Source of the DNA: Acidobacteriota bacterium
Lineage (GTDB): Bacteria > Acidobacteriota > UBA6911
Direction of reading: 5' to 3'
NCBI GenBank assembly: GCA_963664705.1
Contig: OY761556.1
Location: 4,032,001 to 4,096,000, forward strand
Length of the DNA: 64,000 bases
The stretch's first letter is position 1. Each line of letters starts with the position of its first letter. A program made the translations under genes and the position numbers. Shown here piece after piece: positions 1 through 64,000 of the stretch. The notes under the pieces are model-generated. The model had not been told where the DNA came from. It did not search any database and saw nothing but the letters and a program-made list of their open reading frames with translations.

Positions 1-348
1 AACAATTTCAAGCCAAAACAAATTCATGAAGATGTGTGGGTATCGCTGAGAAGCTATCGATGGCCTGGAAATGTTCGGGAACTGCGCAACGTGATCGAAC
101 GGATGGCGATATTGACTGCTTCCGAGAGCATTGGCACAGAAGCAATTCCAATGGAAATACGTCTTCAAACCGGCAGCATGGCCAACCCGGCCCTTGAAGA
201 AACAAGGGCGAACGCCGAAAGGAATCGCATCAGGCAGGTCCTGGAGGATTGCGGATGGAATATATCGGCGGCAGCCCGGTCGCTCGGGATCGAGCGGACC
301 CATCTTCACAAACGCATCCGCACTCTGGGTATTCTCAAAAACCAGTGA
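1..348 (+). CDS. Sigma-54-dependent (NtrC-family) transcriptional activator, C-terminal part; 5' end outside window
   Basis: The frame is open from base 1 (NNFKPKQIHEDVW...). It has the AAA+ lid motif YRWPGNVRELRNVIER and a Fis-type HTH (WNISAAARSLGIERTHLHKRI). Confidence 0.92.
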   Translation, partial: NNFKPKQIHEDVWVSLRSYRWPGNVRELRNVIERMAILTASESIGTEAIPMEIRLQTGSMANPALEETRANAERNRIRQVLEDCGWNISAAARSLGIERTHLHKRIRTLGILKNQ

Positions 349-360
349 AAGCCCTGCGTA

Positions 361-390
361 AAATTCGTGGCAGTTGCCTGCCACGAATTT
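361..390. terminator. Hairpin between convergent genes (probable bidirectional terminator)
   Basis: Perfect 13-bp stem AAATTCGTGGCAG / CTGCCACGAATTT with a TTGC loop, between the stops at 348 and 399. Confidence 0.7.
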
Positions 391-398
391 CACAATCC

Positions 399-2498
399 CT
401 ACTTTTTGTCGTCTCCGGATTCCTCAGAGTGCAGCCGCTCGAGCTCCAGAGGGTGCTCCTCTTCCATTTCGTGTTCCGAGATCTTGCCCGTAAGCCAGGT
501 CGTGCTCATAGGGTAAACATTCGGATTCAAAAGCACAAAATAGAAATGCCAGACTACGATGGCCAGCGTTGCCAAAACCGCTTCATAGAAATGAATCGTC
601 CTGGCGATATCCCATCCGAGCTTGGTAAGCCGGCTGATAAAATAATTGTCAAACCACATCACCAGCCCGGTCGCACTCATGATGATTACGCCCCAGATAA
701 GCGCCCAATACTCCGCTTTTTCCGGGTAACCGAAGCGATCAAATGCCGGCTTGCGTTTGGAAAGTCCCGTAAGATGCCCGAGATTCACCCAAACGTCCGC
801 AAGATCTTTCAGTCTGGGAAACATATCACGCAGGAATCCGCGACCATGCCGGCTCATCAGATAGAACAGATGCCAGAAGCTGACTCCCATCAGCACAGCC
901 GCAGCTATCCGATGCAGGAGGCTGCGTATCGCAAAGAACTTGCCGCTCATCTCTCTGAAAGGAACAACCCACCAGGCATCAGGATATTTGAGCATGAACC
1001 CGGTAATCGCAAGAAGAATGAAGCTTATAAGCGTCGCCGCGTGCTGCAGTCTCGCATTGAGAGTCATGCGCACATAGTGCCGGGTCCCGGCGTGTTCCGG
1101 ATGGATAAGTCCCTGCCGCACCGCGAAACGATATTTTGTTTTTTGAATAAAATCGAGCGCGTTGTGCAGGAACATACCACCAACAACCACGATGATCATG
1201 ACGATGTAAATAATGCGGATCCAGTACAGGACGAGAACATCTGAATCCTTGCTGATGATCACGTGAACGGGCCCTTTGGCAAAATTGCTGCCGGCCCCCG
1301 GATGGCATTGTCCGCACGTGGCGGCGAGATTCGCTTTGTTGACCGTGGAGGCAGGATCCGAAGACGGCTTGATGTTGTGAACACCATGGCAACTGGCGCA
1401 ATTCGCGACTTCCACTGATCCGGCTCTCGCGGCAAGCCCGTGATAGCTATCCTGGAAGCTATTGAACTGCTGAGAGGGCAAACCATATTTCTGGCTCAGC
1501 TGCACTGAGTTGTGGCAGGATCCGCAAACCTGTACCGACACATTGGATGGAGCCACGCGGGATCGGGAATCGCGCGGACCATAAATCTCATGTTCTCCAT
1601 GGCAGCTCGTACACGTGGGCGAATCCATGTTCCCGCGCGCCAGCGCCGTCCCGTGAACACTTTCCTTATAAATGGTTCCAATCTCGGAGTGACACCGCGA
1701 GCAAGTCTGGGCCATGTTCCTTTGATTGACCATGGAGGCGGCATCGCTGGCCTTTTTCAAATCGTGCGCACCGTGGCAATCGCTGCATGTAGCCGCTTTC
1801 TGGTTACCGGCCGCCAGGGCCGCCCCGTGCACGCTTTTACTGTAGCCGGCCATAAATGCAGGGGAATACCCCACCTGTTTGAGGATATCCGGATTATTCA
1901 AATGGCACTTCAGGCAGATGGCGGCTTCATTCTTCCGGCTCTCGCCAGGAACGATGTTGTGCGCTCCATGGCACCCGGTGCAAGTCGGCGACTTGCTATC
2001 CCTGGATGTCAGGACGTTGCGATGAGCAGAATCCGAGAACTGCCGGAGTTCCTCTTCATGGCATTTACCGCAGGTACCCGAAACATTGCCTTTGCTGACC
2101 ACGGATTTTGCATCTTTGACAGACAGTATGTCGTGCGAACCGTGGCAAGACTTGCAATCGGAAACAACACCGTGGATGCTGTTTTCAAAATTTGGTGTCT
2201 CGTGACACTTGCGACAGTTTACGGGCTTGATCACCTTTGCATGCGGAATGTCGCTCATGCTAAGACCGACGTGGCAGTCCACGCAGGAAAACATCGCATG
2301 GACCGAGCCTTTGAATTTTGCCGCATCGACAAATATGGAGGTGGTCTTTCCACCTTTGCTCATGGTCAGCCCATTGTTGCTGTGACACATGAGGCAATCC
2401 TGAGCAGTCTGACAAAGGGCCGCCGGCGCAAGGGCAGTCAGAAGACAGAGAAACGTCAAGACACAAATGGAACGACGAAATGTGCAGGGTTTTTTCAT
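399..2498 (-). CDS. Multiheme cytochrome c fused to a C-terminal cytochrome b (HydC/FdnI-type) membrane domain, CbcL-like
   Basis: Signal peptide after the ATG at 2498 (MKKPCTFRRSICVL...). I counted 13 CxxCH motifs. The C-terminal TM domain has the cytochrome b His motifs RLQH, LLHRI, TIHFYEA and VWHFY, plus FGYPEKAEYWA. Confidence 0.9.
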   Translation of the reverse strand: MKKPCTFRRSICVLTFLCLLTALAPAALCQTAQDCLMCHSNNGLTMSKGGKTTSIFVDAAKFKGSVHAMFSCVDCHVGLSMSDIPHAKVIKPVNCRKCHETPNFENSIHGVVSDCKSCHGSHDILSVKDAKSVVSKGNVSGTCGKCHEEELRQFSDSAHRNVLTSRDSKSPTCTGCHGAHNIVPGESRKNEAAICLKCHLNNPDILKQVGYSPAFMAGYSKSVHGAALAAGNQKAATCSDCHGAHDLKKASDAASMVNQRNMAQTCSRCHSEIGTIYKESVHGTALARGNMDSPTCTSCHGEHEIYGPRDSRSRVAPSNVSVQVCGSCHNSVQLSQKYGLPSQQFNSFQDSYHGLAARAGSVEVANCASCHGVHNIKPSSDPASTVNKANLAATCGQCHPGAGSNFAKGPVHVIISKDSDVLVLYWIRIIYIVMIIVVVGGMFLHNALDFIQKTKYRFAVRQGLIHPEHAGTRHYVRMTLNARLQHAATLISFILLAITGFMLKYPDAWWVVPFREMSGKFFAIRSLLHRIAAAVLMGVSFWHLFYLMSRHGRGFLRDMFPRLKDLADVWVNLGHLTGLSKRKPAFDRFGYPEKAEYWALIWGVIIMSATGLVMWFDNYFISRLTKLGWDIARTIHFYEAVLATLAIVVWHFYFVLLNPNVYPMSTTWLTGKISEHEMEEEHPLELERLHSEESGDDKK

Positions 2499-2700
2499 AG
2501 TTGTTGCCAAGATATATCCAGGAAACCGATCGCCGCAACTAAATTCAGGCTTTCGGCCCAATAGTCACTACCGACTCAACACTCGCTATAACCGTCTTTA
2601 ATGAAGACTACTTTATCATTACCGATGCGAGGTTCGAAGCACTGAAAGCGAAAATCTGAAACATTAATAAAATGCAATTTGAAGCAATACGGACCACCGA

Positions 2701-2780
2701 GACCGCTGGCGTCTCACCGGCAAAGGCGCCGCCGCCTTCACCTCGCTGTTGTCGCCGGGATGGCGGCGTTCCCGGTGACA
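2701..2780. repeat. Degenerate REP-like GC-rich palindromic element
   Basis: GGCGTCTCACCGGC at 2708-2721 matches GGCGTCTCGCCGGC at 50489-50502 and the reverse complement of GCGAGACGCCGGCGTTCC at 58761-58778. Confidence 0.45.
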
Positions 2781-2833
2781 GTGGGCAAATGCATATCTTT
2801 TCAGGCTTAGCTACGCACACGACTTGCAGTGCT

Positions 2834-5794
2834 TTACCGGTCAATGCGACGACTTTCAGGAGGGCCAAGATAGCTTGGCTTCAGGCCACCGCAATCCACA
2901 ACAATCTTCTGCAGCACGACAGCGGCATCCACCATCCAGATTTTCAGGGTGTGATATCCAGCCATTTCAATCCTGTGGACAGAGCGGACAATTCGGCCGG
3001 AATTTTTCACCGAGTCTTCCCACTCCCTATTTCCATTTCTGGCATCAAATCCTGGCGGTAGAACTTCCAGGATCTGCGGCCGCTGGTCATCAAACGATAC
3101 CGCCATTCGTATTCCCCGGTCCGGCGCGAAATTCAGGCTGGGCGCCAATGTAATCCGGACGGTCACATCTCCCGCCGATTTCAGGTACATACCATATTCC
3201 AGGCGGGGAGAATCCTGCGGGGGCAAGACGCTGCCTGATATTACCGGCATGATCGTCATCGCGGACAGAGTCTTCCCATAATCCTGTATTCTCTCCCACC
3301 GAACGCTGCCTGCCGGTATGTTCCTGGTATAGTGTTCAGCCTCTAGGGAAACAACCCCGTCTCCCTCGAGGAAGGCTCCCCGAATTGGGCTTTTTGCCGA
3401 GTACGCGCGGAATGACTGAATTTTAACATCGAGACTTTCCCCTCCTTCCCGCGTCACCCTGACACTGCCGGAGGCTGAACCTCGTGGAGCCTTGTTCCAA
3501 TCAATCGCCACCCACACCCTTTTTTCCTTCTCCACAACCCCCTGGTTCGCACTGATGGAAATCCAGGGATTACTCGGAGTCGCGGTAAATCCGAACGCGG
3601 AAGCTCCGCGGTTAAAGATGTCGAAATAGTGTCGCGATACCCCGTTGGCGTCAAATTCGGGGAGCGATGGATCTCCGGTTGAACCAGGCCAGGCCGATTG
3701 GGACCCTTCCACAGCAATGCCCATGCCTGCCTCCCTGGGCACCTGGAGGCGAATGATGGGCGGCATTACGTTCTTGGGAGGGTCCTGCCAGATCGTGTAC
3801 CCAATGTGTACCTGATCCATAAAGTGGTTCCACTTGCCGTTGCCCAGCCTATGGTTGAAATCATTCATCAAATCCGCATCCGCCTGGAAAAGTGATTCAA
3901 CCTGATCTGCCATGTCATTGGTCGCGGCTCGTCCCTGTTGCGCATACAAGGCATTTTTGCCGGCGGCAAAATACAGTTCATTTACCTGGGCGCAGGCTTT
4001 GGCGGGAAAAAGGACAAGCTGGTAGAAGGCATCCCGCGCTGCCTGCGGCAGCTTCTCAAAAACCGCTTCTGCCCTGGCAGTGATAGCTTTGTAATCCGCA
4101 ACCATCTTTTCCGCCTCACGGTAATCGGTAAGGCTGTATGTTGTCGGCTCAAGCAGTTCAGGCTTTCTGCGGCCGTTATATTTCCCGTATTGCGCAATGA
4201 TCTTTGCAGCAGCCGGACCAAAGGCAGGCCCGAACTCCCGAACCGCCCAAAGCCGTGTGTATTCATCGATATTGCTGTTCGTCCACTGTTTCGTATTCCA
4301 GCCCAGATGCATGAAATACTCGATAGGAAACTCCAGCCCTTTGAAGTGCCCGACATTGACAATCCAAATTCGATCCGCACCGTATTCCTTCGCGAGCGTC
4401 ATCTGTTCCCAGATCTTGGGAATCGGATTTGTGTTGATCCACTTGTAATTACGCGGCCCGCCGACATAATCAAAATGATAATAAATCCCTGCGCCGCCAG
4501 TTCTCTTTCGTTCAGCTTCCGTTGGAAGCCGTCGGAGGTTGCCCCAATTGTCATCCGCCCACAAAAGAGTCACATCGTCGGGAACGCGCAGTCCTTCCTT
4601 GTAATACTCCTGCACTTCCTTATAGAGACACCAGAGTTGAGGCACTCGATTGACATCGGGATTGATCTCCTCGGCAATCATCCTGCGTTGAACTCCGACG
4701 ATCTCTTCCAGCAGTGCCATGCTTTGAGCCACGGTGCCGCCGGGAATCATCGGGGTATCATCAGCCCCTCGCAACCCGATTGTCAGAATGCTTTCGTAGT
4801 TCCGGTTGCGCCGGATTCCCTCCCGCCAGAATGCCTGGAGCACATCGGGGTTCTTGTAGTAGTTCCAGTTTCCCAATATCTTGCGATAGCGTCGATCCCA
4901 CTCCTTTTGCGCGCGCAGCATGGGTTCCTGGTGCGACGTCCCCATAACAATCCCGTATTCATCAGCAAGCCTGGGGTTCTCCGGGTCGTCTTCATTAAAG
5001 GCATTGTTCCACATCGCCGGCCATAGGTAATTGCCTTTCAGCCGGAGAATCAGTTCAAAAAGCTTCGCATAGAATTGGCTGTTGTAATTCGCGACATTTG
5101 CCGGAATAGGAGGGTATTCGCTGGTCGGCACATAGCCGAACTTTTCGGCAACCCATCCACTCAGGTCCGGGGATTCATCATTTAGAAAAATCCCCCGGTA
5201 TCGGACGGACGGCTCTCCCTGCTGAAATTTTCCTGCCTTTACAAACAGGCGGGATTGATGCGCAACGGGAACATCCGCCCACCAATACCAGGGAGATACT
5301 CCGATCTGCTCGCAAAGGTCATAGATTCCATAGATCGTTCCACGTTTGTCGGAGCCCGCAATAATCAGGCCATTGCGAACACCCGGCAACGGCGCCGGCA
5401 CAACCTGCAGTAAAAAAGACTCCCATTTCCCCCGGATCTGCGATACGTCGATCCTGCCTGACTTGACCAGGTCGTCAATCACCTTGCTTCTGCCGATCGT
5501 GCCTATGATAATGACGGCATTGGAAATTTGATCAATATTACTAGTAAGAGGGACATCATTGCCCGAAACCCGGGCCAGGTCGGATTTCAGGTCTCCGGCC
5601 GCCCGGATCACTCCCGGCCAATCTGCAGAATCCACCCAGAGCGTTGACGCAAGATTCCTTTGTATGAGAGGAAAGCTTCCCGGAGAGGGAGCGTTTTGTA
5701 TATATCGCGTCTGCCCGATGGCGAAAACTTCCGCACAGCAGAGCAGGAAGCACAGACCAGCCAGCAGACCAACACCTATTCCTCTTTTCATCAT
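2834..5794 (-). CDS. Glycoside hydrolase family 115 (alpha-glucuronidase-like), secreted
   Basis: AAGGAG RBS before MMKRGIG, then a signal peptide. GH115 motifs: GSDKRGTIYG, GVSPWYWWAD, YRGIFLNDE, NYLWPAMW, GTSHQEP, DDNWG, YYHFDYVGGPRNYKW; C-terminus SYLGPPES. Confidence 0.92.
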   Translation of the reverse strand: MMKRGIGVGLLAGLCFLLCCAEVFAIGQTRYIQNAPSPGSFPLIQRNLASTLWVDSADWPGVIRAAGDLKSDLARVSGNDVPLTSNIDQISNAVIIIGTIGRSKVIDDLVKSGRIDVSQIRGKWESFLLQVVPAPLPGVRNGLIIAGSDKRGTIYGIYDLCEQIGVSPWYWWADVPVAHQSRLFVKAGKFQQGEPSVRYRGIFLNDESPDLSGWVAEKFGYVPTSEYPPIPANVANYNSQFYAKLFELILRLKGNYLWPAMWNNAFNEDDPENPRLADEYGIVMGTSHQEPMLRAQKEWDRRYRKILGNWNYYKNPDVLQAFWREGIRRNRNYESILTIGLRGADDTPMIPGGTVAQSMALLEEIVGVQRRMIAEEINPDVNRVPQLWCLYKEVQEYYKEGLRVPDDVTLLWADDNWGNLRRLPTEAERKRTGGAGIYYHFDYVGGPRNYKWINTNPIPKIWEQMTLAKEYGADRIWIVNVGHFKGLEFPIEYFMHLGWNTKQWTNSNIDEYTRLWAVREFGPAFGPAAAKIIAQYGKYNGRRKPELLEPTTYSLTDYREAEKMVADYKAITARAEAVFEKLPQAARDAFYQLVLFPAKACAQVNELYFAAGKNALYAQQGRAATNDMADQVESLFQADADLMNDFNHRLGNGKWNHFMDQVHIGYTIWQDPPKNVMPPIIRLQVPREAGMGIAVEGSQSAWPGSTGDPSLPEFDANGVSRHYFDIFNRGASAFGFTATPSNPWISISANQGVVEKEKRVWVAIDWNKAPRGSASGSVRVTREGGESLDVKIQSFRAYSAKSPIRGAFLEGDGVVSLEAEHYTRNIPAGSVRWERIQDYGKTLSAMTIMPVISGSVLPPQDSPRLEYGMYLKSAGDVTVRITLAPSLNFAPDRGIRMAVSFDDQRPQILEVLPPGFDARNGNREWEDSVKNSGRIVRSVHRIEMAGYHTLKIWMVDAAVVLQKIVVDCGGLKPSYLGPPESRRIDR

Positions 5795-5983
5795 GCAACT
5801 CCTTGCAATTCGGAGTGCGGAATTGGAATCACCTGTTCCGCCAAACCTGACCAAAATAGCGCAAAGACGGCAGGACACAAAGTTTTAAGGAATCATTTAG
5901 GCCAATGAATTCTCATGAATTTGCCTGGAATGGGAAGTCGGAGTCGTCATATTATTGCTGTTTTGTTAATTGAGGTCCCCCCT

Positions 5984-8900
5984 GTGTGGATAGTTAAAAT
6001 CGCGCTGCAGCGTCCCTATACGTTTGTCGTACTCGCCCTGTTGATCGTCGTTCTTGGCGGTATGGCTATTATCAATACGTCCAAAGACATTTTCCCCTAT
6101 ATCGATATCCCGGTTGCCACCGTAATCTGGAGCTACGGAGGACTCTCCCCGGAGGAGATGGCCAATCGGGTGCTGACGATACACGAGCGCGGCATGACCA
6201 CGGTCGTCAACGATATCGAGCACATGGAGTCGACCGCCTATAGCGGAATGGGGCTGATACGGATGTATTTTCAGCCGGGCGCAAAGATTGAGATGGCGAT
6301 CGCCCAGATCACGGCACTCTCCCAGACGATCTTAAGAACACTCCCGCCCGGTATGTTCCCACCCATGATCGTCAAGTACGATGCATCCAGCGTCCCGATT
6401 CTCCAACTGGGGATGAACAGTGACAGTCTTACCGAAGCGCAGATTTCCGATTACGGCAATAACTTTATCCGAACTCAGCTGGCCACGGTGCAAGGAGCAT
6501 CCGTGCCGATGCCATACGGCGGAAAAATGCGCACCATCATGGTGGACCTCGATCCCGAGGCCTTGTTTGCAAAAAGGGTTTCAGCCTCGGATGTTTCGAC
6601 GGCAATCAACCAGCAAAGCCTTATCCTGCCGGCAGGCACTGCAAAAATCGGCGACCGCGAGTTTTACGTGCGGATGAACAGCAGCACCGAGACAGTGCCC
6701 GCCATCAATGACCTTCCGATCAAAACGGTCAATGGGGCAACGCTCTATATCCGAGACGTCGCGCACGTGCGCGATGGAAACTCAGTACAAAACAATATCG
6801 TTCGAATGGATGGACGCCGTGCGGCACTGCTCACCGTGCTCAAGAACGGGGCAGCCTCAACACTGGATATCGTCCGCGAAATAAAGCATGAACTTCCGCG
6901 GGTCATGGCGGGATTGCCCAAAGAACTCCACATGACCGAACTGTTCGACCAATCTCTGTTTGTGCGTGCCGCTATCAACGACCTTGTCCGAGAAGCCTTG
7001 ATTGCAACGCTGCTGACCGGTCTCATGATCCTGCTTTTCCTCGGCAGCTGGCGCAGCACGCTGATTGTCTGCACATCCATACCGCTTTCGATCCTTACAT
7101 CGCTCGTAGTTCTGAGCGCCATGAACCAGACCATCAATGTGATGACGCTCGGGGGAATGGCGCTTGCCGTCGGAATCCTCGTAGACAACGCGACGGTAGC
7201 GATAGAAAACATGCACCGCAACCTGGCTCTCGGAAAGACGTTGACCCATGCAATCATGGACGGGATTCAGCAAATCGCGGTTCCGGTCTTTGTCTCAACG
7301 CTGGCCATATGCATTGTATTTGTGCCGGTGCTGCTTCTGAAAGGCGCTGCACGGTATCTTTTCACTCCGCTGGCACTGGCCGTGGTCTTTGCAATGATCG
7401 CCTCCTATCTTCTCTGCCTGACGCTTGTCCCCACGATGGTGCACTATATGCTGCCATCTGAAGTAGCCCTCTACCGCGAAGGAGAGAGAGGCAGTTCATC
7501 CAAAGGAATTCTGTGGATTATCCATGGTGGATTCCAGAAGCTCTTTGAGGGCATGCGCGGCGGCTACAGGCATGCGCTGGACTGGTGCCTCCGGCACAGG
7601 GCCATCGTGCTCTGCCTGTTTCTGCTCTTTTTTGCAGGATCGTTCCAGCTGGTTTTCATGGTTGGAGAGGACTTCTTCCCCTACGTGGATTCGGGCCAGA
7701 TGCGTTTGCATGTTTTGGCTCCGGAAGGAACCCGGATCGAGGAAACCGAACGCATTTTTGGCGAAGTGGAAAAAGAAATCCGCAATTCCATCCCGGCCGA
7801 TGAACTGAAAACAATTCTGGATAACATCGGCCTCCCGACTTCCGGCATAAACATGGCTTTCAGTGATATCTCTACAATCGGACCCGCCGATGGGGAAATC
7901 CTGATATCGCTTAAACCGGAAAAGAAGCGTCCGACTCAGGAATACGAGCGAATTTTGCGCGAAAGGCTGCGCGAAAAATTCCCCGAGGAGACCTTTTATT
8001 TCCAGGCCGCGAACATCACCAACCAGATTCTGAACTTCGGAATTCCCGCGCCTATCGACGTCCAGATAACCGGGCGAAATCTGAAAGCAAACTACCAGAT
8101 TGCCCAACTTATCGAGAGCAAGATCAAAAAAATCCGCGGTATAGCAGACGTGCGGCTGCGGCAGCAAATGAACAGCCCGACCGTCACCGTGGATGTGGAC
8201 CGCACCAAGGCCGGACAGGTGGGGCTGACCCAGCGTGATGTTGCCAACAGCATGTTGATTTCTCTCAGCGGCAGTGGACAGGTTGCGCCCAATCAATGGC
8301 TCAACCCGTTGACCGGTGTCACTTACTCCATCATGGCGCAAACGCCTCAATACCGATTGGATTCGTTCGAAGCACTGAAGCGCACGCCAGTAAGCACCAC
8401 CGGAACGGCCGCCCCGCAGCTTCTGCAAAACCTTGCACAGGTCGGACGATCGACAACCATGTCGATCGTCAATCATTACAATGTCCAGCCGGTCTTTGAT
8501 GTTTATGCCGGCAATGATCAGCGTGATCTTGGCGGAGTTGCCGAAGATGTTAACCGCATTGTAAAGGAAGTGGAGCCGAAGCTCCCTCCCGGCGCATCCA
8601 TTAAAGTCCGAGGGCAGGTTGAAACCATGCAAACGTCCTTCCTCAATCTGGGCTTCGGACTTCTGTTTGCCATTTTGCTTGTATATCTGCTCATGGTCGT
8701 AACGTTTCAGTCATGGCTGGACCCATTCATTATATTGATGGCAATCCCCGGAACGCTTTCGGGAATTCTCTGGATGCTGTTTGTCACAGGAACCACACTG
8801 AACGTCCCGTCGCTAATGGGATGCATCATGTCCATCGGAGTGGGAACCGCCAACAGCATCCTGCTTGTAGTTTTTGCTAATGACCTTCGCCGCGATCAGT

Positions 8901-9172
8901 TTGCGGGAGCGAAGGAGGCTGCGCTTACCGCAGGATTCATCCGTCTGCGCCCGGTGCTGATGACCGCCATGGCAATGATCGTCGGCATGCTCCCGATGGC
9001 GCTTGCCTATGGCGAAGGCGGAGAACAGAACGCTCCGCTGGGTCGCGCCGTGATCGGTGGACTTATCATGGCAACCATAACAACCCTGTTCTTTGTACCA
9101 ATCATCTACAGCTACCTGCGTCGGAAAGCTCCATCGGATCTGGACAAGAGAATTGTGGAAGAGCTGAAATAG
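5984..9172 (+). CDS. RND efflux transporter permease subunit (AcrB/AcrD/AcrF family)
   Basis: GTG start after GAGGT (VWIVKIALQRPYTF). Motifs: DIFPYIDIP, TINVMTLGGMALAVGILVDNA (proton-relay region), RLRPVLMTAMAMIVGMLPMA, PLGRAVIGGL. Confidence 0.95.
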   Translation: MWIVKIALQRPYTFVVLALLIVVLGGMAIINTSKDIFPYIDIPVATVIWSYGGLSPEEMANRVLTIHERGMTTVVNDIEHMESTAYSGMGLIRMYFQPGAKIEMAIAQITALSQTILRTLPPGMFPPMIVKYDASSVPILQLGMNSDSLTEAQISDYGNNFIRTQLATVQGASVPMPYGGKMRTIMVDLDPEALFAKRVSASDVSTAINQQSLILPAGTAKIGDREFYVRMNSSTETVPAINDLPIKTVNGATLYIRDVAHVRDGNSVQNNIVRMDGRRAALLTVLKNGAASTLDIVREIKHELPRVMAGLPKELHMTELFDQSLFVRAAINDLVREALIATLLTGLMILLFLGSWRSTLIVCTSIPLSILTSLVVLSAMNQTINVMTLGGMALAVGILVDNATVAIENMHRNLALGKTLTHAIMDGIQQIAVPVFVSTLAICIVFVPVLLLKGAARYLFTPLALAVVFAMIASYLLCLTLVPTMVHYMLPSEVALYREGERGSSSKGILWIIHGGFQKLFEGMRGGYRHALDWCLRHRAIVLCLFLLFFAGSFQLVFMVGEDFFPYVDSGQMRLHVLAPEGTRIEETERIFGEVEKEIRNSIPADELKTILDNIGLPTSGINMAFSDISTIGPADGEILISLKPEKKRPTQEYERILRERLREKFPEETFYFQAANITNQILNFGIPAPIDVQITGRNLKANYQIAQLIESKIKKIRGIADVRLRQQMNSPTVTVDVDRTKAGQVGLTQRDVANSMLISLSGSGQVAPNQWLNPLTGVTYSIMAQTPQYRLDSFEALKRTPVSTTGTAAPQLLQNLAQVGRSTTMSIVNHYNVQPVFDVYAGNDQRDLGGVAEDVNRIVKEVEPKLPPGASIKVRGQVETMQTSFLNLGFGLLFAILLVYLLMVVTFQSWLDPFIILMAIPGTLSGILWMLFVTGTTLNVPSLMGCIMSIGVGTANSILLVVFANDLRRDQFAGAKEAALTAGFIRLRPVLMTAMAMIVGMLPMALAYGEGGEQNAPLGRAVIGGLIMATITTLFFVPIIYSYLRRKAPSDLDKRIVEELK

Positions 9173-9211
9173 AATTTGATGAGCGCGTCTATACCGCGCG
9201 AGATACAAAAC

Positions 9212-10552
9212 ATGAATGAAGAAAAGAAATCATCCCCCCTGCGGATAACGATGATCGTCGGCATTATCCTGCTGGCAGTTATTGCCCTCTTTGCCTTTGG
9301 ATATCAACGGTACCGCAATCGTCAGCATGTGGTCGAGGCTTCGGCCGTGCGTGCGGAAAACACTATCCCGACCGTTAGCGTGGCCAAGATCCGCCGCGCA
9401 TCGAAAACGACGGCATTGACACTTCCTGGAAATACCATGCCTCTGACGGAAGCTTCTATTTATGCCCGCGCATCGGGCTATGTGAAGCAGCGGCTAGTGG
9501 ATATCGGCGACCGCGTCAAACAGGGCCAGCTGTTGGCCGAGATCGAAGCTCCCGAACTGGATCAACAGGTTGCCCAGGCGAAAGCTGCGGTAGCTCAAGC
9601 CGAAAGGCAACATGAGCAAACCAAAGCGGACTTGAACGAAGCTCGGGCCAGGATGGAGCTTGCCCGGATCACCTGGGATAGATACCGGGTACTGGTCGAG
9701 CATGGTGCGATTTCGCGCCAGGAAGGCGATCAGCAGCAAACGAACTTCCGAAGCACCTCCGCCGCGGTGAATTCGATTGAAGCCCGCATCGGCTCGGCGG
9801 AACAGAACGTTCAAGCCACACGCGCCAGCCTCGATCGCCTGATTACGCTGCAGAGCTTCGAAAAGGTCCGCGCTCCTTTTGATGGAATTATCACGGTTCG
9901 CAACTTTGACGCGGGAGCCCTGATTTCCGGCTCCGGCGGCAGCCTTGGGCTGGGCATCGGCATGGGTCCCGGAGGCGCTTCCGCCAGTTCTGCGGGCGCA
10001 CAAGGATCCGAATTATTTCGAATTGCGCAGATCGGCGTATTGAGGGTCCTGGTCAACATCCCGGAGGTCAATGCCCCGGCGATACACTCAGGACAAATTG
10101 CCAATATCCAAACCCAGGCCTTTCCGAACCGCAAGTTCCAGGGCCGTATTGTCCGGACGGCAAATGCTATTGATGTCAGTTCCCGCACCATGCTGACCGA
10201 AATCCAGGTATCCAATCCCGGCAGTCAATTGCTGCCCGGCATGTTTGTTCAGGTTCAGCTGGAAAACACGCGCTTGGAGCCGCCCTTCATAATCCCTGGT
10301 GACAGCCTGATTACCTCCAGCAAGGGACTCCGGGTAGCGGTTGCTGCGGACCTGCCGGCCGACACCGCCAGATCACACTCGCAGGATGCCCGGCAGGTGC
10401 ACCTGAAGCCTATTCAGATCGGGAATGACAGCGGGCTGGAAATCGAGATTCTCGGCGGGTTGGACGGCACAGAAGATCTGATCGTCAACCCGGGAGACGA
10501 TACCGTGGAGGGAGCTGTGGTCCGCCCGGTCCGCAAAGCCGGCGCGAAATAG
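9212..10552 (+). CDS. RND efflux periplasmic adaptor (membrane fusion protein)
   Basis: N-terminal TM anchor, lipoyl-like halves IYARASGYV...DIGDRVKQGQLLA and VRAPFDGIIT, a coiled-coil hairpin, and LLPGMFVQV. Confidence 0.93.
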   Translation: MNEEKKSSPLRITMIVGIILLAVIALFAFGYQRYRNRQHVVEASAVRAENTIPTVSVAKIRRASKTTALTLPGNTMPLTEASIYARASGYVKQRLVDIGDRVKQGQLLAEIEAPELDQQVAQAKAAVAQAERQHEQTKADLNEARARMELARITWDRYRVLVEHGAISRQEGDQQQTNFRSTSAAVNSIEARIGSAEQNVQATRASLDRLITLQSFEKVRAPFDGIITVRNFDAGALISGSGGSLGLGIGMGPGGASASSAGAQGSELFRIAQIGVLRVLVNIPEVNAPAIHSGQIANIQTQAFPNRKFQGRIVRTANAIDVSSRTMLTEIQVSNPGSQLLPGMFVQVQLENTRLEPPFIIPGDSLITSSKGLRVAVAADLPADTARSHSQDARQVHLKPIQIGNDSGLEIEILGGLDGTEDLIVNPGDDTVEGAVVRPVRKAGAK

Positions 10553-10615
10553 CGCGATGGTCGACTTCATAAAACGCATGACGATTCCGTAACATCCGGA
10601 GCAGCAGGTCCCAAT

Positions 10616-12526
10616 ATGTTCGTACGCAAAAAACCAATCCTGATTACTTGTCTGATTCTCTTCCCGTGGATAGCCTCCGCCCAAACAGAGGCGGATCGTG
10701 GATCGCTTTGGGAGCGATGGCATCGCTCCTATGAAGCCAGGGAGGCCCCGCCGGTTTCTTTTGAGAATTCCTCACGCATTGAAGGGCTTATCAGCAAAGG
10801 CAAACTGACCCTTTCGCTGGAAGATGCCATTGAGCTCGCGCTTGAGAACAATCTCGATGTGGAACTGCAGCGCTTTAACCGATCCATTGCATCGACAGAC
10901 CTGCTGCGGACCAACGGAGGAGGAACACTGCGTGGATTCTCATTTTCCATCAATGAAATTCCGGCAGGAGTGGGAGGCCCTTCCAGCCCGATATTGAATC
11001 TGCCGGCAACGGGTTCTCCTTCTTCAAGCGCAGTTTCCACGAGCATACCCGAAATCAGCTCCATTATTGCCTCATCATCCAGTGCGGTCATTACAGGATC
11101 GATACCGTTGTCCAGCGGCCCGGCCATTCCGAATTTCGAGCCGACTCTATCGGGAGCCTTAAACTTTCAACACCAGAATACGGCTCAAACCAGCCTGGCT
11201 GTAAGTGGCAGTGATATGCTGACCGGCCGTTCTTCGTCGGGCAACATGGGATTTCAGAAGGCCTTCTCCACGGGAGCTTTGTTCAGCGCGGCATATAACG
11301 TGAACTCCGTGAAGAACAACTCGATGAATACCTTCTATAATCCATTCACTCTATCCAATTTCTCCGTGAACCTTTCGCAACCGCTGCTGCGCGGATTCGG
11401 AAGCGAGGTTAACCGACGTTTTGTCCGCATCGCAAAAAACAATCAATCGGTCAGTGATCTTGTATTCAAGCAGCAGGTGATTGCAACAGTGGCCGGCGTC
11501 ATCCGTTTATATTTCGATCTTGTAACACTTCAGGAAGACGTCCAGGTCAAACGTCAGACGCTGGAACTCGTCCAGAAGCTGTATAGCGACAACCAAGCCA
11601 AAGTGGATCAGGGGGTATTGGCTCCCATTGAATTGGTGCGCGCGCAGGCACAGATGGCCTCAAGCCGTCAGGACCTGGCAAATTCGGAAGGATTTGAACT
11701 GCAGCAGGAGTTGGTCCTCAAGAATGTTCTTACGCGCCGCGGGACAGCGGATTCATCGATCCGGGATGCCAGCATCGTCCCGACAACAGCAATCGCAATC
11801 CCTGCCCGAGAGGATACCCAGCCGATTCAGGAGATGATATCTATCGCCTATAAAAATCGCCCTGAATTGCGCGAAGGGCAATTACAGCTGGAAAATTCCG
11901 AAATTGCGCTCAAAGGAGCCAAAAGCGCGCTGCGTCCGCAACTCGACCTGGTTTTCTCGGCCCAGAACGCCAGTCTCGCCGGCTATGCAAATCCAAGGTG
12001 GCCGGGCGCGGCCTTCAGCGATACATCCGGGCTGGGAGGATTGGGGACATCATTCCTGAATCTGCTCCAATCCGCAAAACCAAGCTATGGGGTTGGACTG
12101 CAGCTCAGCCTCCCCCTTCATAACAGCATCGCCGAAGCCGATTATGCCCGTGATGCGATTCAGTTCCGCCAGACACAGATTCGTTTTCAGCAGCTTCAAA
12201 ATCAGGTCCGCGCAGAGGTTGAATCCGCTCTCATCGCCGTAAATCGCTCGCGCGGCGCCTATGATGCCGCAGTGGAAGCACGGAAGCTCCAGGAACAGTC
12301 TTTGAAGATCGAGACGGAGAAGTATGAAAATGGAGTCTCCACAAACCTTCTTGTCATGCAGTACCAGAGCTACCTGGCGCAGGCACGCTCGACTGAAGTC
12401 GCTGCCAGGAGCGTGTATGCCAAGGCCAAAACATCTCTGGAGCGGGCTCTCGGCCTGACACTGGATTCCCACAACATTTCTCTCGACGAGACTCGTCAAA
12501 ATCGTTCCGGAGAAAAGATAAAATAG
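10616..12526 (+). CDS. TolC-family outer-membrane efflux protein
   Basis: Signal peptide; motifs LSLEDAIELALENN, LSQPLLRGFG, RPELR, EKYENGVST. Third gene of the RND operon. Confidence 0.9.
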   Translation: MFVRKKPILITCLILFPWIASAQTEADRGSLWERWHRSYEAREAPPVSFENSSRIEGLISKGKLTLSLEDAIELALENNLDVELQRFNRSIASTDLLRTNGGGTLRGFSFSINEIPAGVGGPSSPILNLPATGSPSSSAVSTSIPEISSIIASSSSAVITGSIPLSSGPAIPNFEPTLSGALNFQHQNTAQTSLAVSGSDMLTGRSSSGNMGFQKAFSTGALFSAAYNVNSVKNNSMNTFYNPFTLSNFSVNLSQPLLRGFGSEVNRRFVRIAKNNQSVSDLVFKQQVIATVAGVIRLYFDLVTLQEDVQVKRQTLELVQKLYSDNQAKVDQGVLAPIELVRAQAQMASSRQDLANSEGFELQQELVLKNVLTRRGTADSSIRDASIVPTTAIAIPAREDTQPIQEMISIAYKNRPELREGQLQLENSEIALKGAKSALRPQLDLVFSAQNASLAGYANPRWPGAAFSDTSGLGGLGTSFLNLLQSAKPSYGVGLQLSLPLHNSIAEADYARDAIQFRQTQIRFQQLQNQVRAEVESALIAVNRSRGAYDAAVEARKLQEQSLKIETEKYENGVSTNLLVMQYQSYLAQARSTEVAARSVYAKAKTSLERALGLTLDSHNISLDETRQNRSGEKIK

Positions 12527-12540
12527 GTACTATTTGCGGC

Positions 12541-13869
12541 ATGGGGGAACAGGATCCGCGCTTATCCAGGACTTTTCACATACTGGCCAAACCGGCCGGA
12601 CCAATCTGTGATCTGAACTGCAGTTATTGCTACTATCTCGAGAAGGAAAAACTCTATCCCGGTAAGCTGCAACTGCGCGACTGGCGCATGCCGGAAGATG
12701 TGTTGGAAAGCTACATCCGTCAATACATCGAATCGCAACCGGGCACAACCATCAGTTTTGCCTGGCAGGGCGGAGAGCCAACCCTCCTGGGAGTGGATTA
12801 CTTTCGCCGCATTGTGGCGCTTCAACAAAAATATGCCAATGGCAGACAAATCGAAAACACACTCCAGACAAACGGCGTTCTGCTGGATGATCGCTGGGGA
12901 GAGTTTCTCGCCCGCAACAGCTTCCTTGTCGGACTGTCCATCGATGGACCGGCGCAGATTCACAACCGGTATCGCCGGGACAAGGGTGGTGCGGCAACCT
13001 TTGAGAAGGTCCTGCGAGGCCTTGGATACCTCAAGAAAAACGGTGTGGATTTCAACACGCTGACGGTGGTTCAAAAAGACAACTCCCATGCACCGTTGGA
13101 GGTTTACCGTTTTCTGAAGGAGATCGGCAGCAGGTTTATTCAGTTCATACCAGCCGTGGAACGCATTGCCGCTCAGCCGGGGCCGGAAGGCATGTCGCTG
13201 ATACCGCCCGATGCTACTTTACCCGCTTCGGTTTCGGAATGGTCCGTTGAACCATTGCAGTGGGGAGAGTTCTACTGTTCCATTTTTGATGAATGGGTCC
13301 GGAACGACGTCGGGAAAACTTATGTCCAGATTTTTGATGTGGCATTATCCGCATGGTTTGCCACAGAACCGATACTGTGCGTCTTTCAACGCTCCTGCGG
13401 AACAGCACTGGTAGTGGAGCATAACGGCGATCTGTACTCCTGCGATCATTTTGTTTATCCCCGAAATAAGCTGGGCAATATTTTGGACCATTCCATCGCC
13501 GAGCTCGCACACTCGCCGGACCAAATCCGCTTCGGACAGGACAAATCGGAACGATTGCCGGGACAGTGCAAAGAATGCAAATTCCTGTTTGCCTGCAATG
13601 GAGAGTGCCCCAAGCATCGTTTTGTCAAAACAAGTACTGAAGAATACCCTTTGAATTACCTGTGCCCCGGATACAAGCGCTTCTTCGGGCACATAGCCCC
13701 CTATATGGACTACATGGCTGCTGAACTCCGCGAGGAAAGGCCGCCATCCAATGTCATGGCCTGGATCCGCAATCGCGACCGGGGTATTCGTGATGGCAGA
13801 CAAACGGGCAGAAATGATTCCTGTCCGTGCGGTAGTGGCAGAAAATATAAACGCTGCTGCGGCAGGTAG
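12541..13869 (+). CDS. Anaerobic sulfatase maturase (radical SAM/SPASM, AtsB/AslB family) with C-terminal SEC-C motif
   Basis: CDLNCSYC radical SAM motif, WQGGEPTL, SPASM cysteines (YSCDH, CKECKFLFACNGECPK, YLC), and SEC-C GRNDSCPCGSGRKYKRCCG. Confidence 0.93.
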   Translation: MGEQDPRLSRTFHILAKPAGPICDLNCSYCYYLEKEKLYPGKLQLRDWRMPEDVLESYIRQYIESQPGTTISFAWQGGEPTLLGVDYFRRIVALQQKYANGRQIENTLQTNGVLLDDRWGEFLARNSFLVGLSIDGPAQIHNRYRRDKGGAATFEKVLRGLGYLKKNGVDFNTLTVVQKDNSHAPLEVYRFLKEIGSRFIQFIPAVERIAAQPGPEGMSLIPPDATLPASVSEWSVEPLQWGEFYCSIFDEWVRNDVGKTYVQIFDVALSAWFATEPILCVFQRSCGTALVVEHNGDLYSCDHFVYPRNKLGNILDHSIAELAHSPDQIRFGQDKSERLPGQCKECKFLFACNGECPKHRFVKTSTEEYPLNYLCPGYKRFFGHIAPYMDYMAAELREERPPSNVMAWIRNRDRGIRDGRQTGRNDSCPCGSGRKYKRCCGR

Positions 13870-13935
13870 GAAACAACGTGGAAGCGCGGAGGCTCGAAGA
13901 AATACTCCAAGCCTCCGCAAATCGCAAATCCTCAA

Positions 13936-15342
13936 TTACTTCGTTTTTGCGTTATAGTGATCGGCCAATTGGTCCGCAGTCCAGCCCGCAGAGGCGGCTT
14001 TTGGATCCTCCGGCAGCATGGTCGCGTTCCATGCTGCATAATCGGCCGCCAGCCTTTTGTACACTTCAGGCTGCACGTCCTTCAGGTTGGCTCTTTCCAG
14101 CGGATCATCAACGACATTAAACAGAAATGTATTGTTCCCCATCTGGAGCCATTTCATATCTCCATCCCGGACCGCCCGCTGTTCGTTGAATTTGTAACGC
14201 CAGTACAGCTTTCGCCGTACAGGGGCTCCATTCTTGACCAGCACGGGAGCCAGGCTCACACCGTCGGAAGGATAATCCGGATCAGGGCGCGTTCCGGCCA
14301 GCTCAAGCAGCGTCGGCGCCCAGTCCATTGTAATGGCCACCTGGTCGGTAACGCTGCCCGGACGGATATGGCCCGGCCAATGCACCAGCGCAGGGACCCG
14401 CAGCCCGCCTTCCAGCAATTCGGTTTTCATGCCGGTAAAGGGCCAGCGGTCAGAAAAGCGCTCCCCGCCATTGTCACTGGTAAAAATGACGATCGTCCGG
14501 TCCGCTATGCCACTGGATTTCAATGTCTGGATCACACGGCCGATCTGCAAATCCAACTGCCCAACCATCTGCGCATAGGTTTTCTGCGAACCTCCATCCA
14601 GGTGATACAACGAACGCAGATTTTTGGAGACCTCCTCATCCCCAGGCCCTTCCCATGGCCAGTGCGGCGCATTGAAATGCAGGCTGAGGAAGAAAGGCTT
14701 CTTACCTTTTGCATAGTCGCTGATGACCTTTACCGCGCGATCTCCCAACAGATCCGTAAGGTAGCCTTTCGGCTCAATTCTCTGATCGTCGTCCCAGAGA
14801 TCGGTGGGATCTTCCTTCTTCGTACCGAATTTGTGCGAGAAATAATCCACCCCGCCTCCGCGGAACCCCCAGAAATGATCGTAGCCGCATTTCGTCGGAA
14901 GATATTCCGGCGAACTCCCCAAATGCCATTTCCCGATCAGGGTTGTTCCATAGCCGGCCTTTTTCAGAATTGATGGCAGCGTCGGATGCCCTTTCGGAAT
15001 GCCGACCTCTTTCATGCCCAGCGGCTCCTCCAGTCCGACCGGAATCCGGTACTGATACCGGCCCGTAATCAAAGCGGTTCGAGTCGCCGAGCACACGGAT
15101 GAATTGGCATAAGCCTGCGTAAACTTCATCCCCCCGGCAGCCAGCCGATCGAGATTGGGAGTTTTATAGTCGCGCCGACCGTAGCAGGAAAGGTCGGCAT
15201 ACCCCAGATCATCCGCCACGATGAACACAATGTTCGGCGGCGGTTCGGCGGCATTGGCCTGAAGGTTCCTGCTTAATGAAAAAACTACCGGAGCTGCCGC
15301 GGCTTTGAGAACATCCCGCCGCGTAATTGACGACTTGATCAC
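13936..15342 (-). CDS. Formylglycine-dependent sulfatase (S1 family), Tat-exported
   Basis: GTG start after GGAGG; Tat motif TRRDVLK. Also PNIVFIVADDLGYAD, the signature CSATRTALITGR, GKWHLG, FNAPHWP and FTSDNG. Confidence 0.93.
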   Translation of the reverse strand: MIKSSITRRDVLKAAAAPVVFSLSRNLQANAAEPPPNIVFIVADDLGYADLSCYGRRDYKTPNLDRLAAGGMKFTQAYANSSVCSATRTALITGRYQYRIPVGLEEPLGMKEVGIPKGHPTLPSILKKAGYGTTLIGKWHLGSSPEYLPTKCGYDHFWGFRGGGVDYFSHKFGTKKEDPTDLWDDDQRIEPKGYLTDLLGDRAVKVISDYAKGKKPFFLSLHFNAPHWPWEGPGDEEVSKNLRSLYHLDGGSQKTYAQMVGQLDLQIGRVIQTLKSSGIADRTIVIFTSDNGGERFSDRWPFTGMKTELLEGGLRVPALVHWPGHIRPGSVTDQVAITMDWAPTLLELAGTRPDPDYPSDGVSLAPVLVKNGAPVRRKLYWRYKFNEQRAVRDGDMKWLQMGNNTFLFNVVDDPLERANLKDVQPEVYKRLAADYAAWNATMLPEDPKAASAGWTADQLADHYNAKTK

Positions 15343-15412
15343 GATGCCTCCTGTTTGTTTTGCGTTCGATTGTAGTGAAAAAAGGCGGGAATTGCGAGCG
15401 GTGTGTGGAAGG

Positions 15413-15448
15413 AAAAAGCGGGATTTTCGGCTGATATGAAAATCCCGC
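15413..15448 (-). terminator. Rho-independent terminator of leuCD
   Basis: 11-bp stem GCGGGATTTTC / GAAAATCCCGC followed on the minus strand by TTTTT. Confidence 0.8.
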
Positions 15449-15469
15449 CCTTTGATGACTATCGGCCGG

Positions 15470-15964
15470 CTACTTCATCAGCCCCTTCTGCACATACTCC
15501 ATCAAGCCGCCCGCAGCAATCAACTCCTGCATGAAAGGCGGAATCGGCTTTGAAACATATTGGCGATCCAACGTGACATTCTTGATCTGCCCGGTCGCGG
15601 TATCGACGCTCAGCACGTGGCCGGTTTGCGCCTCCGCGATTGCCGAGGGGCACTCCATAATGGTCAGCCCGATGTTGAAGGCGTTGCGATAGAAGATGCG
15701 CGCGTAGCTCTCGGCCACCACACATCCGATCCCCGCAGCTTTGATTGCCAGCGGAGCATGTTCACGGGAAGACCCGCACCCAAAATTCTTGCCCGCAACG
15801 ATAATGTCGCCAGGCTTGGCCTTTGCCGGAAATTCGGGATCCGCATCTTCCATCACATGCGCGGCCAGTTCCTTCGCGTCGCTCGTATTGAGATAACGAG
15901 CCGGGATAATTTCATCGGTGTTGACATCATCGCCGAATTTAAAAATCGTTCCTGTGATTATCAC
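15470..15964 (-). CDS. leuD: 3-isopropylmalate dehydratase small subunit (short LeuD/HacB type)
   Basis: DDVNTDEIIPARYLNT and GKNFGCGSSREHAP. The start overlaps the leuC stop (GTGA). Confidence 0.88.
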   Translation of the reverse strand: MIITGTIFKFGDDVNTDEIIPARYLNTSDAKELAAHVMEDADPEFPAKAKPGDIIVAGKNFGCGSSREHAPLAIKAAGIGCVVAESYARIFYRNAFNIGLTIMECPSAIAEAQTGHVLSVDTATGQIKNVTLDRQYVSKPIPPFMQELIAAGGLMEYVQKGLMK

Positions 15965-17259
15965 TTTTTCACCCCCTGTTTCCAGTCGGCACCGCGAACC
16001 TCTTTCGGCAGCGCCAGGCGTCCTTTGATTGCAGATGCAGCAGCCACAGCCGGCGATGCCAGGTATACCTCACTGCCGACATGCCCCATGCGGCCGACAA
16101 AGTTCCGGTTTGTCGTCGCTACAGCCTTTTCACCCTTGGCCAGAATACCCATATGCCCTCCCAGGCATGGACCGCAGGTGGGCGGCGAGATAATGCACCC
16201 CGCCGCCATAAAAATATCCATGAGGCCTTCCTTCATGGCCTGACGATAAATCAGCGGCGTGGCCGGCATGATGATCGTTCTCACGCGCGGGCTCACTTTC
16301 CTTCCCTTGAGCACCTTGGCAGCCTCGCGCAAATCCTCAATCCGACCGTTGGTGCAGGATCCAATGACCGCCTGATCGAGAATAACCGATTTGGCTTTTG
16401 ATACAGGGACGACATTGGACGGCAGGTGCGGTTTGGCAACAACCGGCTCCATCCCGGTAACGTCAAACTCCTCGATACGCTCGTACTCTGCTTCGGGATC
16501 GGAGACATAGTAGCGCGGCTTGCGCTGTGCTCTCTTTTCCACATAGGCACGGGTAATTTTGTCCGGAGGGATAAGCCCTGTCTTTGCCCCGGCTTCAATC
16601 GCCATGTTGCACATGGTCAGCCTGCCCTCCATCGAGAGCTTATCGATAACCGGTCCGGTAATTTCGAGAATCCGGTAATTGGCCCCTTCAACACCCAAAC
16701 GCCCGATTGCCGTCAGGATCAGATCCTTCGCGGTAACATCCGCAGGCAATTTCCCTTTGAACACAAGCTTGATCGTCGGCGGCACCTTGAACCACGCCTT
16801 GCCGGTCAGCATCGCGGCAGCAAGATCCGTTGACCCCACTCCCGTTCCGAATGCGCCCAGAGCTCCATAGGTACACGTGTGGGAATCCGCACCGATCATC
16901 AGATCGCCCGGCACCACAACCCCCTGTTCGGGCAATAGGGCATGTTCAACGCCGACTTCACCCTGGTCCCAGTAATAAAGCAGCTTCTGCTCATGCGCGA
17001 AATCGCGCACGATCTTCGCCTGCTCGGCGGACTTGATATCCTTGTTGGGTGTAAAGTGATCGGGCACAAGAACAACACGCTTGCGGTCAAAGACCTTCGT
17101 GCCTTTGCTCTCGTAAAAAGCCTGGATGGCCAAAGGCGCCGTCACGTCATTCCCCATGCAAAGATCCAGCTTCGCCAGGATAATGTCGCCCGGACTTACT
17201 GATTTAACCCCGGCTGCATGAGCCAGAATTTTCTCCCCCAACGTCATTGGTCTGGACAT
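15961..17259 (-). CDS. leuC: 3-isopropylmalate dehydratase large subunit (LeuC/HacA type)
   Basis: Aconitase-family motifs PDHF, GVEH, GADSHTCTYGALG, IGSCTNGR, CGPCLGGHMG, TNRNFVGRMG. Confidence 0.9.
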   Translation of the reverse strand: MSRPMTLGEKILAHAAGVKSVSPGDIILAKLDLCMGNDVTAPLAIQAFYESKGTKVFDRKRVVLVPDHFTPNKDIKSAEQAKIVRDFAHEQKLLYYWDQGEVGVEHALLPEQGVVVPGDLMIGADSHTCTYGALGAFGTGVGSTDLAAAMLTGKAWFKVPPTIKLVFKGKLPADVTAKDLILTAIGRLGVEGANYRILEITGPVIDKLSMEGRLTMCNMAIEAGAKTGLIPPDKITRAYVEKRAQRKPRYYVSDPEAEYERIEEFDVTGMEPVVAKPHLPSNVVPVSKAKSVILDQAVIGSCTNGRIEDLREAAKVLKGRKVSPRVRTIIMPATPLIYRQAMKEGLMDIFMAAGCIISPPTCGPCLGGHMGILAKGEKAVATTNRNFVGRMGHVGSEVYLASPAVAAASAIKGRLALPKEVRGADWKQGVKK

Positions 17260-17321
17260 ATTTGATTCTCCTTATAAGTACTGCCGCCGAATACGCCGAA
17301 CTTACCCGCTGTCCGGTACCT

Positions 17322-17894
17322 CTATTTTCTTCCCAACAGCCGCTTTGGCGGCGTAATGATCCAAAAAGCCCGAAGCGGCCTATTCCCCGTATTCCGGATC
17401 TGGTGCGGGGAATCGGCTGAAAAAGAGATGCTGTCTCCCTCTTTGAGGCTATAGATCTGGTTTCCGACCGTGCACTCCGCTTTCCCCTTCACGATCACAC
17501 CCAACTCCTTGCCGATGTGACCATATTCGTCATCTCCACTCTTCCCGCCGGGAGGGATCTCCAGGAAATACGCTTCGATGGCGTGCTCTTCGGAGGTCGG
17601 GAATGTATGCGACAACTGCTCAAATATTACTCCATCGATGACCGCACGTTTTTTTTCACCAGCCCGGACCAGGTTCACGGGGCGGTCTTTCTTGAAGTCC
17701 CTGAAGATAAAATCCAGGTCTATTTCCAGGATATCGATAATTTTGAGCAGCGTATCAATGGCCGGAGAAATCCGGTTCCGCTCGATCTGCGAAATCAGGC
17801 TCTCGGATACGCCCGCCTTCTCGGCCACCTCGCGCATCGTCAGATGCTTGCGCTCCCTGACTTCCCGAATTTTTTCCCCAAACGCATGTTTCAT
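17322..17894 (-). CDS. XRE-family HTH + cupin transcriptional regulator
   Basis: HTH_3 (LTMREVAEKAGVSESLISQIERN) plus cupin (GHIGKELGVIVKG...GDSISFSADSPH). Confidence 0.92.
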   Translation of the reverse strand: MKHAFGEKIREVRERKHLTMREVAEKAGVSESLISQIERNRISPAIDTLLKIIDILEIDLDFIFRDFKKDRPVNLVRAGEKKRAVIDGVIFEQLSHTFPTSEEHAIEAYFLEIPPGGKSGDDEYGHIGKELGVIVKGKAECTVGNQIYSLKEGDSISFSADSPHQIRNTGNRPLRAFWIITPPKRLLGRK

Positions 17895-17910
17895 GGCTGA
17901 ATGCCCGATA

Positions 17911-17943
17911 TTAGTAGAACTAAAGCTTGTTCAGTATAATTGA
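17911..17943. promoter_or_regulatory. Tandem imperfect palindromes, candidate operator of the XRE-cupin regulator
   Basis: TTAGT-AGA-ACTAA (17911-17923) and TCAGT-ATA-ATTGA (17931-17943) start 20 bp apart, just upstream of the regulator start. Confidence 0.55.
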
Positions 17944-18063
17944 AGTTACCAAAAAATCCTAGGGGAGATTTCACATTCCGGATTTCAGTTTCCCGCAATC
18001 CTTCGAACTGGCCTTTTGCGCCGAAATATTGAATGATGGAGATATCAACAAACAAGGTGGCGG

Positions 18064-20277
18064 ATGAAAAATCGAAGCAGGGTTTATGCGCTGTTGATTG
18101 CAGGGGGACTTCTCCTGGGCAGCCTTTGCCTGTATGGCATTGGGCAGCGGGAGCAGTTGACGCCCCTTTCCGAAGCACCGGTTGCGCCTAAGGGGACTGA
18201 AATCGGCGACTTGCTTCGAAAATGGTACGCGAATGGAACGGCGGCCGGGAATACCGGCGACTATTATGACAACAGGGACGGAGGCCATTCCCTTCTGGAC
18301 CTTGCGCCTTACCCACAGCTTCAGAAAGTCGAGTACACTGAGGAGCAAATTAAGGCCCGTCAACACTGGGGCCGGCAGCAGCAGGTTCTCCCATTTGTCG
18401 TTTTCGGCAATTCCTCGACCTCGGCGCCTCCCGAATCGAGTGGAAGCAATGTGCGCAGCTATTACACCGATCCGCGAGGACTCCTCTTTCTGTTTGCCGA
18501 GTATGCCGCAAACAACCTCTACATCTATCCCGAACACATGGATCATGACCCCGGCCACAACGGCTCGGGCGGATACGGGGATCTCCTCCCGACCAACACT
18601 CCTTACCTGATCACCTCTCAGGGCTCTTCAGGAACGGATCAGCCATTCATGAAGGCATTGCCCTACGTCCTGGCAGCTTTCCATCCGGAGGTGAAAAAGA
18701 AACTGATACAGTCCGGCCTGCTGATGCCTACCATCCAAATGATTTTGCGGGTAACCGGCAAACAGTTGTCCGGAACCAAAGACTACCTTACGGGCAAGGC
18801 GCATCCATCAGTCTTTTCGGGAGACTATGTAAACGCTCTTGCAATGGTGGAAATGGCGCATGGCATCACTCTCTCCAATCTCCCCCCCATAGCCGTCATC
18901 CGAGTTGTCAAGGAAGAGGCACCGGTCAATGGAGTGGATTATTTTGAGCCCGGATACACGGAACACCTGGGCGACACGCCGTCGGTTATGGCACGCGTAT
19001 TCCGTGGAGCCGGCAACAGCCGCAAGCTGGTTATAAGCGCCGAAGGCAGTCGGGATGTAAACAAGCGGCCACTCAAATATCACTGGGCCATCCTGCGCGG
19101 CGACTCCAATCGTATCAAGATCGATTATTTGAATACGGAGCAGTCGGTAGCCGAGATAACAATCCCCTACCAGCCCAGGAAACCGATTGGAGATAATCCC
19201 ACATTGGAATCCAACCGCGTTGACATCGGCATTTTTGTTCACAATGGTGTCTACTATTCGCCTCCGGCCTTTCTCACCTACTATTCGCTGGATAATGAAT
19301 CAAGAACCTATCGAGCTGACGGCCAGCCGGTGGATATTGGCTACGGAGCCGGCAGTTGCCAGCTTTCCATAACCAACTGGCTTGGATTTTTCGACCTCCT
19401 CGAACCCGGTGCAAACACCTGGGCCTCCCGCTTTCTGCAAAGTCAGTTCAAGCCCGAGGAACTTGCCGCATTGATCCAGGTGGCCACCGATTTTCGGAAA
19501 CAGCATCAGGCTTTTCTCGATGCCCAGAGCATTCTCGAAAAGACGGATAAGGGGGAGCCGGGAGCCATACAGGCGGCATCCAAGGCGGTGGAGGATGCCA
19601 AACAGGCAGAGTCCCAGATCCTGCAAAGAAAGATCCTAAAATCGAATCTGGCAGCATCGGAATTCATTCAACGTGCTCTCACCGAACTAATGCGGAATCC
19701 CAATCTCTGGCGCACCAATGCCTCCGACCTTGGGACGTCGTATCGGTCCGCGGATATTGAATCCAAAGATGCCTTGGATCAGGTTCGAAAGAAGCTTGTG
19801 CAGTTTGGCGTGGCGGAGAATGTGGAAACACCCCACTTGCGCGTCAAGATGGTTCAGTCCGGCGCGCTGACGGACTTTGAATGGCGACTCCTTCAGGAGT
19901 TCAATGGAACTCTGATAAGCCGATTGATTTTCCCCGGAGTCGTGGAGGTCAAATGGCGGGAGAATTATGTGGATTTTCGGCTGGCAGCAAAAAAGGACTG
20001 GCGCGACATCTATAGCTATTCTCCCAACGGAATCATGACCGGCTGGCGTCGACTCCAACCCGAAGGCGTCACCGAATTTAACTCGGAAGGCGCAATCATC
20101 CTGGAAAAGGATGCGCAGGGGCGGTGTATTCGGGGGCGTGCCGTTCGTTATGAATCGGAGCCGGACAAACGCGACTCCAACGGGCTCGCGCGACGAGTCA
20201 AGCTGATTCCGACCGATACCATCCACACTTACGAATATGCCGGCCCGGACGATTGGAAAGGCCGGGTGCGTCCATGA
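18064..20277 (+). CDS. Hypothetical protein, exported or membrane-anchored (737 aa)
   Basis: Long ORF with an AAGGTGG RBS, an N-terminal hydrophobic segment and motif-like blocks YYDNRDGGHS, FGNSS, YIYPEHMDHDP, SQGSSGTD. No function recognised. Confidence 0.8.
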   Translation: MKNRSRVYALLIAGGLLLGSLCLYGIGQREQLTPLSEAPVAPKGTEIGDLLRKWYANGTAAGNTGDYYDNRDGGHSLLDLAPYPQLQKVEYTEEQIKARQHWGRQQQVLPFVVFGNSSTSAPPESSGSNVRSYYTDPRGLLFLFAEYAANNLYIYPEHMDHDPGHNGSGGYGDLLPTNTPYLITSQGSSGTDQPFMKALPYVLAAFHPEVKKKLIQSGLLMPTIQMILRVTGKQLSGTKDYLTGKAHPSVFSGDYVNALAMVEMAHGITLSNLPPIAVIRVVKEEAPVNGVDYFEPGYTEHLGDTPSVMARVFRGAGNSRKLVISAEGSRDVNKRPLKYHWAILRGDSNRIKIDYLNTEQSVAEITIPYQPRKPIGDNPTLESNRVDIGIFVHNGVYYSPPAFLTYYSLDNESRTYRADGQPVDIGYGAGSCQLSITNWLGFFDLLEPGANTWASRFLQSQFKPEELAALIQVATDFRKQHQAFLDAQSILEKTDKGEPGAIQAASKAVEDAKQAESQILQRKILKSNLAASEFIQRALTELMRNPNLWRTNASDLGTSYRSADIESKDALDQVRKKLVQFGVAENVETPHLRVKMVQSGALTDFEWRLLQEFNGTLISRLIFPGVVEVKWRENYVDFRLAAKKDWRDIYSYSPNGIMTGWRRLQPEGVTEFNSEGAIILEKDAQGRCIRGRAVRYESEPDKRDSNGLARRVKLIPTDTIHTYEYAGPDDWKGRVRP

Positions 20278-20308
20278 TCCCGGGTACCGGATTCAGGACA
20301 CCCGATTG

Positions 20309-20605
20309 TCAGCCGCCGGCTATGGAGCCGATGATCAGAAGCGGTTTCTTTCCCGACACCACATCATTCGGCAACAATACTTCCGGCGGCTCATTCGAGA
20401 AATCCCTTTCGCATGCGTAGAAGCGAATAAATGGACGCCGCTTTTTCGTCACGTGATCGCGAATCGTGCCTCTGAGTACCGGGTAGTGATCCTCGATTGC
20501 ATCCAATGCCGCACTCAATGTCGGCTCTGCATCGAGTTCAAACGACAACATCTCTCCCGTACGAGAAAGCTCTCGCAAATGAAACGGGAGCACCACTTTT
20601 ATCAT
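20309..20605 (-). CDS. MoaD/ThiS-family ubiquitin-like sulfur-carrier protein
   Basis: Beta-grasp pattern (VVLPFHLR...YPVLRGTIRD...RRPFIRFY) ending in IAGG. Confidence 0.88.
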   Translation of the reverse strand: MIKVVLPFHLRELSRTGEMLSFELDAEPTLSAALDAIEDHYPVLRGTIRDHVTKKRRPFIRFYACERDFSNEPPEVLLPNDVVSGKKPLLIIGSIAGG

Positions 20606-20616
20606 CGCATCCCCTC

Positions 20617-21780
20617 TCAGTTGAGTGTTTGCGCTTCCACGGAAAGCACGGGAGGCAAATCCCTCACAACCGCTGTCCAGTCATCGCCGGCATTGGAGGA
20701 CACATACAATTGCCCGCCAGTGGTTCCAAAATAAACCCCGCAAGGATCCAGTGAATCGACGGACATAGCTTCACGCAATACATTCACATAGCAGTCGCGC
20801 TGCGGCAGACCATTGGAAAGAGCTTCCCATTCATTGCCGCCGCTCCGACTTCGGTACACCCGCAGCTTTCCTTCGGGCGGATAATGCAGAGAATCGCTGG
20901 TGATGGGGACAACATAAATCGTATTCGGTTCATGCGCATGAATCTCGATGGGAAAACCGAAATCGGTGGGAAGGTTCCCACTGATTTCGTGCCACGATTC
21001 GCCGGCATCATCACTCCGGTTCACATCCCAGTGCTTCTGCATGAACAATACATTCGGACGGGATGGGTGCATGGCAATCCGATGCACGCAATGCCCCACA
21101 TCCGAAGTGGAATCCGCAAGTTCGTAAGCCGACCTCAGGCCACGGTTTATCGGCCGCCATGTCTCTCCCCCATCATCGGTGCGAAAAACGCCGGCAGCGG
21201 AAATTGCCACGTAGAACCGTCGGGGATTGACGGGATCGAACACAATAGAATGCAACCCCATGCCGCCTGCACCCGGCTGCCACAAATGTCCCTTCGCGCC
21301 ACGCAATCCGGGCAACTCCTGCCATGAGCACCCACCGTCCGAACTTCGGAACAATGCGGCATCTTCGACTCCGGCATAGACAACATCCGGATTATTCAAT
21401 GAAGGCTCGAGGTGCCAGACCCGTTTGAACTCCCACGGCCGAGCCGTTCCGTCATACCACAGGTGGGTTCCGACCTCTCCTTCGTATAAAAACTTATTGC
21501 TTTCGATTTTGGGCATCCCGCCATCGGAAGTGATTCGATTCCCGGCTGGCGGATCCCAGTGCTTCCCACCATCCTCGGAGCGCTGAATGATCTGCCCAAA
21601 CCATCCACTCGTTTGCGAAGCATAGATCCTGTCAGGATTCACCGGAGACCCTTTGACGTGGTAGATTTCCCAGCCTCCAAAATGAGGCCCATCGACATGC
21701 CATTCTTTGCGGCTTCCATCGGATGTCAGAATGAACGCACCCTTTCGTGTGCCGACCAGTACTCGAACTTGGCTCATCAT
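20617..21780 (-). CDS. BNR/Asp-box repeat beta-propeller protein (sialidase/WD40-YVTN-like)
   Basis: Starts [10 protein letters not shown]; repeated Asp boxes ([54 protein letters not shown]). Confidence 0.88.
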
Positions 21781-21996
21781 CCACCCCCTTCCTGAAATAT
21801 ACCGCCGTCTTGCACTTTCGAACAGAGTTTGCCGGAGTGCCGGTTCGACAGAATGGCGCGTCAAGCAGCCGCTGGAAACCATCCGTAAATTGGGTGGATT
21901 ATTTTTGCTGATTTCGCTACTGGAAGAGGATTCCTGATATAATCCGGGAAATTTTCACACAGAAATTTATATTCCATTGCACGGAGGAACCATAAA

Positions 21997-23730
21997 ATGG
22001 CGGGTCGTAGACTGAAGATGGTACCGATCCTTGCTCTTGTGTTTTCTGCACTGTCCTTCGCACTGCCATGGGCCGGCAAGGACGGCTCAATCGATGTTAC
22101 GGTGGTGGACACAGGCAACCGCCCCATTGGTGGCGCTACAGTTGTACTCCAGGGACCGATGCAAGTCAGAACCGTGTCCAACAGTGTCCCCGTTCCTGCT
22201 CAAATCATGATGCCACCCGAAACCAACGCCACGACAGACACGAGCGGCCATGCAACATTTCAAGGCCTCGCTTCGGGGCAATATAGCCTGCGAGTTCAAA
22301 AAGACGGATATGTTGGATCCGCAACCCCAAGAAATACCAGCTTGCCTTCGTTCGTTTTGACGACGGTCTTCATACAGGAAGGCCAGGCTCCTCAGCAGAT
22401 GGAGTTGACTCTCGAACGAGGAGCCACCATCAGCGGAAAAATCTCCAACTCAAAGGGATCTCCGGTGGCAAACGCGCGAGTATATGCGGGGGTAGTGGGC
22501 TTTCAGAATGGCCGCCGGACGTTTCAGTCACATGCATCCGCACAGACAGATGATCGAGGCGATTTCCGGCTCTTCTGGTTCGGTCCGGGCGAATATTACA
22601 TCGTATGCGAATGGATGCAGCGGTCCGGCCCCGTCATGGCACCCGATTTTGTCCGAACGTTCTACCCTGGAACAACCGAATTTGAAAAATCGAAACCGGT
22701 ACGTATCACGGGCACAGATGCAGCCGGAATCAACTTCAAAGTGCAGAATATGAAAACCTATCGCATTCACGGCAAGGTGATCGATCTGCCCTCATCCCCC
22801 ACAGGTTCCCGCATGTTGCCTACATTTACACTTGCAGCACGCGATTCGAACGAATTGGATATGCCCACATCGTCTTCACCCCCCAGCCGAATGAACTTTG
22901 AAACCGGGGAATTCGAGCTTATGGGTGTCGCGCCCGGGTCCTGGACTCTTTTCGCAACTTTGATTCAGCCCAATGTTCGAAGCGATCCAGGGCGACCCAA
23001 TATGCCCCAATACCTCGGCGGACGTGTCTCTATCGACGTACGCGATAAGGATGTTAACGATCTGCAAATTGCAATGTTTTCCGTAAATATTAAGGGGAAG
23101 GTGATTTTTCCGAAATCCGGCACCGCGATTTTCTCTGGCCTGCCGATCCAATACATACGGGTCAGCCTGCAGCCGCGCGAAGGAATTCCATCCTTCGTTT
23201 ATGGAGCAACGCAATCTGCGCCCATAAGTAATGAAGGGGACTTTACTTTTCCCGGCGTACCGCCAGGCAGATACGGCATTTCCATCTCGGCTCCCGGGAC
23301 CATTGAGGACATACAGGTCGGCTCCAAAAGCATCATGAACGATGGCATCATCAACGTTGGAGCGGAGTCCCCCGACTTTATTAAGATCATTCTTGCAGAA
23401 AGAACGAGTGGAATTTCAGGTTTGGTTACCGGAATCAGCCCCAGTACAACAGTCGAACAACTGTGGTCAACACGTGTCGTGCTGGTTCCCGATCCACCAA
23501 GACGGCAGAATACTATACTCTACCGATCCGTCGAGCTTTCAGGCATGCGCGGTAATTTTTTCATCAGTTCCGTTCCTCCGGGCAGCTATAAGATCTTTGC
23601 CGTGGAAGGACTGCAGCAGGGAGCCGAACTGGATCCGGCATTTATTGCCCGCTATGAGAATCGCGGAGTCACGATCCATGTTTCGGACCAGGGGGTTAAT
23701 TCAATACAAGTCCGATGGATTCGAAAATAG
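21997..23730 (+). CDS. Secreted protein with repeated carboxypeptidase-regulatory-like (CnaB/transthyretin-fold) domains
   Basis: GGAGG RBS and signal peptide; repeats TTDTSGHATFQGLASGQY, TDDRGDFRLFWFGPGEY, EGDFTFPGVPPGRY, GNFFISSVPPGSYKI. Confidence 0.85.
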   Translation: MAGRRLKMVPILALVFSALSFALPWAGKDGSIDVTVVDTGNRPIGGATVVLQGPMQVRTVSNSVPVPAQIMMPPETNATTDTSGHATFQGLASGQYSLRVQKDGYVGSATPRNTSLPSFVLTTVFIQEGQAPQQMELTLERGATISGKISNSKGSPVANARVYAGVVGFQNGRRTFQSHASAQTDDRGDFRLFWFGPGEYYIVCEWMQRSGPVMAPDFVRTFYPGTTEFEKSKPVRITGTDAAGINFKVQNMKTYRIHGKVIDLPSSPTGSRMLPTFTLAARDSNELDMPTSSSPPSRMNFETGEFELMGVAPGSWTLFATLIQPNVRSDPGRPNMPQYLGGRVSIDVRDKDVNDLQIAMFSVNIKGKVIFPKSGTAIFSGLPIQYIRVSLQPREGIPSFVYGATQSAPISNEGDFTFPGVPPGRYGISISAPGTIEDIQVGSKSIMNDGIINVGAESPDFIKIILAERTSGISGLVTGISPSTTVEQLWSTRVVLVPDPPRRQNTILYRSVELSGMRGNFFISSVPPGSYKIFAVEGLQQGAELDPAFIARYENRGVTIHVSDQGVNSIQVRWIRK

Positions 23731-23766
23731 GGTACAATCCGGCAAACAACTTCGGAGGCGGCAACA

Positions 23767-26166
23767 GTGGACTATCGACCATGGACGTGGAAGGTGCCGG
23801 AAAACGGCGCGGAATTGAGTCGGACCATGACTCGGCAGGATGCGTTTGAACGAGTCAGCGGCCAGGCGGTCTTTACTCGAGATGTACAACTCCCCGGAAT
23901 GCTGTATGCCAAGATACTTCTCTCCCCATACGCCAGCGCAAGAATCAAGAGCATCGACACCAGCAGGGCTCTGGCTCTTGTAGGCGTTCGCGACATACTC
24001 AAGTATGACGATCCGGATATTGCCTTCGACAACGAAAACGGGCCGTACTTCGAAGTGTCCCGCAATTACAATATCCTGACCTTGCCGGGAACCGCGGATT
24101 TCTTCGAACACCCGATGGGCGCAGTTGTCGTGGCCGATAGCGAAGAAATTTGCGATCGCGCGCTCCGGCTATTAAAAATCGATTGGGTGGAAACGCCGTT
24201 CATCCTTGATATGGCGGAATCGCTCAAGCCGGATGCACCCAAAGTCATGCCGGAAGTAAAGCGGCTGAATCCGAAAGCCCAGGAACCTAACACTATTCTG
24301 ACTGACAGATCTGAAATTGGGAATGTGGAGCAGGGCTTTTCGGAGGCGGATAAGGTCGTCGATTACACGATTACGCGCGCCAGGAACACCACTGCCGGAG
24401 TCGAACCGATTGTATGCGTTGCCCAGTGGAGGGGCGAATTCCTGGATTTGTGGGTTCACCACCAGGACCTTCCCCAGGCGGTACTGACAACTCCGAATAC
24501 CATCCGTGAAAAAGCACTGCCGCCCGTTGCGGATTGGACCAAGATTACGGTTACCATGCCTTACCAGGGTTCCTGGTTCGGCGGATTTTCATGGCTGGCG
24601 TACTCCTATGCTTTCGTGCGGCTTGCCGCCATTGTTGCGAAGAGAGCCGGCGGAAAGCCCGTAAAGCTGCTCTGGGATGAAAGCGGCTATTATTGCGGCG
24701 GCGACGATGCCGGCATCTATAAATGCAAAGTCGGCGCCAAAAAGGACGGGACTATTACAGCCCTTCATTGGCACATGCAGGGAATCCGGAACCCTGCCGT
24801 CGAGAAGACGCACGTCAGCACAAAGATCCCGAACATCCTGGGAACCCAGGAGTGGGCTCTGATCAACAAGGGACACAATATGTGCTTCCGGCATGGTGCC
24901 CATACATGCGTTCCGCACAATGTCATGTTTGATCGCGTGGCAGCGGAAATGGGTCTGGACCCAACTCTGGTGGCACTGAAAAACGACGGATGCAATGGAC
25001 ATGACTGGGATTGGGTGACGCGCTACCAGAAAGAAAACAGTTTCCCTGAAAGATGGAGCCTGAAGGAAGTAATCGAGAAAGGGAAAAAGGCTATCGACTG
25101 GGACAGGAAATGGCACGCCCCCGGGACAAAGAAACTCTCAAACGGGAAGATGCACGGCATGGGATTCATCCACGTAAACGAATGGCACTGGCATGCTCCC
25201 ATACCGGGCATCTCATTCGCGTGCGTGGCATTGCGCGAAGGCAAAGCTGCCATTATTGCGGTCCGCTGCGATATGGGAATCGATACGGAGTCGAGCGCCC
25301 GTTTGAGTGTGGCGTCAGAAATCGGACTGAAATACGAGGATACCGTTATCCAGGAACGCCGGTCCGACAACAGCAATTTTCACTTCTGGCAGCCCGGAGG
25401 CTCTTTCGGAACAAATTACATCACGACGCAGCTCATCCTGGCCGCAAGGGAAATCAGGAAAAAGCTTCTGGAATATGCAACCAAGCCCAAGCCTGCGGTG
25501 TTCCTGACTCCGTCACAATCCGCACCATTCCCGAATCTGAAGCCGGAAGAGCTCGATATTAAAGACAGTGTGATTTTTGAAAAAGCCAATCCCCAAAACA
25601 GGCGAACGGTGCGTGAAGTAGCGGATCCCTGGTGGGTTCTTGATCCACCTATATCCCATCCCGTGGCAGGAAACCTGTACGGGCTGACCGTCGACGGCAA
25701 ACCGGATCCGGAAATGTATGCAATGGCCCGGCAAGCCCACTTTATTGAAGTCGAAGTCGACACCGAAACCGGAATGGTGGATGTAACCCAAGTCGTCTGC
25801 GTCAATGACGTGGGACATCTCTTCAACCGCAAAGGAGCGGAAGCGCAACAATACGGCGGTTCCGTCATGGGGCTCAGCCGGAGTGCCATGGAAGAGCATG
25901 TGTTCTGCCCGCGAACCGGAGTTGCGCTGAATTACGATCTGGTCGGTTATCACATTGGGACAATGAACGACTACCCATCGGCGCAATGTCTGATTAACGA
26001 GAGCCACCTGGGATACGCCGCCTATGGTTCCTACGGAATCGGGGAAAACATCGGCGCCAGCATGTCGGGAGTCACCACCCCTGCCATTTTCAATGCGACC
26101 GGCAAGTGGGTACTGGACTATCCGACAACTCCCGATCGTGTCCTGAAGGCTCTGGGCAGAATTTAG
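23767..26166 (+). CDS. Xanthine dehydrogenase-family molybdopterin-binding (large) subunit
   Basis: GTG start after GGAGG. Motifs: RQDAFERVSGQAVFTRDV.LPGMLYAKILLSPYASARI, AHFIEVEVDTETG, QQYGGSVMGLS, YGIGE (catalytic Glu position), AIFNATG...PTTPDRVLKAL. Confidence 0.92.
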   Translation: MDYRPWTWKVPENGAELSRTMTRQDAFERVSGQAVFTRDVQLPGMLYAKILLSPYASARIKSIDTSRALALVGVRDILKYDDPDIAFDNENGPYFEVSRNYNILTLPGTADFFEHPMGAVVVADSEEICDRALRLLKIDWVETPFILDMAESLKPDAPKVMPEVKRLNPKAQEPNTILTDRSEIGNVEQGFSEADKVVDYTITRARNTTAGVEPIVCVAQWRGEFLDLWVHHQDLPQAVLTTPNTIREKALPPVADWTKITVTMPYQGSWFGGFSWLAYSYAFVRLAAIVAKRAGGKPVKLLWDESGYYCGGDDAGIYKCKVGAKKDGTITALHWHMQGIRNPAVEKTHVSTKIPNILGTQEWALINKGHNMCFRHGAHTCVPHNVMFDRVAAEMGLDPTLVALKNDGCNGHDWDWVTRYQKENSFPERWSLKEVIEKGKKAIDWDRKWHAPGTKKLSNGKMHGMGFIHVNEWHWHAPIPGISFACVALREGKAAIIAVRCDMGIDTESSARLSVASEIGLKYEDTVIQERRSDNSNFHFWQPGGSFGTNYITTQLILAAREIRKKLLEYATKPKPAVFLTPSQSAPFPNLKPEELDIKDSVIFEKANPQNRRTVREVADPWWVLDPPISHPVAGNLYGLTVDGKPDPEMYAMARQAHFIEVEVDTETGMVDVTQVVCVNDVGHLFNRKGAEAQQYGGSVMGLSRSAMEEHVFCPRTGVALNYDLVGYHIGTMNDYPSAQCLINESHLGYAAYGSYGIGENIGASMSGVTTPAIFNATGKWVLDYPTTPDRVLKALGRI

Positions 26167-26268
26167 GAGCTCAGGATTTCGCCGCGGATTTGCTGGCTCT
26201 TTGGGACGGGAAGCATTATTGATACCAATAGCTGACGGCACATCCCATTGGCGTTGAGAGGTTGTTCA

Positions 26269-28101
26269 ATGAAACCTGATCCGGAGATATCGAGAAGGAG
26301 TTTCCTCAAAGAGAGCAGTTCCGCCATCGGCGGTGCGGCGCTATCTGGAGCCGCGGCTGCGGCCGAAGCTGCGCCGGGCGCCAAACTCACGCTTCTGGAC
26401 CCCACCGGCGCGCAGGAAATCACGCATCTTTTCGCCCCGCGCCTGCCAGACCTGAATGGCAAAATCATCGCGGAACTGGCTGTGGATCCTACAAAATGGC
26501 AGCCTCACCGGACAATGCCATATATTGAAGAGCTCCTGAAGAAGCAATTCCCTTCCATCCGGTTCATCCCCATGCAGGAATTCCCAATGGGGATTCAAAT
26601 CAGCGAGGACAGGGTTATTCAGCTGGTGGCGGCAAAGAAGCCGGATGCCGTTATTATCGGCAACGCGGGTTGAGGGTCGTGCGCTGCCGCCAGCGGAGGT
26701 GCCGCTGCAAAACTGGAAAAACTCGGAATTCCCACCGTCATCATTCAACGCAAGGAGTTGATGGCCGCCACACGTCAGGCCATTATGGGCCAAGGACTCC
26801 CGGCCGAAGCACCCTGGGTTGTATTTGAATACCCGTTATTCCTTGTCGACAGCGATCTGAGCCCGATCAAGGGAAAATACTCTGAGATTGTGCATGCCCT
26901 GACTCAATGGCAGCCTCAAAACAATAGGAAAGGAATTTACAATAAAGCACCCGTGGAAGTTACGGGAAAGGACTATGAGGATGCGCTGGCAAAGGCCAAT
27001 TACCTGTTCCTGAAGAAAAACTGGAGTGACGGGCTAGCCCTTTTTCCGCCCACTCGAAACCGCGTGAACTGGATACTGACGGGAACGGATCATAGCCCGG
27101 ACGAGAAGGTCGGCGGAGGATCCGGAAAGGTGGCGCCCAAGGAGGGCATCCTCACCTATGAAGTTCTTGCGACCTGTATGGCGATGGCCGGAGGGCGCCC
27201 GGAATATATGCCGGTGGCTGAAGCCGTGTGCAAGACTATCGTCGAGAAACAGAATACGCTGATGACCAGTTCTGGTGGGGCTTATCAGGGAATCTGCGTC
27301 AATGGGTCCGTGGCAAAACAGATTCGCTTGAATTCCCGCTTCAGTCTTTTCGGCCCAAATCCAAACCATCCGGCAGGCGGAGCCATCGGCCGGTGCATTT
27401 CGCTTGTACTGATGAATGTCGGCGGTCATGTGGCCGGACAGGGAACTATTGCGGAATACGGGGAAATGCGCTTCACCGGTCTGTGTTTTGCGGAAAACGA
27501 GGAGAGTCTTCCCAAAGGCTGGTCCACATTCACGGAAGACAAATACAAACGCCCCAAGGGCACCAATTCGGCAACCTTTTTCATCACCTTCCTGGGCGGC
27601 CTGCGTCCTTTTGTACACAGGGGCTCGGGAGATGAACCGAATTTCGAAACCGAAATGAAGGAGAGCTTCTTCCGGGCGGCCGCCGTAATGAAAAATATCT
27701 GGACGACAAGCCACAGCGCAACTCCCGGCTCCCCCGGCATCATGTTCTACAATTCAATGATTTGCGGCAATATGGCAAAGATCGGATGGACGAAGGAAAA
27801 GATCCGGGCCCATCTGGCGGAAGTTCTTTTTGCGACTGCGGAGGAAATAAAGGACCGGACGGATGTGCAGCGATCTGCGGCCGCACTGAAGGTCGATATG
27901 TCCAATTTGCCACCGCGAATCCCCTTGATGACCGACTCCAGAAACATCAATTTTATTTGCGCCGGCGGAGACCATCCTTCACTGGCCATGTGGCTGGCTG
28001 GCGTCACCTTTCTGGGAAATACGGAGATCCAGTTGCCCGGGAATTGGGAGGCGTTACTTGCACAAGCCGAGCAGGACCTGGGGCCGATTCCTGTGTTGTG
28101 A
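26269..28101 (+). CDS. UGSC-family selenoprotein with Tat signal, fused to a C-terminal 'WSDGL..PPT' domain; in-frame UGA at 26671-26673 read as Sec (residue 135 of 610)
   Basis: Track ORFs 26248-26673 and 26758-28101 share a frame (offset 510 = 170 codons). The only interruption is the TGA in GGC AAC GCG GGT TGA GGG TCG TGC = GNAG-U-GSC, continuing AAASGGAAAKLEKLGIPTV. The N-terminus MKPDPEISRRSFLK...AEA is a Tat signal. Confidence 0.88.
26674..26709 (+). promoter_or_regulatory. Candidate bacterial SECIS element
   Basis: Hairpin CAGCGG-AGGTG-CCGCTG at 26691-26707. The apical loop starts 23 nt after the UGA and has G at its second position, fitting the general bacterial SECIS model. Confidence 0.7.
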
Positions 28102-28171
28102 CAAAGGTCCCGGGAATACTCGAGCCGGATCACACTTTTTCGTCAGCTTTGAATACCCAGGCCTGCAGCGT

Positions 28172-28199
28172 GAAGGGGGCAGCGAATGCTGCCCCCTTC
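28172..28199. terminator. Hairpin between convergent genes
   Basis: Perfect 12-bp stem GAAGGGGGCAGC / GCTGCCCCCTTC with a GAAT loop. Confidence 0.7.
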
Positions 28200-28203
28200 C
28201 TGC

Positions 28204-31200
28204 CTAAAACTGGAACTTAAGGACTGCCTGTCCCTGGCGCGCTCCGGAAGGATTGGCGGTATTGATGTACCCGAATCCACCGGTCGGCTTGCCGCTGGTA
28301 TCCCTCGTCTGCGTGGACAGCGCATTTGTCGATGAGGGTCCGGGAACATTCGTGCGGTTGAAAATATTCTGAAAGTCAATTCTCAGGCTGATTTTCATCC
28401 CTTCCCTGAAATGGAAGATCCGCTCAATATTCATGCTCTCGGCGGGCACTCGCCTTGACCGGTAGTCGTCGTAATACACGGCCCCGGTTCCAAACGTGCC
28501 TGGTGCAGGGTCGGACCATGCAGCAGGATTCAGGACGAAGTCCTTGTTCGGATCAAAGCAAGTCGTACAGTTGATATCCTTTGTCCAGAGCGGCTGGCCG
28601 GGAACGCGGTTCGCATAGGTGCTCATATAAAGCACCGAAGAGAGCGCATTCTGAGCAACCGGCGCCGCTATCGGCGTTCCGCTTGCATACTGAACCATAG
28701 CTCCAACCGTCCAGCCGCTGATGGCAAGCGAGAGAGGTTTATAAATGTTCAATTTGGGAAGTCGATAGTTCCCAGCAAACATGAACACGAAGGGCCGGGA
28801 GAATGACGACAGATACTTGTTGGTTCTGCGGTCAAAAACATTGTTCACCGCTCCGCCGCCGGTCCCGCCGGTTTCGTTTTCGGAGCCCATCATGAGCTCC
28901 TTTGCCCAGGTAAATGTGGAGGTGAAGTCGAAGCCATGGGAAAACCGTTTGCTGGCCTTTACCTGCAGCGCGTCATACCAGGTTCTGCCAAGTGGAGCCC
29001 AACGATAGGTAATGTTGCCGTACTGCGGGAATGGTCGCAAGGACTGGGCCAAAGTCTGGGTCATAAGGAATCCCGAATAAGGCGCTTTAAATCCGCGAGC
29101 CTGAACCGCAGCGCTACTCAGGGCCGAGGTCAGCAGGTCACGATCAGTCTTCAGCGTGACATCCAGTCCCTTGCTTTGCAGATATTCCGGAGTCAGCGCA
29201 TTGACGTTGATCAGATTTCCATTGACCCACCAGGCGCCACGGTTGCCGACATAGGAGACTTCGATCGCCAGGTCTTTATAGATCTCCCGCTGGATGCCAA
29301 TGCTCCACTGGATCTGCCGCGGCGGCCTTCCGGCATTTCCGTCGACGGCGGAAACCGCCTGGGCTGCCTTGTTCGGAATTACAAACAGGCCCGCATCATA
29401 TACCGGCCACATGCCCGGAGTCGGAGGGCCATCCTGAAGCAGCATCGCCGCAGTTCCGCTGCCCGTAGGTGCGCTGAATGGATTGTTGGATCCGTTCCCC
29501 AAAGAGGTCCGGTTTTCATTTGCGGTTTGTCCGTAGGCAATGCCCCAGCCTGCGCGCAGAACGGTTTTGGGAAGGAACTGATAAGCAATCCCCAGCCGTG
29601 GCCCGAAGGCAAACGGATAATTCCTGCCGAACCTCACATCATTTCTTTCAAAGATCATGGCTCCTAGAAGGCCACCGGCATTGGGATTCGCCGTCGTTGG
29701 AGAAAAGCTCGGAATGCGACCGTACGTATCGTGCAAATATGTCTGATAGTCGTATCGCAGACCATAATCCAATGTCAGCTTGCGGGTCACCTTCCAGCTG
29801 TCCTGTGCAAAGAATGCCCAGGACTGCTTGCCCTGCCGCACCGCACTCGGAACCCCTATGTTGCCGTTGTCCACCATGCCAAGAAGGAAGCTGGCATAGG
29901 CAAACCCAATCGATCCCCCGGCCAATTGCGAGCTTTTCCCGAAAGTCGAGGGGAGCCCGGTCTGGCTGGTGGAAAAATTGTAAACACCATAGGAATTGTC
30001 CAACATAATGGTCGGAAATCCGTCCAATCTCATTTCCGCGCCAAATTTGAGAGTGTGGTTGGATTTGACCCAGGTGAAACTGGCAGCCGCCTCCGGCCGT
30101 TCCATATGTGAATCGCTTTGTGTTGTCGGGCCGGCCGCAGCGCCCAATCTTGTTCCCAGCCCTCCTCGAGTCGTACTGGCCGTTCCACCCAGTACTGGGA
30201 ATCGATTGCTATAGGATCCTTTGAGGCCGAGTTCTTTCAGCTGATCGAATTCCGGAAGAACATAATCCGGCCAGACAGAGCCATGAAAGCCAATCTGCAA
30301 ATGCAGGAGCTTCGTCGGGGACAGAGTCTGATCAAAACTCAACCGCAGCGTTTTGGAGTTTGTGTTGGTGGGCCGGAAATTGGTCAGAGGGGTTTTTATC
30401 CCGTCATCGCCCCCTCGAGCCACTCCTTCAAAACTCGCGCCGTACGCCGATATTTTGGAATGAGCACTGATGTACCAGTCAAGCTTTGCGGATGGAACGT
30501 TCTGATGGCCAGGATAGGGCCATGGATCCAAATAGTTATTGATTAGTTTGGTCTGATCCGTTGCGTGCGGGATAAATCGGTCCTGAACGATACGTGCAAC
30601 CGTGTCAAACCGCTCTACCGGAATCTGATTATTCACGAACATATCCCGGTATCCCGCGATGCCGTTTACCGTGCGGGTTGTTGCCGGATCATATAGCTGG
30701 CCTTCTTTGATCGTACGCCCGAAATCGTCCATGCCGAGTGTCTTGCCGGTGTAGGCTTCGCTGAAATCACCGTTGCGCATTTTGTCGGTGGGCATCGTCC
30801 ACGAAGTATTGACCATCTGAGTTCTACGCGAGGCTTCAAAATTCACAAAAAAGTACATCTTCTTCTGCCGCCCGTCCCAAAGTCCCGGGATAGTGACAGG
30901 GCCGCCGACATTAAAGCCTGGAACAAACACTCTGCTCTTTGCCTTGATGCCGGTATAGGGCTGCGCTGAGTTCAATTTTTCATGGTTCCAGTACAGGTAC
31001 GCGCTGCCATGATATTCGCTGGTGCCCGACTTGGTGGTCATGTTAACGATCCCGCCGCCCGCCTGCCCGTACTCTGCTGAATAATTGCTGGTCAAGATCG
31101 TCACTTCTTCAAGTGCATCCACGCTCGGTTGAGAGTCTTTTGTGGTCCCAATGGAAGTTGCATTGTTCGCTTCCATGCCTTCCACTCTCATGGATTGCGT

Positions 31201-31743
31201 AAAGTTTGGCGCCCCGTTCACACGGAAGATAGCCATCTGGGTAACGCTGGTTCCGGGGATCAATCTCCCTGCAGCCAATGGGTCGCGAACCCACTGGTTG
31301 AAGCCGACGACGGGGAGATCATCGAGCTTCTTTGTGCTGACGTTGTGGCTTATCTCCCCACTCTCGGTTCTCAGCAGTGTCGCATCGGCTTCAACCGTCA
31401 CAACCTCGGCAAGATTCCCCACTTCAAGGGGAAGATCAATACGCAGGGTTTGCGACCCGATCACCGTAATTCCGGTCCGGACATACTGCTTGAATCCCTG
31501 GACTGTGGCAGTCAACTGGTACGCGCCCGCGGGAAGCTCCGACAGCGTATAGTTCCCGGTTTCGCTGCTCGCAGCCCGGTATTTTGCACCGGTCTCCACG
31601 TTGGAAGCTTCTATGGTGGCATTGGGGATTACCGCCCCCGCAGGATCAAGAACTGTTCCCGTAATAGCACCCCTCGTGCTCTGAGCGAAGGCAAACCCGG
31701 CCATCAGGAGCAGACAACAGGCCGAAAGGATCACTGAACGCAT
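28204..31743 (-). CDS. TonB-dependent receptor, Oar-like with N-terminal carboxypeptidase-regulatory-like domain
   Basis: Signal peptide; GAITGTVLDPAGAVIP, SAEYGQAGGGIVNMTTKSGT, FAQDSWKVTRKLTLDYGLRYD, PRLGIAYQ; C-terminal LKFQF. Confidence 0.93.
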   Translation of the reverse strand: MRSVILSACCLLLMAGFAFAQSTRGAITGTVLDPAGAVIPNATIEASNVETGAKYRAASSETGNYTLSELPAGAYQLTATVQGFKQYVRTGITVIGSQTLRIDLPLEVGNLAEVVTVEADATLLRTESGEISHNVSTKKLDDLPVVGFNQWVRDPLAAGRLIPGTSVTQMAIFRVNGAPNFTQSMRVEGMEANNATSIGTTKDSQPSVDALEEVTILTSNYSAEYGQAGGGIVNMTTKSGTSEYHGSAYLYWNHEKLNSAQPYTGIKAKSRVFVPGFNVGGPVTIPGLWDGRQKKMYFFVNFEASRRTQMVNTSWTMPTDKMRNGDFSEAYTGKTLGMDDFGRTIKEGQLYDPATTRTVNGIAGYRDMFVNNQIPVERFDTVARIVQDRFIPHATDQTKLINNYLDPWPYPGHQNVPSAKLDWYISAHSKISAYGASFEGVARGGDDGIKTPLTNFRPTNTNSKTLRLSFDQTLSPTKLLHLQIGFHGSVWPDYVLPEFDQLKELGLKGSYSNRFPVLGGTASTTRGGLGTRLGAAAGPTTQSDSHMERPEAAASFTWVKSNHTLKFGAEMRLDGFPTIMLDNSYGVYNFSTSQTGLPSTFGKSSQLAGGSIGFAYASFLLGMVDNGNIGVPSAVRQGKQSWAFFAQDSWKVTRKLTLDYGLRYDYQTYLHDTYGRIPSFSPTTANPNAGGLLGAMIFERNDVRFGRNYPFAFGPRLGIAYQFLPKTVLRAGWGIAYGQTANENRTSLGNGSNNPFSAPTGSGTAAMLLQDGPPTPGMWPVYDAGLFVIPNKAAQAVSAVDGNAGRPPRQIQWSIGIQREIYKDLAIEVSYVGNRGAWWVNGNLINVNALTPEYLQSKGLDVTLKTDRDLLTSALSSAAVQARGFKAPYSGFLMTQTLAQSLRPFPQYGNITYRWAPLGRTWYDALQVKASKRFSHGFDFTSTFTWAKELMMGSENETGGTGGGAVNNVFDRRTNKYLSSFSRPFVFMFAGNYRLPKLNIYKPLSLAISGWTVGAMVQYASGTPIAAPVAQNALSSVLYMSTYANRVPGQPLWTKDINCTTCFDPNKDFVLNPAAWSDPAPGTFGTGAVYYDDYRSRRVPAESMNIERIFHFREGMKISLRIDFQNIFNRTNVPGPSSTNALSTQTRDTSGKPTGGFGYINTANPSGARQGQAVLKFQF

Positions 31744-31960
31744 GTGTTACATCCTCCTCTTTACCGAATTGGACTTTGGTTTATATGACATTGGTCAAGG
31801 TACAGGCATTGATAGCATGGACGGCGGCGGCCAATCATTTTGCTGCGGTACAATTTCTGTCCAATTTCCGTCAGAGGCACAGTGCTATAATGCCCCGGAT
31901 AATTTTCAGCAGAGCTTTGATCGGTGCCAGGCGGAATAACCGCTATCTTGCATACAGGCC

Positions 31961-34885
31961 ATGGAAAAACTCGAGCCGATTACGTTCGATCTGTTTACGA
32001 TTGACCCCACTAGCGAATCGCTCTGGCGGGGAAATGAGAGAATCCATCTGCGGCCGAAATCGTTTGCCTTTCTACAATATCTTGTAATGCATCCCGGCCA
32101 GATGATTACCAAGGAACGATTGCTGAATGCCCTCTGGAAAGATTGCTTTGTCGGCGATGGAGCGCTAAAAAACTGCGTAGCCGAGATACGTCGAGTGCTT
32201 GGAGACCCGGCAGAGACTCCCAAGTATATTGAAACGGCGCATCGCAGGGGTTATCGCTTCATAGGCAAGATGGACCACCCTCCCGCAAACGGAGATCCGG
32301 GTACCGGCTCGATCCCTGCAAATACTGCGCACGGTGGTTCAACCACGAGGCTGGTCGGAAGAGCATCCGAATTGGCACGGTTGCAGCAACTGCTTGAAAC
32401 ATCGAAGAACGGAATTCGTCAGGTTGCCTTCGTCACCGGCGAACAGGGCATTGGAAAGACAACTCTGATCGACGCATTTCTCAAATCCTTGGACAATGGT
32501 ATTTGGATCGCGCGCGGACAATGCATCAAGACACATGGAGCCGGCGAATCCTATATGCCATTCGCGGAAGCATTCACCGGGCTCTGCGACAACTCCAAGC
32601 GCAAGACCATTGTTTCCACGCTGGGCCATCACGCCCCCCTGTGGCTGATACAGATGCCTTCGCTGGTCAGCGCCGCTCAACTGCGAGCCCTTCGCCGCAC
32701 CACCTCTGGCGCCTCGCGCGAACGCTTGTTGCGGGAGATGGCTGAAGCGCTCGAGGCGTTAACGGCAGAGATGCCTCTAATCCTGGTGTTGGAAGATTTG
32801 CATTGGAGCGACTACTCCACGCTTGATCTAATTTCCTATTGGTCACAGCGCCGGTCGGCGTCCCGGCTGCTGTTGATCGGAACCTACCGTCTGGCCGAAA
32901 CAATGACCGGCGATCATCCTTTAAGGAGGATCACACAGGAGCTAAAAGCGCACAATCTCTGCCAGGAGGTGTCCCTGGCATTTCTCCCCGAAAGCGCAGT
33001 CAGGGAATATATATCGCATGAATTTCCAGATCATAGTTTCCCATCAGAGATGGCAACGTGGATTCATCGCAGGACCGAAGGCAGTCCATTGTTCATGATC
33101 AACCTCCTGGAACATCTGGTGTCGCGCGGGTTGATCGTAAAACGGGATGGATCGTGGATTCTGGATACTCCCCTGGAAAGAGCGGAACTCGAGGTTCCTC
33201 CCACCATTCAACAGATCATTGAACAGCAATTTGAACGTTGCAGCCGAGAGGAACAACACCTTCTGCAAGTGGCAAGCGTAGCCGGATCAGATTTTTCGGC
33301 CAGTGCAGTGGCTGCCATCGCGGGAGAAAAACCGGAGCGGGTCGAATTGCGCTGCAGGAGCCTTGCCAGGCGACAGCTCTTTCTGCTGCCCTCCGTCATC
33401 CGCACCACTTCAGGAGGAAAGCGTGAGGCCCGGTACAGCTTCAGTCATGTGCTTTACCAGAATATCTGCTATCAGCTTCTAACCGAGACCCGGCGTGCCC
33501 AGCTTCATCAGCGGGTTGCTGAACAAATCGAGCAGATGACCACCAGCCAGTCCGGAGACTTCGCAGCGCGGCTCGCCGCGCATTTCGACCTGGGGCGGAA
33601 AACCAAAAAAGCGGTTCAGTATTATGAAAAAGCAGCCGCTAACGCCAACTGGAGATACGCGGGACGAGAGACGCAGGAACTTGCGGAGCGGGGATTGCAG
33701 CTGTTGGAAACCATTCCGGCTACAACAGAAAGATGCAAGATCGAGCTCAGCCTGCAGATTGCGCTGGGATCCTCGCTGCTGGCCACCAAGGGGCTTGTCT
33801 CCCCGGAAATGAAACGGGCCTTTGACCGGGCCATGGACCTTTTCCGGCAACTGGACCAGCGGCGCAGTTCCGGCAATACTCCGCTTTTCTTCTCCGCGCT
33901 GTGGGGACTCTGGAACTACAGCTGGATCCGCGCGGACTATGTCGCCGCCCGGGAAACTGCCGAGCGATTGTATCAGCTGGCGCAAAAGGAAAGGGATCCA
34001 TCGATCCTGACTCAAGCCCATTATGCTCTCGGCATCATCCTGATGGATCACGGAGAATTCGCGGAAGCCCTTCAGCACCTGAATCAGTGCCCCACTGTGG
34101 TAAGCCGAATTTATGGAGCTTGGACGATGTGGAACCTGGGCTACCCTGACCGGGCCATAAAATCGCTCGAAGATACATTGGCTCGTTCCATGGCAATGAA
34201 AGATACGGAAGGCAGTATCTTCAGCGATGTCGCACTGGCGCGCGTCCATGCAGCCCGGAGGGAGAACCAAAAAGCGCTGGATCATGCGCAAAGCGCACTC
34301 CAGACTGCCCGCCAAAACGGTTTCCCGAAACAATGGCTCGCACCCTGGCAAGTCATCCTGGGGTGGGCAATGGTTAAACTGGGGCGTGGGCGTGAAGGGA
34401 TTGATGAAGCCAACCAGGCTCTGGCCGCACACCGGGAGATTGGATCCACCAACATCACACCCTATGTGCTGGCCCTGTTCGGCGAAATTCTTGGAGATGC
34501 GGGAAGACCTCACGATGGGATAGCCGCAATCGATGAAGCTCTGGATGTCTCCGCCAAGACGGGGCTGATTTACCATGAGGCCGAAATCCACCGCCTTCGA
34601 GGAGAACTGCTCCTCCGGAAAATGATTTCGGGAAAAAAGGGCTCCCTTCACAGCCGCGGATTATCGGATGTCGAAGCCCATTTTAAAAAGTCCATTCGAA
34701 TTGCCCGCAGGCAGCAGGCGAAATCCATTGAACTCCGCGCCGCAGTAAGCATGGCCAAGCTGTGGGAGCATACGGACCGGAGACAAAAAGGCCGGCAACA
34801 ATTACAGGAGGTATACGAATGGTTCAAGGAGGGATTTGAAACTGCCGATTTGCAGGATGCCCGCAATCTGCTTGGCAGGTTATAA
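31961..34885 (+). CDS. OmpR-type winged-helix + AAA (STAND-like) ATPase + TPR-like transcriptional regulator
   Basis: Trans_reg_C motif (LRPKSFAFLQYLV...YIETAHRRGYRF), Walker A GEQGIGKT, Walker B LVLEDLHW, and the C-terminal ARRQQAKSIELRAA...WFKEGFETADL tail typical of this family. Confidence 0.9.
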   Translation: MEKLEPITFDLFTIDPTSESLWRGNERIHLRPKSFAFLQYLVMHPGQMITKERLLNALWKDCFVGDGALKNCVAEIRRVLGDPAETPKYIETAHRRGYRFIGKMDHPPANGDPGTGSIPANTAHGGSTTRLVGRASELARLQQLLETSKNGIRQVAFVTGEQGIGKTTLIDAFLKSLDNGIWIARGQCIKTHGAGESYMPFAEAFTGLCDNSKRKTIVSTLGHHAPLWLIQMPSLVSAAQLRALRRTTSGASRERLLREMAEALEALTAEMPLILVLEDLHWSDYSTLDLISYWSQRRSASRLLLIGTYRLAETMTGDHPLRRITQELKAHNLCQEVSLAFLPESAVREYISHEFPDHSFPSEMATWIHRRTEGSPLFMINLLEHLVSRGLIVKRDGSWILDTPLERAELEVPPTIQQIIEQQFERCSREEQHLLQVASVAGSDFSASAVAAIAGEKPERVELRCRSLARRQLFLLPSVIRTTSGGKREARYSFSHVLYQNICYQLLTETRRAQLHQRVAEQIEQMTTSQSGDFAARLAAHFDLGRKTKKAVQYYEKAAANANWRYAGRETQELAERGLQLLETIPATTERCKIELSLQIALGSSLLATKGLVSPEMKRAFDRAMDLFRQLDQRRSSGNTPLFFSALWGLWNYSWIRADYVAARETAERLYQLAQKERDPSILTQAHYALGIILMDHGEFAEALQHLNQCPTVVSRIYGAWTMWNLGYPDRAIKSLEDTLARSMAMKDTEGSIFSDVALARVHAARRENQKALDHAQSALQTARQNGFPKQWLAPWQVILGWAMVKLGRGREGIDEANQALAAHREIGSTNITPYVLALFGEILGDAGRPHDGIAAIDEALDVSAKTGLIYHEAEIHRLRGELLLRKMISGKKGSLHSRGLSDVEAHFKKSIRIARRQQAKSIELRAAVSMAKLWEHTDRRQKGRQQLQEVYEWFKEGFETADLQDARNLLGRL

Positions 34886-34923
34886 AAATAGTCGGTAGCC
34901 AGGGGGGCCTGGCTACCGACTAT
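34884..34923 (-). terminator. Rho-independent terminator (probably bidirectional)
   Basis: Perfect 16-bp stem ATAGTCGGTAGCCAGG / CCTGGCTACCGACTAT, with an A-tract on the left, between convergent genes. Confidence 0.8.
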
Positions 34924-34939
34924 CCGCTCATGCCGAAAG

Positions 34940-35236
34940 CTACAGCATCGTGATTTTCCCCGTATCTTTGTTTTTCCAGTATCCCCGCAGTGCCAGCGGC
35001 CAATTGAACTCGAGCGCCCCTGGAGTGGGACAGTCATTGGCACAGCAGCCGCAATACCAGCATTCTTCCGGATGAAGAATGATCGGCGGTTTACCCTTCA
35101 CAGGGTGAGGAATGTAGACATCGATCTGGCATGTTTCTACACAGGTGTTGCACCCGATGCAGACGTCCGGATTGAATCGCACCGGACTGTTCGGGGTATT
35201 GATGTTTGGAATTGCAAATATTTTTGCATCTGCCAC
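34940..35236 (-). CDS. 2x[4Fe-4S] ferredoxin, AprB-like
   Basis: CIGCNTCVETCQ and PEECWYCGCCANDCP; GTG start after GGGAGG. Confidence 0.9.
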   Translation of the reverse strand: MADAKIFAIPNINTPNSPVRFNPDVCIGCNTCVETCQIDVYIPHPVKGKPPIILHPEECWYCGCCANDCPTPGALEFNWPLALRGYWKNKDTGKITML

Positions 35237-35247
35237 GGTAGCCTCCC

Positions 35248-37194
35248 TTATTTGCCTTGATACACACCGGTGTAGTCTTTGTTATGAGCCTCGTAATTTT
35301 CCTTCATATTGCCCCAGAAGTTCTGGGGCCTCGCTCCGGTTTTCACCTTGTCGTTTTCCAGTTTGATGGTGAGGAACTTGTCCCACTCCGGCGGATCGAT
35401 CGTCGGAAAATCAATTCTCTGGAAATTCAAAGGCATACTGCTGGCTTTGCGTGCAAGCGATGAGTAGATGATGATCTTCGCAAATTCCAGCATGCTGAGA
35501 TCTTCCATCGTACGCATCAGCTTATGCGGATCCAGGGCAAACAAGGACGGGACCTCTTCCTTTTCGATTTTCTCCAGAGCGCTCAGCCCCATGTTGAACA
35601 GGCGCTCCGTTTTGAATTCGCTGACGTAATACTGCATGACTTTGGCAAGGCCGGAGTGCAGCTCTTTCCACTCTATCCCGCCGCTCCGCTTGACCGGGGC
35701 AAAAACCCTGGCTTTCTCTTTTTCGATCTGGTCGCGCGAGATTTTGGAGGGGCCGACCTCTTTGGCATAAGCAGCCGCCTTGCGCCCGGCATAACGTCCG
35801 GTGGAGGCCGCGTGGCTATGATCTTCAGGAGCAAACATCTGCGTGCCGGCGGCATACAGTCCTTCAAGTGTAGTTCGCAGGTTCCAGTCGACCAGGAGCC
35901 CGCCGCCGTACCCGACATCACGCCACTGCGGCATGCTCTGGCCTTCGATGAACTTGTAGCTCTGAAGCAGATCTTTACTGATATCAAAGCCAGCCTTGTT
36001 GTAGGTGTCGATGATGACGCGCGTCGTGGATTCCTCACCCAGCATCAAATTCCAGGTAGCCCGTCTCTCAACGTCAGGCATGGCGGGAAAATCCCCATAA
36101 AACGGGAGTTCATATTCGCCCTTCATGATGCCCTCGCGGATTTTTGCTTCAACTCCGGGGGCAGGAACCATGGCGCCGGCATCCACCCATCCCTGGATCG
36201 GATAGGGCAACCTTTTGCCGTTCGCATCCACAAGCGGAACATTTTCGTAGCTGGCATCGCCGGCGCCGCTGTACCACTTGTGCTTGAGACCGGTGGCGAT
36301 CATGATCATTCCGGTCCCTTCCATCTTGGTCAGCTCTGCACCCGCTCGCCACGCCATGATGGTACCGTCTCCGGACATAGTCCGGGAGTGCATGCTCGAA
36401 TAGCCGCCCAATTCCATACTCATGAGCCAGAGCGAACCGCCGCCGGCAGCGGAAAGGATGGTCGCCTTGGATTTGAAAATCATGAATTCACCGGTTCGGC
36501 TGTTGAGACCCGTCGCACCGACCACGCGCCCACCTTGGATCCCATTTTCGGTCAGAAGGCTCGTGCCCATCACGCGATCAAAGATTTTCACGCCCAGGCG
36601 TTTGCATTCCTTCTTCAAAGCGGGCTTGAAAGTGCTTCCCCACACGCGAATGACGACATTATTCCGCTTTTCAGGCGGATTAAAATTCGGCTCGCCCATA
36701 TGAGGATCGGGCAGATAACTGTGAATCGTGCCGTAGCGGGGAGAGATCATGAACTTGGTTTTGTCATCGCGGCCCTCGGCTCCGGCATATTCATTCTCAA
36801 CATCCCGGATCTTCCCGCCCATCTGCTCCATTTCAAGCAAGGTATCAAAATCCTCGCGGCACTGAATCTGAATGCCGATGCCATTCGAATATGGCCGGGA
36901 GGCCATGTGCTCAGCCCATGCATCGGGAGAAACACGGGACAGCGGATTCGCCGGCGCATCACACCAATGGTCACAACCCGGTCCGCCTGCGCCGCTGCGG
37001 ACGGTGTCCCCCTTCTCAACTAATGCCACGCGCAATCCTTGCCTCGCTGCGTTGATTGCAGCCCAGCAGCCGGCAATGCCTCCGCCGACGACCAGAACAT
37101 CCGTGTCGATTTCCTGCTCCTCGCCGAACCGGACAGGATAGGGCCAACTGGGCGGCCGACCTTCTTCTTTTAAATAATCATGCCACGTAGTCAT
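35248..37194 (-). CDS. FAD-dependent oxidoreductase of the AprA/SdhA/NadB superfamily (AprA-like, function unknown)
   Basis: Rossmann motif DVLVVGGGIAG...VEKG; GDGTIMAWRAGAEL, TTLEGLYAAG and the helical C-terminal SSLARKASS. Paired with an AprB-like ferredoxin. Confidence 0.88.
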   Translation of the reverse strand: MTTWHDYLKEEGRPPSWPYPVRFGEEQEIDTDVLVVGGGIAGCWAAINAARQGLRVALVEKGDTVRSGAGGPGCDHWCDAPANPLSRVSPDAWAEHMASRPYSNGIGIQIQCREDFDTLLEMEQMGGKIRDVENEYAGAEGRDDKTKFMISPRYGTIHSYLPDPHMGEPNFNPPEKRNNVVIRVWGSTFKPALKKECKRLGVKIFDRVMGTSLLTENGIQGGRVVGATGLNSRTGEFMIFKSKATILSAAGGGSLWLMSMELGGYSSMHSRTMSGDGTIMAWRAGAELTKMEGTGMIMIATGLKHKWYSGAGDASYENVPLVDANGKRLPYPIQGWVDAGAMVPAPGVEAKIREGIMKGEYELPFYGDFPAMPDVERRATWNLMLGEESTTRVIIDTYNKAGFDISKDLLQSYKFIEGQSMPQWRDVGYGGGLLVDWNLRTTLEGLYAAGTQMFAPEDHSHAASTGRYAGRKAAAYAKEVGPSKISRDQIEKEKARVFAPVKRSGGIEWKELHSGLAKVMQYYVSEFKTERLFNMGLSALEKIEKEEVPSLFALDPHKLMRTMEDLSMLEFAKIIIYSSLARKASSMPLNFQRIDFPTIDPPEWDKFLTIKLENDKVKTGARPQNFWGNMKENYEAHNKDYTGVYQGK

Positions 37195-37256
37195 TCGCGA
37201 CCTCCTTTTGAAAGAGATGGGTACGTGTCTATATTCATGAAGATGACAATGGGCGG

Positions 37257-37285
37257 ATAATAAGGAAACGCTTTTGGCGAGTCAA
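37257..37285 (-). promoter_or_regulatory. Sigma-70 promoter of the AprAB-like operon
   Basis: Minus strand TTGACT-17 nt-TATTAT, about 60 bp upstream of the ATG with an AGGAGG RBS. Confidence 0.6.
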
Positions 37286-37496
37286 GTCAAACAAATCCCC
37301 GGAGTCCGACCAAAGGAAAACGAATGATGTCAATAGTTATGGATGCCGAGGGGTTAGAAAAAGCCCCAAATCCGAGGTAGAGCGAATTCCAACGGATGAA
37401 GCAATACTTCGAGTTCGCGCATTGCCAATGAAATTTTCAATCTTATATAAGAATCTGCTAGTGCAATTAACCTGAGGATTTTAGACTGGAGGCCCC

Positions 37497-38153
37497 ATGA
37501 AAGTTAACCTATCATCATTTCGCATTCCGGCTTTTTCTCTTTTGCTGGTATTCGCATCGGTACCCGCACAGATATCCGCTCAATCGAAAAAAGGGGTGGA
37601 GTTTTACGATGCAGGTCAGTTCAAAGAGGCAGAAGCCGCTTTTCGAGAAGCACTGAAAAGCAATCCAAAGGATACGCCCAACAGCTATTTCCTCGGCCTC
37701 GCAGTTCTGCTTCAGGACAAGCACGATGAAGCCCTCAATATTCTGCTGAAGGTGAAACAAAGCCAGGCCGATCCGCGGACACGCTCGGCGGTTCCGGACG
37801 AATACCAGATCAATCTGGCGCTGGCCCGAACGCACCTGGAACTGAAGCAGTATGAGGATGCATGGAAGAATCTGGAAGCGGCAAGAAGTCAAAGCAACAA
37901 CGCTTCTGATGTTTACGTTTACAGGGGTGTCTATTACTTCCAGCTGGAAAAGTTTCCCGAGGCGCTGAAAGAGCTGGAAAAGGCTATCAGCCTGGACGCG
38001 AAGAATCCTTATGCGCATTACTATGAAGGACTCGCCTATTACAAGACCGGCGTGGCCGACAAGGCAGTCAGCGCGCTAAAGATGTTTTTGCAGCTGTACC
38101 CCAATGCGCCTGAAGCTGCCAAAGCCAAGGAGATTGTGGACAAGCTTTGCTGA
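37497..38153 (+). CDS. Secreted tetratricopeptide-repeat protein
   Basis: Signal peptide; several TPR units (YFLGLAV, YVYRGVYY, AHYYEGLAYY). Confidence 0.88.
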   Translation: MKVNLSSFRIPAFSLLLVFASVPAQISAQSKKGVEFYDAGQFKEAEAAFREALKSNPKDTPNSYFLGLAVLLQDKHDEALNILLKVKQSQADPRTRSAVPDEYQINLALARTHLELKQYEDAWKNLEAARSQSNNASDVYVYRGVYYFQLEKFPEALKELEKAISLDAKNPYAHYYEGLAYYKTGVADKAVSALKMFLQLYPNAPEAAKAKEIVDKLC

Positions 38154-38228
38154 CCTTCGCTTTGATTGGGTCAAGGAACGACAGCATCCTGCCCATTGCT
38201 TTTCGCCTTTTTTCGAGCGTTTTTCTTT

Positions 38229-38260
38229 CGCCCCTTCCGGGCTCTTTGAGCCCCGAAGGG
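38229..38260. repeat. REP-like palindrome
   Basis: CCCTTCCGGGCTC-TTT-GAGCCCCGAAGGG, 12 of 13 pairs, intergenic. Confidence 0.5.
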
Positions 38261-38379
38261 ACCTGAAAGGGAGAAAGAACAGCAATTGCGAGAGAGTAAA
38301 TGGCATTAGGCGGCGCGCCCTTGCGACGATGCATCCTCTTCTCGGATAATATCTCGGCCAACTCTCTCAACCTGCCGAT

Positions 38380-39255
38380 ATGATGGGAATGAGAAAAACC
38401 GTATTTTTCATTTCCCTTATCCTTCTGTCACAACCGGTATTTGCAGACCTTTATAAGTGGGTGGATGAAGAGGGAACGGTCCACATGACCGACACCCTGG
38501 CCCAAGTCCCCGCGCAGTACCGCGACCAGGTAGACCGGCGAAAGCTGCAGAATACAGCCGAACCGGTCGCTCAGCCAGCAGCTCGTACCAATGGAATCAA
38601 TATTGTCCGGCTGAAGCACGTTGAGGTTTCTTACCGGGCGTTCGAAGGCAGATCACGGAGAATTATCATCCCAGTGACCTTTAATGATTCGGTCAAAGCC
38701 GATCTGCTGTTGGACACTGGGTCGCCCGGACTGATGATTACCCCTTCGCTGGCAAACCGCCTGGGGCTTCTTGATGATCCGGAAACCAGGCTCAAAATCA
38801 TGACAGGAGGGATCGGGGGGTCCACACCGGCTATTCTCTCCATCGTCGACTCGGTTCGGGTCGGCGATGCCCGATCCGAATTTCTGCCTGCAACCATTGC
38901 AACGATGCCATCCGATGAATTCGAGGGACTGGTCGGGATGGACTTCATGGCCAATTATAAAGTCAGCATCGACATTGAGAAGAGCCTTCTCGCATTCGAC
39001 GAGCTGCCGCCGCAGAGCGACAGGCCAGGCGGGCATGACGAGTCGTGGTGGCGCGCCGTCTTTCAAAGATTTGGGGGCTTGCGCGATGACTGGGCCAAGT
39101 ATTTGGAAATGGCCGATAGCGAAAATGTCTCGTCGACCGAGAAGGAACGGCGTATGAAGACGGCCAAAGAGCAGTTTACCGCGGCCGACAATCTATGCCG
39201 CAAGCTGGAACGGTATGCCAGAGATAACTTAGTGCCCACAACATGGCGGCGATAA
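38380..39255 (+). CDS. DUF4124 domain + retropepsin-like aspartyl protease
   Basis: ADLYKWVDEEGTVHMTD (DUF4124), then LLDTGS and GLVGMDF clan-AA motifs. Confidence 0.85.
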   Translation: MMGMRKTVFFISLILLSQPVFADLYKWVDEEGTVHMTDTLAQVPAQYRDQVDRRKLQNTAEPVAQPAARTNGINIVRLKHVEVSYRAFEGRSRRIIIPVTFNDSVKADLLLDTGSPGLMITPSLANRLGLLDDPETRLKIMTGGIGGSTPAILSIVDSVRVGDARSEFLPATIATMPSDEFEGLVGMDFMANYKVSIDIEKSLLAFDELPPQSDRPGGHDESWWRAVFQRFGGLRDDWAKYLEMADSENVSSTEKERRMKTAKEQFTAADNLCRKLERYARDNLVPTTWRR

Positions 39256-39285
39256 TTACCGCGGGTTCCAGATCCGAATTCCAGA

Positions 39286-39951
39286 TTACTGGAAGCCGTG
39301 CCAGGTGGAAATAGTATCCAGCGGCTCCCTTTCCGTTCGGAACTGGTTGATCGGATTCTCCCATTCCGGGTATCCGATGGCAATGCCGAGGAAAAACACC
39401 TTGGATTCCGGAATGTCCAGAATTTTCCTCAGGATGGCCGGATAGGCAACAGCCTGGGCTTGAACAACGGTTCCCAGGCCATGCCGGGTCGCCAGCAGCA
39501 TGATATTCTGCGCCACAGCACCACAATCATACAGGGCCCATACATTCAGGCCTTTGGCTTGATAGTAAAACTCCCGCCGCGTCAGAAGATAGATAACCGC
39601 CGGGGCGCCAAAATGGCGAAAGTTCTGCACGCGTCGCGATTCCCAGTCCTTTTGAGTAACCAGGCGATTCTGTCTATCAAGCACTCGTATTCTGGCGGCA
39701 TAGCGCTCTGGAAACTCCGGAGGCCGTGGGACATCAAAGGAGGGGCTGGTCGAACTGCTTTCCAGAAATGCTGCCCGGATTTCATCCAGGGGTTTGCCTG
39801 TCGCAATCGCAAATTCCCAAGGCTGGGTATTCGCCCAGGAGGGCGCCCGAAGCGCCGATCCCAGGATCTCCTTCAGCAAATCCTGTGGAACCGGATCTGA
39901 TTTGAAAGCGCGAATGCTCTTTCTCTCGTCAATTGCCTGGGAAACATCCAT
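39286..39951 (-). CDS. Nitroreductase family protein
   Basis: RKSIRAF, APSWANTQPW, FGAP, DCGAVAQNIMLLA...GIAIGYP. Confidence 0.92.
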   Translation of the reverse strand: MDVSQAIDERKSIRAFKSDPVPQDLLKEILGSALRAPSWANTQPWEFAIATGKPLDEIRAAFLESSSTSPSFDVPRPPEFPERYAARIRVLDRQNRLVTQKDWESRRVQNFRHFGAPAVIYLLTRREFYYQAKGLNVWALYDCGAVAQNIMLLATRHGLGTVVQAQAVAYPAILRKILDIPESKVFFLGIAIGYPEWENPINQFRTEREPLDTISTWHGFQ

Positions 39952-39987
39952 AAGCCAGTCCCCTCCGGCCTCTTCTCAAGGGTTGTG

Positions 39988-40020
39988 AAAAGCGCGGCGG
40001 AATTTTACTGCCGCCGCGCT
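39988..40020 (-). terminator. Rho-independent terminator after the DUF1566 gene
   Basis: 10-bp stem AGCGCGGCGG / CCGCCGCGCT followed by a short T-run on the minus strand. Confidence 0.6.
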
Positions 40021-40033
40021 CCCACCAGCTTCG

Positions 40034-40483
40034 TTACTCCGATTTCCGCACGCACAGCGCACGTCCGCCGCTGCCATGTCCGGAGGCACGTGTAAGGGTT
40101 CTGCCGCCGTAGCTGAAACAGAAATTCCACACTTCTCCGGAAGGATTGAGAGATGAACTCGGGACGCAACTATCGCTCAGCGTAATCGTTCCCTTGACCC
40201 GGTAGCTCTTCTTCGAGTTCCTGTCGTAAAGATTCTCAAGTTCATCGATGGTCGGCAGACGCCAATCAGAAAATCCGCCCGTACGCAGTGCCGTGCAGTA
40301 TTCTTTTGCCTGGCCCTGATTTACATCGACGCCGTTGTCTTTGCCCGCCCATGTCAAGCCTGCCGCAGTGTCTTTCCATATTTCCGCTGCCGACTGGGCT
40401 AAGAGTACCTGTGCGCCGCAGAACACGATGGCACCGCACAACACAAGTTTGATTGCGTAGTTGAAACTCCTGTTCCTGATCAT
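40034..40483 (-). CDS. DUF1566 (Lcl C-terminal) domain protein, secreted
   Basis: WKDTAAGLTW, AKEYC..L..GGFSDWRLPTIDEL, and RALCVR at the C-terminus. Confidence 0.88.
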   Translation of the reverse strand: MIRNRSFNYAIKLVLCGAIVFCGAQVLLAQSAAEIWKDTAAGLTWAGKDNGVDVNQGQAKEYCTALRTGGFSDWRLPTIDELENLYDRNSKKSYRVKGTITLSDSCVPSSSLNPSGEVWNFCFSYGGRTLTRASGHGSGGRALCVRKSE

Positions 40484-40685
40484 ATCCTCATCCTTTCACT
40501 AGATAGAGCCGCGTCGGGCCTAGTACATATCACATTTGCCCCTAATCTACCTACGACATAAGCCGGCACACGTTGCACCGCACATGAATTTTCTTTATTG
40601 TGGAAGCCATGCTTGGCTATAAAGTGGGGGTTGTCGAAGGGTTTTGCTCCCAATTCATCACAAGTCATTCAAGAAAGGATAAACA

Positions 40686-41639
40686 ATGAAACGTGTTGGA
40701 ATCATTCCGGTCATCGCAGTGGCCATGCTGCTGTTTACCGCCGCCGGCAATGCCGCCCCAAATGTGGACTGTAATCGTCAATGTCTGGCAGGTTTCATGA
40801 CAACCTATCTCAATGCCGTGGTCGCCCACAATGCCTCCAAATTGCCGGTTACGAAAAACGTGAAATATACGGAAAACGGTGTGCGGCTAAACCTGAATGA
40901 TGGGCTGTGGCAGACAGCATCGGCACTGCCGACATACCGCGTCGATGTTCTGGATGAAGAGGCCGGCCAGGTCGGGCTGCTTGGCAGAATTAATGAAAAT
41001 GGAAACAACAACTGGTTCGCCGTGCGCCTCAAAGTGGAAATGGGCAAACAGATTTCCGAAATCGAAACCTTGATAGTGCGAAGCCTGAGCAGCGGAATGC
41101 CGGAAGGCACTCCCACCGGGACGATCCACAAAGAAGCTCATCCGCTCATGATGGAAGCCATCCCGGAAGCGAAAAGATCGGCCCGACCGGACCTCATCCG
41201 CATCGGAGACAGCTATTTTACCGGGCTGGATACGGAAGAGAGCGGCAAGAATGTTTCCTTTGACCCGGACTGCCAGCGCCGTGAAAACGGCATGATAACG
41301 TCCAACAACCCCGATGCACCCAAAGGCTCGATGCAATGGATGGGCTGCAAAGCCCAATTTGACACGGGATTCTCCGTTATCGTCACGGATATACGCGAAC
41401 GACGGTTCATTGCGGATCCGGTGACTGGCCTCGCCTTTGGATGGGGATATTTCGACCATGACGGCAGTGTGGCAAAAATGTCCAACACGCCCGACGGCAA
41501 ACTGACCGATGTTGCGCCGACCTTCCGTCAGCCGTTTTCATTCAACATTGCCGAGATTTTCAAAATCAAAGACGGCAAGATTCGACAGATTGAAGCCGTG
41601 CTCGGAACAGTTCCTTACGGCATGTCATCCGGCTGGTGA
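40686..41639 (+). CDS. Secreted hypothetical protein with two tandem NTF2-like repeats
   Basis: AAGGA RBS and signal peptide; internal duplication (YTENG / RRENG; ISEIETL / IRQIEAV). Confidence 0.75.
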   Translation: MKRVGIIPVIAVAMLLFTAAGNAAPNVDCNRQCLAGFMTTYLNAVVAHNASKLPVTKNVKYTENGVRLNLNDGLWQTASALPTYRVDVLDEEAGQVGLLGRINENGNNNWFAVRLKVEMGKQISEIETLIVRSLSSGMPEGTPTGTIHKEAHPLMMEAIPEAKRSARPDLIRIGDSYFTGLDTEESGKNVSFDPDCQRRENGMITSNNPDAPKGSMQWMGCKAQFDTGFSVIVTDIRERRFIADPVTGLAFGWGYFDHDGSVAKMSNTPDGKLTDVAPTFRQPFSFNIAEIFKIKDGKIRQIEAVLGTVPYGMSSGW

Positions 41640-41643
41640 TTTT

Positions 41644-41722
41644 GATTGACGATTTGCGATTGACGATTGTGAACCACCGTGGGAAGCGCGCGGGTACGAT
41701 CGTCAATCGCAAATCTGCAATC
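41644..41722. repeat. Inverted repeat built from heptamer tandem units (GATTGAC/GATTTGC)
   Basis: Left arm GATTGACGATTTGCGATTGACGATTG (41644-41669) and right arm CGATCGTCAATCGCAAATCTGCAATC (41697-41722) are complementary at 23 of 26 positions. Confidence 0.8.
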
Positions 41723-41723
41723 G

Positions 41724-43085
41724 TCAATTCTGGAATTCAGATTTCCTCTGATCTATCCTCCGCGTCATCCTTGAATAGATAAACAGCGCGACTGCCGACA
41801 CCAGCCCGATTGCGGCAAAGTAATACCAGATGTAATTGGCATGGGCATATGCCGTAGCCATCTGTTCCGGAATTACTGTTTTCGGATCGGGGCAATATTT
41901 TGTCAAAAGATACCCGGAGAGTCCAAAACCGAGGAAATTGGCAATAAAGGAGTGCAAATGCCCGAATCCCAGATACAAGCCTTCCTCGCCGCTGGGAGCC
42001 TGCTTGGAAAAAAACTCGAGGTAACGTGGAGAGATGAAGCACTCTGCCAACCCCTGGAGAATAATACCGGCAATAAGCGTCACTGTAATTGGATGCGCGG
42101 CGATACCGAACGGAAGCAACACAGGAGACCCCAGTTTCGCTTCCAGCAACGGACTCGACGCCATGCAGAGCGCAGAAAATGGCATCAGGCACATGCCAAT
42201 ATTCATCGCTGTAACAGCGGCGGATTTTTTCATGAGTTGCGTAATCACCACAACACAGAGTACGACCACCGCCGGATTGACATTTGCAATCCACTCCGGG
42301 GAGGCGTCCCTCCCGACCAGTCGGATTACGTATTTGGGCATGGTTGCGTACATCTGATGCTGGATCATCCAGAACCCGGACACAATCAGAATCAGTGTTA
42401 CGAGTCGAGGATTGCGCAGGACCCGGAGCAGGCTGGTCCAGACCTCCTTCAACCTCTTCCCTTCCCCTTCGGCGCTGACGTTCCGGTAAAAGAGAAAGAC
42501 AACCAGTACGGCAATAAAACACAGGATTGCGGAAAAGTAGTTGATGGATTCCAGCCCCAGGTTAAGTCTCAGCGGATAGGCCATGGATTTGCCCGAAAAG
42601 GATCCCACATTGACGATGCCATAAAATATGGAGTACGCCCGTGCGCGCTGGTCTGGAGTGGAAGTCTTGGCAACGGTCCCCGTGATAAGCCCCTTTATGA
42701 AGGATCCCCCGATGATGAGAATCACGATTGACGGAACAACCGTCAATTTGTGGGGAATGGCACCGAGCGCAAAGAAACCGAGAGAAAGCAGGCTAAAAGC
42801 GATGAGCATCGCGCGGCGAAACCCGAGCTTATCTGCAAACGCTCCCGTAAACGGCGGCAGGAAATAGACACCGGCCGAGTAAAATCCGGAGAGCCAGGCG
42901 GCCTCGACATCATTGAAACCGACAACATTTGAGAGGTACAGCGTAAAAGTGATGAAGACAGCATAAAACGAGGCCCGTTCCAGCAGCTCGACGGTATTGG
43001 CTATCCAAAAGGCTGCCGGAAAATCCCACGATATTTTTCCGTCCACTTCGTTCCTTTCATTGGCAATAGGGTCCGGATCCTGCAC
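41724..43085 (-). CDS. POT/PTR-family proton-dependent oligopeptide transporter (MFS)
   Basis: ExxER motif (VELLERASFY), GAFADKLGFRR, YSIFYGIVNVGS, AECFISP; about 12 TMs. Confidence 0.88.
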   Translation of the reverse strand: MQDPDPIANERNEVDGKISWDFPAAFWIANTVELLERASFYAVFITFTLYLSNVVGFNDVEAAWLSGFYSAGVYFLPPFTGAFADKLGFRRAMLIAFSLLSLGFFALGAIPHKLTVVPSIVILIIGGSFIKGLITGTVAKTSTPDQRARAYSIFYGIVNVGSFSGKSMAYPLRLNLGLESINYFSAILCFIAVLVVFLFYRNVSAEGEGKRLKEVWTSLLRVLRNPRLVTLILIVSGFWMIQHQMYATMPKYVIRLVGRDASPEWIANVNPAVVVLCVVVITQLMKKSAAVTAMNIGMCLMPFSALCMASSPLLEAKLGSPVLLPFGIAAHPITVTLIAGIILQGLAECFISPRYLEFFSKQAPSGEEGLYLGFGHLHSFIANFLGFGLSGYLLTKYCPDPKTVIPEQMATAYAHANYIWYYFAAIGLVSAVALFIYSRMTRRIDQRKSEFQN

Positions 43086-43148
43086 AATAAGGTCACGTGC
43101 GTTGATTTCCTACAATAGTGTATTTGGAAAGGGAAAGGTACCGCTGCT

Positions 43149-43487
43149 GTGAAGGAAAATTCTCCCAATAACCCCGTACGAGGACCCGAAAGACTTTTCC
43201 CGTTCGTAAGAAGGGCCCGCATCCTGATTGTCGGACGCGACAATCTTGCGCGCAGTCGAAGCAAACTGCACTTCCTGCTGATCACCGTCGATCTGTCCGA
43301 ATCCAGTCGTTCGGAAATACTCTCTCAATTTGCCCACTATCCCATCGTGCAGCATTACCGCATGGAAGACCTGCAGTCATTTTTTGGGTTGAAGGGCACC
43401 AAGGTGATTGGATTCGCCAAATCCGAGCTTGCACAATCCATTTACGCCGCGTTAAAGCAACACCGCATCAACACAGGCCCCAACTAA
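43149..43487 (+). CDS. Small basic protein, probable L7Ae/YlxQ-like RNA-binding fold
   Basis: Pattern FVRRARILIVG...LLITVDLSESSR...EDLQSFFG...VIGF resembles L7Ae/YlxQ proteins. Assignment is by eye. Confidence 0.55.
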   Translation: MKENSPNNPVRGPERLFPFVRRARILIVGRDNLARSRSKLHFLLITVDLSESSRSEILSQFAHYPIVQHYRMEDLQSFFGLKGTKVIGFAKSELAQSIYAALKQHRINTGPN

Positions 43488-43520
43488 CCGGCTGGAATCC
43501 CGCCAGCCTGATTAAACGAA

Positions 43521-43563
43521 TTCCTCACAATTCCCTCACAACTTCCCTCCAACGCTATTCGTC
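43521..43563 (+). promoter_or_regulatory. Direct repeats one helical turn apart plus an ECF-like promoter
   Basis: CTCACA at 43524 and 43535 (11-bp period), with a third degenerate copy; AAC-17 nt-CGTC at 43540-43563. Confidence 0.4.
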
Positions 43564-43637
43564 TATGAGAGTGAAAAGAGCGGGAACACCGAAACCCAGG
43601 GGGGAATTGGGTAACCGCCGGACCAACTGGAGGAGCC

Positions 43638-44054
43638 ATGAGAAAGAATTCGATCATTTTGTGTGTTGTTGCCATCTGCACTCTTTTTTCGAGCTTTGCA
43701 CTTGCCGGCACAGGAACCACCATGCGCGTCAATGTCCCCTTTGAATTCTACGCAGGAGACCAGCCGCTGCCGGCCGGCGAATATGTCTTCCAGATGAAAT
43801 CGGGTGCCGCCGCCCAGGGATCCCTGGTTGCAATCCATTCTAAAAACGGAGGGGCGATCTGCCTGCTGGCCACACGACCGGGCACTGATTTTGAAGAGGG
43901 GCAGCTTCGTTTCAACAAATATGGAAATAAACACTTTCTGACAAGCATTTCCATCCATGGGACTAACGCAGAAGTCCCGACAATAAGGCTCGAAAAGGAA
44001 CTGAGAGCCCAGGATGAACGAGATCACCAGGTTCAAACCATTGCCCAACGATAG
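43638..44054 (+). CDS. Secreted hypothetical protein (beta-rich, Acidobacteria-type)
   Basis: GGAGG RBS and signal peptide; VNVPFEFYAGDQPLPAGEY...LRFNKYGNKHFL pattern. Confidence 0.8.
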   Translation: MRKNSIILCVVAICTLFSSFALAGTGTTMRVNVPFEFYAGDQPLPAGEYVFQMKSGAAAQGSLVAIHSKNGGAICLLATRPGTDFEEGQLRFNKYGNKHFLTSISIHGTNAEVPTIRLEKELRAQDERDHQVQTIAQR

Positions 44055-44068
44055 GCTGACAGGCCGGC

Positions 44069-44115
44069 AAAAAAAAAGGCCGGGAATAGCGATTCTGAAC
44101 TGTTCCCGGCCTTTT
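44069..44115. terminator. Bidirectional Rho-independent terminator
   Basis: A9-GGCCGGGAATAG...CTGTTCCCGGCC-T4 between convergent genes. Confidence 0.85.
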
Positions 44116-44166
44116 CAACACTACCTTTTTGCAACTTATACACTTATTCCATACATTATTGTACGA

Positions 44167-44556
44167 TCATCCCTTTGGCGCTTTTTCGCCCCGCCGGACA
44201 TCGATATCATCGGGATACATCAGTGCCTCCCTGCCGCGCTCTCCCGTTCGGATTCGGACAACATCCTCTACAGGATAGACAAAAATCAAACCATCCCCTT
44301 CCTTCCCTGTTCGCGCGGCACCAGTAATGGTCTCAATGGCCTTTTCCACGTTGTGATCGCTCAAAATGACATTAACCTGCATTTTAGGCAGCAGATCCAT
44401 GTGGTAGGACGTTCCTCTCCAGGAAAGCTCTACACCACCCTGGCGGCCGTGACCACGCACCTCGAAAACATTCATCCCCACGATACCGATTGCCTGAAGC
44501 GCGTTTTTCACAGCATCCAGGGCTTCTTCCCTTATGAAAATTTCAAGTTTTTTCAT
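44167..44556 (-). CDS. glnK: P-II nitrogen regulatory protein (GlnK-like)
   Basis: VRGHGRQ...RGTSY..DLLPK, ARTGKEGDGLIFV, VRIRTGE; 1 bp downstream of amtB. Confidence 0.88.
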   Translation of the reverse strand: MKKLEIFIREEALDAVKNALQAIGIVGMNVFEVRGHGRQGGVELSWRGTSYHMDLLPKMQVNVILSDHNVEKAIETITGAARTGKEGDGLIFVYPVEDVVRIRTGERGREALMYPDDIDVRRGEKAPKG

Positions 44557-44557
44557 T

Positions 44558-46129
44558 TTATACCCCCTTCATAGTGGCTGCGATCTTGGCCATGGAATGC
44601 TTCGAAGGCATTTGACGAGCCAGGGTTCCATGTGGCATCACCACATCGACGTTGGTATAGCCCGGCATGCCCATTTCCGGCAGATCGAGACCAGTCAATT
44701 CATCCGCCGGGTTCGATCGGAGCAACTTGACGGCATTCAGCAATTTGAAGAACACATACGAAAGACCTGCAACCACCACAAAGATGGATACCGCCTCGAA
44801 CGCTTGCGCCACAATTTGCGTAGAACCGCCGTACAGAAGACCGGTAACCGGGGTGGAGACTCCATTCCATCCTGCTGAATTGGGATTCCCGTTTGCGAAA
44901 ATACCAACGGACAAGACTCCCCAGCATCCGTTGGCAAAGTGCACGGGCACTGCTCCAACCGGGTCATCAATATGCATTTTTTCCAGCGCAAAGGTTACCA
45001 GGCAGACCAGGACACCAGAAATAAGCCCGATCACCACAGCTGCCTTGGATGAAACGAATGCGCAGGGCGCAGTAATCGCTACAAGGCCTGCAAGAATACC
45101 GTTGACCGAAAGGCCCGGATCGGGCTTTTTGGTCGGACCAAACCACCACATGTAAAGCATGGAGGATACGCCACCGGCCGCGCCTGCGAGGAGTGTGTTG
45201 ACAGCAGCCAGAACAGCCAATTCTCTCCCTGTTCCAAGAAATGCCAGCGAGGATCCGGGATTGAACCCAAACCATCCAAAGAACAATATGATTGTTCCCA
45301 GAACGCCCATCGGAATATTGTGGCCCGGCATGGCATTTGCAGATCCATCCTTATTAAATCGCCCAATACGTGGCCCGATAGCAATGGCCCCCGCGAGAGC
45401 GATGGAGCCGCCGATCATATGGACAACGCCCGACCCGGCAAAATCGACCGCTCCATTTCCAAATCCCATGGATCGTCCGATGTTTTGCAGCCAGCCGCCA
45501 CCCCACACCCAATTGCCGACAATGGGATAGATAATCATACTGACCCATAAACTCATCAGGACAAAACCACTGAACTTCATCCGCTCAGCCATTGACCCTG
45601 TGGGGATCGTTGCCGCGGTATCCATAAAAACCATTTGAAAAAGGAAGAATGCCAGGATGCCACCGGTTGACAAAGTAAGGGCAAAGCCGCACCCTCCAAT
45701 TATCCCATGCTGTCCAAAATGCAGCAGTGGCGTGGCAAGATACCCTGTCCAATCCCCAAGCGTCGTGGGAGAGTGAGCCCACTCAGCCAATCCGCGTATT
45801 GCCGGCCATGTATGGTTGACCGCTCCAAATTGCAGTCCAAATCCCAGCAGCCAATAGCCAACGGCGCCAATACAAAAAACCATCATATTCATCATCATGG
45901 TGTGGGAGACATTCTTCGCCCGCGTAAAGCCGGTTTCCACCAGGGCAAAGCCGGCCTGCATAAAAAATACGAGAAATCCCGCAAGAAGCATCCACATAAT
46001 ATTTATGCTGTCACCCAAATCCTTGTTGGTCGGGCCGTTACTCTGGGCCGAGGCGATCCCGCACACAACCAGCAGGAAAACCACAGTCCCAAAGGGAACG
46101 GCCAATCGCCTCACAACCCGCTTCAACAT
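44558..46129 (-). CDS. amtB: Ammonium transporter
   Basis: FMQAGFALVETG, FQMVF, DFAGSGVVH, WFGFN, NGILAGLVAIT, DDPVGAVPVH (both conserved His present). Confidence 0.95.
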   Translation of the reverse strand: MLKRVVRRLAVPFGTVVFLLVVCGIASAQSNGPTNKDLGDSINIMWMLLAGFLVFFMQAGFALVETGFTRAKNVSHTMMMNMMVFCIGAVGYWLLGFGLQFGAVNHTWPAIRGLAEWAHSPTTLGDWTGYLATPLLHFGQHGIIGGCGFALTLSTGGILAFFLFQMVFMDTAATIPTGSMAERMKFSGFVLMSLWVSMIIYPIVGNWVWGGGWLQNIGRSMGFGNGAVDFAGSGVVHMIGGSIALAGAIAIGPRIGRFNKDGSANAMPGHNIPMGVLGTIILFFGWFGFNPGSSLAFLGTGRELAVLAAVNTLLAGAAGGVSSMLYMWWFGPTKKPDPGLSVNGILAGLVAITAPCAFVSSKAAVVIGLISGVLVCLVTFALEKMHIDDPVGAVPVHFANGCWGVLSVGIFANGNPNSAGWNGVSTPVTGLLYGGSTQIVAQAFEAVSIFVVVAGLSYVFFKLLNAVKLLRSNPADELTGLDLPEMGMPGYTNVDVVMPHGTLARQMPSKHSMAKIAATMKGV

Positions 46130-46181
46130 ATGATCATCTCCTCAAAGAAATTTGATCCAATGTAAACACGCAAATACCTAT

Positions 46182-46197
46182 TGCAAACCGCGTGCCA
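46182..46197 (-). promoter_or_regulatory. Sigma-54 (-24/-12) promoter of amtB-glnK
   Basis: Minus strand TGGCACGCGGTTTGCA, an exact match to TGGCACG-N4-TTGCW, about 50 bp upstream of amtB. Confidence 0.9.
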
Positions 46198-46516
46198 ATT
46201 TCGGCGCAAGCAATCACTTTTGCGATACCCTTCCCATAACTATCTATTTTCCAAATTGTTAGGCGGATTGACTGACTTCAGTGCGATGAAAGTCCGCTAC
46301 CGATATTCCTACATATTCTGCAATACAGGCCATACTTGATACATTTTTGTATGATCAAAGAGTCCATAAACCATGAAGGATTCCGAATTTATGCGCCGTA
46401 TCGGATTACATTCACCTAATACAAACAGTTCATCACCAATCCTTGCCGTTGATATCTCCTTCATCGCCGGAAAAGTTTCTAGTGTGATCCACGCCTTTCC
46501 ATGGCATAAGTAGAGC

Positions 46517-47020
46517 ATGGATATGATGCGAGTATTTATTCATGGATTGGAAAGCACCGGCCACGGAACTAAAGGCGTGTTTTTTCGCCAGCGTTATCCC
46601 GACATGATCATCGAGAATTTCGAAGGTCCCTTCTCCCAGCGAATGGAGAAGTTAAACGAGCTTCTTGCAGGGAAAGACAACCTCATCCTGGTTGGATCCA
46701 GCTACGGAGGGCTTATGGCCGCCGTTTATGCATGCCAGAATGAAGGCCGGGTCAAAAAGCTGGTCCTCCTCGCACCGGCGCTGCACCTGGATTCCTACGA
46801 GCCCTTCCTCGGGAAAACCCTTCAAATCCCAATTGTCATTTTCCACGGTCTCCAGGATGACGTGGTCCCGCTGGAAGCGGTTCGAAACGTTGCAGGGCGG
46901 CTGTATTCCAACCACACGTTCAATGCTGTCGACGATGATCATTCGCTTCACGAAACATTTACCACCTACGATTGGGACAAGCTCCTGGAGATAGGACAAA
47001 CATGCCCGAAGGTTTCTTAG
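46517..47020 (+). CDS. Alpha/beta hydrolase (YqiA-like esterase)
   Basis: FIHGLES, nucleophile elbow GSSYGG, HGLQDDVVP, DDH. Confidence 0.85.
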   Translation: MDMMRVFIHGLESTGHGTKGVFFRQRYPDMIIENFEGPFSQRMEKLNELLAGKDNLILVGSSYGGLMAAVYACQNEGRVKKLVLLAPALHLDSYEPFLGKTLQIPIVIFHGLQDDVVPLEAVRNVAGRLYSNHTFNAVDDDHSLHETFTTYDWDKLLEIGQTCPKVS

Positions 47021-47823
47021 CATCCGTGAATCCGCCCGACCCGTTGCCATCCCGATCTAATTGGTTCCTCTTTTCCGGATACCGTCTGCTGGTGAGAACC
47101 GATGGCAATGGGGCCACAGTTCCGCTTACCGACAAGCTGGAAGATCTCGGCACCACAGTAGACATTCCGCTATGCATCGGTACCTTCAAGGGCGCACCCT
47201 GTTTTGCCGCGGAATTGAGAGATGCGGACAACCCTCCCCAAGGACTCCTGCTCGAAGATCTTCGCACACTCTTTGGTCGTATTGAGGACGATCTGTATAC
47301 GGCTGCGCTGACCGCAATCCACCTGATCGAATGGGACAGAAACTCCCGGTTCTGCGGCAAATGCGGGCGGACGCTGACACCGCGAACGGATGTACGCGCC
47401 AAGGAATGCAAGGGATGCAATCGACTGGAATTCCCTCGGCTTTCCCCGGCAATTATCGTTCTTATCGAAAGGGACGACACTTTGCTCCTCGCCCGGTCCG
47501 CCAGATTCCCTGCCGCATTCTTCAGCGTTCTCGCCGGATTCATTGAACCTGGAGAAAGCATGGAGGCCGCAGTGCACCGCGAAGTCATGGAGGAAACCGG
47601 GATCGCCGTGAGGAACATACGGTATTTCGGAAGCCAGCCCTGGCCCTACCCGGACAGCCTGATGATCGGATTCACGGCTCAATACGAGTCGGGAGAAATC
47701 AAAATCGACGGAGAGGAGATTGTCGAAGCCGGATGGTACAGGGTCGATAACATGCCTCAACTACCGGGCAAGGTCAGTATTGCCCGGCAGCTGATTGACT
47801 CCTTCATTGAAAAGCATTCCTGA
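47002..47823 (+). CDS. nudC: NAD(H) diphosphatase / NAD-cap decapping enzyme
   Basis: Zn ribbon FCGKCG...CKGC, Nudix box GFIEPGESMEAAVHREVMEETG, and SQPWPYP signature. Confidence 0.93.
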   Translation: MPEGFLASVNPPDPLPSRSNWFLFSGYRLLVRTDGNGATVPLTDKLEDLGTTVDIPLCIGTFKGAPCFAAELRDADNPPQGLLLEDLRTLFGRIEDDLYTAALTAIHLIEWDRNSRFCGKCGRTLTPRTDVRAKECKGCNRLEFPRLSPAIIVLIERDDTLLLARSARFPAAFFSVLAGFIEPGESMEAAVHREVMEETGIAVRNIRYFGSQPWPYPDSLMIGFTAQYESGEIKIDGEEIVEAGWYRVDNMPQLPGKVSIARQLIDSFIEKHS

Positions 47824-47892
47824 CTCGCTTAGACAACAAAACGCTTCATGCGCTCCCGGCGGTCTCCCGGCTGCTTTCCGGTCAAGCCAACG

Positions 47893-48888
47893 TCATGAGG
47901 GTTCGTGGAGCCCGGAGAGTCTGGGGCTGGATTCAAGAAATCCCATGGCGGCATCGCGGGCTTCCGATACATTCTTTGCATTCAGACATCGCCGGTGGAG
48001 CTCGTGCCCGAAAAAGAAGTTGTTCGAAAAGTAGGCGGTGAATTCCTTCAGCCGCCCAATGGCGCGCTCGGGAGGCAGATCCTCCAGGATATATCGATAC
48101 AAGCGATCCCAGATTTCGGCATGGTTGATTTCCGGGACCGGATCGCCTGCGAACTCGCGAAAAATCCACGGCTTTTCGGCAACAATCCGGCCTAGCATCA
48201 AACCGGAAAGAGGCTGAAAAAAGTCAGGATTATTCGTCACATCTTTCGGAGAACGAATATCTCCATTCCCGATTATGGGGATGCGCGTCTGGGAAGCAAT
48301 CCATGGAAATTCCTTCCAGCGCGCGCGCCTTTTGAGTTTTTCGAAGGAGAAGCGGGGATGCACCGTAATCGCATGGACGCCGGAGTCCTCGAACAATTTC
48401 AATCGATCGACAAAAGGCTCCCGCCAACGTTCGGGATCATCTCCGAGCCTGCATTTCACCGTCAGCGTACCGCCATAACATGCGCGGATACGATTCATCA
48501 CCATCTTCAAACGCCCAAAATCCCGAAACAGAGCGGCGCCTGACGCCTGATGCTGAATTTCGGGCGCAGGGCATCCCAGGTTTATGTCGATGGCTGCGGG
48601 ATGCTGCGCGTCAAGCTTGGCGCAAGCCGCCTCGATATTTTCCTCCCCCGACGTACGCAACTGGTAAATCACCGGGCCTTCACAATCGCGTCGCCTGGAA
48701 AAAGGAGAGGTAGCGGGATTCTCGTGCAGGAATGCCGAGGCCGAAAGCATTTCGGTCGTCAGCGCGCCATAGCCGCCAAAATCGGACAGGAGACGGCGGA
48801 AGGCGGAATTGGTTATCCCCGCCATCGGCGCGAGAAACAATGCCGGCGCAACAATTTTGTCATTCAGGCGAATAGACTCAAAATACAT
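47893..48888 (-). CDS. tRNA-dihydrouridine synthase family protein
   Basis: LAPMAG, DINLGCP, ITVHPR, IGNGD, MLGR. Confidence 0.9.
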   Translation of the reverse strand: MYFESIRLNDKIVAPALFLAPMAGITNSAFRRLLSDFGGYGALTTEMLSASAFLHENPATSPFSRRRDCEGPVIYQLRTSGEENIEAACAKLDAQHPAAIDINLGCPAPEIQHQASGAALFRDFGRLKMVMNRIRACYGGTLTVKCRLGDDPERWREPFVDRLKLFEDSGVHAITVHPRFSFEKLKRRARWKEFPWIASQTRIPIIGNGDIRSPKDVTNNPDFFQPLSGLMLGRIVAEKPWIFREFAGDPVPEINHAEIWDRLYRYILEDLPPERAIGRLKEFTAYFSNNFFFGHELHRRCLNAKNVSEARDAAMGFLESSPRLSGLHEPS

Positions 48889-49032
48889 TACACCTTCCAT
48901 GGGATCCTCAATGATAGCGCAATGGACGGATGGCGAAAACCATCTACTGATCCCGAACGGTCATAATAAATTCGGATTCTGGTGAGATGCCGAAGTTTCC
49001 TGTATAGTTTCGGCTGATACACGAGGATAGCG

Positions 49033-50226
49033 ATGCAGAGCAGTGCGGAAATGGCGCGGGCCGTACCCGAAGAACGGTTGTTTACGACAGCATTCATCAT
49101 GGTGATCAGCGCAAATCTGGTCAACGCGGTGGGGGCTCAGATGGCCAGTGCGATTCTGCCGGTATTTGTGGTATCGCGTGGAGGGAGCGAATTTCGCGCG
49201 GGCATCGTGACCGGCATGCTTGCTTTCACGGCTCTTCTGCTTCGCCCTTTTGTCGGCTGGCTTGCCGATACCTGGCGTCGCCGCCCGATGGTTCTGATTG
49301 GCACGGCATGCTATACCCTGGCAAATCTCACCTATGCCCTATTCGGATCCCTGCCACTGGTCCTGCTCGGCCGGGCGCTCCACGGCTTCGGTCTCTCGAA
49401 CTATTCCACCGCTTCGAGCGCATTTCTTGCCGACATCGCTCCGCCGCGCCGGCGCGCCGAGGCCATGGGCTACTATGCGATCGCAATGGATATAGGATTG
49501 CTGGGAGGACCGGCGCTCGCATTTCTCCTGGTCAAGTTTACCGGTATGCAGCACCTGTTCTTTCTGACGGCAAGCCTGGCCTGTGTAGCCTTTCTCATTT
49601 CGATTCCCGTCAAGGAGCACCGGCCGCCACGGACGGGGCCTGCACCGGCGTGGAGATTCAAGACGGGCATTGTCTCCAGACCAGCGCTCCCGGCGGCCTG
49701 GATGGCCTTCTGCCTGGGCATGGGGGTTGGGCCCATCCTTGCCTTCATCGCCATTTTCGCCCGGCACAGAGGCGTCGATAATCCCGGCCTCTTTTTCACA
49801 ATTCAGGCCCTGGCCCTCATGGCATCCCGCACCTTTTCAGGACGCCTTTCCGACCGACGCGGCCGCATCTTCGTCATTGTCCCGGGGCTGATTTGTATCT
49901 CAGCAGGACTGCTGATTCTTCCATTTGCTCACTCCCTGCTTCATCTGATGCTGTCTGCGGCGTTTATCGGCCTGGGATTCGGCAGTGCGCAACCGGCAAC
50001 CATGGCGCTGACCGTCGACCTCGTATCCAAGGATGAACGAGGCATGGCCGTCAGCACATATTACCTCGGATTTGACAGCGGCATTTCCACCGGATCCTTT
50101 GCTATCGGCGCCCTGGCCACGAATCTCGGATTCAATGCCGCCTGGGTCATAGCCGCCGGATGCGTCCTGCTCGGCATGGTCGGCCTTTTCAAAATGCCGC
50201 GTCATGCAGCCGAAATGGAAATCTGA
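49033..50226 (+). CDS. MFS transporter
   Basis: 12-TM pattern; GWLADTWRRR and GRLSDRRGR motif A copies. Confidence 0.9.
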   Translation: MQSSAEMARAVPEERLFTTAFIMVISANLVNAVGAQMASAILPVFVVSRGGSEFRAGIVTGMLAFTALLLRPFVGWLADTWRRRPMVLIGTACYTLANLTYALFGSLPLVLLGRALHGFGLSNYSTASSAFLADIAPPRRRAEAMGYYAIAMDIGLLGGPALAFLLVKFTGMQHLFFLTASLACVAFLISIPVKEHRPPRTGPAPAWRFKTGIVSRPALPAAWMAFCLGMGVGPILAFIAIFARHRGVDNPGLFFTIQALALMASRTFSGRLSDRRGRIFVIVPGLICISAGLLILPFAHSLLHLMLSAAFIGLGFGSAQPATMALTVDLVSKDERGMAVSTYYLGFDSGISTGSFAIGALATNLGFNAAWVIAAGCVLLGMVGLFKMPRHAAEMEI

Positions 50227-50384
50227 CCTGCCCTGCATTTACTCTTGCCTGATGCAACATGTTATTGGTTGGCCGCTGGATTTCAATGCCAACCAACTAT
50301 CGTCGCATGCGCGACAGTCCAGGGTTCCCCAAAATCCGCTACTGCGAACACCGGCGCCTCGCTTAATGCTGCAATACAAATCAT

Positions 50385-50535
50385 AGGGGCGGTCAGAAAA
50401 TAGACAGGGGTTCGCTGCGCTCACCCCTGGTAGAGATAACCGCGAGAAAGAGCTTCCAAGGTTCCTTGGGCAAATAACATGCAGCTTAGGCGTCTCGCCG
50501 GCAGGGGCGAGGCTGCTTCCCTGGCGCTCCCAGTA
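50385..50535. repeat. Cluster of degenerate REP-like palindromes
   Basis: CAGGGGT-TCGCTGCGCTC-ACCCCTG (50405-50429) and GGCGTCTCGCCGGC (50489-50502) in a 390-bp intergenic gap. Confidence 0.5.
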
Positions 50536-50614
50536 TGAATAATTCGTGATAATAAGCGAAATTCCTGGCGTAGTATGTGCAGACGGAATCTCCGGCACAT
50601 AAGGAGTTGGTGGA

Positions 50615-51112
50615 ATGAAAAGAATCGCGCATATGCTTGTTGTGCTCTCAACATTTTTTGCGGCTTCCGCAATAGCCCAGGAAAGCAGTATCGGTTTCCA
50701 GATTTCGTACCATCACGTGGGAATCAGCGTGCCGAATCTCGAGGAATCCATTGCATGGTATAAAAAGATGCTCGGTTTCGAAGTGGTGTCCCGAATGGGC
50801 GGAGCCACCAATAACGGGATGCTGGTTGCGCTGATCGGCCGAGGCAACTGCCATATTGAATTATTCCAGGTACCCGGCGCCAAACCTCTTCCGGATTACC
50901 GCCGCGATCCTTCGGCAGATCTTCGCGTAAATGGACTCAGCCAATTTGCATTCCAGGTCGCCGATACACAGGCCGCCGTCAAAGAACTGAAATCGAAGGG
51001 AGCGGAAATAGCGATGGGGCCGGTGGACACTGCCGGCGTCGTATTTGCTTTTGTCCGCGACAACGCCGGCAACTGTTTTGAACTGATCCAGTTCAAAAAT
51101 CAGAAACAGTAA
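50615..51112 (+). CDS. VOC/glyoxalase-family protein with signal peptide
   Basis: HHVGISVPNLEESIAWY...LGF, IELFQ, FVRDNAGNCFELIQ; N-terminal signal peptide. Confidence 0.88.
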   Translation: MKRIAHMLVVLSTFFAASAIAQESSIGFQISYHHVGISVPNLEESIAWYKKMLGFEVVSRMGGATNNGMLVALIGRGNCHIELFQVPGAKPLPDYRRDPSADLRVNGLSQFAFQVADTQAAVKELKSKGAEIAMGPVDTAGVVFAFVRDNAGNCFELIQFKNQKQ

Positions 51113-51129
51113 GACTTCGTGGAGGATTC

Positions 51130-53232
51130 ATGCAGCCCAGGGCCCGGGTCACCCATAGCATCCTGATAATTGCGATTTTGTCGACGCTCGCGCAGGCGAT
51201 GAATGCAGTTCAACCTGCCGTAGCGCAAAGCCCCGAACCGATACAGAAACGGATTGCCCGCCTCGAATCAGGCATACAGGCGGAAGAGGCCATCCGCGCG
51301 GTAAAGCGGCTGCAACACACATACAGTCACTGCATGGAATTTGGGCTATGGTCGGATCTGGCGGATCTCTTTGCCGAAAACGCGGTCGGCCAGTTCCAGA
51401 CTTCAACAATCAAAGGAAGGCTGAATCTTCGCAAATATTTCATGGACCAGGCCGGACGGATAGCACCGGGGATCGCAAACGGACAGTTGAATTCGCACCT
51501 GCTCTTGCAGCCCATCATTACGCTTGGTGCGGATGGGAAAACGGCTAAAGGGACATGGCACGAGATGGCCATGCTTGGCAAGTATGGATCCGCCGCTTCC
51601 TGGACCGGGGGTGTGTATGAAAATGAATACAGTCTGCAGAATAGCGTCTGGAAAATCAGCCGCCTGAATTATTTCCGGCAATACAGTGGTGCCTACGATG
51701 AGTACGGGCACAAAGCCCCGCCCAAATGGGATATCGCTTATCATTTCGAAGCAGCACACGTGGGAGTCACGATTCCGGCTATCGCCCTGCAGACGTTGAC
51801 CACCGCAGCTTTGAAAAAACCGGAGCCTGCCCCTCTTGCCCAACTATCAAAACGCATCCGCATTTTGACCGACGAGACGCAGGTGCAAAACCTCCAGCAC
51901 AGCTATGGATATTACCTGGATCGCAAAATGTGGGATGACGTTGCGGACCTATTCGCCGAGGACGGCACGTTCGAAAGCGGACAACGGGGAGCATATGCCG
52001 GCAGGAACCGCATCCGCCGTGCCTTGGAGGTGATTTATGGCCCCTCGCCTCTTCGCAAAGGAGAATTGTTCGATCACATCAACCTGGCCACCGTTGTCAC
52101 CATCGCCGCGGATGGACACCATGCAGGAGCCCGGACGATTCAGCTGAGTATGCTCGGCCTCAATGGCGAATATGCTCAATGGGAAGAGGGCACCTACGAA
52201 AATGAGTTCATCAAACAGGACGGCAACTGGAAGATAAAGGCCATCCGCTATTATCCGAGGATGGCAACCGATTACGACAAGGGTTGGGCAAACGATGCGA
52301 AAACAGCGCCGGCTCCAGTCAGCGAATTCCCGCCGGACTCTCCCCCTATGCAATCCTGCGAAAGCTACCCGCAGGTCTGTACCGTTGCCTTCCACTATGT
52401 CCATCCCGTAACCGGGAAGCCTCTTCGCTACTCGTCAGGAGCATTGACGCGTGTTCAGCTGATACTCCAGCCACGTGAATCCTTGCGTCCTGCAGTGTCG
52501 CTCCCGGACGCCAAGAGTATCGAAGGCATCATTGCCGCCCTGGAAAACAAACTCGACTCAGCCATTGCAGTGGATGCGGTGGAAAATCTGAACAGCTCCT
52601 ATGGATATTTCATGGACGAATCCGCCTGGGACTCAATGGCCGCTACATTCGCAAGTTCCGGGTCCAAGGAGATTACCGGAGTTGGCGTTTATGTCGGACC
52701 GGAGCGCATCCGGAAGATATTGAATCTGCGCGGACCGCTGGGAGGAAGGACTCCGGATTTCTTTACTATTCACCAACTCACTCAGCCTGTTATTCATATT
52801 TCGGAAGATGGAAACAGCGCCAGGGCACGCCTGCGCCTGTTTCAGTGCGGCGGCAACGCGGATGGATCCTCCGGGTCATGGATCGGTGGAATTTATGAAA
52901 ACACAGCTGTCAAAGAAAATGGGGAATGGAAGTTTGGAGTTCAGGATCTCCATCACATCTTTAATGCATCCTATCGCAATGGCTGGGCTCGCATCGGAAC
53001 CGGATTGCGCGTGAACAATCAAAGCAGCCGCACGCCCGGCGGACGCGATGTGCCAGGCGGAGGCATTCAACAAGGTCTGGGCGGAGCCGCAGCCCCCAAC
53101 CGCTTTGCAAAGGACTTTCCGCCCGATCGGCCGATTCGCTCCAAACAGTATGCCTTCCCGGATATTGTGGAGCCCGCTTTCCACTATAAAAACCCGGTCA
53201 GCGGTCGCATCCCGCGCGAGTTTCTGAAATAG
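51130..53232 (+). CDS. Secreted protein with three tandem SnoaL/NTF2-like domains
   Basis: Three repeats starting LQHTYSHCME..LW, LQHSYGYYLD..MW and LNSSYGYFMD..AW, each ending YENE/YENT...WK. Confidence 0.85.
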   Translation: MQPRARVTHSILIIAILSTLAQAMNAVQPAVAQSPEPIQKRIARLESGIQAEEAIRAVKRLQHTYSHCMEFGLWSDLADLFAENAVGQFQTSTIKGRLNLRKYFMDQAGRIAPGIANGQLNSHLLLQPIITLGADGKTAKGTWHEMAMLGKYGSAASWTGGVYENEYSLQNSVWKISRLNYFRQYSGAYDEYGHKAPPKWDIAYHFEAAHVGVTIPAIALQTLTTAALKKPEPAPLAQLSKRIRILTDETQVQNLQHSYGYYLDRKMWDDVADLFAEDGTFESGQRGAYAGRNRIRRALEVIYGPSPLRKGELFDHINLATVVTIAADGHHAGARTIQLSMLGLNGEYAQWEEGTYENEFIKQDGNWKIKAIRYYPRMATDYDKGWANDAKTAPAPVSEFPPDSPPMQSCESYPQVCTVAFHYVHPVTGKPLRYSSGALTRVQLILQPRESLRPAVSLPDAKSIEGIIAALENKLDSAIAVDAVENLNSSYGYFMDESAWDSMAATFASSGSKEITGVGVYVGPERIRKILNLRGPLGGRTPDFFTIHQLTQPVIHISEDGNSARARLRLFQCGGNADGSSGSWIGGIYENTAVKENGEWKFGVQDLHHIFNASYRNGWARIGTGLRVNNQSSRTPGGRDVPGGGIQQGLGGAAAPNRFAKDFPPDRPIRSKQYAFPDIVEPAFHYKNPVSGRIPREFLK

Positions 53233-53290
53233 CCTGGAGACTCCGGGGCAAAAACGGCCACAAAGTCTCGCGCAGGCACGCCACTCGCTC

Positions 53291-54136
53291 CTAGGCCGAG
53301 TGGTGGCTGTGCCGATGGTGGGGATAAAGATCGGCCACGGAATAGGTCACACCGGCAAAAAAGGTGGCTCTGGGCAGAGCCCCTTTTGCTGCGACATAAA
53401 AGCCCGCATCCAATACAAGCCGCGGCTTTACACTGTAGGTTATGGCTTGAAGGACCGTAAGACTCGCGGCATCAGCGTGCGTCCGGCTGAACCCCGCAAT
53501 CTCTTCGCTGAAGCCAAACTTCTCCTTGAACGAAATGGAATAGGAAACGGCCGTAAAGTAATTATGGTCGAATCCCACGGCTTCCGACTGGGGAGTCCAC
53601 TGGATGCTTTCGTTGAAATCCAGGTGATGCCGGCCGAGATCTTTGCTGAGAAGCAGACCAGCGGAGTGTCCTATCCCGGCACTTCCCGTCTCATTCGTTG
53701 CCGTCGGTATTGTTATCCCATACAGAAACGAGATGGTCGGCAGAGCTTTCTTCTGCTCCGTAAAACGGAATTTGAATCCTGCTCCGGAATCGCCAAGGCC
53801 CGAAACCTCATCATCACGTGTAACAGGGATGTTGGCAAAACGGATCTCGAGATTGTCCAAGAGACCAAATTTCAGCAGTCCGTTCAAATTCTGGTGGCCG
53901 CGCGCAAGCTCGGTGCCATATTCAATTTCAAAAACACCTTTCTGCACTGTTTCGCCGGTGGTTGAGAACGTCGGACGGTTTGGGACAGCTTTGAGGTCGG
54001 CCGCGGATTGTCCGCTCGTTCCACCTTGAGAACCGGTCTGTGCCCAAATATTGGTGCCCGCCAGACCGATCACCAACAGCATGCCCAGGCATGGCAGCGG
54101 GAGTTTTGCAGTAGCCCTATAAAGATTAATTTTCAT
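53291..54136 (-). CDS. Outer-membrane beta-barrel 'transporter' (phenol-degradation MetA-like family)
   Basis: Signal peptide; NRPTFSTTGETV..G.FEIEYG, GLGDSGAGFKF and amphipathic strands ending GVTYS. Confidence 0.75.
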   Translation of the reverse strand: MKINLYRATAKLPLPCLGMLLVIGLAGTNIWAQTGSQGGTSGQSAADLKAVPNRPTFSTTGETVQKGVFEIEYGTELARGHQNLNGLLKFGLLDNLEIRFANIPVTRDDEVSGLGDSGAGFKFRFTEQKKALPTISFLYGITIPTATNETGSAGIGHSAGLLLSKDLGRHHLDFNESIQWTPQSEAVGFDHNYFTAVSYSISFKEKFGFSEEIAGFSRTHADAASLTVLQAITYSVKPRLVLDAGFYVAAKGALPRATFFAGVTYSVADLYPHHRHSHHSA

Positions 54137-54272
54137 GAATCGCTCCTAATCCGTTGACCAACTTCCGCCCGATCATTAGCCAAAATTAAGGATCTTCCTA
54201 GCCCTCATTATCATAGAATGGGTTGTCCCGAAAAGGAACCTGAAGTCGGGAATCGGGCTTTCATCCAACCGA

Positions 54273-55604
54273 ATGCATACTCGGGAGCCGGTGAAATTGA
54301 CACCGAACGGTCCAACTCTTCTCCTGATCACGGCCTCTTCCCCGGACATAAACAAGGTTCGACGATCGCGTGTCCTGAATTTCCAGCAGATAACAATGCC
54401 GTATCTGGCCGCATTTGTGCCATCGCATTGGACGGTGCGGCACGTGGATGAGGCGGTAGAGCCGATCGATTTCACCGTGCACGCCGATCTTGTCGCAATC
54501 ACTTTCCACACGCCCAGCGCGCCCCACGCATACAATATTGCATCCCGATTCAGAGAACGGCGAATTCCGGTAGCGCTCGGGGGGCCGCATGTCACACTGC
54601 TGCCGGAAGAAGCCCAGCAATATGGAGATGCTATCTTTGTCGGCGAAGCCGAAATGCTCTGGCCTCAATTCCTGGCGGATTTTGAAAACGGCTATTTTCA
54701 CAATCGCTATTCCTGCACAGCCCCGCCCTCGCTGGACCAGGTCCCGGAATCCCGGAAAGATCTATTTCACAGACGCGACTACACATCCGGAGTGCTGTTC
54801 GCTACACGCGGATGCGCATTTCGCTGCGATTTCTGCACCCTGGCGGTCATGTATAAGCGTTGTATTCGCAAGCGCCCCGTCGAGGCAGTTGCAAGGGAAT
54901 ATGCCGCTTTTCGCGGCAAGATTATTATCCTCTGGGACGACAACATTGCATCCGACATCGAGTATGCAAAAGAAATGTTCCGGGCATTGATTCCGCACAA
55001 CAAATGGTGGAGCAGCCAGGCAAGCATTCACGCCGCAGAAGACCCGGAATTTTTGGAACTGGCCGCCCGCAGCGGGTGCAAGCAGCTTTTTCTCGGACTT
55101 GAATCAATTTCCCAGGAAAGCGTGGACAACGTTTCAAAAAACTTTAATCGCGTTCATCGGTACGCTGAAGCCATCGACCGCATTCATGCATGCGGCATTT
55201 CGGTACAAGCGGGCATTGTCTTCGGTTTTGATGGAGATTCTGAAACCATATTCAGTGAAACCCTGGATTTTCTCGAGGCCGCCGGCGTGCAGAATGCCAC
55301 GTTCAACATATTGACGCCATTTCCCGGCACTCGCCTGTATGAACGACTCGATGCGGAGGGAAGGATCCTCAGTCGCGACTGGACTCGCTACAACGGCCGC
55401 GCGGATGTCGTATTCCAGCCGAAACAGATGACACCCGAAGCACTGCTGCAGGGTTACCGGCAGGCAAACCAGCGCTTCTATTCATGGAGAAGCATCGCAA
55501 AGCGCTTGCGGCGTTCGCGGGTCCAGTTGCCCTGGACGCTGCCGCTGAATCTCGCCTATAGCTACGCATTAAACCGCGACCGTCTCCTATCTCCCGCGAA
55601 ATAA
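54273..55604 (+). CDS. B12-binding-domain radical SAM protein
   Basis: N-terminal B12-binding domain (ALGGPHVT, VGEAE); RGCAFRCDFC, WDDN, GLES, LTPFPGT. Confidence 0.92.
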   Translation: MHTREPVKLTPNGPTLLLITASSPDINKVRRSRVLNFQQITMPYLAAFVPSHWTVRHVDEAVEPIDFTVHADLVAITFHTPSAPHAYNIASRFRERRIPVALGGPHVTLLPEEAQQYGDAIFVGEAEMLWPQFLADFENGYFHNRYSCTAPPSLDQVPESRKDLFHRRDYTSGVLFATRGCAFRCDFCTLAVMYKRCIRKRPVEAVAREYAAFRGKIIILWDDNIASDIEYAKEMFRALIPHNKWWSSQASIHAAEDPEFLELAARSGCKQLFLGLESISQESVDNVSKNFNRVHRYAEAIDRIHACGISVQAGIVFGFDGDSETIFSETLDFLEAAGVQNATFNILTPFPGTRLYERLDAEGRILSRDWTRYNGRADVVFQPKQMTPEALLQGYRQANQRFYSWRSIAKRLRRSRVQLPWTLPLNLAYSYALNRDRLLSPAK

Positions 55605-55614
55605 CGCAGCCTTC

Positions 55615-56001
55615 CTATTTTAACGCGCGGAGAGAACGGGCGATGAGCCCAAGGCCAGCCGCCAGCATGGCCAGCATGAACAGCGTGTTATACAGCGATG
55701 TCGGCTTGAAGTAGATGTCCATGTTCACAAGTATCCCGGCAAGAATTATCCCGAAGCCGAGAACCGTCAGGACCCAGCCGGCAACCGACCGTCCGTTGTA
55801 AAAGAGTACGCCAATCCCGATCAGCAAGGGCACCAGGCTCAGGCCAAAAGAGCTGAATCCCCATAGATGTCCCCAGGACGTTGTAACCTGAACCTGGTTC
55901 AGCATCAGATATGCCCCAATCCCTACCAGCAACACTCCCACGAAAAACTGGCCGATGCCGCCGGGAGTCCCCCCCGCCCCTGCTAGTTTGTTTTCATTCA
56001 T
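55615..56001 (-). CDS. Hypothetical membrane protein (4 TM)
   Basis: GAGGTPGG N-terminus followed by four hydrophobic segments. Confidence 0.75.
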   Translation of the reverse strand: MNENKLAGAGGTPGGIGQFFVGVLLVGIGAYLMLNQVQVTTSWGHLWGFSSFGLSLVPLLIGIGVLFYNGRSVAGWVLTVLGFGIILAGILVNMDIYFKPTSLYNTLFMLAMLAAGLGLIARSLRALK

Positions 56002-56132
56002 GCGCGCAATTATAAAAGGCCTGTCGTCCGATTTTTACTTATTTCTTATCCTAAAATCCAAGATTGTGCGGCAAAGCTTGACGGGAAACCCTCGAGAGAT
56101 GATCATTGTTTATCCATATCAAAAAGGAAGGT

Positions 56133-57152
56133 ATGAACAGACACGTGCCCCGGATTTCCATGCTTGCATTTTTCACCCTCGCGCTCTCTTTTGTTTTCGC
56201 TCAACAACCGCCTGCCAACGATTCGGAGCAAGTGCTGGAACTGCAACGAAAAATCGAATCGGCCGTGGTGTCGGGAGATGTGGCTTTTGCCCAAACGGTG
56301 CTCTCGAGCGATTTCCATTTTCGCCACGGGGACGGTTGGACCAGAGGCGAAAAAACCGGAGGAATTGAGGACGACAGGGAAGCCTTCCTGAAACGAATAT
56401 CGGATAAGGAATACCTTGTCCATGACTTGGACCAGCCGAAGGTCGAAATGCACGGAGACCTCGCCATCACATGGGGTCGCTACGTCAGCCTCTTCATGCC
56501 GAAGAACAGAGACACCAGCACACCCCCCGGACTTACGAGCATCTGGTTCGAACGTGTCTGGGCAAAGCGGAATGGGCGCTGGCAGTGGCTCTCGCACCGT
56601 ACTGTCTGGGGCCCGCATCCGTCTCCCGCAGGGATCGATCCAACCCAGGTCTCCCAGGCTCAAGCCAGCACTTATGTGCCCGGCCTTCCGGAAGCTAACG
56701 CTGTTCCCGAAAAATACAAACCTGCATCTGCCGAGGCAGCGGAGATCATCGCACTGGACGAAAAATTCGCTCAAGCGGTGCTTGCCGGCGATCACTCATT
56801 CTTTGATGCAAACACATCCGACGACTTTTTGATGTGGCACGGAGACATATGGACTCGAGGCGGACAATCCATTTTAATTGATACAAAGCAGGCATTCCTG
56901 GAACGCGTCAAAAACAAGCAGTACCTGGCCTGGAATTTCGACTCTGCCCAAGTGGAGATGCACCAGGATGTCGCAATTTCCTATGGGCGGTACACGGCAA
57001 CGCTCCGGGGAAGCAATCCGGATCGTGCATGGTTTGCAGTATGGTTCGAACGCATCTACCAAAAACGAAACGGAAGGTGGGTGTTCATCTCGCAGCGAAC
57101 CGTGCATGGGGCCAGCTATGGCCCCACGCGCGAATCCGTCAGCACCCAATAG
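56133..57152 (+). CDS. Secreted protein with two DUF4440/NTF2-like domains
   Basis: AAGGAAGG RBS and signal peptide; duplicated HGD.WTRG and WFER..K(R)NGRW...S.RTV. Confidence 0.83.
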   Translation: MNRHVPRISMLAFFTLALSFVFAQQPPANDSEQVLELQRKIESAVVSGDVAFAQTVLSSDFHFRHGDGWTRGEKTGGIEDDREAFLKRISDKEYLVHDLDQPKVEMHGDLAITWGRYVSLFMPKNRDTSTPPGLTSIWFERVWAKRNGRWQWLSHRTVWGPHPSPAGIDPTQVSQAQASTYVPGLPEANAVPEKYKPASAEAAEIIALDEKFAQAVLAGDHSFFDANTSDDFLMWHGDIWTRGGQSILIDTKQAFLERVKNKQYLAWNFDSAQVEMHQDVAISYGRYTATLRGSNPDRAWFAVWFERIYQKRNGRWVFISQRTVHGASYGPTRESVSTQ

Positions 57153-57217
57153 CTGAAACAGGTGGAACTCGTGACCGAGGCACAACGGCTTTCGGACCGC
57201 GAATTCCACTCACAATA

Positions 57218-58564
57218 TCAGTAGGTCCCGTACTCGTAAGCAGCTTCCATCATGGCACGCAGGTTCTCAACATTTCCCCTGTCGATACTCGCGCCCCCGG
57301 CCAGGATGTAGCCTCCTCCCGGAGCACAGGTCTCGATCAGGCGGCGACAGTTTTCCTTTACCTGCCCGGCAGTTCCCGTCATTACGAGCGATGCCGGTAC
57401 ATTCCCGACAATGCAGGATGTGTTGCCAAGGACCTTCTTTGCCTCCACCATATCGGTCTGATCGAAATACCATACGACACTGCTCTTCGGCGTGTCGGTG
57501 ATCAGCTTCAGTCGGTTATTGTATCGCCCCTCGGCAAAAGGGAACGGAACGAGGCCTTCATCTATCATTGCGATGAAGAGTTTCTGCAGTGAAGGCCAGT
57601 AAAACTTGTCAAACTGCTTATCCGACATGAACGTGTCGTCCCCTTTATGCAGAGGCATCATGCATACCGGGCAGCCGCTCATAGGGAAATTCTTGATCGT
57701 GGTCTGGATGGTTAGCTGCAGCTGGATATCGATCGCTTCCAGCAATCTCTCCGGCTGACGGTACAGGTCGGTTACGATTCCTTTGGTGCCCCGCATCATA
57801 TCGGCAAAATAGTCGTAAGGCGCCTGCGCCATGATCCCGCCAAACATCGAAGGATATCCCCTGGACTGGGCTGCGTTGCTGACTTCCATGATGGCTGCCT
57901 GGTGCTGCATGAATTCACCGGAGAGGTCCATCAGGGTCTGAAACACTTTTCTTATTTCGGGATTGGCGAGAAGAGCTACCCAGTTGGCTCCTCCCATCAG
58001 CATACGCAGAGGAGGCAGTTTGCTGAATGGCTCGAAAAGTCCGGTTGTCCGGGGGAGGGTGACCCGAAGGTTATAGTCCGTTGGATCCAGCATCAGCCGA
58101 TCATATTCATCGGCCTTCATGTATTCCCCTTCAACGATCTGCTGCATCGTAACGTCTTTGCCGATGCCGTGCCCCGGCCATTTCATGGTTTTGACATCCA
58201 GGGCTTCCATGATCCTGCCCGCCGGAATCAGACCGGGCCCCATGAATGTATCCATGTCCCCAAAATCGTCCATGAACTGAATCCAGGCCCGCTTCAGTTC
58301 GCTGTAGTCGTACATGATTTTGTAAAAGCTGCTCCCGGAGTAATACGCCGGAAAGCTACCGGTCGGAAGCATGACCGGCACGCGGTCGGGCTCTTCCATC
58401 TTTATCGCTTTGATGAAGCGCGTCACCCGCGCTTTATGAAGCTTCTCGGCTTCCTCGCTTACAAATTTCACGCCCGGCGCGGCTAGCCACTGCTTGAATC
58501 GTTCCTCGCGCTTTTCCTGCCATGTCATTTCTGCCCAAGTTTTTGCCTGTGTCGCTGGCTGCAT
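57218..58564 (-). CDS. Uroporphyrinogen decarboxylase / MtaA-CmuA superfamily protein
   Basis: EPDRVPV, DMMRG...DLYRQPE, FMSDKQFDKFYWP, AKKVLG..CIVGNVP, APGGGYIL. Confidence 0.87.
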   Translation of the reverse strand: MQPATQAKTWAEMTWQEKREERFKQWLAAPGVKFVSEEAEKLHKARVTRFIKAIKMEEPDRVPVMLPTGSFPAYYSGSSFYKIMYDYSELKRAWIQFMDDFGDMDTFMGPGLIPAGRIMEALDVKTMKWPGHGIGKDVTMQQIVEGEYMKADEYDRLMLDPTDYNLRVTLPRTTGLFEPFSKLPPLRMLMGGANWVALLANPEIRKVFQTLMDLSGEFMQHQAAIMEVSNAAQSRGYPSMFGGIMAQAPYDYFADMMRGTKGIVTDLYRQPERLLEAIDIQLQLTIQTTIKNFPMSGCPVCMMPLHKGDDTFMSDKQFDKFYWPSLQKLFIAMIDEGLVPFPFAEGRYNNRLKLITDTPKSSVVWYFDQTDMVEAKKVLGNTSCIVGNVPASLVMTGTAGQVKENCRRLIETCAPGGGYILAGGASIDRGNVENLRAMMEAAYEYGTY

Positions 58565-58707
58565 ATTCCCATGTCTCCATTTGGATAGTTTTGATTACAT
58601 GGATCCCACAGTATTTTGAACGCTATGACGCTGTACCAGAGTGACGAATGCCCTGATTCTAACTCTTTGGAGGCGGGATAGAGCGAAAATTATTTGATGG
58701 ATGCTTT

Positions 58708-58778
58708 ACGCGGAACGTTGGAGCGTGGAACGTTTCAACGTTCCGCGTTCAACGTTTCATGCGAGACGCCGGCGTTCC
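58708..58778. repeat. Inverted repeat of GAACGTT/G-like units plus a REP-like arm overlapping a gene 3' end
   Basis: ACGCGGAACGTTG (58708-58720) and CAACGTTCCGCGT (58736-58748) form a perfect 13-bp inverted repeat; GCGAGACGCCGGCGTTCC at 58761-58778. Confidence 0.65.
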
Positions 58779-59274
58779 AGGTGTTCATCCTTTCGGCTAT
58801 TGCAGCTTTATGTTGCGAAGACTCATGATCGTTCTGGCGCGCCAGCATGTTAAAAATCGGATCTTCCGTTTTTACAATTTTCTCGTAGCTGATTTCGATC
58901 GCGGAGTCCTCAATCTCCAGTGCCATGGAGAATAATCGGTCCCTGGGTATTTCGCCTCCCCTCATTTGTTCTACAAGCCTTTGCATCTCAACGGCAAACA
59001 TCCGAATTTGCACGGTCGGGAACGAAATCCCCGGCTTGTAGTCCTTCGGCTTATTTGAAATTCTGTCGGCCATTCTCATGGCATTCCCGGAATGAACTTG
59101 TTCCTGCGCGGAAAGAGAATTCCACATATCCGCTTCCTCCGGCATTGCATCCGCACACAGTCTGTAGAACTCGGCCGTCTGGGCTTCGGCATCCGCGAGA
59201 AAACCCAGGTTGGATAAGACCTCCTGAAGATCATCCAGGCTACTTCTACCCAAAAGCTTCCCCAAAAACGTCAT
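58735..59274 (-). CDS. Ferritin-like / rubrerythrin-like four-helix-bundle protein
   Basis: E....EFY...EQVH and ALEIE...ESSQH helix-pair pattern; AGGAG RBS before the ATG at 59274. Confidence 0.7.
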   Translation of the reverse strand: MTFLGKLLGRSSLDDLQEVLSNLGFLADAEAQTAEFYRLCADAMPEEADMWNSLSAQEQVHSGNAMRMADRISNKPKDYKPGISFPTVQIRMFAVEMQRLVEQMRGGEIPRDRLFSMALEIEDSAIEISYEKIVKTEDPIFNMLARQNDHESSQHKAAIAERMNTWNAGVSHETLNAER

Positions 59275-59432
59275 GAATGCTCCTGTCTTTCCGGCAAATT
59301 CCTGGCAGGCCGTCATCCGGCCAATGCTTCAGCATAAGATCATTTTGTCCAAAAGTCATCGATCGAAGCTGTTCCGGAGTTTCGGACATTTCCGATCTCA
59401 GGCTTTGGACAGAACTGCCGTATATCTTCGCG

Positions 59433-59966
59433 CTATTTGGCTTTTTCCGCGGATTCACACGGGGTAAAGAAATACTGATGGTTTATATCAATCTTCTGCG
59501 CAACCAGGCAGGCATTATCCACCAGAGTTTCGGGAACATATCCCTTTGACTCGGTATAATCGCCTACAAAGAGCTCAATCTTCACCGGATAGTTTTCGCG
59601 TGTCATCGGCTGAATCGTCTTGTCATGGGCATCCTTCAGGCTGGTTGCTTTGCCGGCCAGGTAGTAGCCGGTGCTCCCCCCCGCATCGCCCAACTGATCA
59701 ATAACCCGAGAGTATGCCTTGGACCCATCTCTAAAATGCCAAATCAGCATGACCATCTTCTCGGGAAAGTTGTTGGCTGAAAGATGCGTCCATTCCGACG
59801 CCCACACAAACTCGGCCGCGCCGCTGTCGTGAAGGGCAAAGTATGTCTGATCGACATTAATGCAATCCTGCCCGTAATTGCTCAGGTTCCGCAACTGTGG
59901 CATGCCTGCAGGGACTGCAATCGTGAGGCAAAACAGGAATATAGTTACTCCGACTATTGGTCTCAT
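59433..59966 (-). CDS. Secreted hypothetical protein
   Basis: Signal-peptide-like N-terminus (MRPIVGVTIFLFCLTIAVPA); no family recognised. Confidence 0.6.
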   Translation of the reverse strand: MRPIVGVTIFLFCLTIAVPAGMPQLRNLSNYGQDCINVDQTYFALHDSGAAEFVWASEWTHLSANNFPEKMVMLIWHFRDGSKAYSRVIDQLGDAGGSTGYYLAGKATSLKDAHDKTIQPMTRENYPVKIELFVGDYTESKGYVPETLVDNACLVAQKIDINHQYFFTPCESAEKAK

Positions 59967-60101
59967 AGGTTTTATAAATAATACTTCATTAAGAATAATC
60001 AAAGAAAATATTGAGGGGCCCCACTCCAGGGGGGCGGATGCCGGAGATGGTCAATACGGCTTGGATCACATGGGTCTGCAGACTAAAATCAATCAATTAT
60101 G

Positions 60102-60128
60102 GGAACTTCGAACAAAAGTCATTCGTAA
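60102..60128 (+). promoter_or_regulatory. Candidate ECF sigma-factor promoter
   Basis: GGAAC-17 nt-CGTAA, about 75 bp upstream of the TIGR03435 gene. Confidence 0.45.
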
Positions 60129-60202
60129 TAACCTCAGTCCGGGCACGTATTGGCTATTGCGCGCTTTCATCGTATCGATCTGTTCATATTATGGAGTTAT
60201 TC

Positions 60203-61060
60203 ATGCATAGAGTTTTTGCGATTTTAATCCTGTCATGGCTTATCCCTGCCGCCGTATTGGCCCAGGCATCCGATGCCTTTGAGGTGGCATCCATCAAGCC
60301 CAGCGATCCGAACACCCAGGGGATCAGCTTCAGCAATTCGCCCGGAGCAATAAACATCAATGGCGCAACGGCTAAATTGCTGATCCAGCAGGCCTATGAT
60401 GTTCGGGAATCACAAATTTCCGGGGGACCGGGATGGATCGGTTCAGATCGTTTTGACATCGCGGCAAAGGCCGATGCGAGCGCAGCCGGCCCCGATGGCT
60501 TAAAAAATCCGGCGGATCAGGCCAAAGCGGCAGAAAAGATGCGGGCGCGCCTGCAGAATCTTCTGAAAGAACGATTTCATCTGGTGACCCACCGGGAAAC
60601 AAAGGAGCTCGCCGTTTATGTAATGACGCTGGCGAAGGGCGGACCAAAATTCAAAGAAACCAAAGAGGATCCGGCCGAGGGGAAAGACGGTAACCGTCCA
60701 CGGAGATCCTCCATGCGCGTCGGCCGTGGTCAGATTATCGCGCAATCCATACCAATGGATAATCTGGCACGCCTTCTTTCCCAGCAGTTGGGCCGAACGG
60801 TGATTGATAAAACCGGCTTGCAGGGAAATTATGACTTTACGCTGGAGTGGACCCCGGATCCGGGACAGAGTCTCGGCGGAGGCCCGGGAGGACCGGTCGA
60901 GCCGTCGAGGGAAATGCAGCGTCCCGATAATGCCCCCGATGCCAACGGACCGTCCGTTTTCACGGCTATCCAGGAACAATTGGGAATAAAGCTTGAATCA
61001 CAAAAAGCACCGGTTGAAATGCTTGTGATTGAAAGCATTGAAAAGCCTTCGGAGAACTGA
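60203..61060 (+). CDS. TIGR03435/DUF3738 family protein (soil-associated, Acidobacteria-enriched)
   Basis: Signal peptide; FEVASIKPS, GGPGWIGSDRFDIAAK, LKERFHL, VIDKTGLQGNYDFTLEW, SVFTAIQEQLGIKLE, IEKPSEN. Confidence 0.92.
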   Translation: MHRVFAILILSWLIPAAVLAQASDAFEVASIKPSDPNTQGISFSNSPGAININGATAKLLIQQAYDVRESQISGGPGWIGSDRFDIAAKADASAAGPDGLKNPADQAKAAEKMRARLQNLLKERFHLVTHRETKELAVYVMTLAKGGPKFKETKEDPAEGKDGNRPRRSSMRVGRGQIIAQSIPMDNLARLLSQQLGRTVIDKTGLQGNYDFTLEWTPDPGQSLGGGPGGPVEPSREMQRPDNAPDANGPSVFTAIQEQLGIKLESQKAPVEMLVIESIEKPSEN

Positions 61061-64000
61061 ATGTACAGGCCATCATTATTATTCAGACTTTCAATTTACT
61101 GCTTTACGTGGCTTTCCCTGGCTTTCTTTGCCATTTCGGCCAGTGCGTCCGAATACCGGGGCCAGGTACTCTTCAATGGTTCGGGGCTTCCAGGGGCTGT
61201 CGTCACCGCCACGCAGGGGGGGCAAAAGCAGGCCACCATTTCGGATGAACAGGGCAATTACCGATTCCCTGATCTGGCAGACGGCATCTGGAATATTCGG
61301 ATTGAAATGCTGGCATTCTCTTCAATGCAGCGCGAGGTGACGATAGGGCCGGGCATGGAGGCAGGAAAATGGGAAATGCTTCTGCTTCCAACAGATCAGA
61401 TCAAAGGGCTTCAAAAACTCGAGTCTCCATCCCCTGCACCGGCTGCGGCGGCATCCAGCACTCCCGCGGCGAATACTTCCAAAAAAAATGCAAAAGGGGC
61501 GGCATCGGTCAATACTTCCTCTCCATTTCAGCGCGCCAACCTAAATGCGACCGGGGCGGCCGTGCCTGCGCAGGCCAATGTGAATACAGCTCCCGCGCAG
61601 CCAAACGAGACACAAAACCCTGCTGATTTGAATGAACAAGCTGCGGATGGATTTCTGATCAATGGAACATCCAACAATGGGGCAAGCTCCCCGTTTTCTT
61701 TGAGGCAGTCGTTCGGCAACTCGCGTCGCGGGATTCGATCTCTTTATGGCGGCAACTTTGGCATCATGATCGACAACTCCGCGCTCGATGCCCGGTCCTA
61801 TTCTCTGACCGGCATGAATACGGATAAACCTGCCTATAACCGCTTGCAGGGCACATTCTCCTTTGGCGGGCCTCTGCGCATTCCCCACCTTATCAGAAAT
61901 GGCCCCACCTTTTTTGTCGGATATCAGTTCACGCGAAATCGAAATGCCCGAACTGAGAGCGGCCTTGTTCCAACGCTGGCCGAGAGAAATGGCGACCTGT
62001 CGCAGGCTCCAGGCCTGATTTTCGATCCACTCACTGGCCTGCCTTTCAAGGGCAACCAGATCACCGCGGACCGCATCAGCCCGCAGGCGAAAGCACTGCT
62101 GAACCTCTACCCGTTTCCCAATTTCACAGGCAGCACGCGATACAACTACCAGCAACCATTGGTCGGCACGACACGCCAGGATGCCGTTCAGGCGCATATG
62201 AACAAAACCATCCGGCGCAAGGACCAGGTATCCGGAACCTTTTCACTTCAGAGCGCACGCAACGACAATCCGACGCTCCTGGGTTTTCTCAACACCAACC
62301 GCTCGCTTGGCAGTAACCTGGTCTCAAACTGGCGTCACAGCTTTACTCAGCGTTTCTTCGGAAACTTTGGATATCAATTCAGTCGACAGGCTATCCAAAC
62401 TCATTCGTTTTTCGGAAATCGTGAAAATGTCTCCGGCCAGGCAGGGATTGCGGGCAACAACCAGGACCCGGAAAACTGGGGCCCCCCAACGCTGTCTTTT
62501 TTGAGCGGACTGACGCCGCTCACAGATGCGGTGCCGGCATCGACGCACAATCAGACCAGCGCCTTATCCTACGGAATCGTTTGGAATCGCCGCCGACACA
62601 ATCTGTCATTTGGCATCGAATACCGGCGGCACCAGGTCAATAGCATTGCGCAGCAGGATCCACGGGGGTCCTTCACCTTTACCGGGATGTCGACCCTGGG
62701 GTCTGCGCCTGCTGTCTTGCTGCCGGGAGCCCGAAACGACTTTGCCGGTTTCCTGCTGGGAATACCGGATACGGTTTCGATCGCATACGGAAACGCGGAC
62801 AAATACTTCCGCTCCGCTTCCTACGAATCCTATATTGCGGATGACTGGCGCGTCAGCCCGAGCCTCACACTCAACATCGGACTGCGCTGGGAATACTGGT
62901 CGCCTGTCTCCGAACTGCGCGGCAGGATTGTCAACCTGGATATCGCGGGAGATTTCTCGGCCGTGGCCCCCGTTCTCGGCACATCCCCCACAGGTTCGCT
63001 GACCGGCGCCATGTACAGAGACTCGCTGCTCAACGCGGATAATCGAGCTGTCCAACCGAGAATCGGCTTTTCATGGAGACCGATGGCGGCGTCCTCGATG
63101 ATCATTCGCGGCGGATATGGAATCTATTACAATTCCTCCCCATACCAAACAATCGCGACACAGATGGCGCAGCAATCGCCTCTATCGAAAAGCCTGAGCC
63201 AGCAGAATACAGCCTCAAACCCGCTCACGCTGGCCAACGGATTCAATGCAGCGCCGAACAATACGGCGAACACCTTTGCCGTCGATCCGAATCTGCGCGT
63301 TGGATACCTGCACATCTGGCAACTGTCGGTACAGCGGGATCTGCCGGGGGCCCTGCAGTTGACAGCCGCCTACCAGGGCACGAGGGGCAAGCATGCCCTC
63401 CAGGAGTTTCTGCCGAACACATATCCCGCAGGGGCTGTGAATCCATGCCCGTCCTGCCCCAGAGGCTTCATTTATCTGGCCTCCAACGGAATGTCGACCC
63501 GCGAGTCGGGTTCATTGCAGCTGCGGCGTCGCCTGCATAACGGCATCAGCGCATCCACTCAGTACACATACTCGAAATCCCTCGACAATGCAGCCCCAGG
63601 CGGAAGGGGCCAGACCGGGTCCCTCTTTATCGCGCAAGACTGGAAGAATCTCAATGCCGAACGGGCACTCTCGTCCTTTGATCAGCGACATCAGCTCAAC
63701 ATCCAGTTTCAATACACCTCTGGAATGGGCGCCGCAGGCGGGACCCTTTTAAAAGGCTGGAGAGGAGTTCTTCTTAAGGAATGGACGGTTTCAAGCCAGG
63801 TTACGGTCGCCAGCGGATTCCCGTTAACCCCGGTCTACCCGTCGGCGGTTGCCGGGACCGGCGTAACCGGTCCTGTGCGTCCCGATTACACGGGCGCGGA
63901 TGTGTATGCGGCACCCGCAGGCCTGCATCTGAATCCCGCGGCATATCAGGCTCCGTCTTCGGGACACTGGGGAAATGCAGGGCGTAATACCATTACCGGC
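61061..64000 (+). CDS. TonB-dependent receptor (Oar-like), 3' end outside window; missing from the ORF track because it has no stop in the window
   Basis: ATG directly after the TIGR03435 stop. Translation: MYRPSLLF...SASEYRGQVLFNGSGLPGAVVTATQGG...SDEQGNYRF; later DDWRVSPSLTLNIGLRWEY, QPRIGFSWR, and ends GHWGNAGRNTITG. Confidence 0.9.
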   Translation, partial: MYRPSLLFRLSIYCFTWLSLAFFAISASASEYRGQVLFNGSGLPGAVVTATQGGQKQATISDEQGNYRFPDLADGIWNIRIEMLAFSSMQREVTIGPGMEAGKWEMLLLPTDQIKGLQKLESPSPAPAAAASSTPAANTSKKNAKGAASVNTSSPFQRANLNATGAAVPAQANVNTAPAQPNETQNPADLNEQAADGFLINGTSNNGASSPFSLRQSFGNSRRGIRSLYGGNFGIMIDNSALDARSYSLTGMNTDKPAYNRLQGTFSFGGPLRIPHLIRNGPTFFVGYQFTRNRNARTESGLVPTLAERNGDLSQAPGLIFDPLTGLPFKGNQITADRISPQAKALLNLYPFPNFTGSTRYNYQQPLVGTTRQDAVQAHMNKTIRRKDQVSGTFSLQSARNDNPTLLGFLNTNRSLGSNLVSNWRHSFTQRFFGNFGYQFSRQAIQTHSFFGNRENVSGQAGIAGNNQDPENWGPPTLSFLSGLTPLTDAVPASTHNQTSALSYGIVWNRRRHNLSFGIEYRRHQVNSIAQQDPRGSFTFTGMSTLGSAPAVLLPGARNDFAGFLLGIPDTVSIAYGNADKYFRSASYESYIADDWRVSPSLTLNIGLRWEYWSPVSELRGRIVNLDIAGDFSAVAPVLGTSPTGSLTGAMYRDSLLNADNRAVQPRIGFSWRPMAASSMIIRGGYGIYYNSSPYQTIATQMAQQSPLSKSLSQQNTASNPLTLANGFNAAPNNTANTFAVDPNLRVGYLHIWQLSVQRDLPGALQLTAAYQGTRGKHALQEFLPNTYPAGAVNPCPSCPRGFIYLASNGMSTRESGSLQLRRRLHNGISASTQYTYSKSLDNAAPGGRGQTGSLFIAQDWKNLNAERALSSFDQRHQLNIQFQYTSGMGAAGGTLLKGWRGVLLKEWTVSSQVTVASGFPLTPVYPSAVAGTGVTGPVRPDYTGADVYAAPAGLHLNPAAYQAPSSGHWGNAGRNTITG

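Follow-up and report, generated by a model that had tools for sequence, protein, structure and literature searches.

In a 64 000-nucleotide window of DNA from an Acidobacteriota bacterium (lineage UBA6911), a 15-kb segment brings together a molybdenum hydroxylase subunit, a selenoprotein, a TonB receptor, a regulator and a flavoprotein. On balance, we favour the view that it is a mosaic, in which an inherited core of three enzymes probably acquired its TonB and STAND genes at a later stage. Each core gene is drawn from a family expanded across the genome and is likely to belong to an anaerobic catabolic toolkit in common use, not to a single dedicated pathway. The features concerned are these (window coordinates, except for the last):

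20309..20605, opposite strand to the Mo subunit: MoaD-like ORF with C-terminal Gly-Gly
20309..21882, minus strand: BNR-repeat protein together with the MoaD/ThiS-like small protein that ends in Gly-Gly, forming a unit of their own
21997..23730, plus strand: secreted carboxypeptidase-regulatory-like repeat protein, ending 36 bp before the Mo subunit
23767..26166, plus strand: XDH-family molybdopterin large subunit (Mo subunit; PF01315, PF02738, PF20256)
26269..28101, plus strand: Tat-signal UGSC-fusion selenoprotein of 610 aa, comprising a Sec domain (U135-G-S-C) and a domain of about 390 aa
26671..26673, plus strand: in-frame TGA, the predicted Sec codon, in GNAG-U-GSC
26685..26709, plus strand: SECIS-like hairpin (consensus fold of seven orthologues)
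28172..28199, no strand assigned: perfect inverted repeat of 12 bp in the gap where the UGSC and TonB genes converge
28204..31743, minus strand: Oar-type TonB-dependent receptor (PF25183)
31961..34885, plus strand: winged-helix/AAA/TPR (STAND) regulator, divergent from the TonB gene
34940..35236, minus strand: ferredoxin carrying the CxxCxxCxxxC motif twice, which pairs with the flavoprotein
35248..37194, minus strand: flavoprotein of the AprA/SdhA superfamily (unnamed subfamily), with no signal peptide
G000:C1:4345218-4346930 (the same genome's contig, outside the window): Tat-[2Fe-2S] and FAD subunit pair, encoded in trans

Coordinates and profile matches confirm every gene named in the initial annotation, as well as the divergence of the TonB receptor from the regulator and the pairing of the flavoprotein with a two-cluster ferredoxin; the gap between the Mo subunit and the UGSC gene on their shared strand, put at about 100 bp, measures 102 bp. 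The MoaD-like carrier said to lie 'just upstream' does exist as an ORF, but it is 3.1 kb away on the opposite strand, behind the BNR-repeat protein. It has no Pfam match at E<=0.05 and no NCBIfam match at E<=0.1, and a BNR orthologue lies close to a UGSC orthologue at only one of 80 metagenome loci. The carboxypeptidase-regulatory-like repeat protein is single copy in the genome and is not kept beside Mo-subunit orthologues. The inverted repeat is likely to be a terminator; it was read directly from the sequence and is missing from the output of a promoter/terminator scan whose yield was near chance level (15 vs. 11.8; 23 vs. 19.2).

Had the whole 15 kb been a dedicated module, with the TonB protein importing a compound, the Mo enzyme, selenoprotein and flavoprotein processing it and the STAND protein regulating the process, some of this arrangement might be expected beside Mo-subunit orthologues in congeners. 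At 15 such loci (of which five are on contigs shorter than 13 kb), none of the TonB, STAND and MoaD/BNR genes, nor the gene for a 577-aa protein, adjoins the orthologue, and no TonB match above 55% identity was found in 29 congeners (best congener match 55%). The genes also run in four transcription directions. Neighbourhood profiling, put forward earlier as a check, shows the five-part cluster to be absent from these 15 loci, but a three-gene core (Mo subunit, then Tat-UGSC, convergent with ferredoxin and AprA-like gene) to recur in part of the genus. It is contiguous, with neither TonB nor STAND gene, in one metagenome contig (L177), and UGSC is directly convergent with the ferredoxin/AprA-like pair in two more (L170, L174), all three contigs lacking the TonB gene. 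The receptor is thus likely to be a lineage-specific insertion into the core, and the regulator likely to be part of it.

The dedicated module nevertheless draws some support from the rest of the genome. In a circular-shift test of proximity to UGSC genes (within 10 kb; 16 families, two distances, p uncorrected, window copies included), association was found for this XDH subfamily (4/6, p=0.005), this TonB subfamily (3/6, p=0.04) and the STAND family (2/2, p=0.016), four control families giving p>=0.44. Moreover, a second locus in the genome again has Mo paralogues, a UGSC-like gene and two TonB paralogues, and Mo and TonB paralogues share contigs G006:C29 and G043:C12. Set against the congeneric loci, this leaves the module, in our opinion, very unlikely. 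The genome holds 35 UGSC fusions, 23 XDH-family Mo subunits, six AprA-like/ferredoxin pairs and about 40 TonB loci, and because of these copy numbers co-location must partly be due to chance.

Even the core is not fixed in order. A UGSC orthologue directly follows the Mo subunit in 3/8 genomes, and the Mo subunit lies upstream of UGSC in four of the six close-orthologue contigs that have upstream DNA. The AprA-like gene is near the Mo orthologue at 6/16 loci, not above the background synteny of 23% taken at 5–10 kb (p=0.14), and an unrelated nitroreductase-like gene occurs in the same block at 5/17 loci. As the AprA-like gene is no more frequent than background, and the pair is convergent, the core may represent inherited gene order only. 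Support for the earlier idea of a link among the three redox families comes from the recurring core in part of the genus and from genome-level co-occurrence in a second phylum. Against the single module, the Mo orthologue has no adjoining UGSC or AprA-like gene outside the genus (L076, L088, L161, L164). At 61 more distant metagenome UGSC loci none of these neighbours is found, and CoA-transferases, enoyl-CoA hydratases and ABC transporters take their place. In a second conserved operon, a Mo paralogue is joined by AOR, an FAD oxidoreductase and a UGSC that lacks Sec; in this genome the operon also has a tannase.

The Mo subunit, one of six paralogues of an unnamed subfamily, is complete for the hammerhead and both MoCo-binding domains and has no signal peptide. 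Its best PDB sequence matches are aldehyde oxidase (5y6q), 4-hydroxybenzoyl-CoA reductase (1rm6) and PaoC, and in the alignment with 5y6q and 1rm6 Glu760, invariant in 37/37 sequences, falls at their GE/SE position, which we take to be that of the catalytic glutamate found near the C-terminus of XDH-family enzymes. Described as 'lone', it is so at the locus but not in the genome, for a partner pair lies 290 kb away. In ten loci titled Desulfatiglandales or related deltaproteobacteria, the order Mo, Tat-[2Fe-2S], FAD forms an operon, to whose subunits the orphan pair is 74–76% identical; a frameshift in the orphan pair is absent from contigs of three public runs. From the operon and the presence of the same pair in this genome, it seems likely that the Mo subunit forms a PaoABC-like periplasmic trimer. 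The assignment in trans would follow from orthology, and the six Mo paralogues would have to share one pair.

Could the Mo enzyme instead contain the Tat-UGSC protein as one of its subunits, serving in the small subunit's stead as carrier for export and as electron partner? The short same-strand gap has no terminator-like site in the near-chance scan, the two genes are adjacent in the genomes and contigs counted above, and this is the sole Tat copy among 31. However, the Mo orthologue is present in 21/29 congeners and the UGSC orthologue in only eight, and the genome encodes a Tat-[2Fe-2S]/FAD pair of the conventional kind. Nor does the Tat signal track adjacency to the Mo gene, the motif being kept also in orthologues located away from it. 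We therefore hold a subunit role to be improbable, and prefer two separate enzymes within the mosaic.

On the evidence of sequence, the TGA is predicted to be read as selenocysteine. The PF24696 match runs across it (67.4 bits vs. a cut-off of 25; positions 2–151 of 172), TGA occupies the Sec position in 7/7 orthologues, and of the 71 sites that match the motif in metagenome loci 68 have TGA and three Cys (Cys homologues P0005 and P0008 exist). The genome has two selA and two selB genes over cut-off and two tRNA-Sec calls of 95–99 nt. The SECIS-like hairpin has a G-first loop 22 nt past the TGA, with weak covariation (+0.55) confounded by coding constraint. The NF041046 equivalog cut-off was missed (44.2 vs. 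125).

The predicted structure is confident (pLDDT 95), and the Sec domain is predicted to be Rossmann/flavodoxin-like, the top matches of its model being of that kind (4c20, Z 10.0, rmsd 3.3, 142 residues aligned), with no thioredoxin among the best 50 structural rows. For the C-terminal 389-residue domain, 0 of 48,161 chains reached Z>=5 in a wide structural search (best Z 4.9), which does not in itself prove a new fold. Conserved Asp, Arg and Glu residues occur in this domain (D217, R338, E372 and E374, numbered as in P0002). Foldseek with both models gave nothing at E<=0.001; a likeness to class I fumarate hydratase (E 3e-3, TM about 0.2) was too weak to accept. A PDB sequence search with a 142-row UGSC profile gave nothing below E 0.99, and a protein atlas search yielded only UGSC or hypothetical clusters. 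The Sec domain shows a weak resemblance to PrdB: its U aligns with the U of two PF07355 single sequences (pairwise E values of 3.5e-4 and 7e-3, at probabilities of 37% and 5%). PF07355 itself has no match at E<=0.05 in the window protein and none in the genome, although in the latter search the positive control was also silent.

The 35 paralogues fall into 23 clusters at 70% identity; 31 have a UGA-coded UxxC, and a hydrophobic signal is present in 25 of these 31. All 24 of 24 congeners hold 9–41 UGSC matches, compared with 0–2 in 16 other genomes of the class. A second selA is not a requirement for the expansion, as just 4/29 congeners have two. Gene callers split UGSC genes at UGA, so the expansion is easily overlooked; a de novo read-through scan (29 TGA, 41 TAG and 23 TAA candidates) recovered just four known UGSC sites. 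In the main text of the family paper on UBA6911, selenium, molybdenum and xanthine are unmentioned.

A comparable UGSC expansion (five or more fusions) is seen in 14 of 61 genomes of the Desulfatiglandales class, and the Mo subfamily (13 genomes) and AprA-like subfamily (12) occur only among these 14. As the 14 probably form one clade, and four were first reached via Mo-subunit loci, the profile amounts to two lineages. Four Mo paralogue clades each mix both phyla (in a quick tree, from which no donor is claimed). In both phyla, UGSC genes are repeatedly found next to Mo operons, AprA-like genes and AOR genes; the paralogue pairings differ, and same-strand runs are among them (L108, L152, L155). 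The family is likely to work outside the inner membrane, beside Mo and flavin enzymes common to two unrelated groups of anaerobes.

Alternatively, there may be no functional tie at all: abundant families would have come together through inherited order and shuffling, cross-phylum co-occurrence would reflect many swapped genes, and UGSC would serve general redox maintenance of the envelope. The background synteny, the nitroreductase-like gene and the two-lineage profile are all consistent with this, as is the AprA-like family's lack of enrichment near UGSC genes in the circular-shift test (1/6, p=0.46). But the recurrence of such neighbours in different pairings in both phyla argues for a connection, and 23 divergent clusters with a large conserved extra domain exceed housekeeping needs. 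We consider this a serious competitor, if a rather unlikely one, and retain the mosaic of toolkit genes.

From gene content, paralogue counts, synteny, co-occurrence and the partner pair in trans, all of them observed, we infer the following mechanism. The Mo subunit would form a complex with the Tat-[2Fe-2S] and FAD subunits encoded far away and leave the cytoplasm by Tat export, by analogy with E. coli PaoABC. Once in the periplasm, it would oxidize an aldehyde or a heteroaromatic compound, with Glu760 as base. The UGSC fusion would be a separate periplasmic enzyme whose C-terminal domain binds the substrate; its selenolate would attack, with release via the UxxC cysteine, in a reductive cleavage like that of PrdB/GrdB, paralogues differing in substrate. 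The signal-less flavoprotein and its ferredoxin would act in the cytoplasm. Judged from neighbouring genes only, the substrates most likely belong to the plant-derived aromatics.

A bolder proposal, which we put forward as a speculation and think unlikely as a whole, is that the UGSC fusions constitute a broad group of selenium enzymes that reside in the periplasm and have a new fold, performing PrdB-like cutting of carbon–heteroatom bonds in plant-derived or humic organics together with periplasmic Mo/W oxidoreductases and the AprA-like flavoenzyme. Such an anaerobic toolkit would be undescribed and would have been transferred laterally between UBA6911 Acidobacteriota and Desulfatiglandales. 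If so, one family alone would lift these genomes near the record prokaryotic selenoproteome (reported as 39). Function can be tested, given that the lineage has 31 divergent Sec copies, that the model is confident, that one domain lacks a solved relative and that Mo/W/flavin neighbours recur.

How do these proteins compare with known systems? Like AprAB (adenylylsulfate reductase), the flavoprotein is paired with a two-cluster ferredoxin, beside all six paralogues, and its best PDB matches are PAPS/APS reductases. Unlike AprA, it is far below the TIGR02061 cut-off (90.4 vs. 641.75 bits), six paralogues are present, and neither sat nor dsrA was found over cut-off in the genome (98% complete), so identification as APS reductase was rejected; such paralogues could wrongly be taken for sulfate-reduction genes. 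The nearest model, PRK08275, is also below cut-off (188 vs. 587). Clostridiales hold AprA-like homologues at 76–77%.

The initial annotation had linked the Mo subunit to the selenium-dependent clostridial xanthine and nicotinate dehydrogenases. It shares their XDH family, but the link is unsupported, TIGR03311 giving 91.7 bits against a cut-off of 830. Selenium-dependent Mo hydroxylases carry selenium as a labile cofactor, not as Sec. Their marker set is selD, yqeB and yqeC (PMC9312934); the genome has three yqeB genes, none near the window Mo gene. PaoABC (PMC4273604, PMC3958847) likewise has a Tat signal on its [2Fe-2S] subunit and no signal on its Mo and FAD subunits; here, however, the PaoC equivalog model gives only 164 bits (cut-off 1180), the pterin-side motifs are altered (QGSWFGG, FRHG), and several Mo paralogues would share each partner pair, with the genes apart.

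With PrdB/GrdB (PF07355; proline/glycine reductase), the UGSC protein shares a strand–UxxC–helix–ExxG(I/L)PT arrangement and the U-to-U pairwise profile alignment, but it lacks the PF07355 match, is predicted to be exported and has a large unrelated C-terminal domain; no pyruvoyl partner was noticed among the neighbouring genes. Its closest counterpart is the UGSC-containing selenoprotein of Zhang and Gladyshev (2008; PMC2398784), with which it has in common the UxxC motif and a PF24696 match over cut-off across the TGA. That paper also describes a fusion of UGSC to a conserved unknown domain ('Unknown_1'), an arrangement like ours. It calls the UGSC protein 'likely Trx-like', whereas the fold predicted here is Rossmann/flavodoxin-like, and the present family differs further from the one described there in its export signals and its 31 Sec copies in a single genome.

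All the genes listed in the initial annotation are found at about the positions it gave; those discussed here, in a source genome (G000) of 6.89 Mb on a single contig (C1; 98% complete), are:

20309-21882, minus strand: MoaD-like and BNR-repeat genes
21997-23730, plus strand: secreted 577-aa repeat protein
23767-26166, plus strand: Mo subunit, XDH family
26269-28101, plus strand: UGSC-fusion selenoprotein with Tat signal
28204-31743, minus strand: TonB receptor
31961-34885, plus strand: STAND regulator (winged helix/AAA/TPR)
34940-35236, minus strand: ferredoxin
35248-37194, minus strand: AprA-like flavoprotein

Genes of G000 were called with our own dicodon model (5,050 genes), and family labels come from all-against-all BLAST, assigned by eye unless Pfam-scanned. 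The genes had been read as one 15-kb module, which now seems improbable, as the TonB, STAND, MoaD/BNR and 577-aa genes are beside none of 15 congeneric Mo-subunit orthologues (78-84% identity; up to 20 kb around each, five contigs being under 13 kb). The MoaD-like ORF exists, but it lies on the opposite strand, goes with a BNR protein and has no family match. Neighbourhood profiling does reveal a three-gene core in part of the genus, together with genome-level co-occurrence, but not conservation of the full set. The UGSC orthologue lies immediately 3' of the Mo orthologue at three of the 15 loci, and an AprA-like orthologue is present, always convergent, at six. Among 19 metagenome contigs with close UGSC orthologues, upstream DNA is available in six (four with the Mo gene there), and ferredoxin/AprA-like genes directly follow UGSC in three; in L177 the order is Mo > UGSC >< ferredoxin < AprA-like, with no gene in between. 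Since, in addition, the TonB protein has no congeneric match above 55% identity, TonB and STAND are likely to be insertions into the core. None of the window's neighbour genes occurs in 61 more distant UGSC metagenome loci (35-58%).

Across 29 congeners, Mo orthologues occur in 21 (three partial), AprA-like in 22 and UGSC in eight, five of which have the gene on a different contig, behind other genes. That UGSC is a subunit of the Mo enzyme, as the adjacency at three loci might suggest, sits poorly with this separation and has little chance of being right. Linkage of Mo and AprA-like genes (6/16, p=0.14; 7/17, p=0.07, if a 71% paralogue is counted) is not significant, because gene pairs 5-10 kb apart are retained in 40/174 cases as background.

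Elsewhere in the window are a radical-SAM protein that resembles an anaerobic sulfatase maturase, its gene converging on that of a sulfatase-like protein with Tat signal (12541-15342; both by eye); a secreted 737-aa protein without family match (18064-20277), with a 56% orthologue near the Mo orthologue of the congener G024; and a secreted 317-aa protein without Pfam match (40686-41639), with a related 20-member family that is enriched around UGSC genes, six of the 20 lying within 10 kb of one (p=0.03).

The Mo subunit falls under all named NCBIfam cut-offs (best 219 vs 780). Its Glu760 is conserved (37/37), its pterin-side motifs are altered, and at E<=1e-100 it is found in 24/24 congeners vs 0/16 other same-class genomes. 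Where locus titles name Desulfatiglandales or related deltaproteobacteria, members of this subfamily are encoded in Mo > Tat-[2Fe-2S] > FAD operons:

L076, L087, L088, L101, L102, L108, L115, L116, L118, L121

An orphan Tat-[2Fe-2S]/FAD pair in G000, 290 kb from the window gene, is 74-76% identical to these Desulfatiglandales-type partners. Its Tat-[2Fe-2S] gene has an apparent frameshift (L129:10693; G000:C1:4346692), probably introduced during assembly; contigs from three public runs (two studies) have one extra base there and no frameshift. By analogy with PaoABC, in which signal-less subunits are exported via Tat-bearing PaoA (PMC4273604), the Mo subunit probably forms a periplasmic trimer with [2Fe-2S] and FAD subunits. 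In a quick tree both phyla occur within each of four Mo paralogue clades, so that repeated lateral exchange between them is likely.

A second XDH subfamily (nine copies) has Tat-[2Fe-2S]/FAD pairs at four sites, nearly identical to each other and in two cases lacking an adjacent Mo gene, a mix-and-match layout common to both subfamilies:

G000:C1:67008-68678
G000:C1:3089406-3091091
G000:C1:4312849-4314537
G000:C1:5998590-6002823

The operon L054 (G000:C1:435949-448267, minus strand), which faces two TonB genes, holds together more tightly than the window locus does: AOR, a Sec-less, signal-less UGSC-like protein, FAD oxidoreductase, Mo paralogue, tannase, Mo paralogue. Its UGSC-like/FAD/Mo run recurs in at least nine congeneric loci.

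Selenocysteine recoding in the UGSC fusion (610 residues including read-through of one TGA at 26671; Tat signal present) is well supported by a PF24696 match extending across the TGA, TGA retention in 7/7 orthologues, motif matches in 80 metagenome loci (TGA 68/71, Cys 3/71), and selA, selB and tRNA-Sec in G000. A SECIS-like hairpin with weak covariation lies 3' of the TGA. In G000, selA, selB and long tRNA-Sec calls number two each (G000:C1:3072596-3078309, 3461753-3463159, 3657364-3659262, 6559014-6559112), and one set forms a cluster of selB, selA, a 525-aa fusion judged SelD-like by eye, and the tRNA; two selA also occur in 4/29 congeners.

An iterated profile search found 35 UGSC-fusion paralogues in G000, 31 with TGA-coded UxxC, which form 29 clusters at 90% identity, 23 at 70% and 7 at 50%; with starts of our own choosing, a hydrophobic signal region is present in 25 of these 31, and a Tat motif in the window copy alone. 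The largest prokaryotic selenoproteome given in a 2022 review is 39 (PMC9312934). All 24 congeners drawn have from 9 to at least 41 UGSC matches, and 16 other same-class genomes 0-2. Near-identical cassettes of UGSC plus partner at four distant sites (G000:C1:2634034, 3995561, 4764022, 6758471) indicate recent duplication. The best candidate partner is a secreted ~190-aa protein without Pfam match (L067:4856-5422 and eight paralogues), usually directly behind UGSC (8/9 copies within 5 kb) and also in Desulfatiglandales-type loci L108, L153 and L156. Two fusions are longer: P0108, which has 1226 aa and includes copper amine oxidase N-terminal domains, and P0117, with 845 aa.

Among 61 genomes sharing a class with G047 (recorded as Desulfatiglandales), UGSC matches number 5-25 in 14, one in five and none in 42; the Mo subfamily (13 genomes; top identity 79%) and AprA-like subfamily (12; 82%) fall wholly within the 14. 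As these are probably kin, and four were first reached via Mo loci, the profile amounts to two lineages rather than 61 tests. At 17 loci (the 14 genomes and two congeners; hand-picked, not blind) UGSC has AprA-like, AOR or Mo operons as neighbours, the combination differing from locus to locus. Near UGSC genes of G000, the Mo subfamily, AOR, TonB and STAND are enriched and AprA-like is not (p uncorrected). Core families without functional tie, a reading that suits the linkage figures better than these recurring pairings, we regard as unlikely. G000 has 15 AOR-like paralogues (tungsten aldehyde oxidoreductase by eye; 5/15 within 5 kb of UGSC, p=0.005), 11 tannase-family and 16 carboxylesterase-like paralogues.

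On balance we favour reading the locus as a mosaic, its core genes being members of an anaerobic toolkit that is shared and rich in paralogues. The Mo enzyme would oxidize, and UGSC carry out selenol-based reductive cleavage, in the periplasm, with flavin/ferredoxin chemistry by the flavoprotein and ferredoxin in the cytoplasm; the substrates may be plant-derived aromatics, judging solely from tannase, esterase and AOR neighbours. The earlier observation thus holds for the genes and not for the module, and its interpretation in part. It is the expanded selenoprotein family, with its unmatched domain, that gives the finding its weight, not the 15-kb cluster. UGSC with a fused unknown domain was already described (PMC2398784, PMC1976440, PMC13188914); we found no report of the expansion in literature on UGSC selenoproteins, UBA6911, selenoproteome duplication or Acidobacteriota selenoprotein paralogues. 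The abstract and a term search of the UBA6911 preprint (10.1101/2021.04.09.439258) gave no match to selen, xanthine, molybd or TonB, and the text of the BSepDB paper (PMC13326102) mentions neither UGSC nor Acidobacteria, although its 57,630 entries may include these genes.

How do these proteins compare with known systems? The flavoprotein has PAPS/APS reductases as its best PDB matches, but scores only 90 vs 642 bits with TIGR02061; this, and the lack of any aprA, dsrA or sat above cut-off in G000, rules out APS reductase. Its six paralogues in G000 each have a ferredoxin beside them, and homologues at 76-77% identity are named Clostridiales.

For UGSC, AlphaFold2 gave pLDDT of 95.5 (mature protein) and 94.9 (C-domain). 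The C-domain is a candidate new fold on the predicted model: among 48,161 chains none reached Z>=5 (best 4.9), and Foldseek gave no match at E<=0.001. Since D217, R338, E372 and E374 (P0002 numbering) are conserved and conserved cysteines are absent, substrate binding is a likelier role for it than holding a metal cluster. The UGSC profile aligns weakly with two PF07355 proteins, U to U. Whereas the 2008 paper called the UGSC fold 'likely Trx-like' (PMC2398784), residues 23-182 of the predicted structure resemble parallel alpha/beta Rossmann/flavodoxin-like domains, the best match, among many ties, being L-fucose isomerase (4c20; Z 10.0, rmsd 3.3, 142 aligned).
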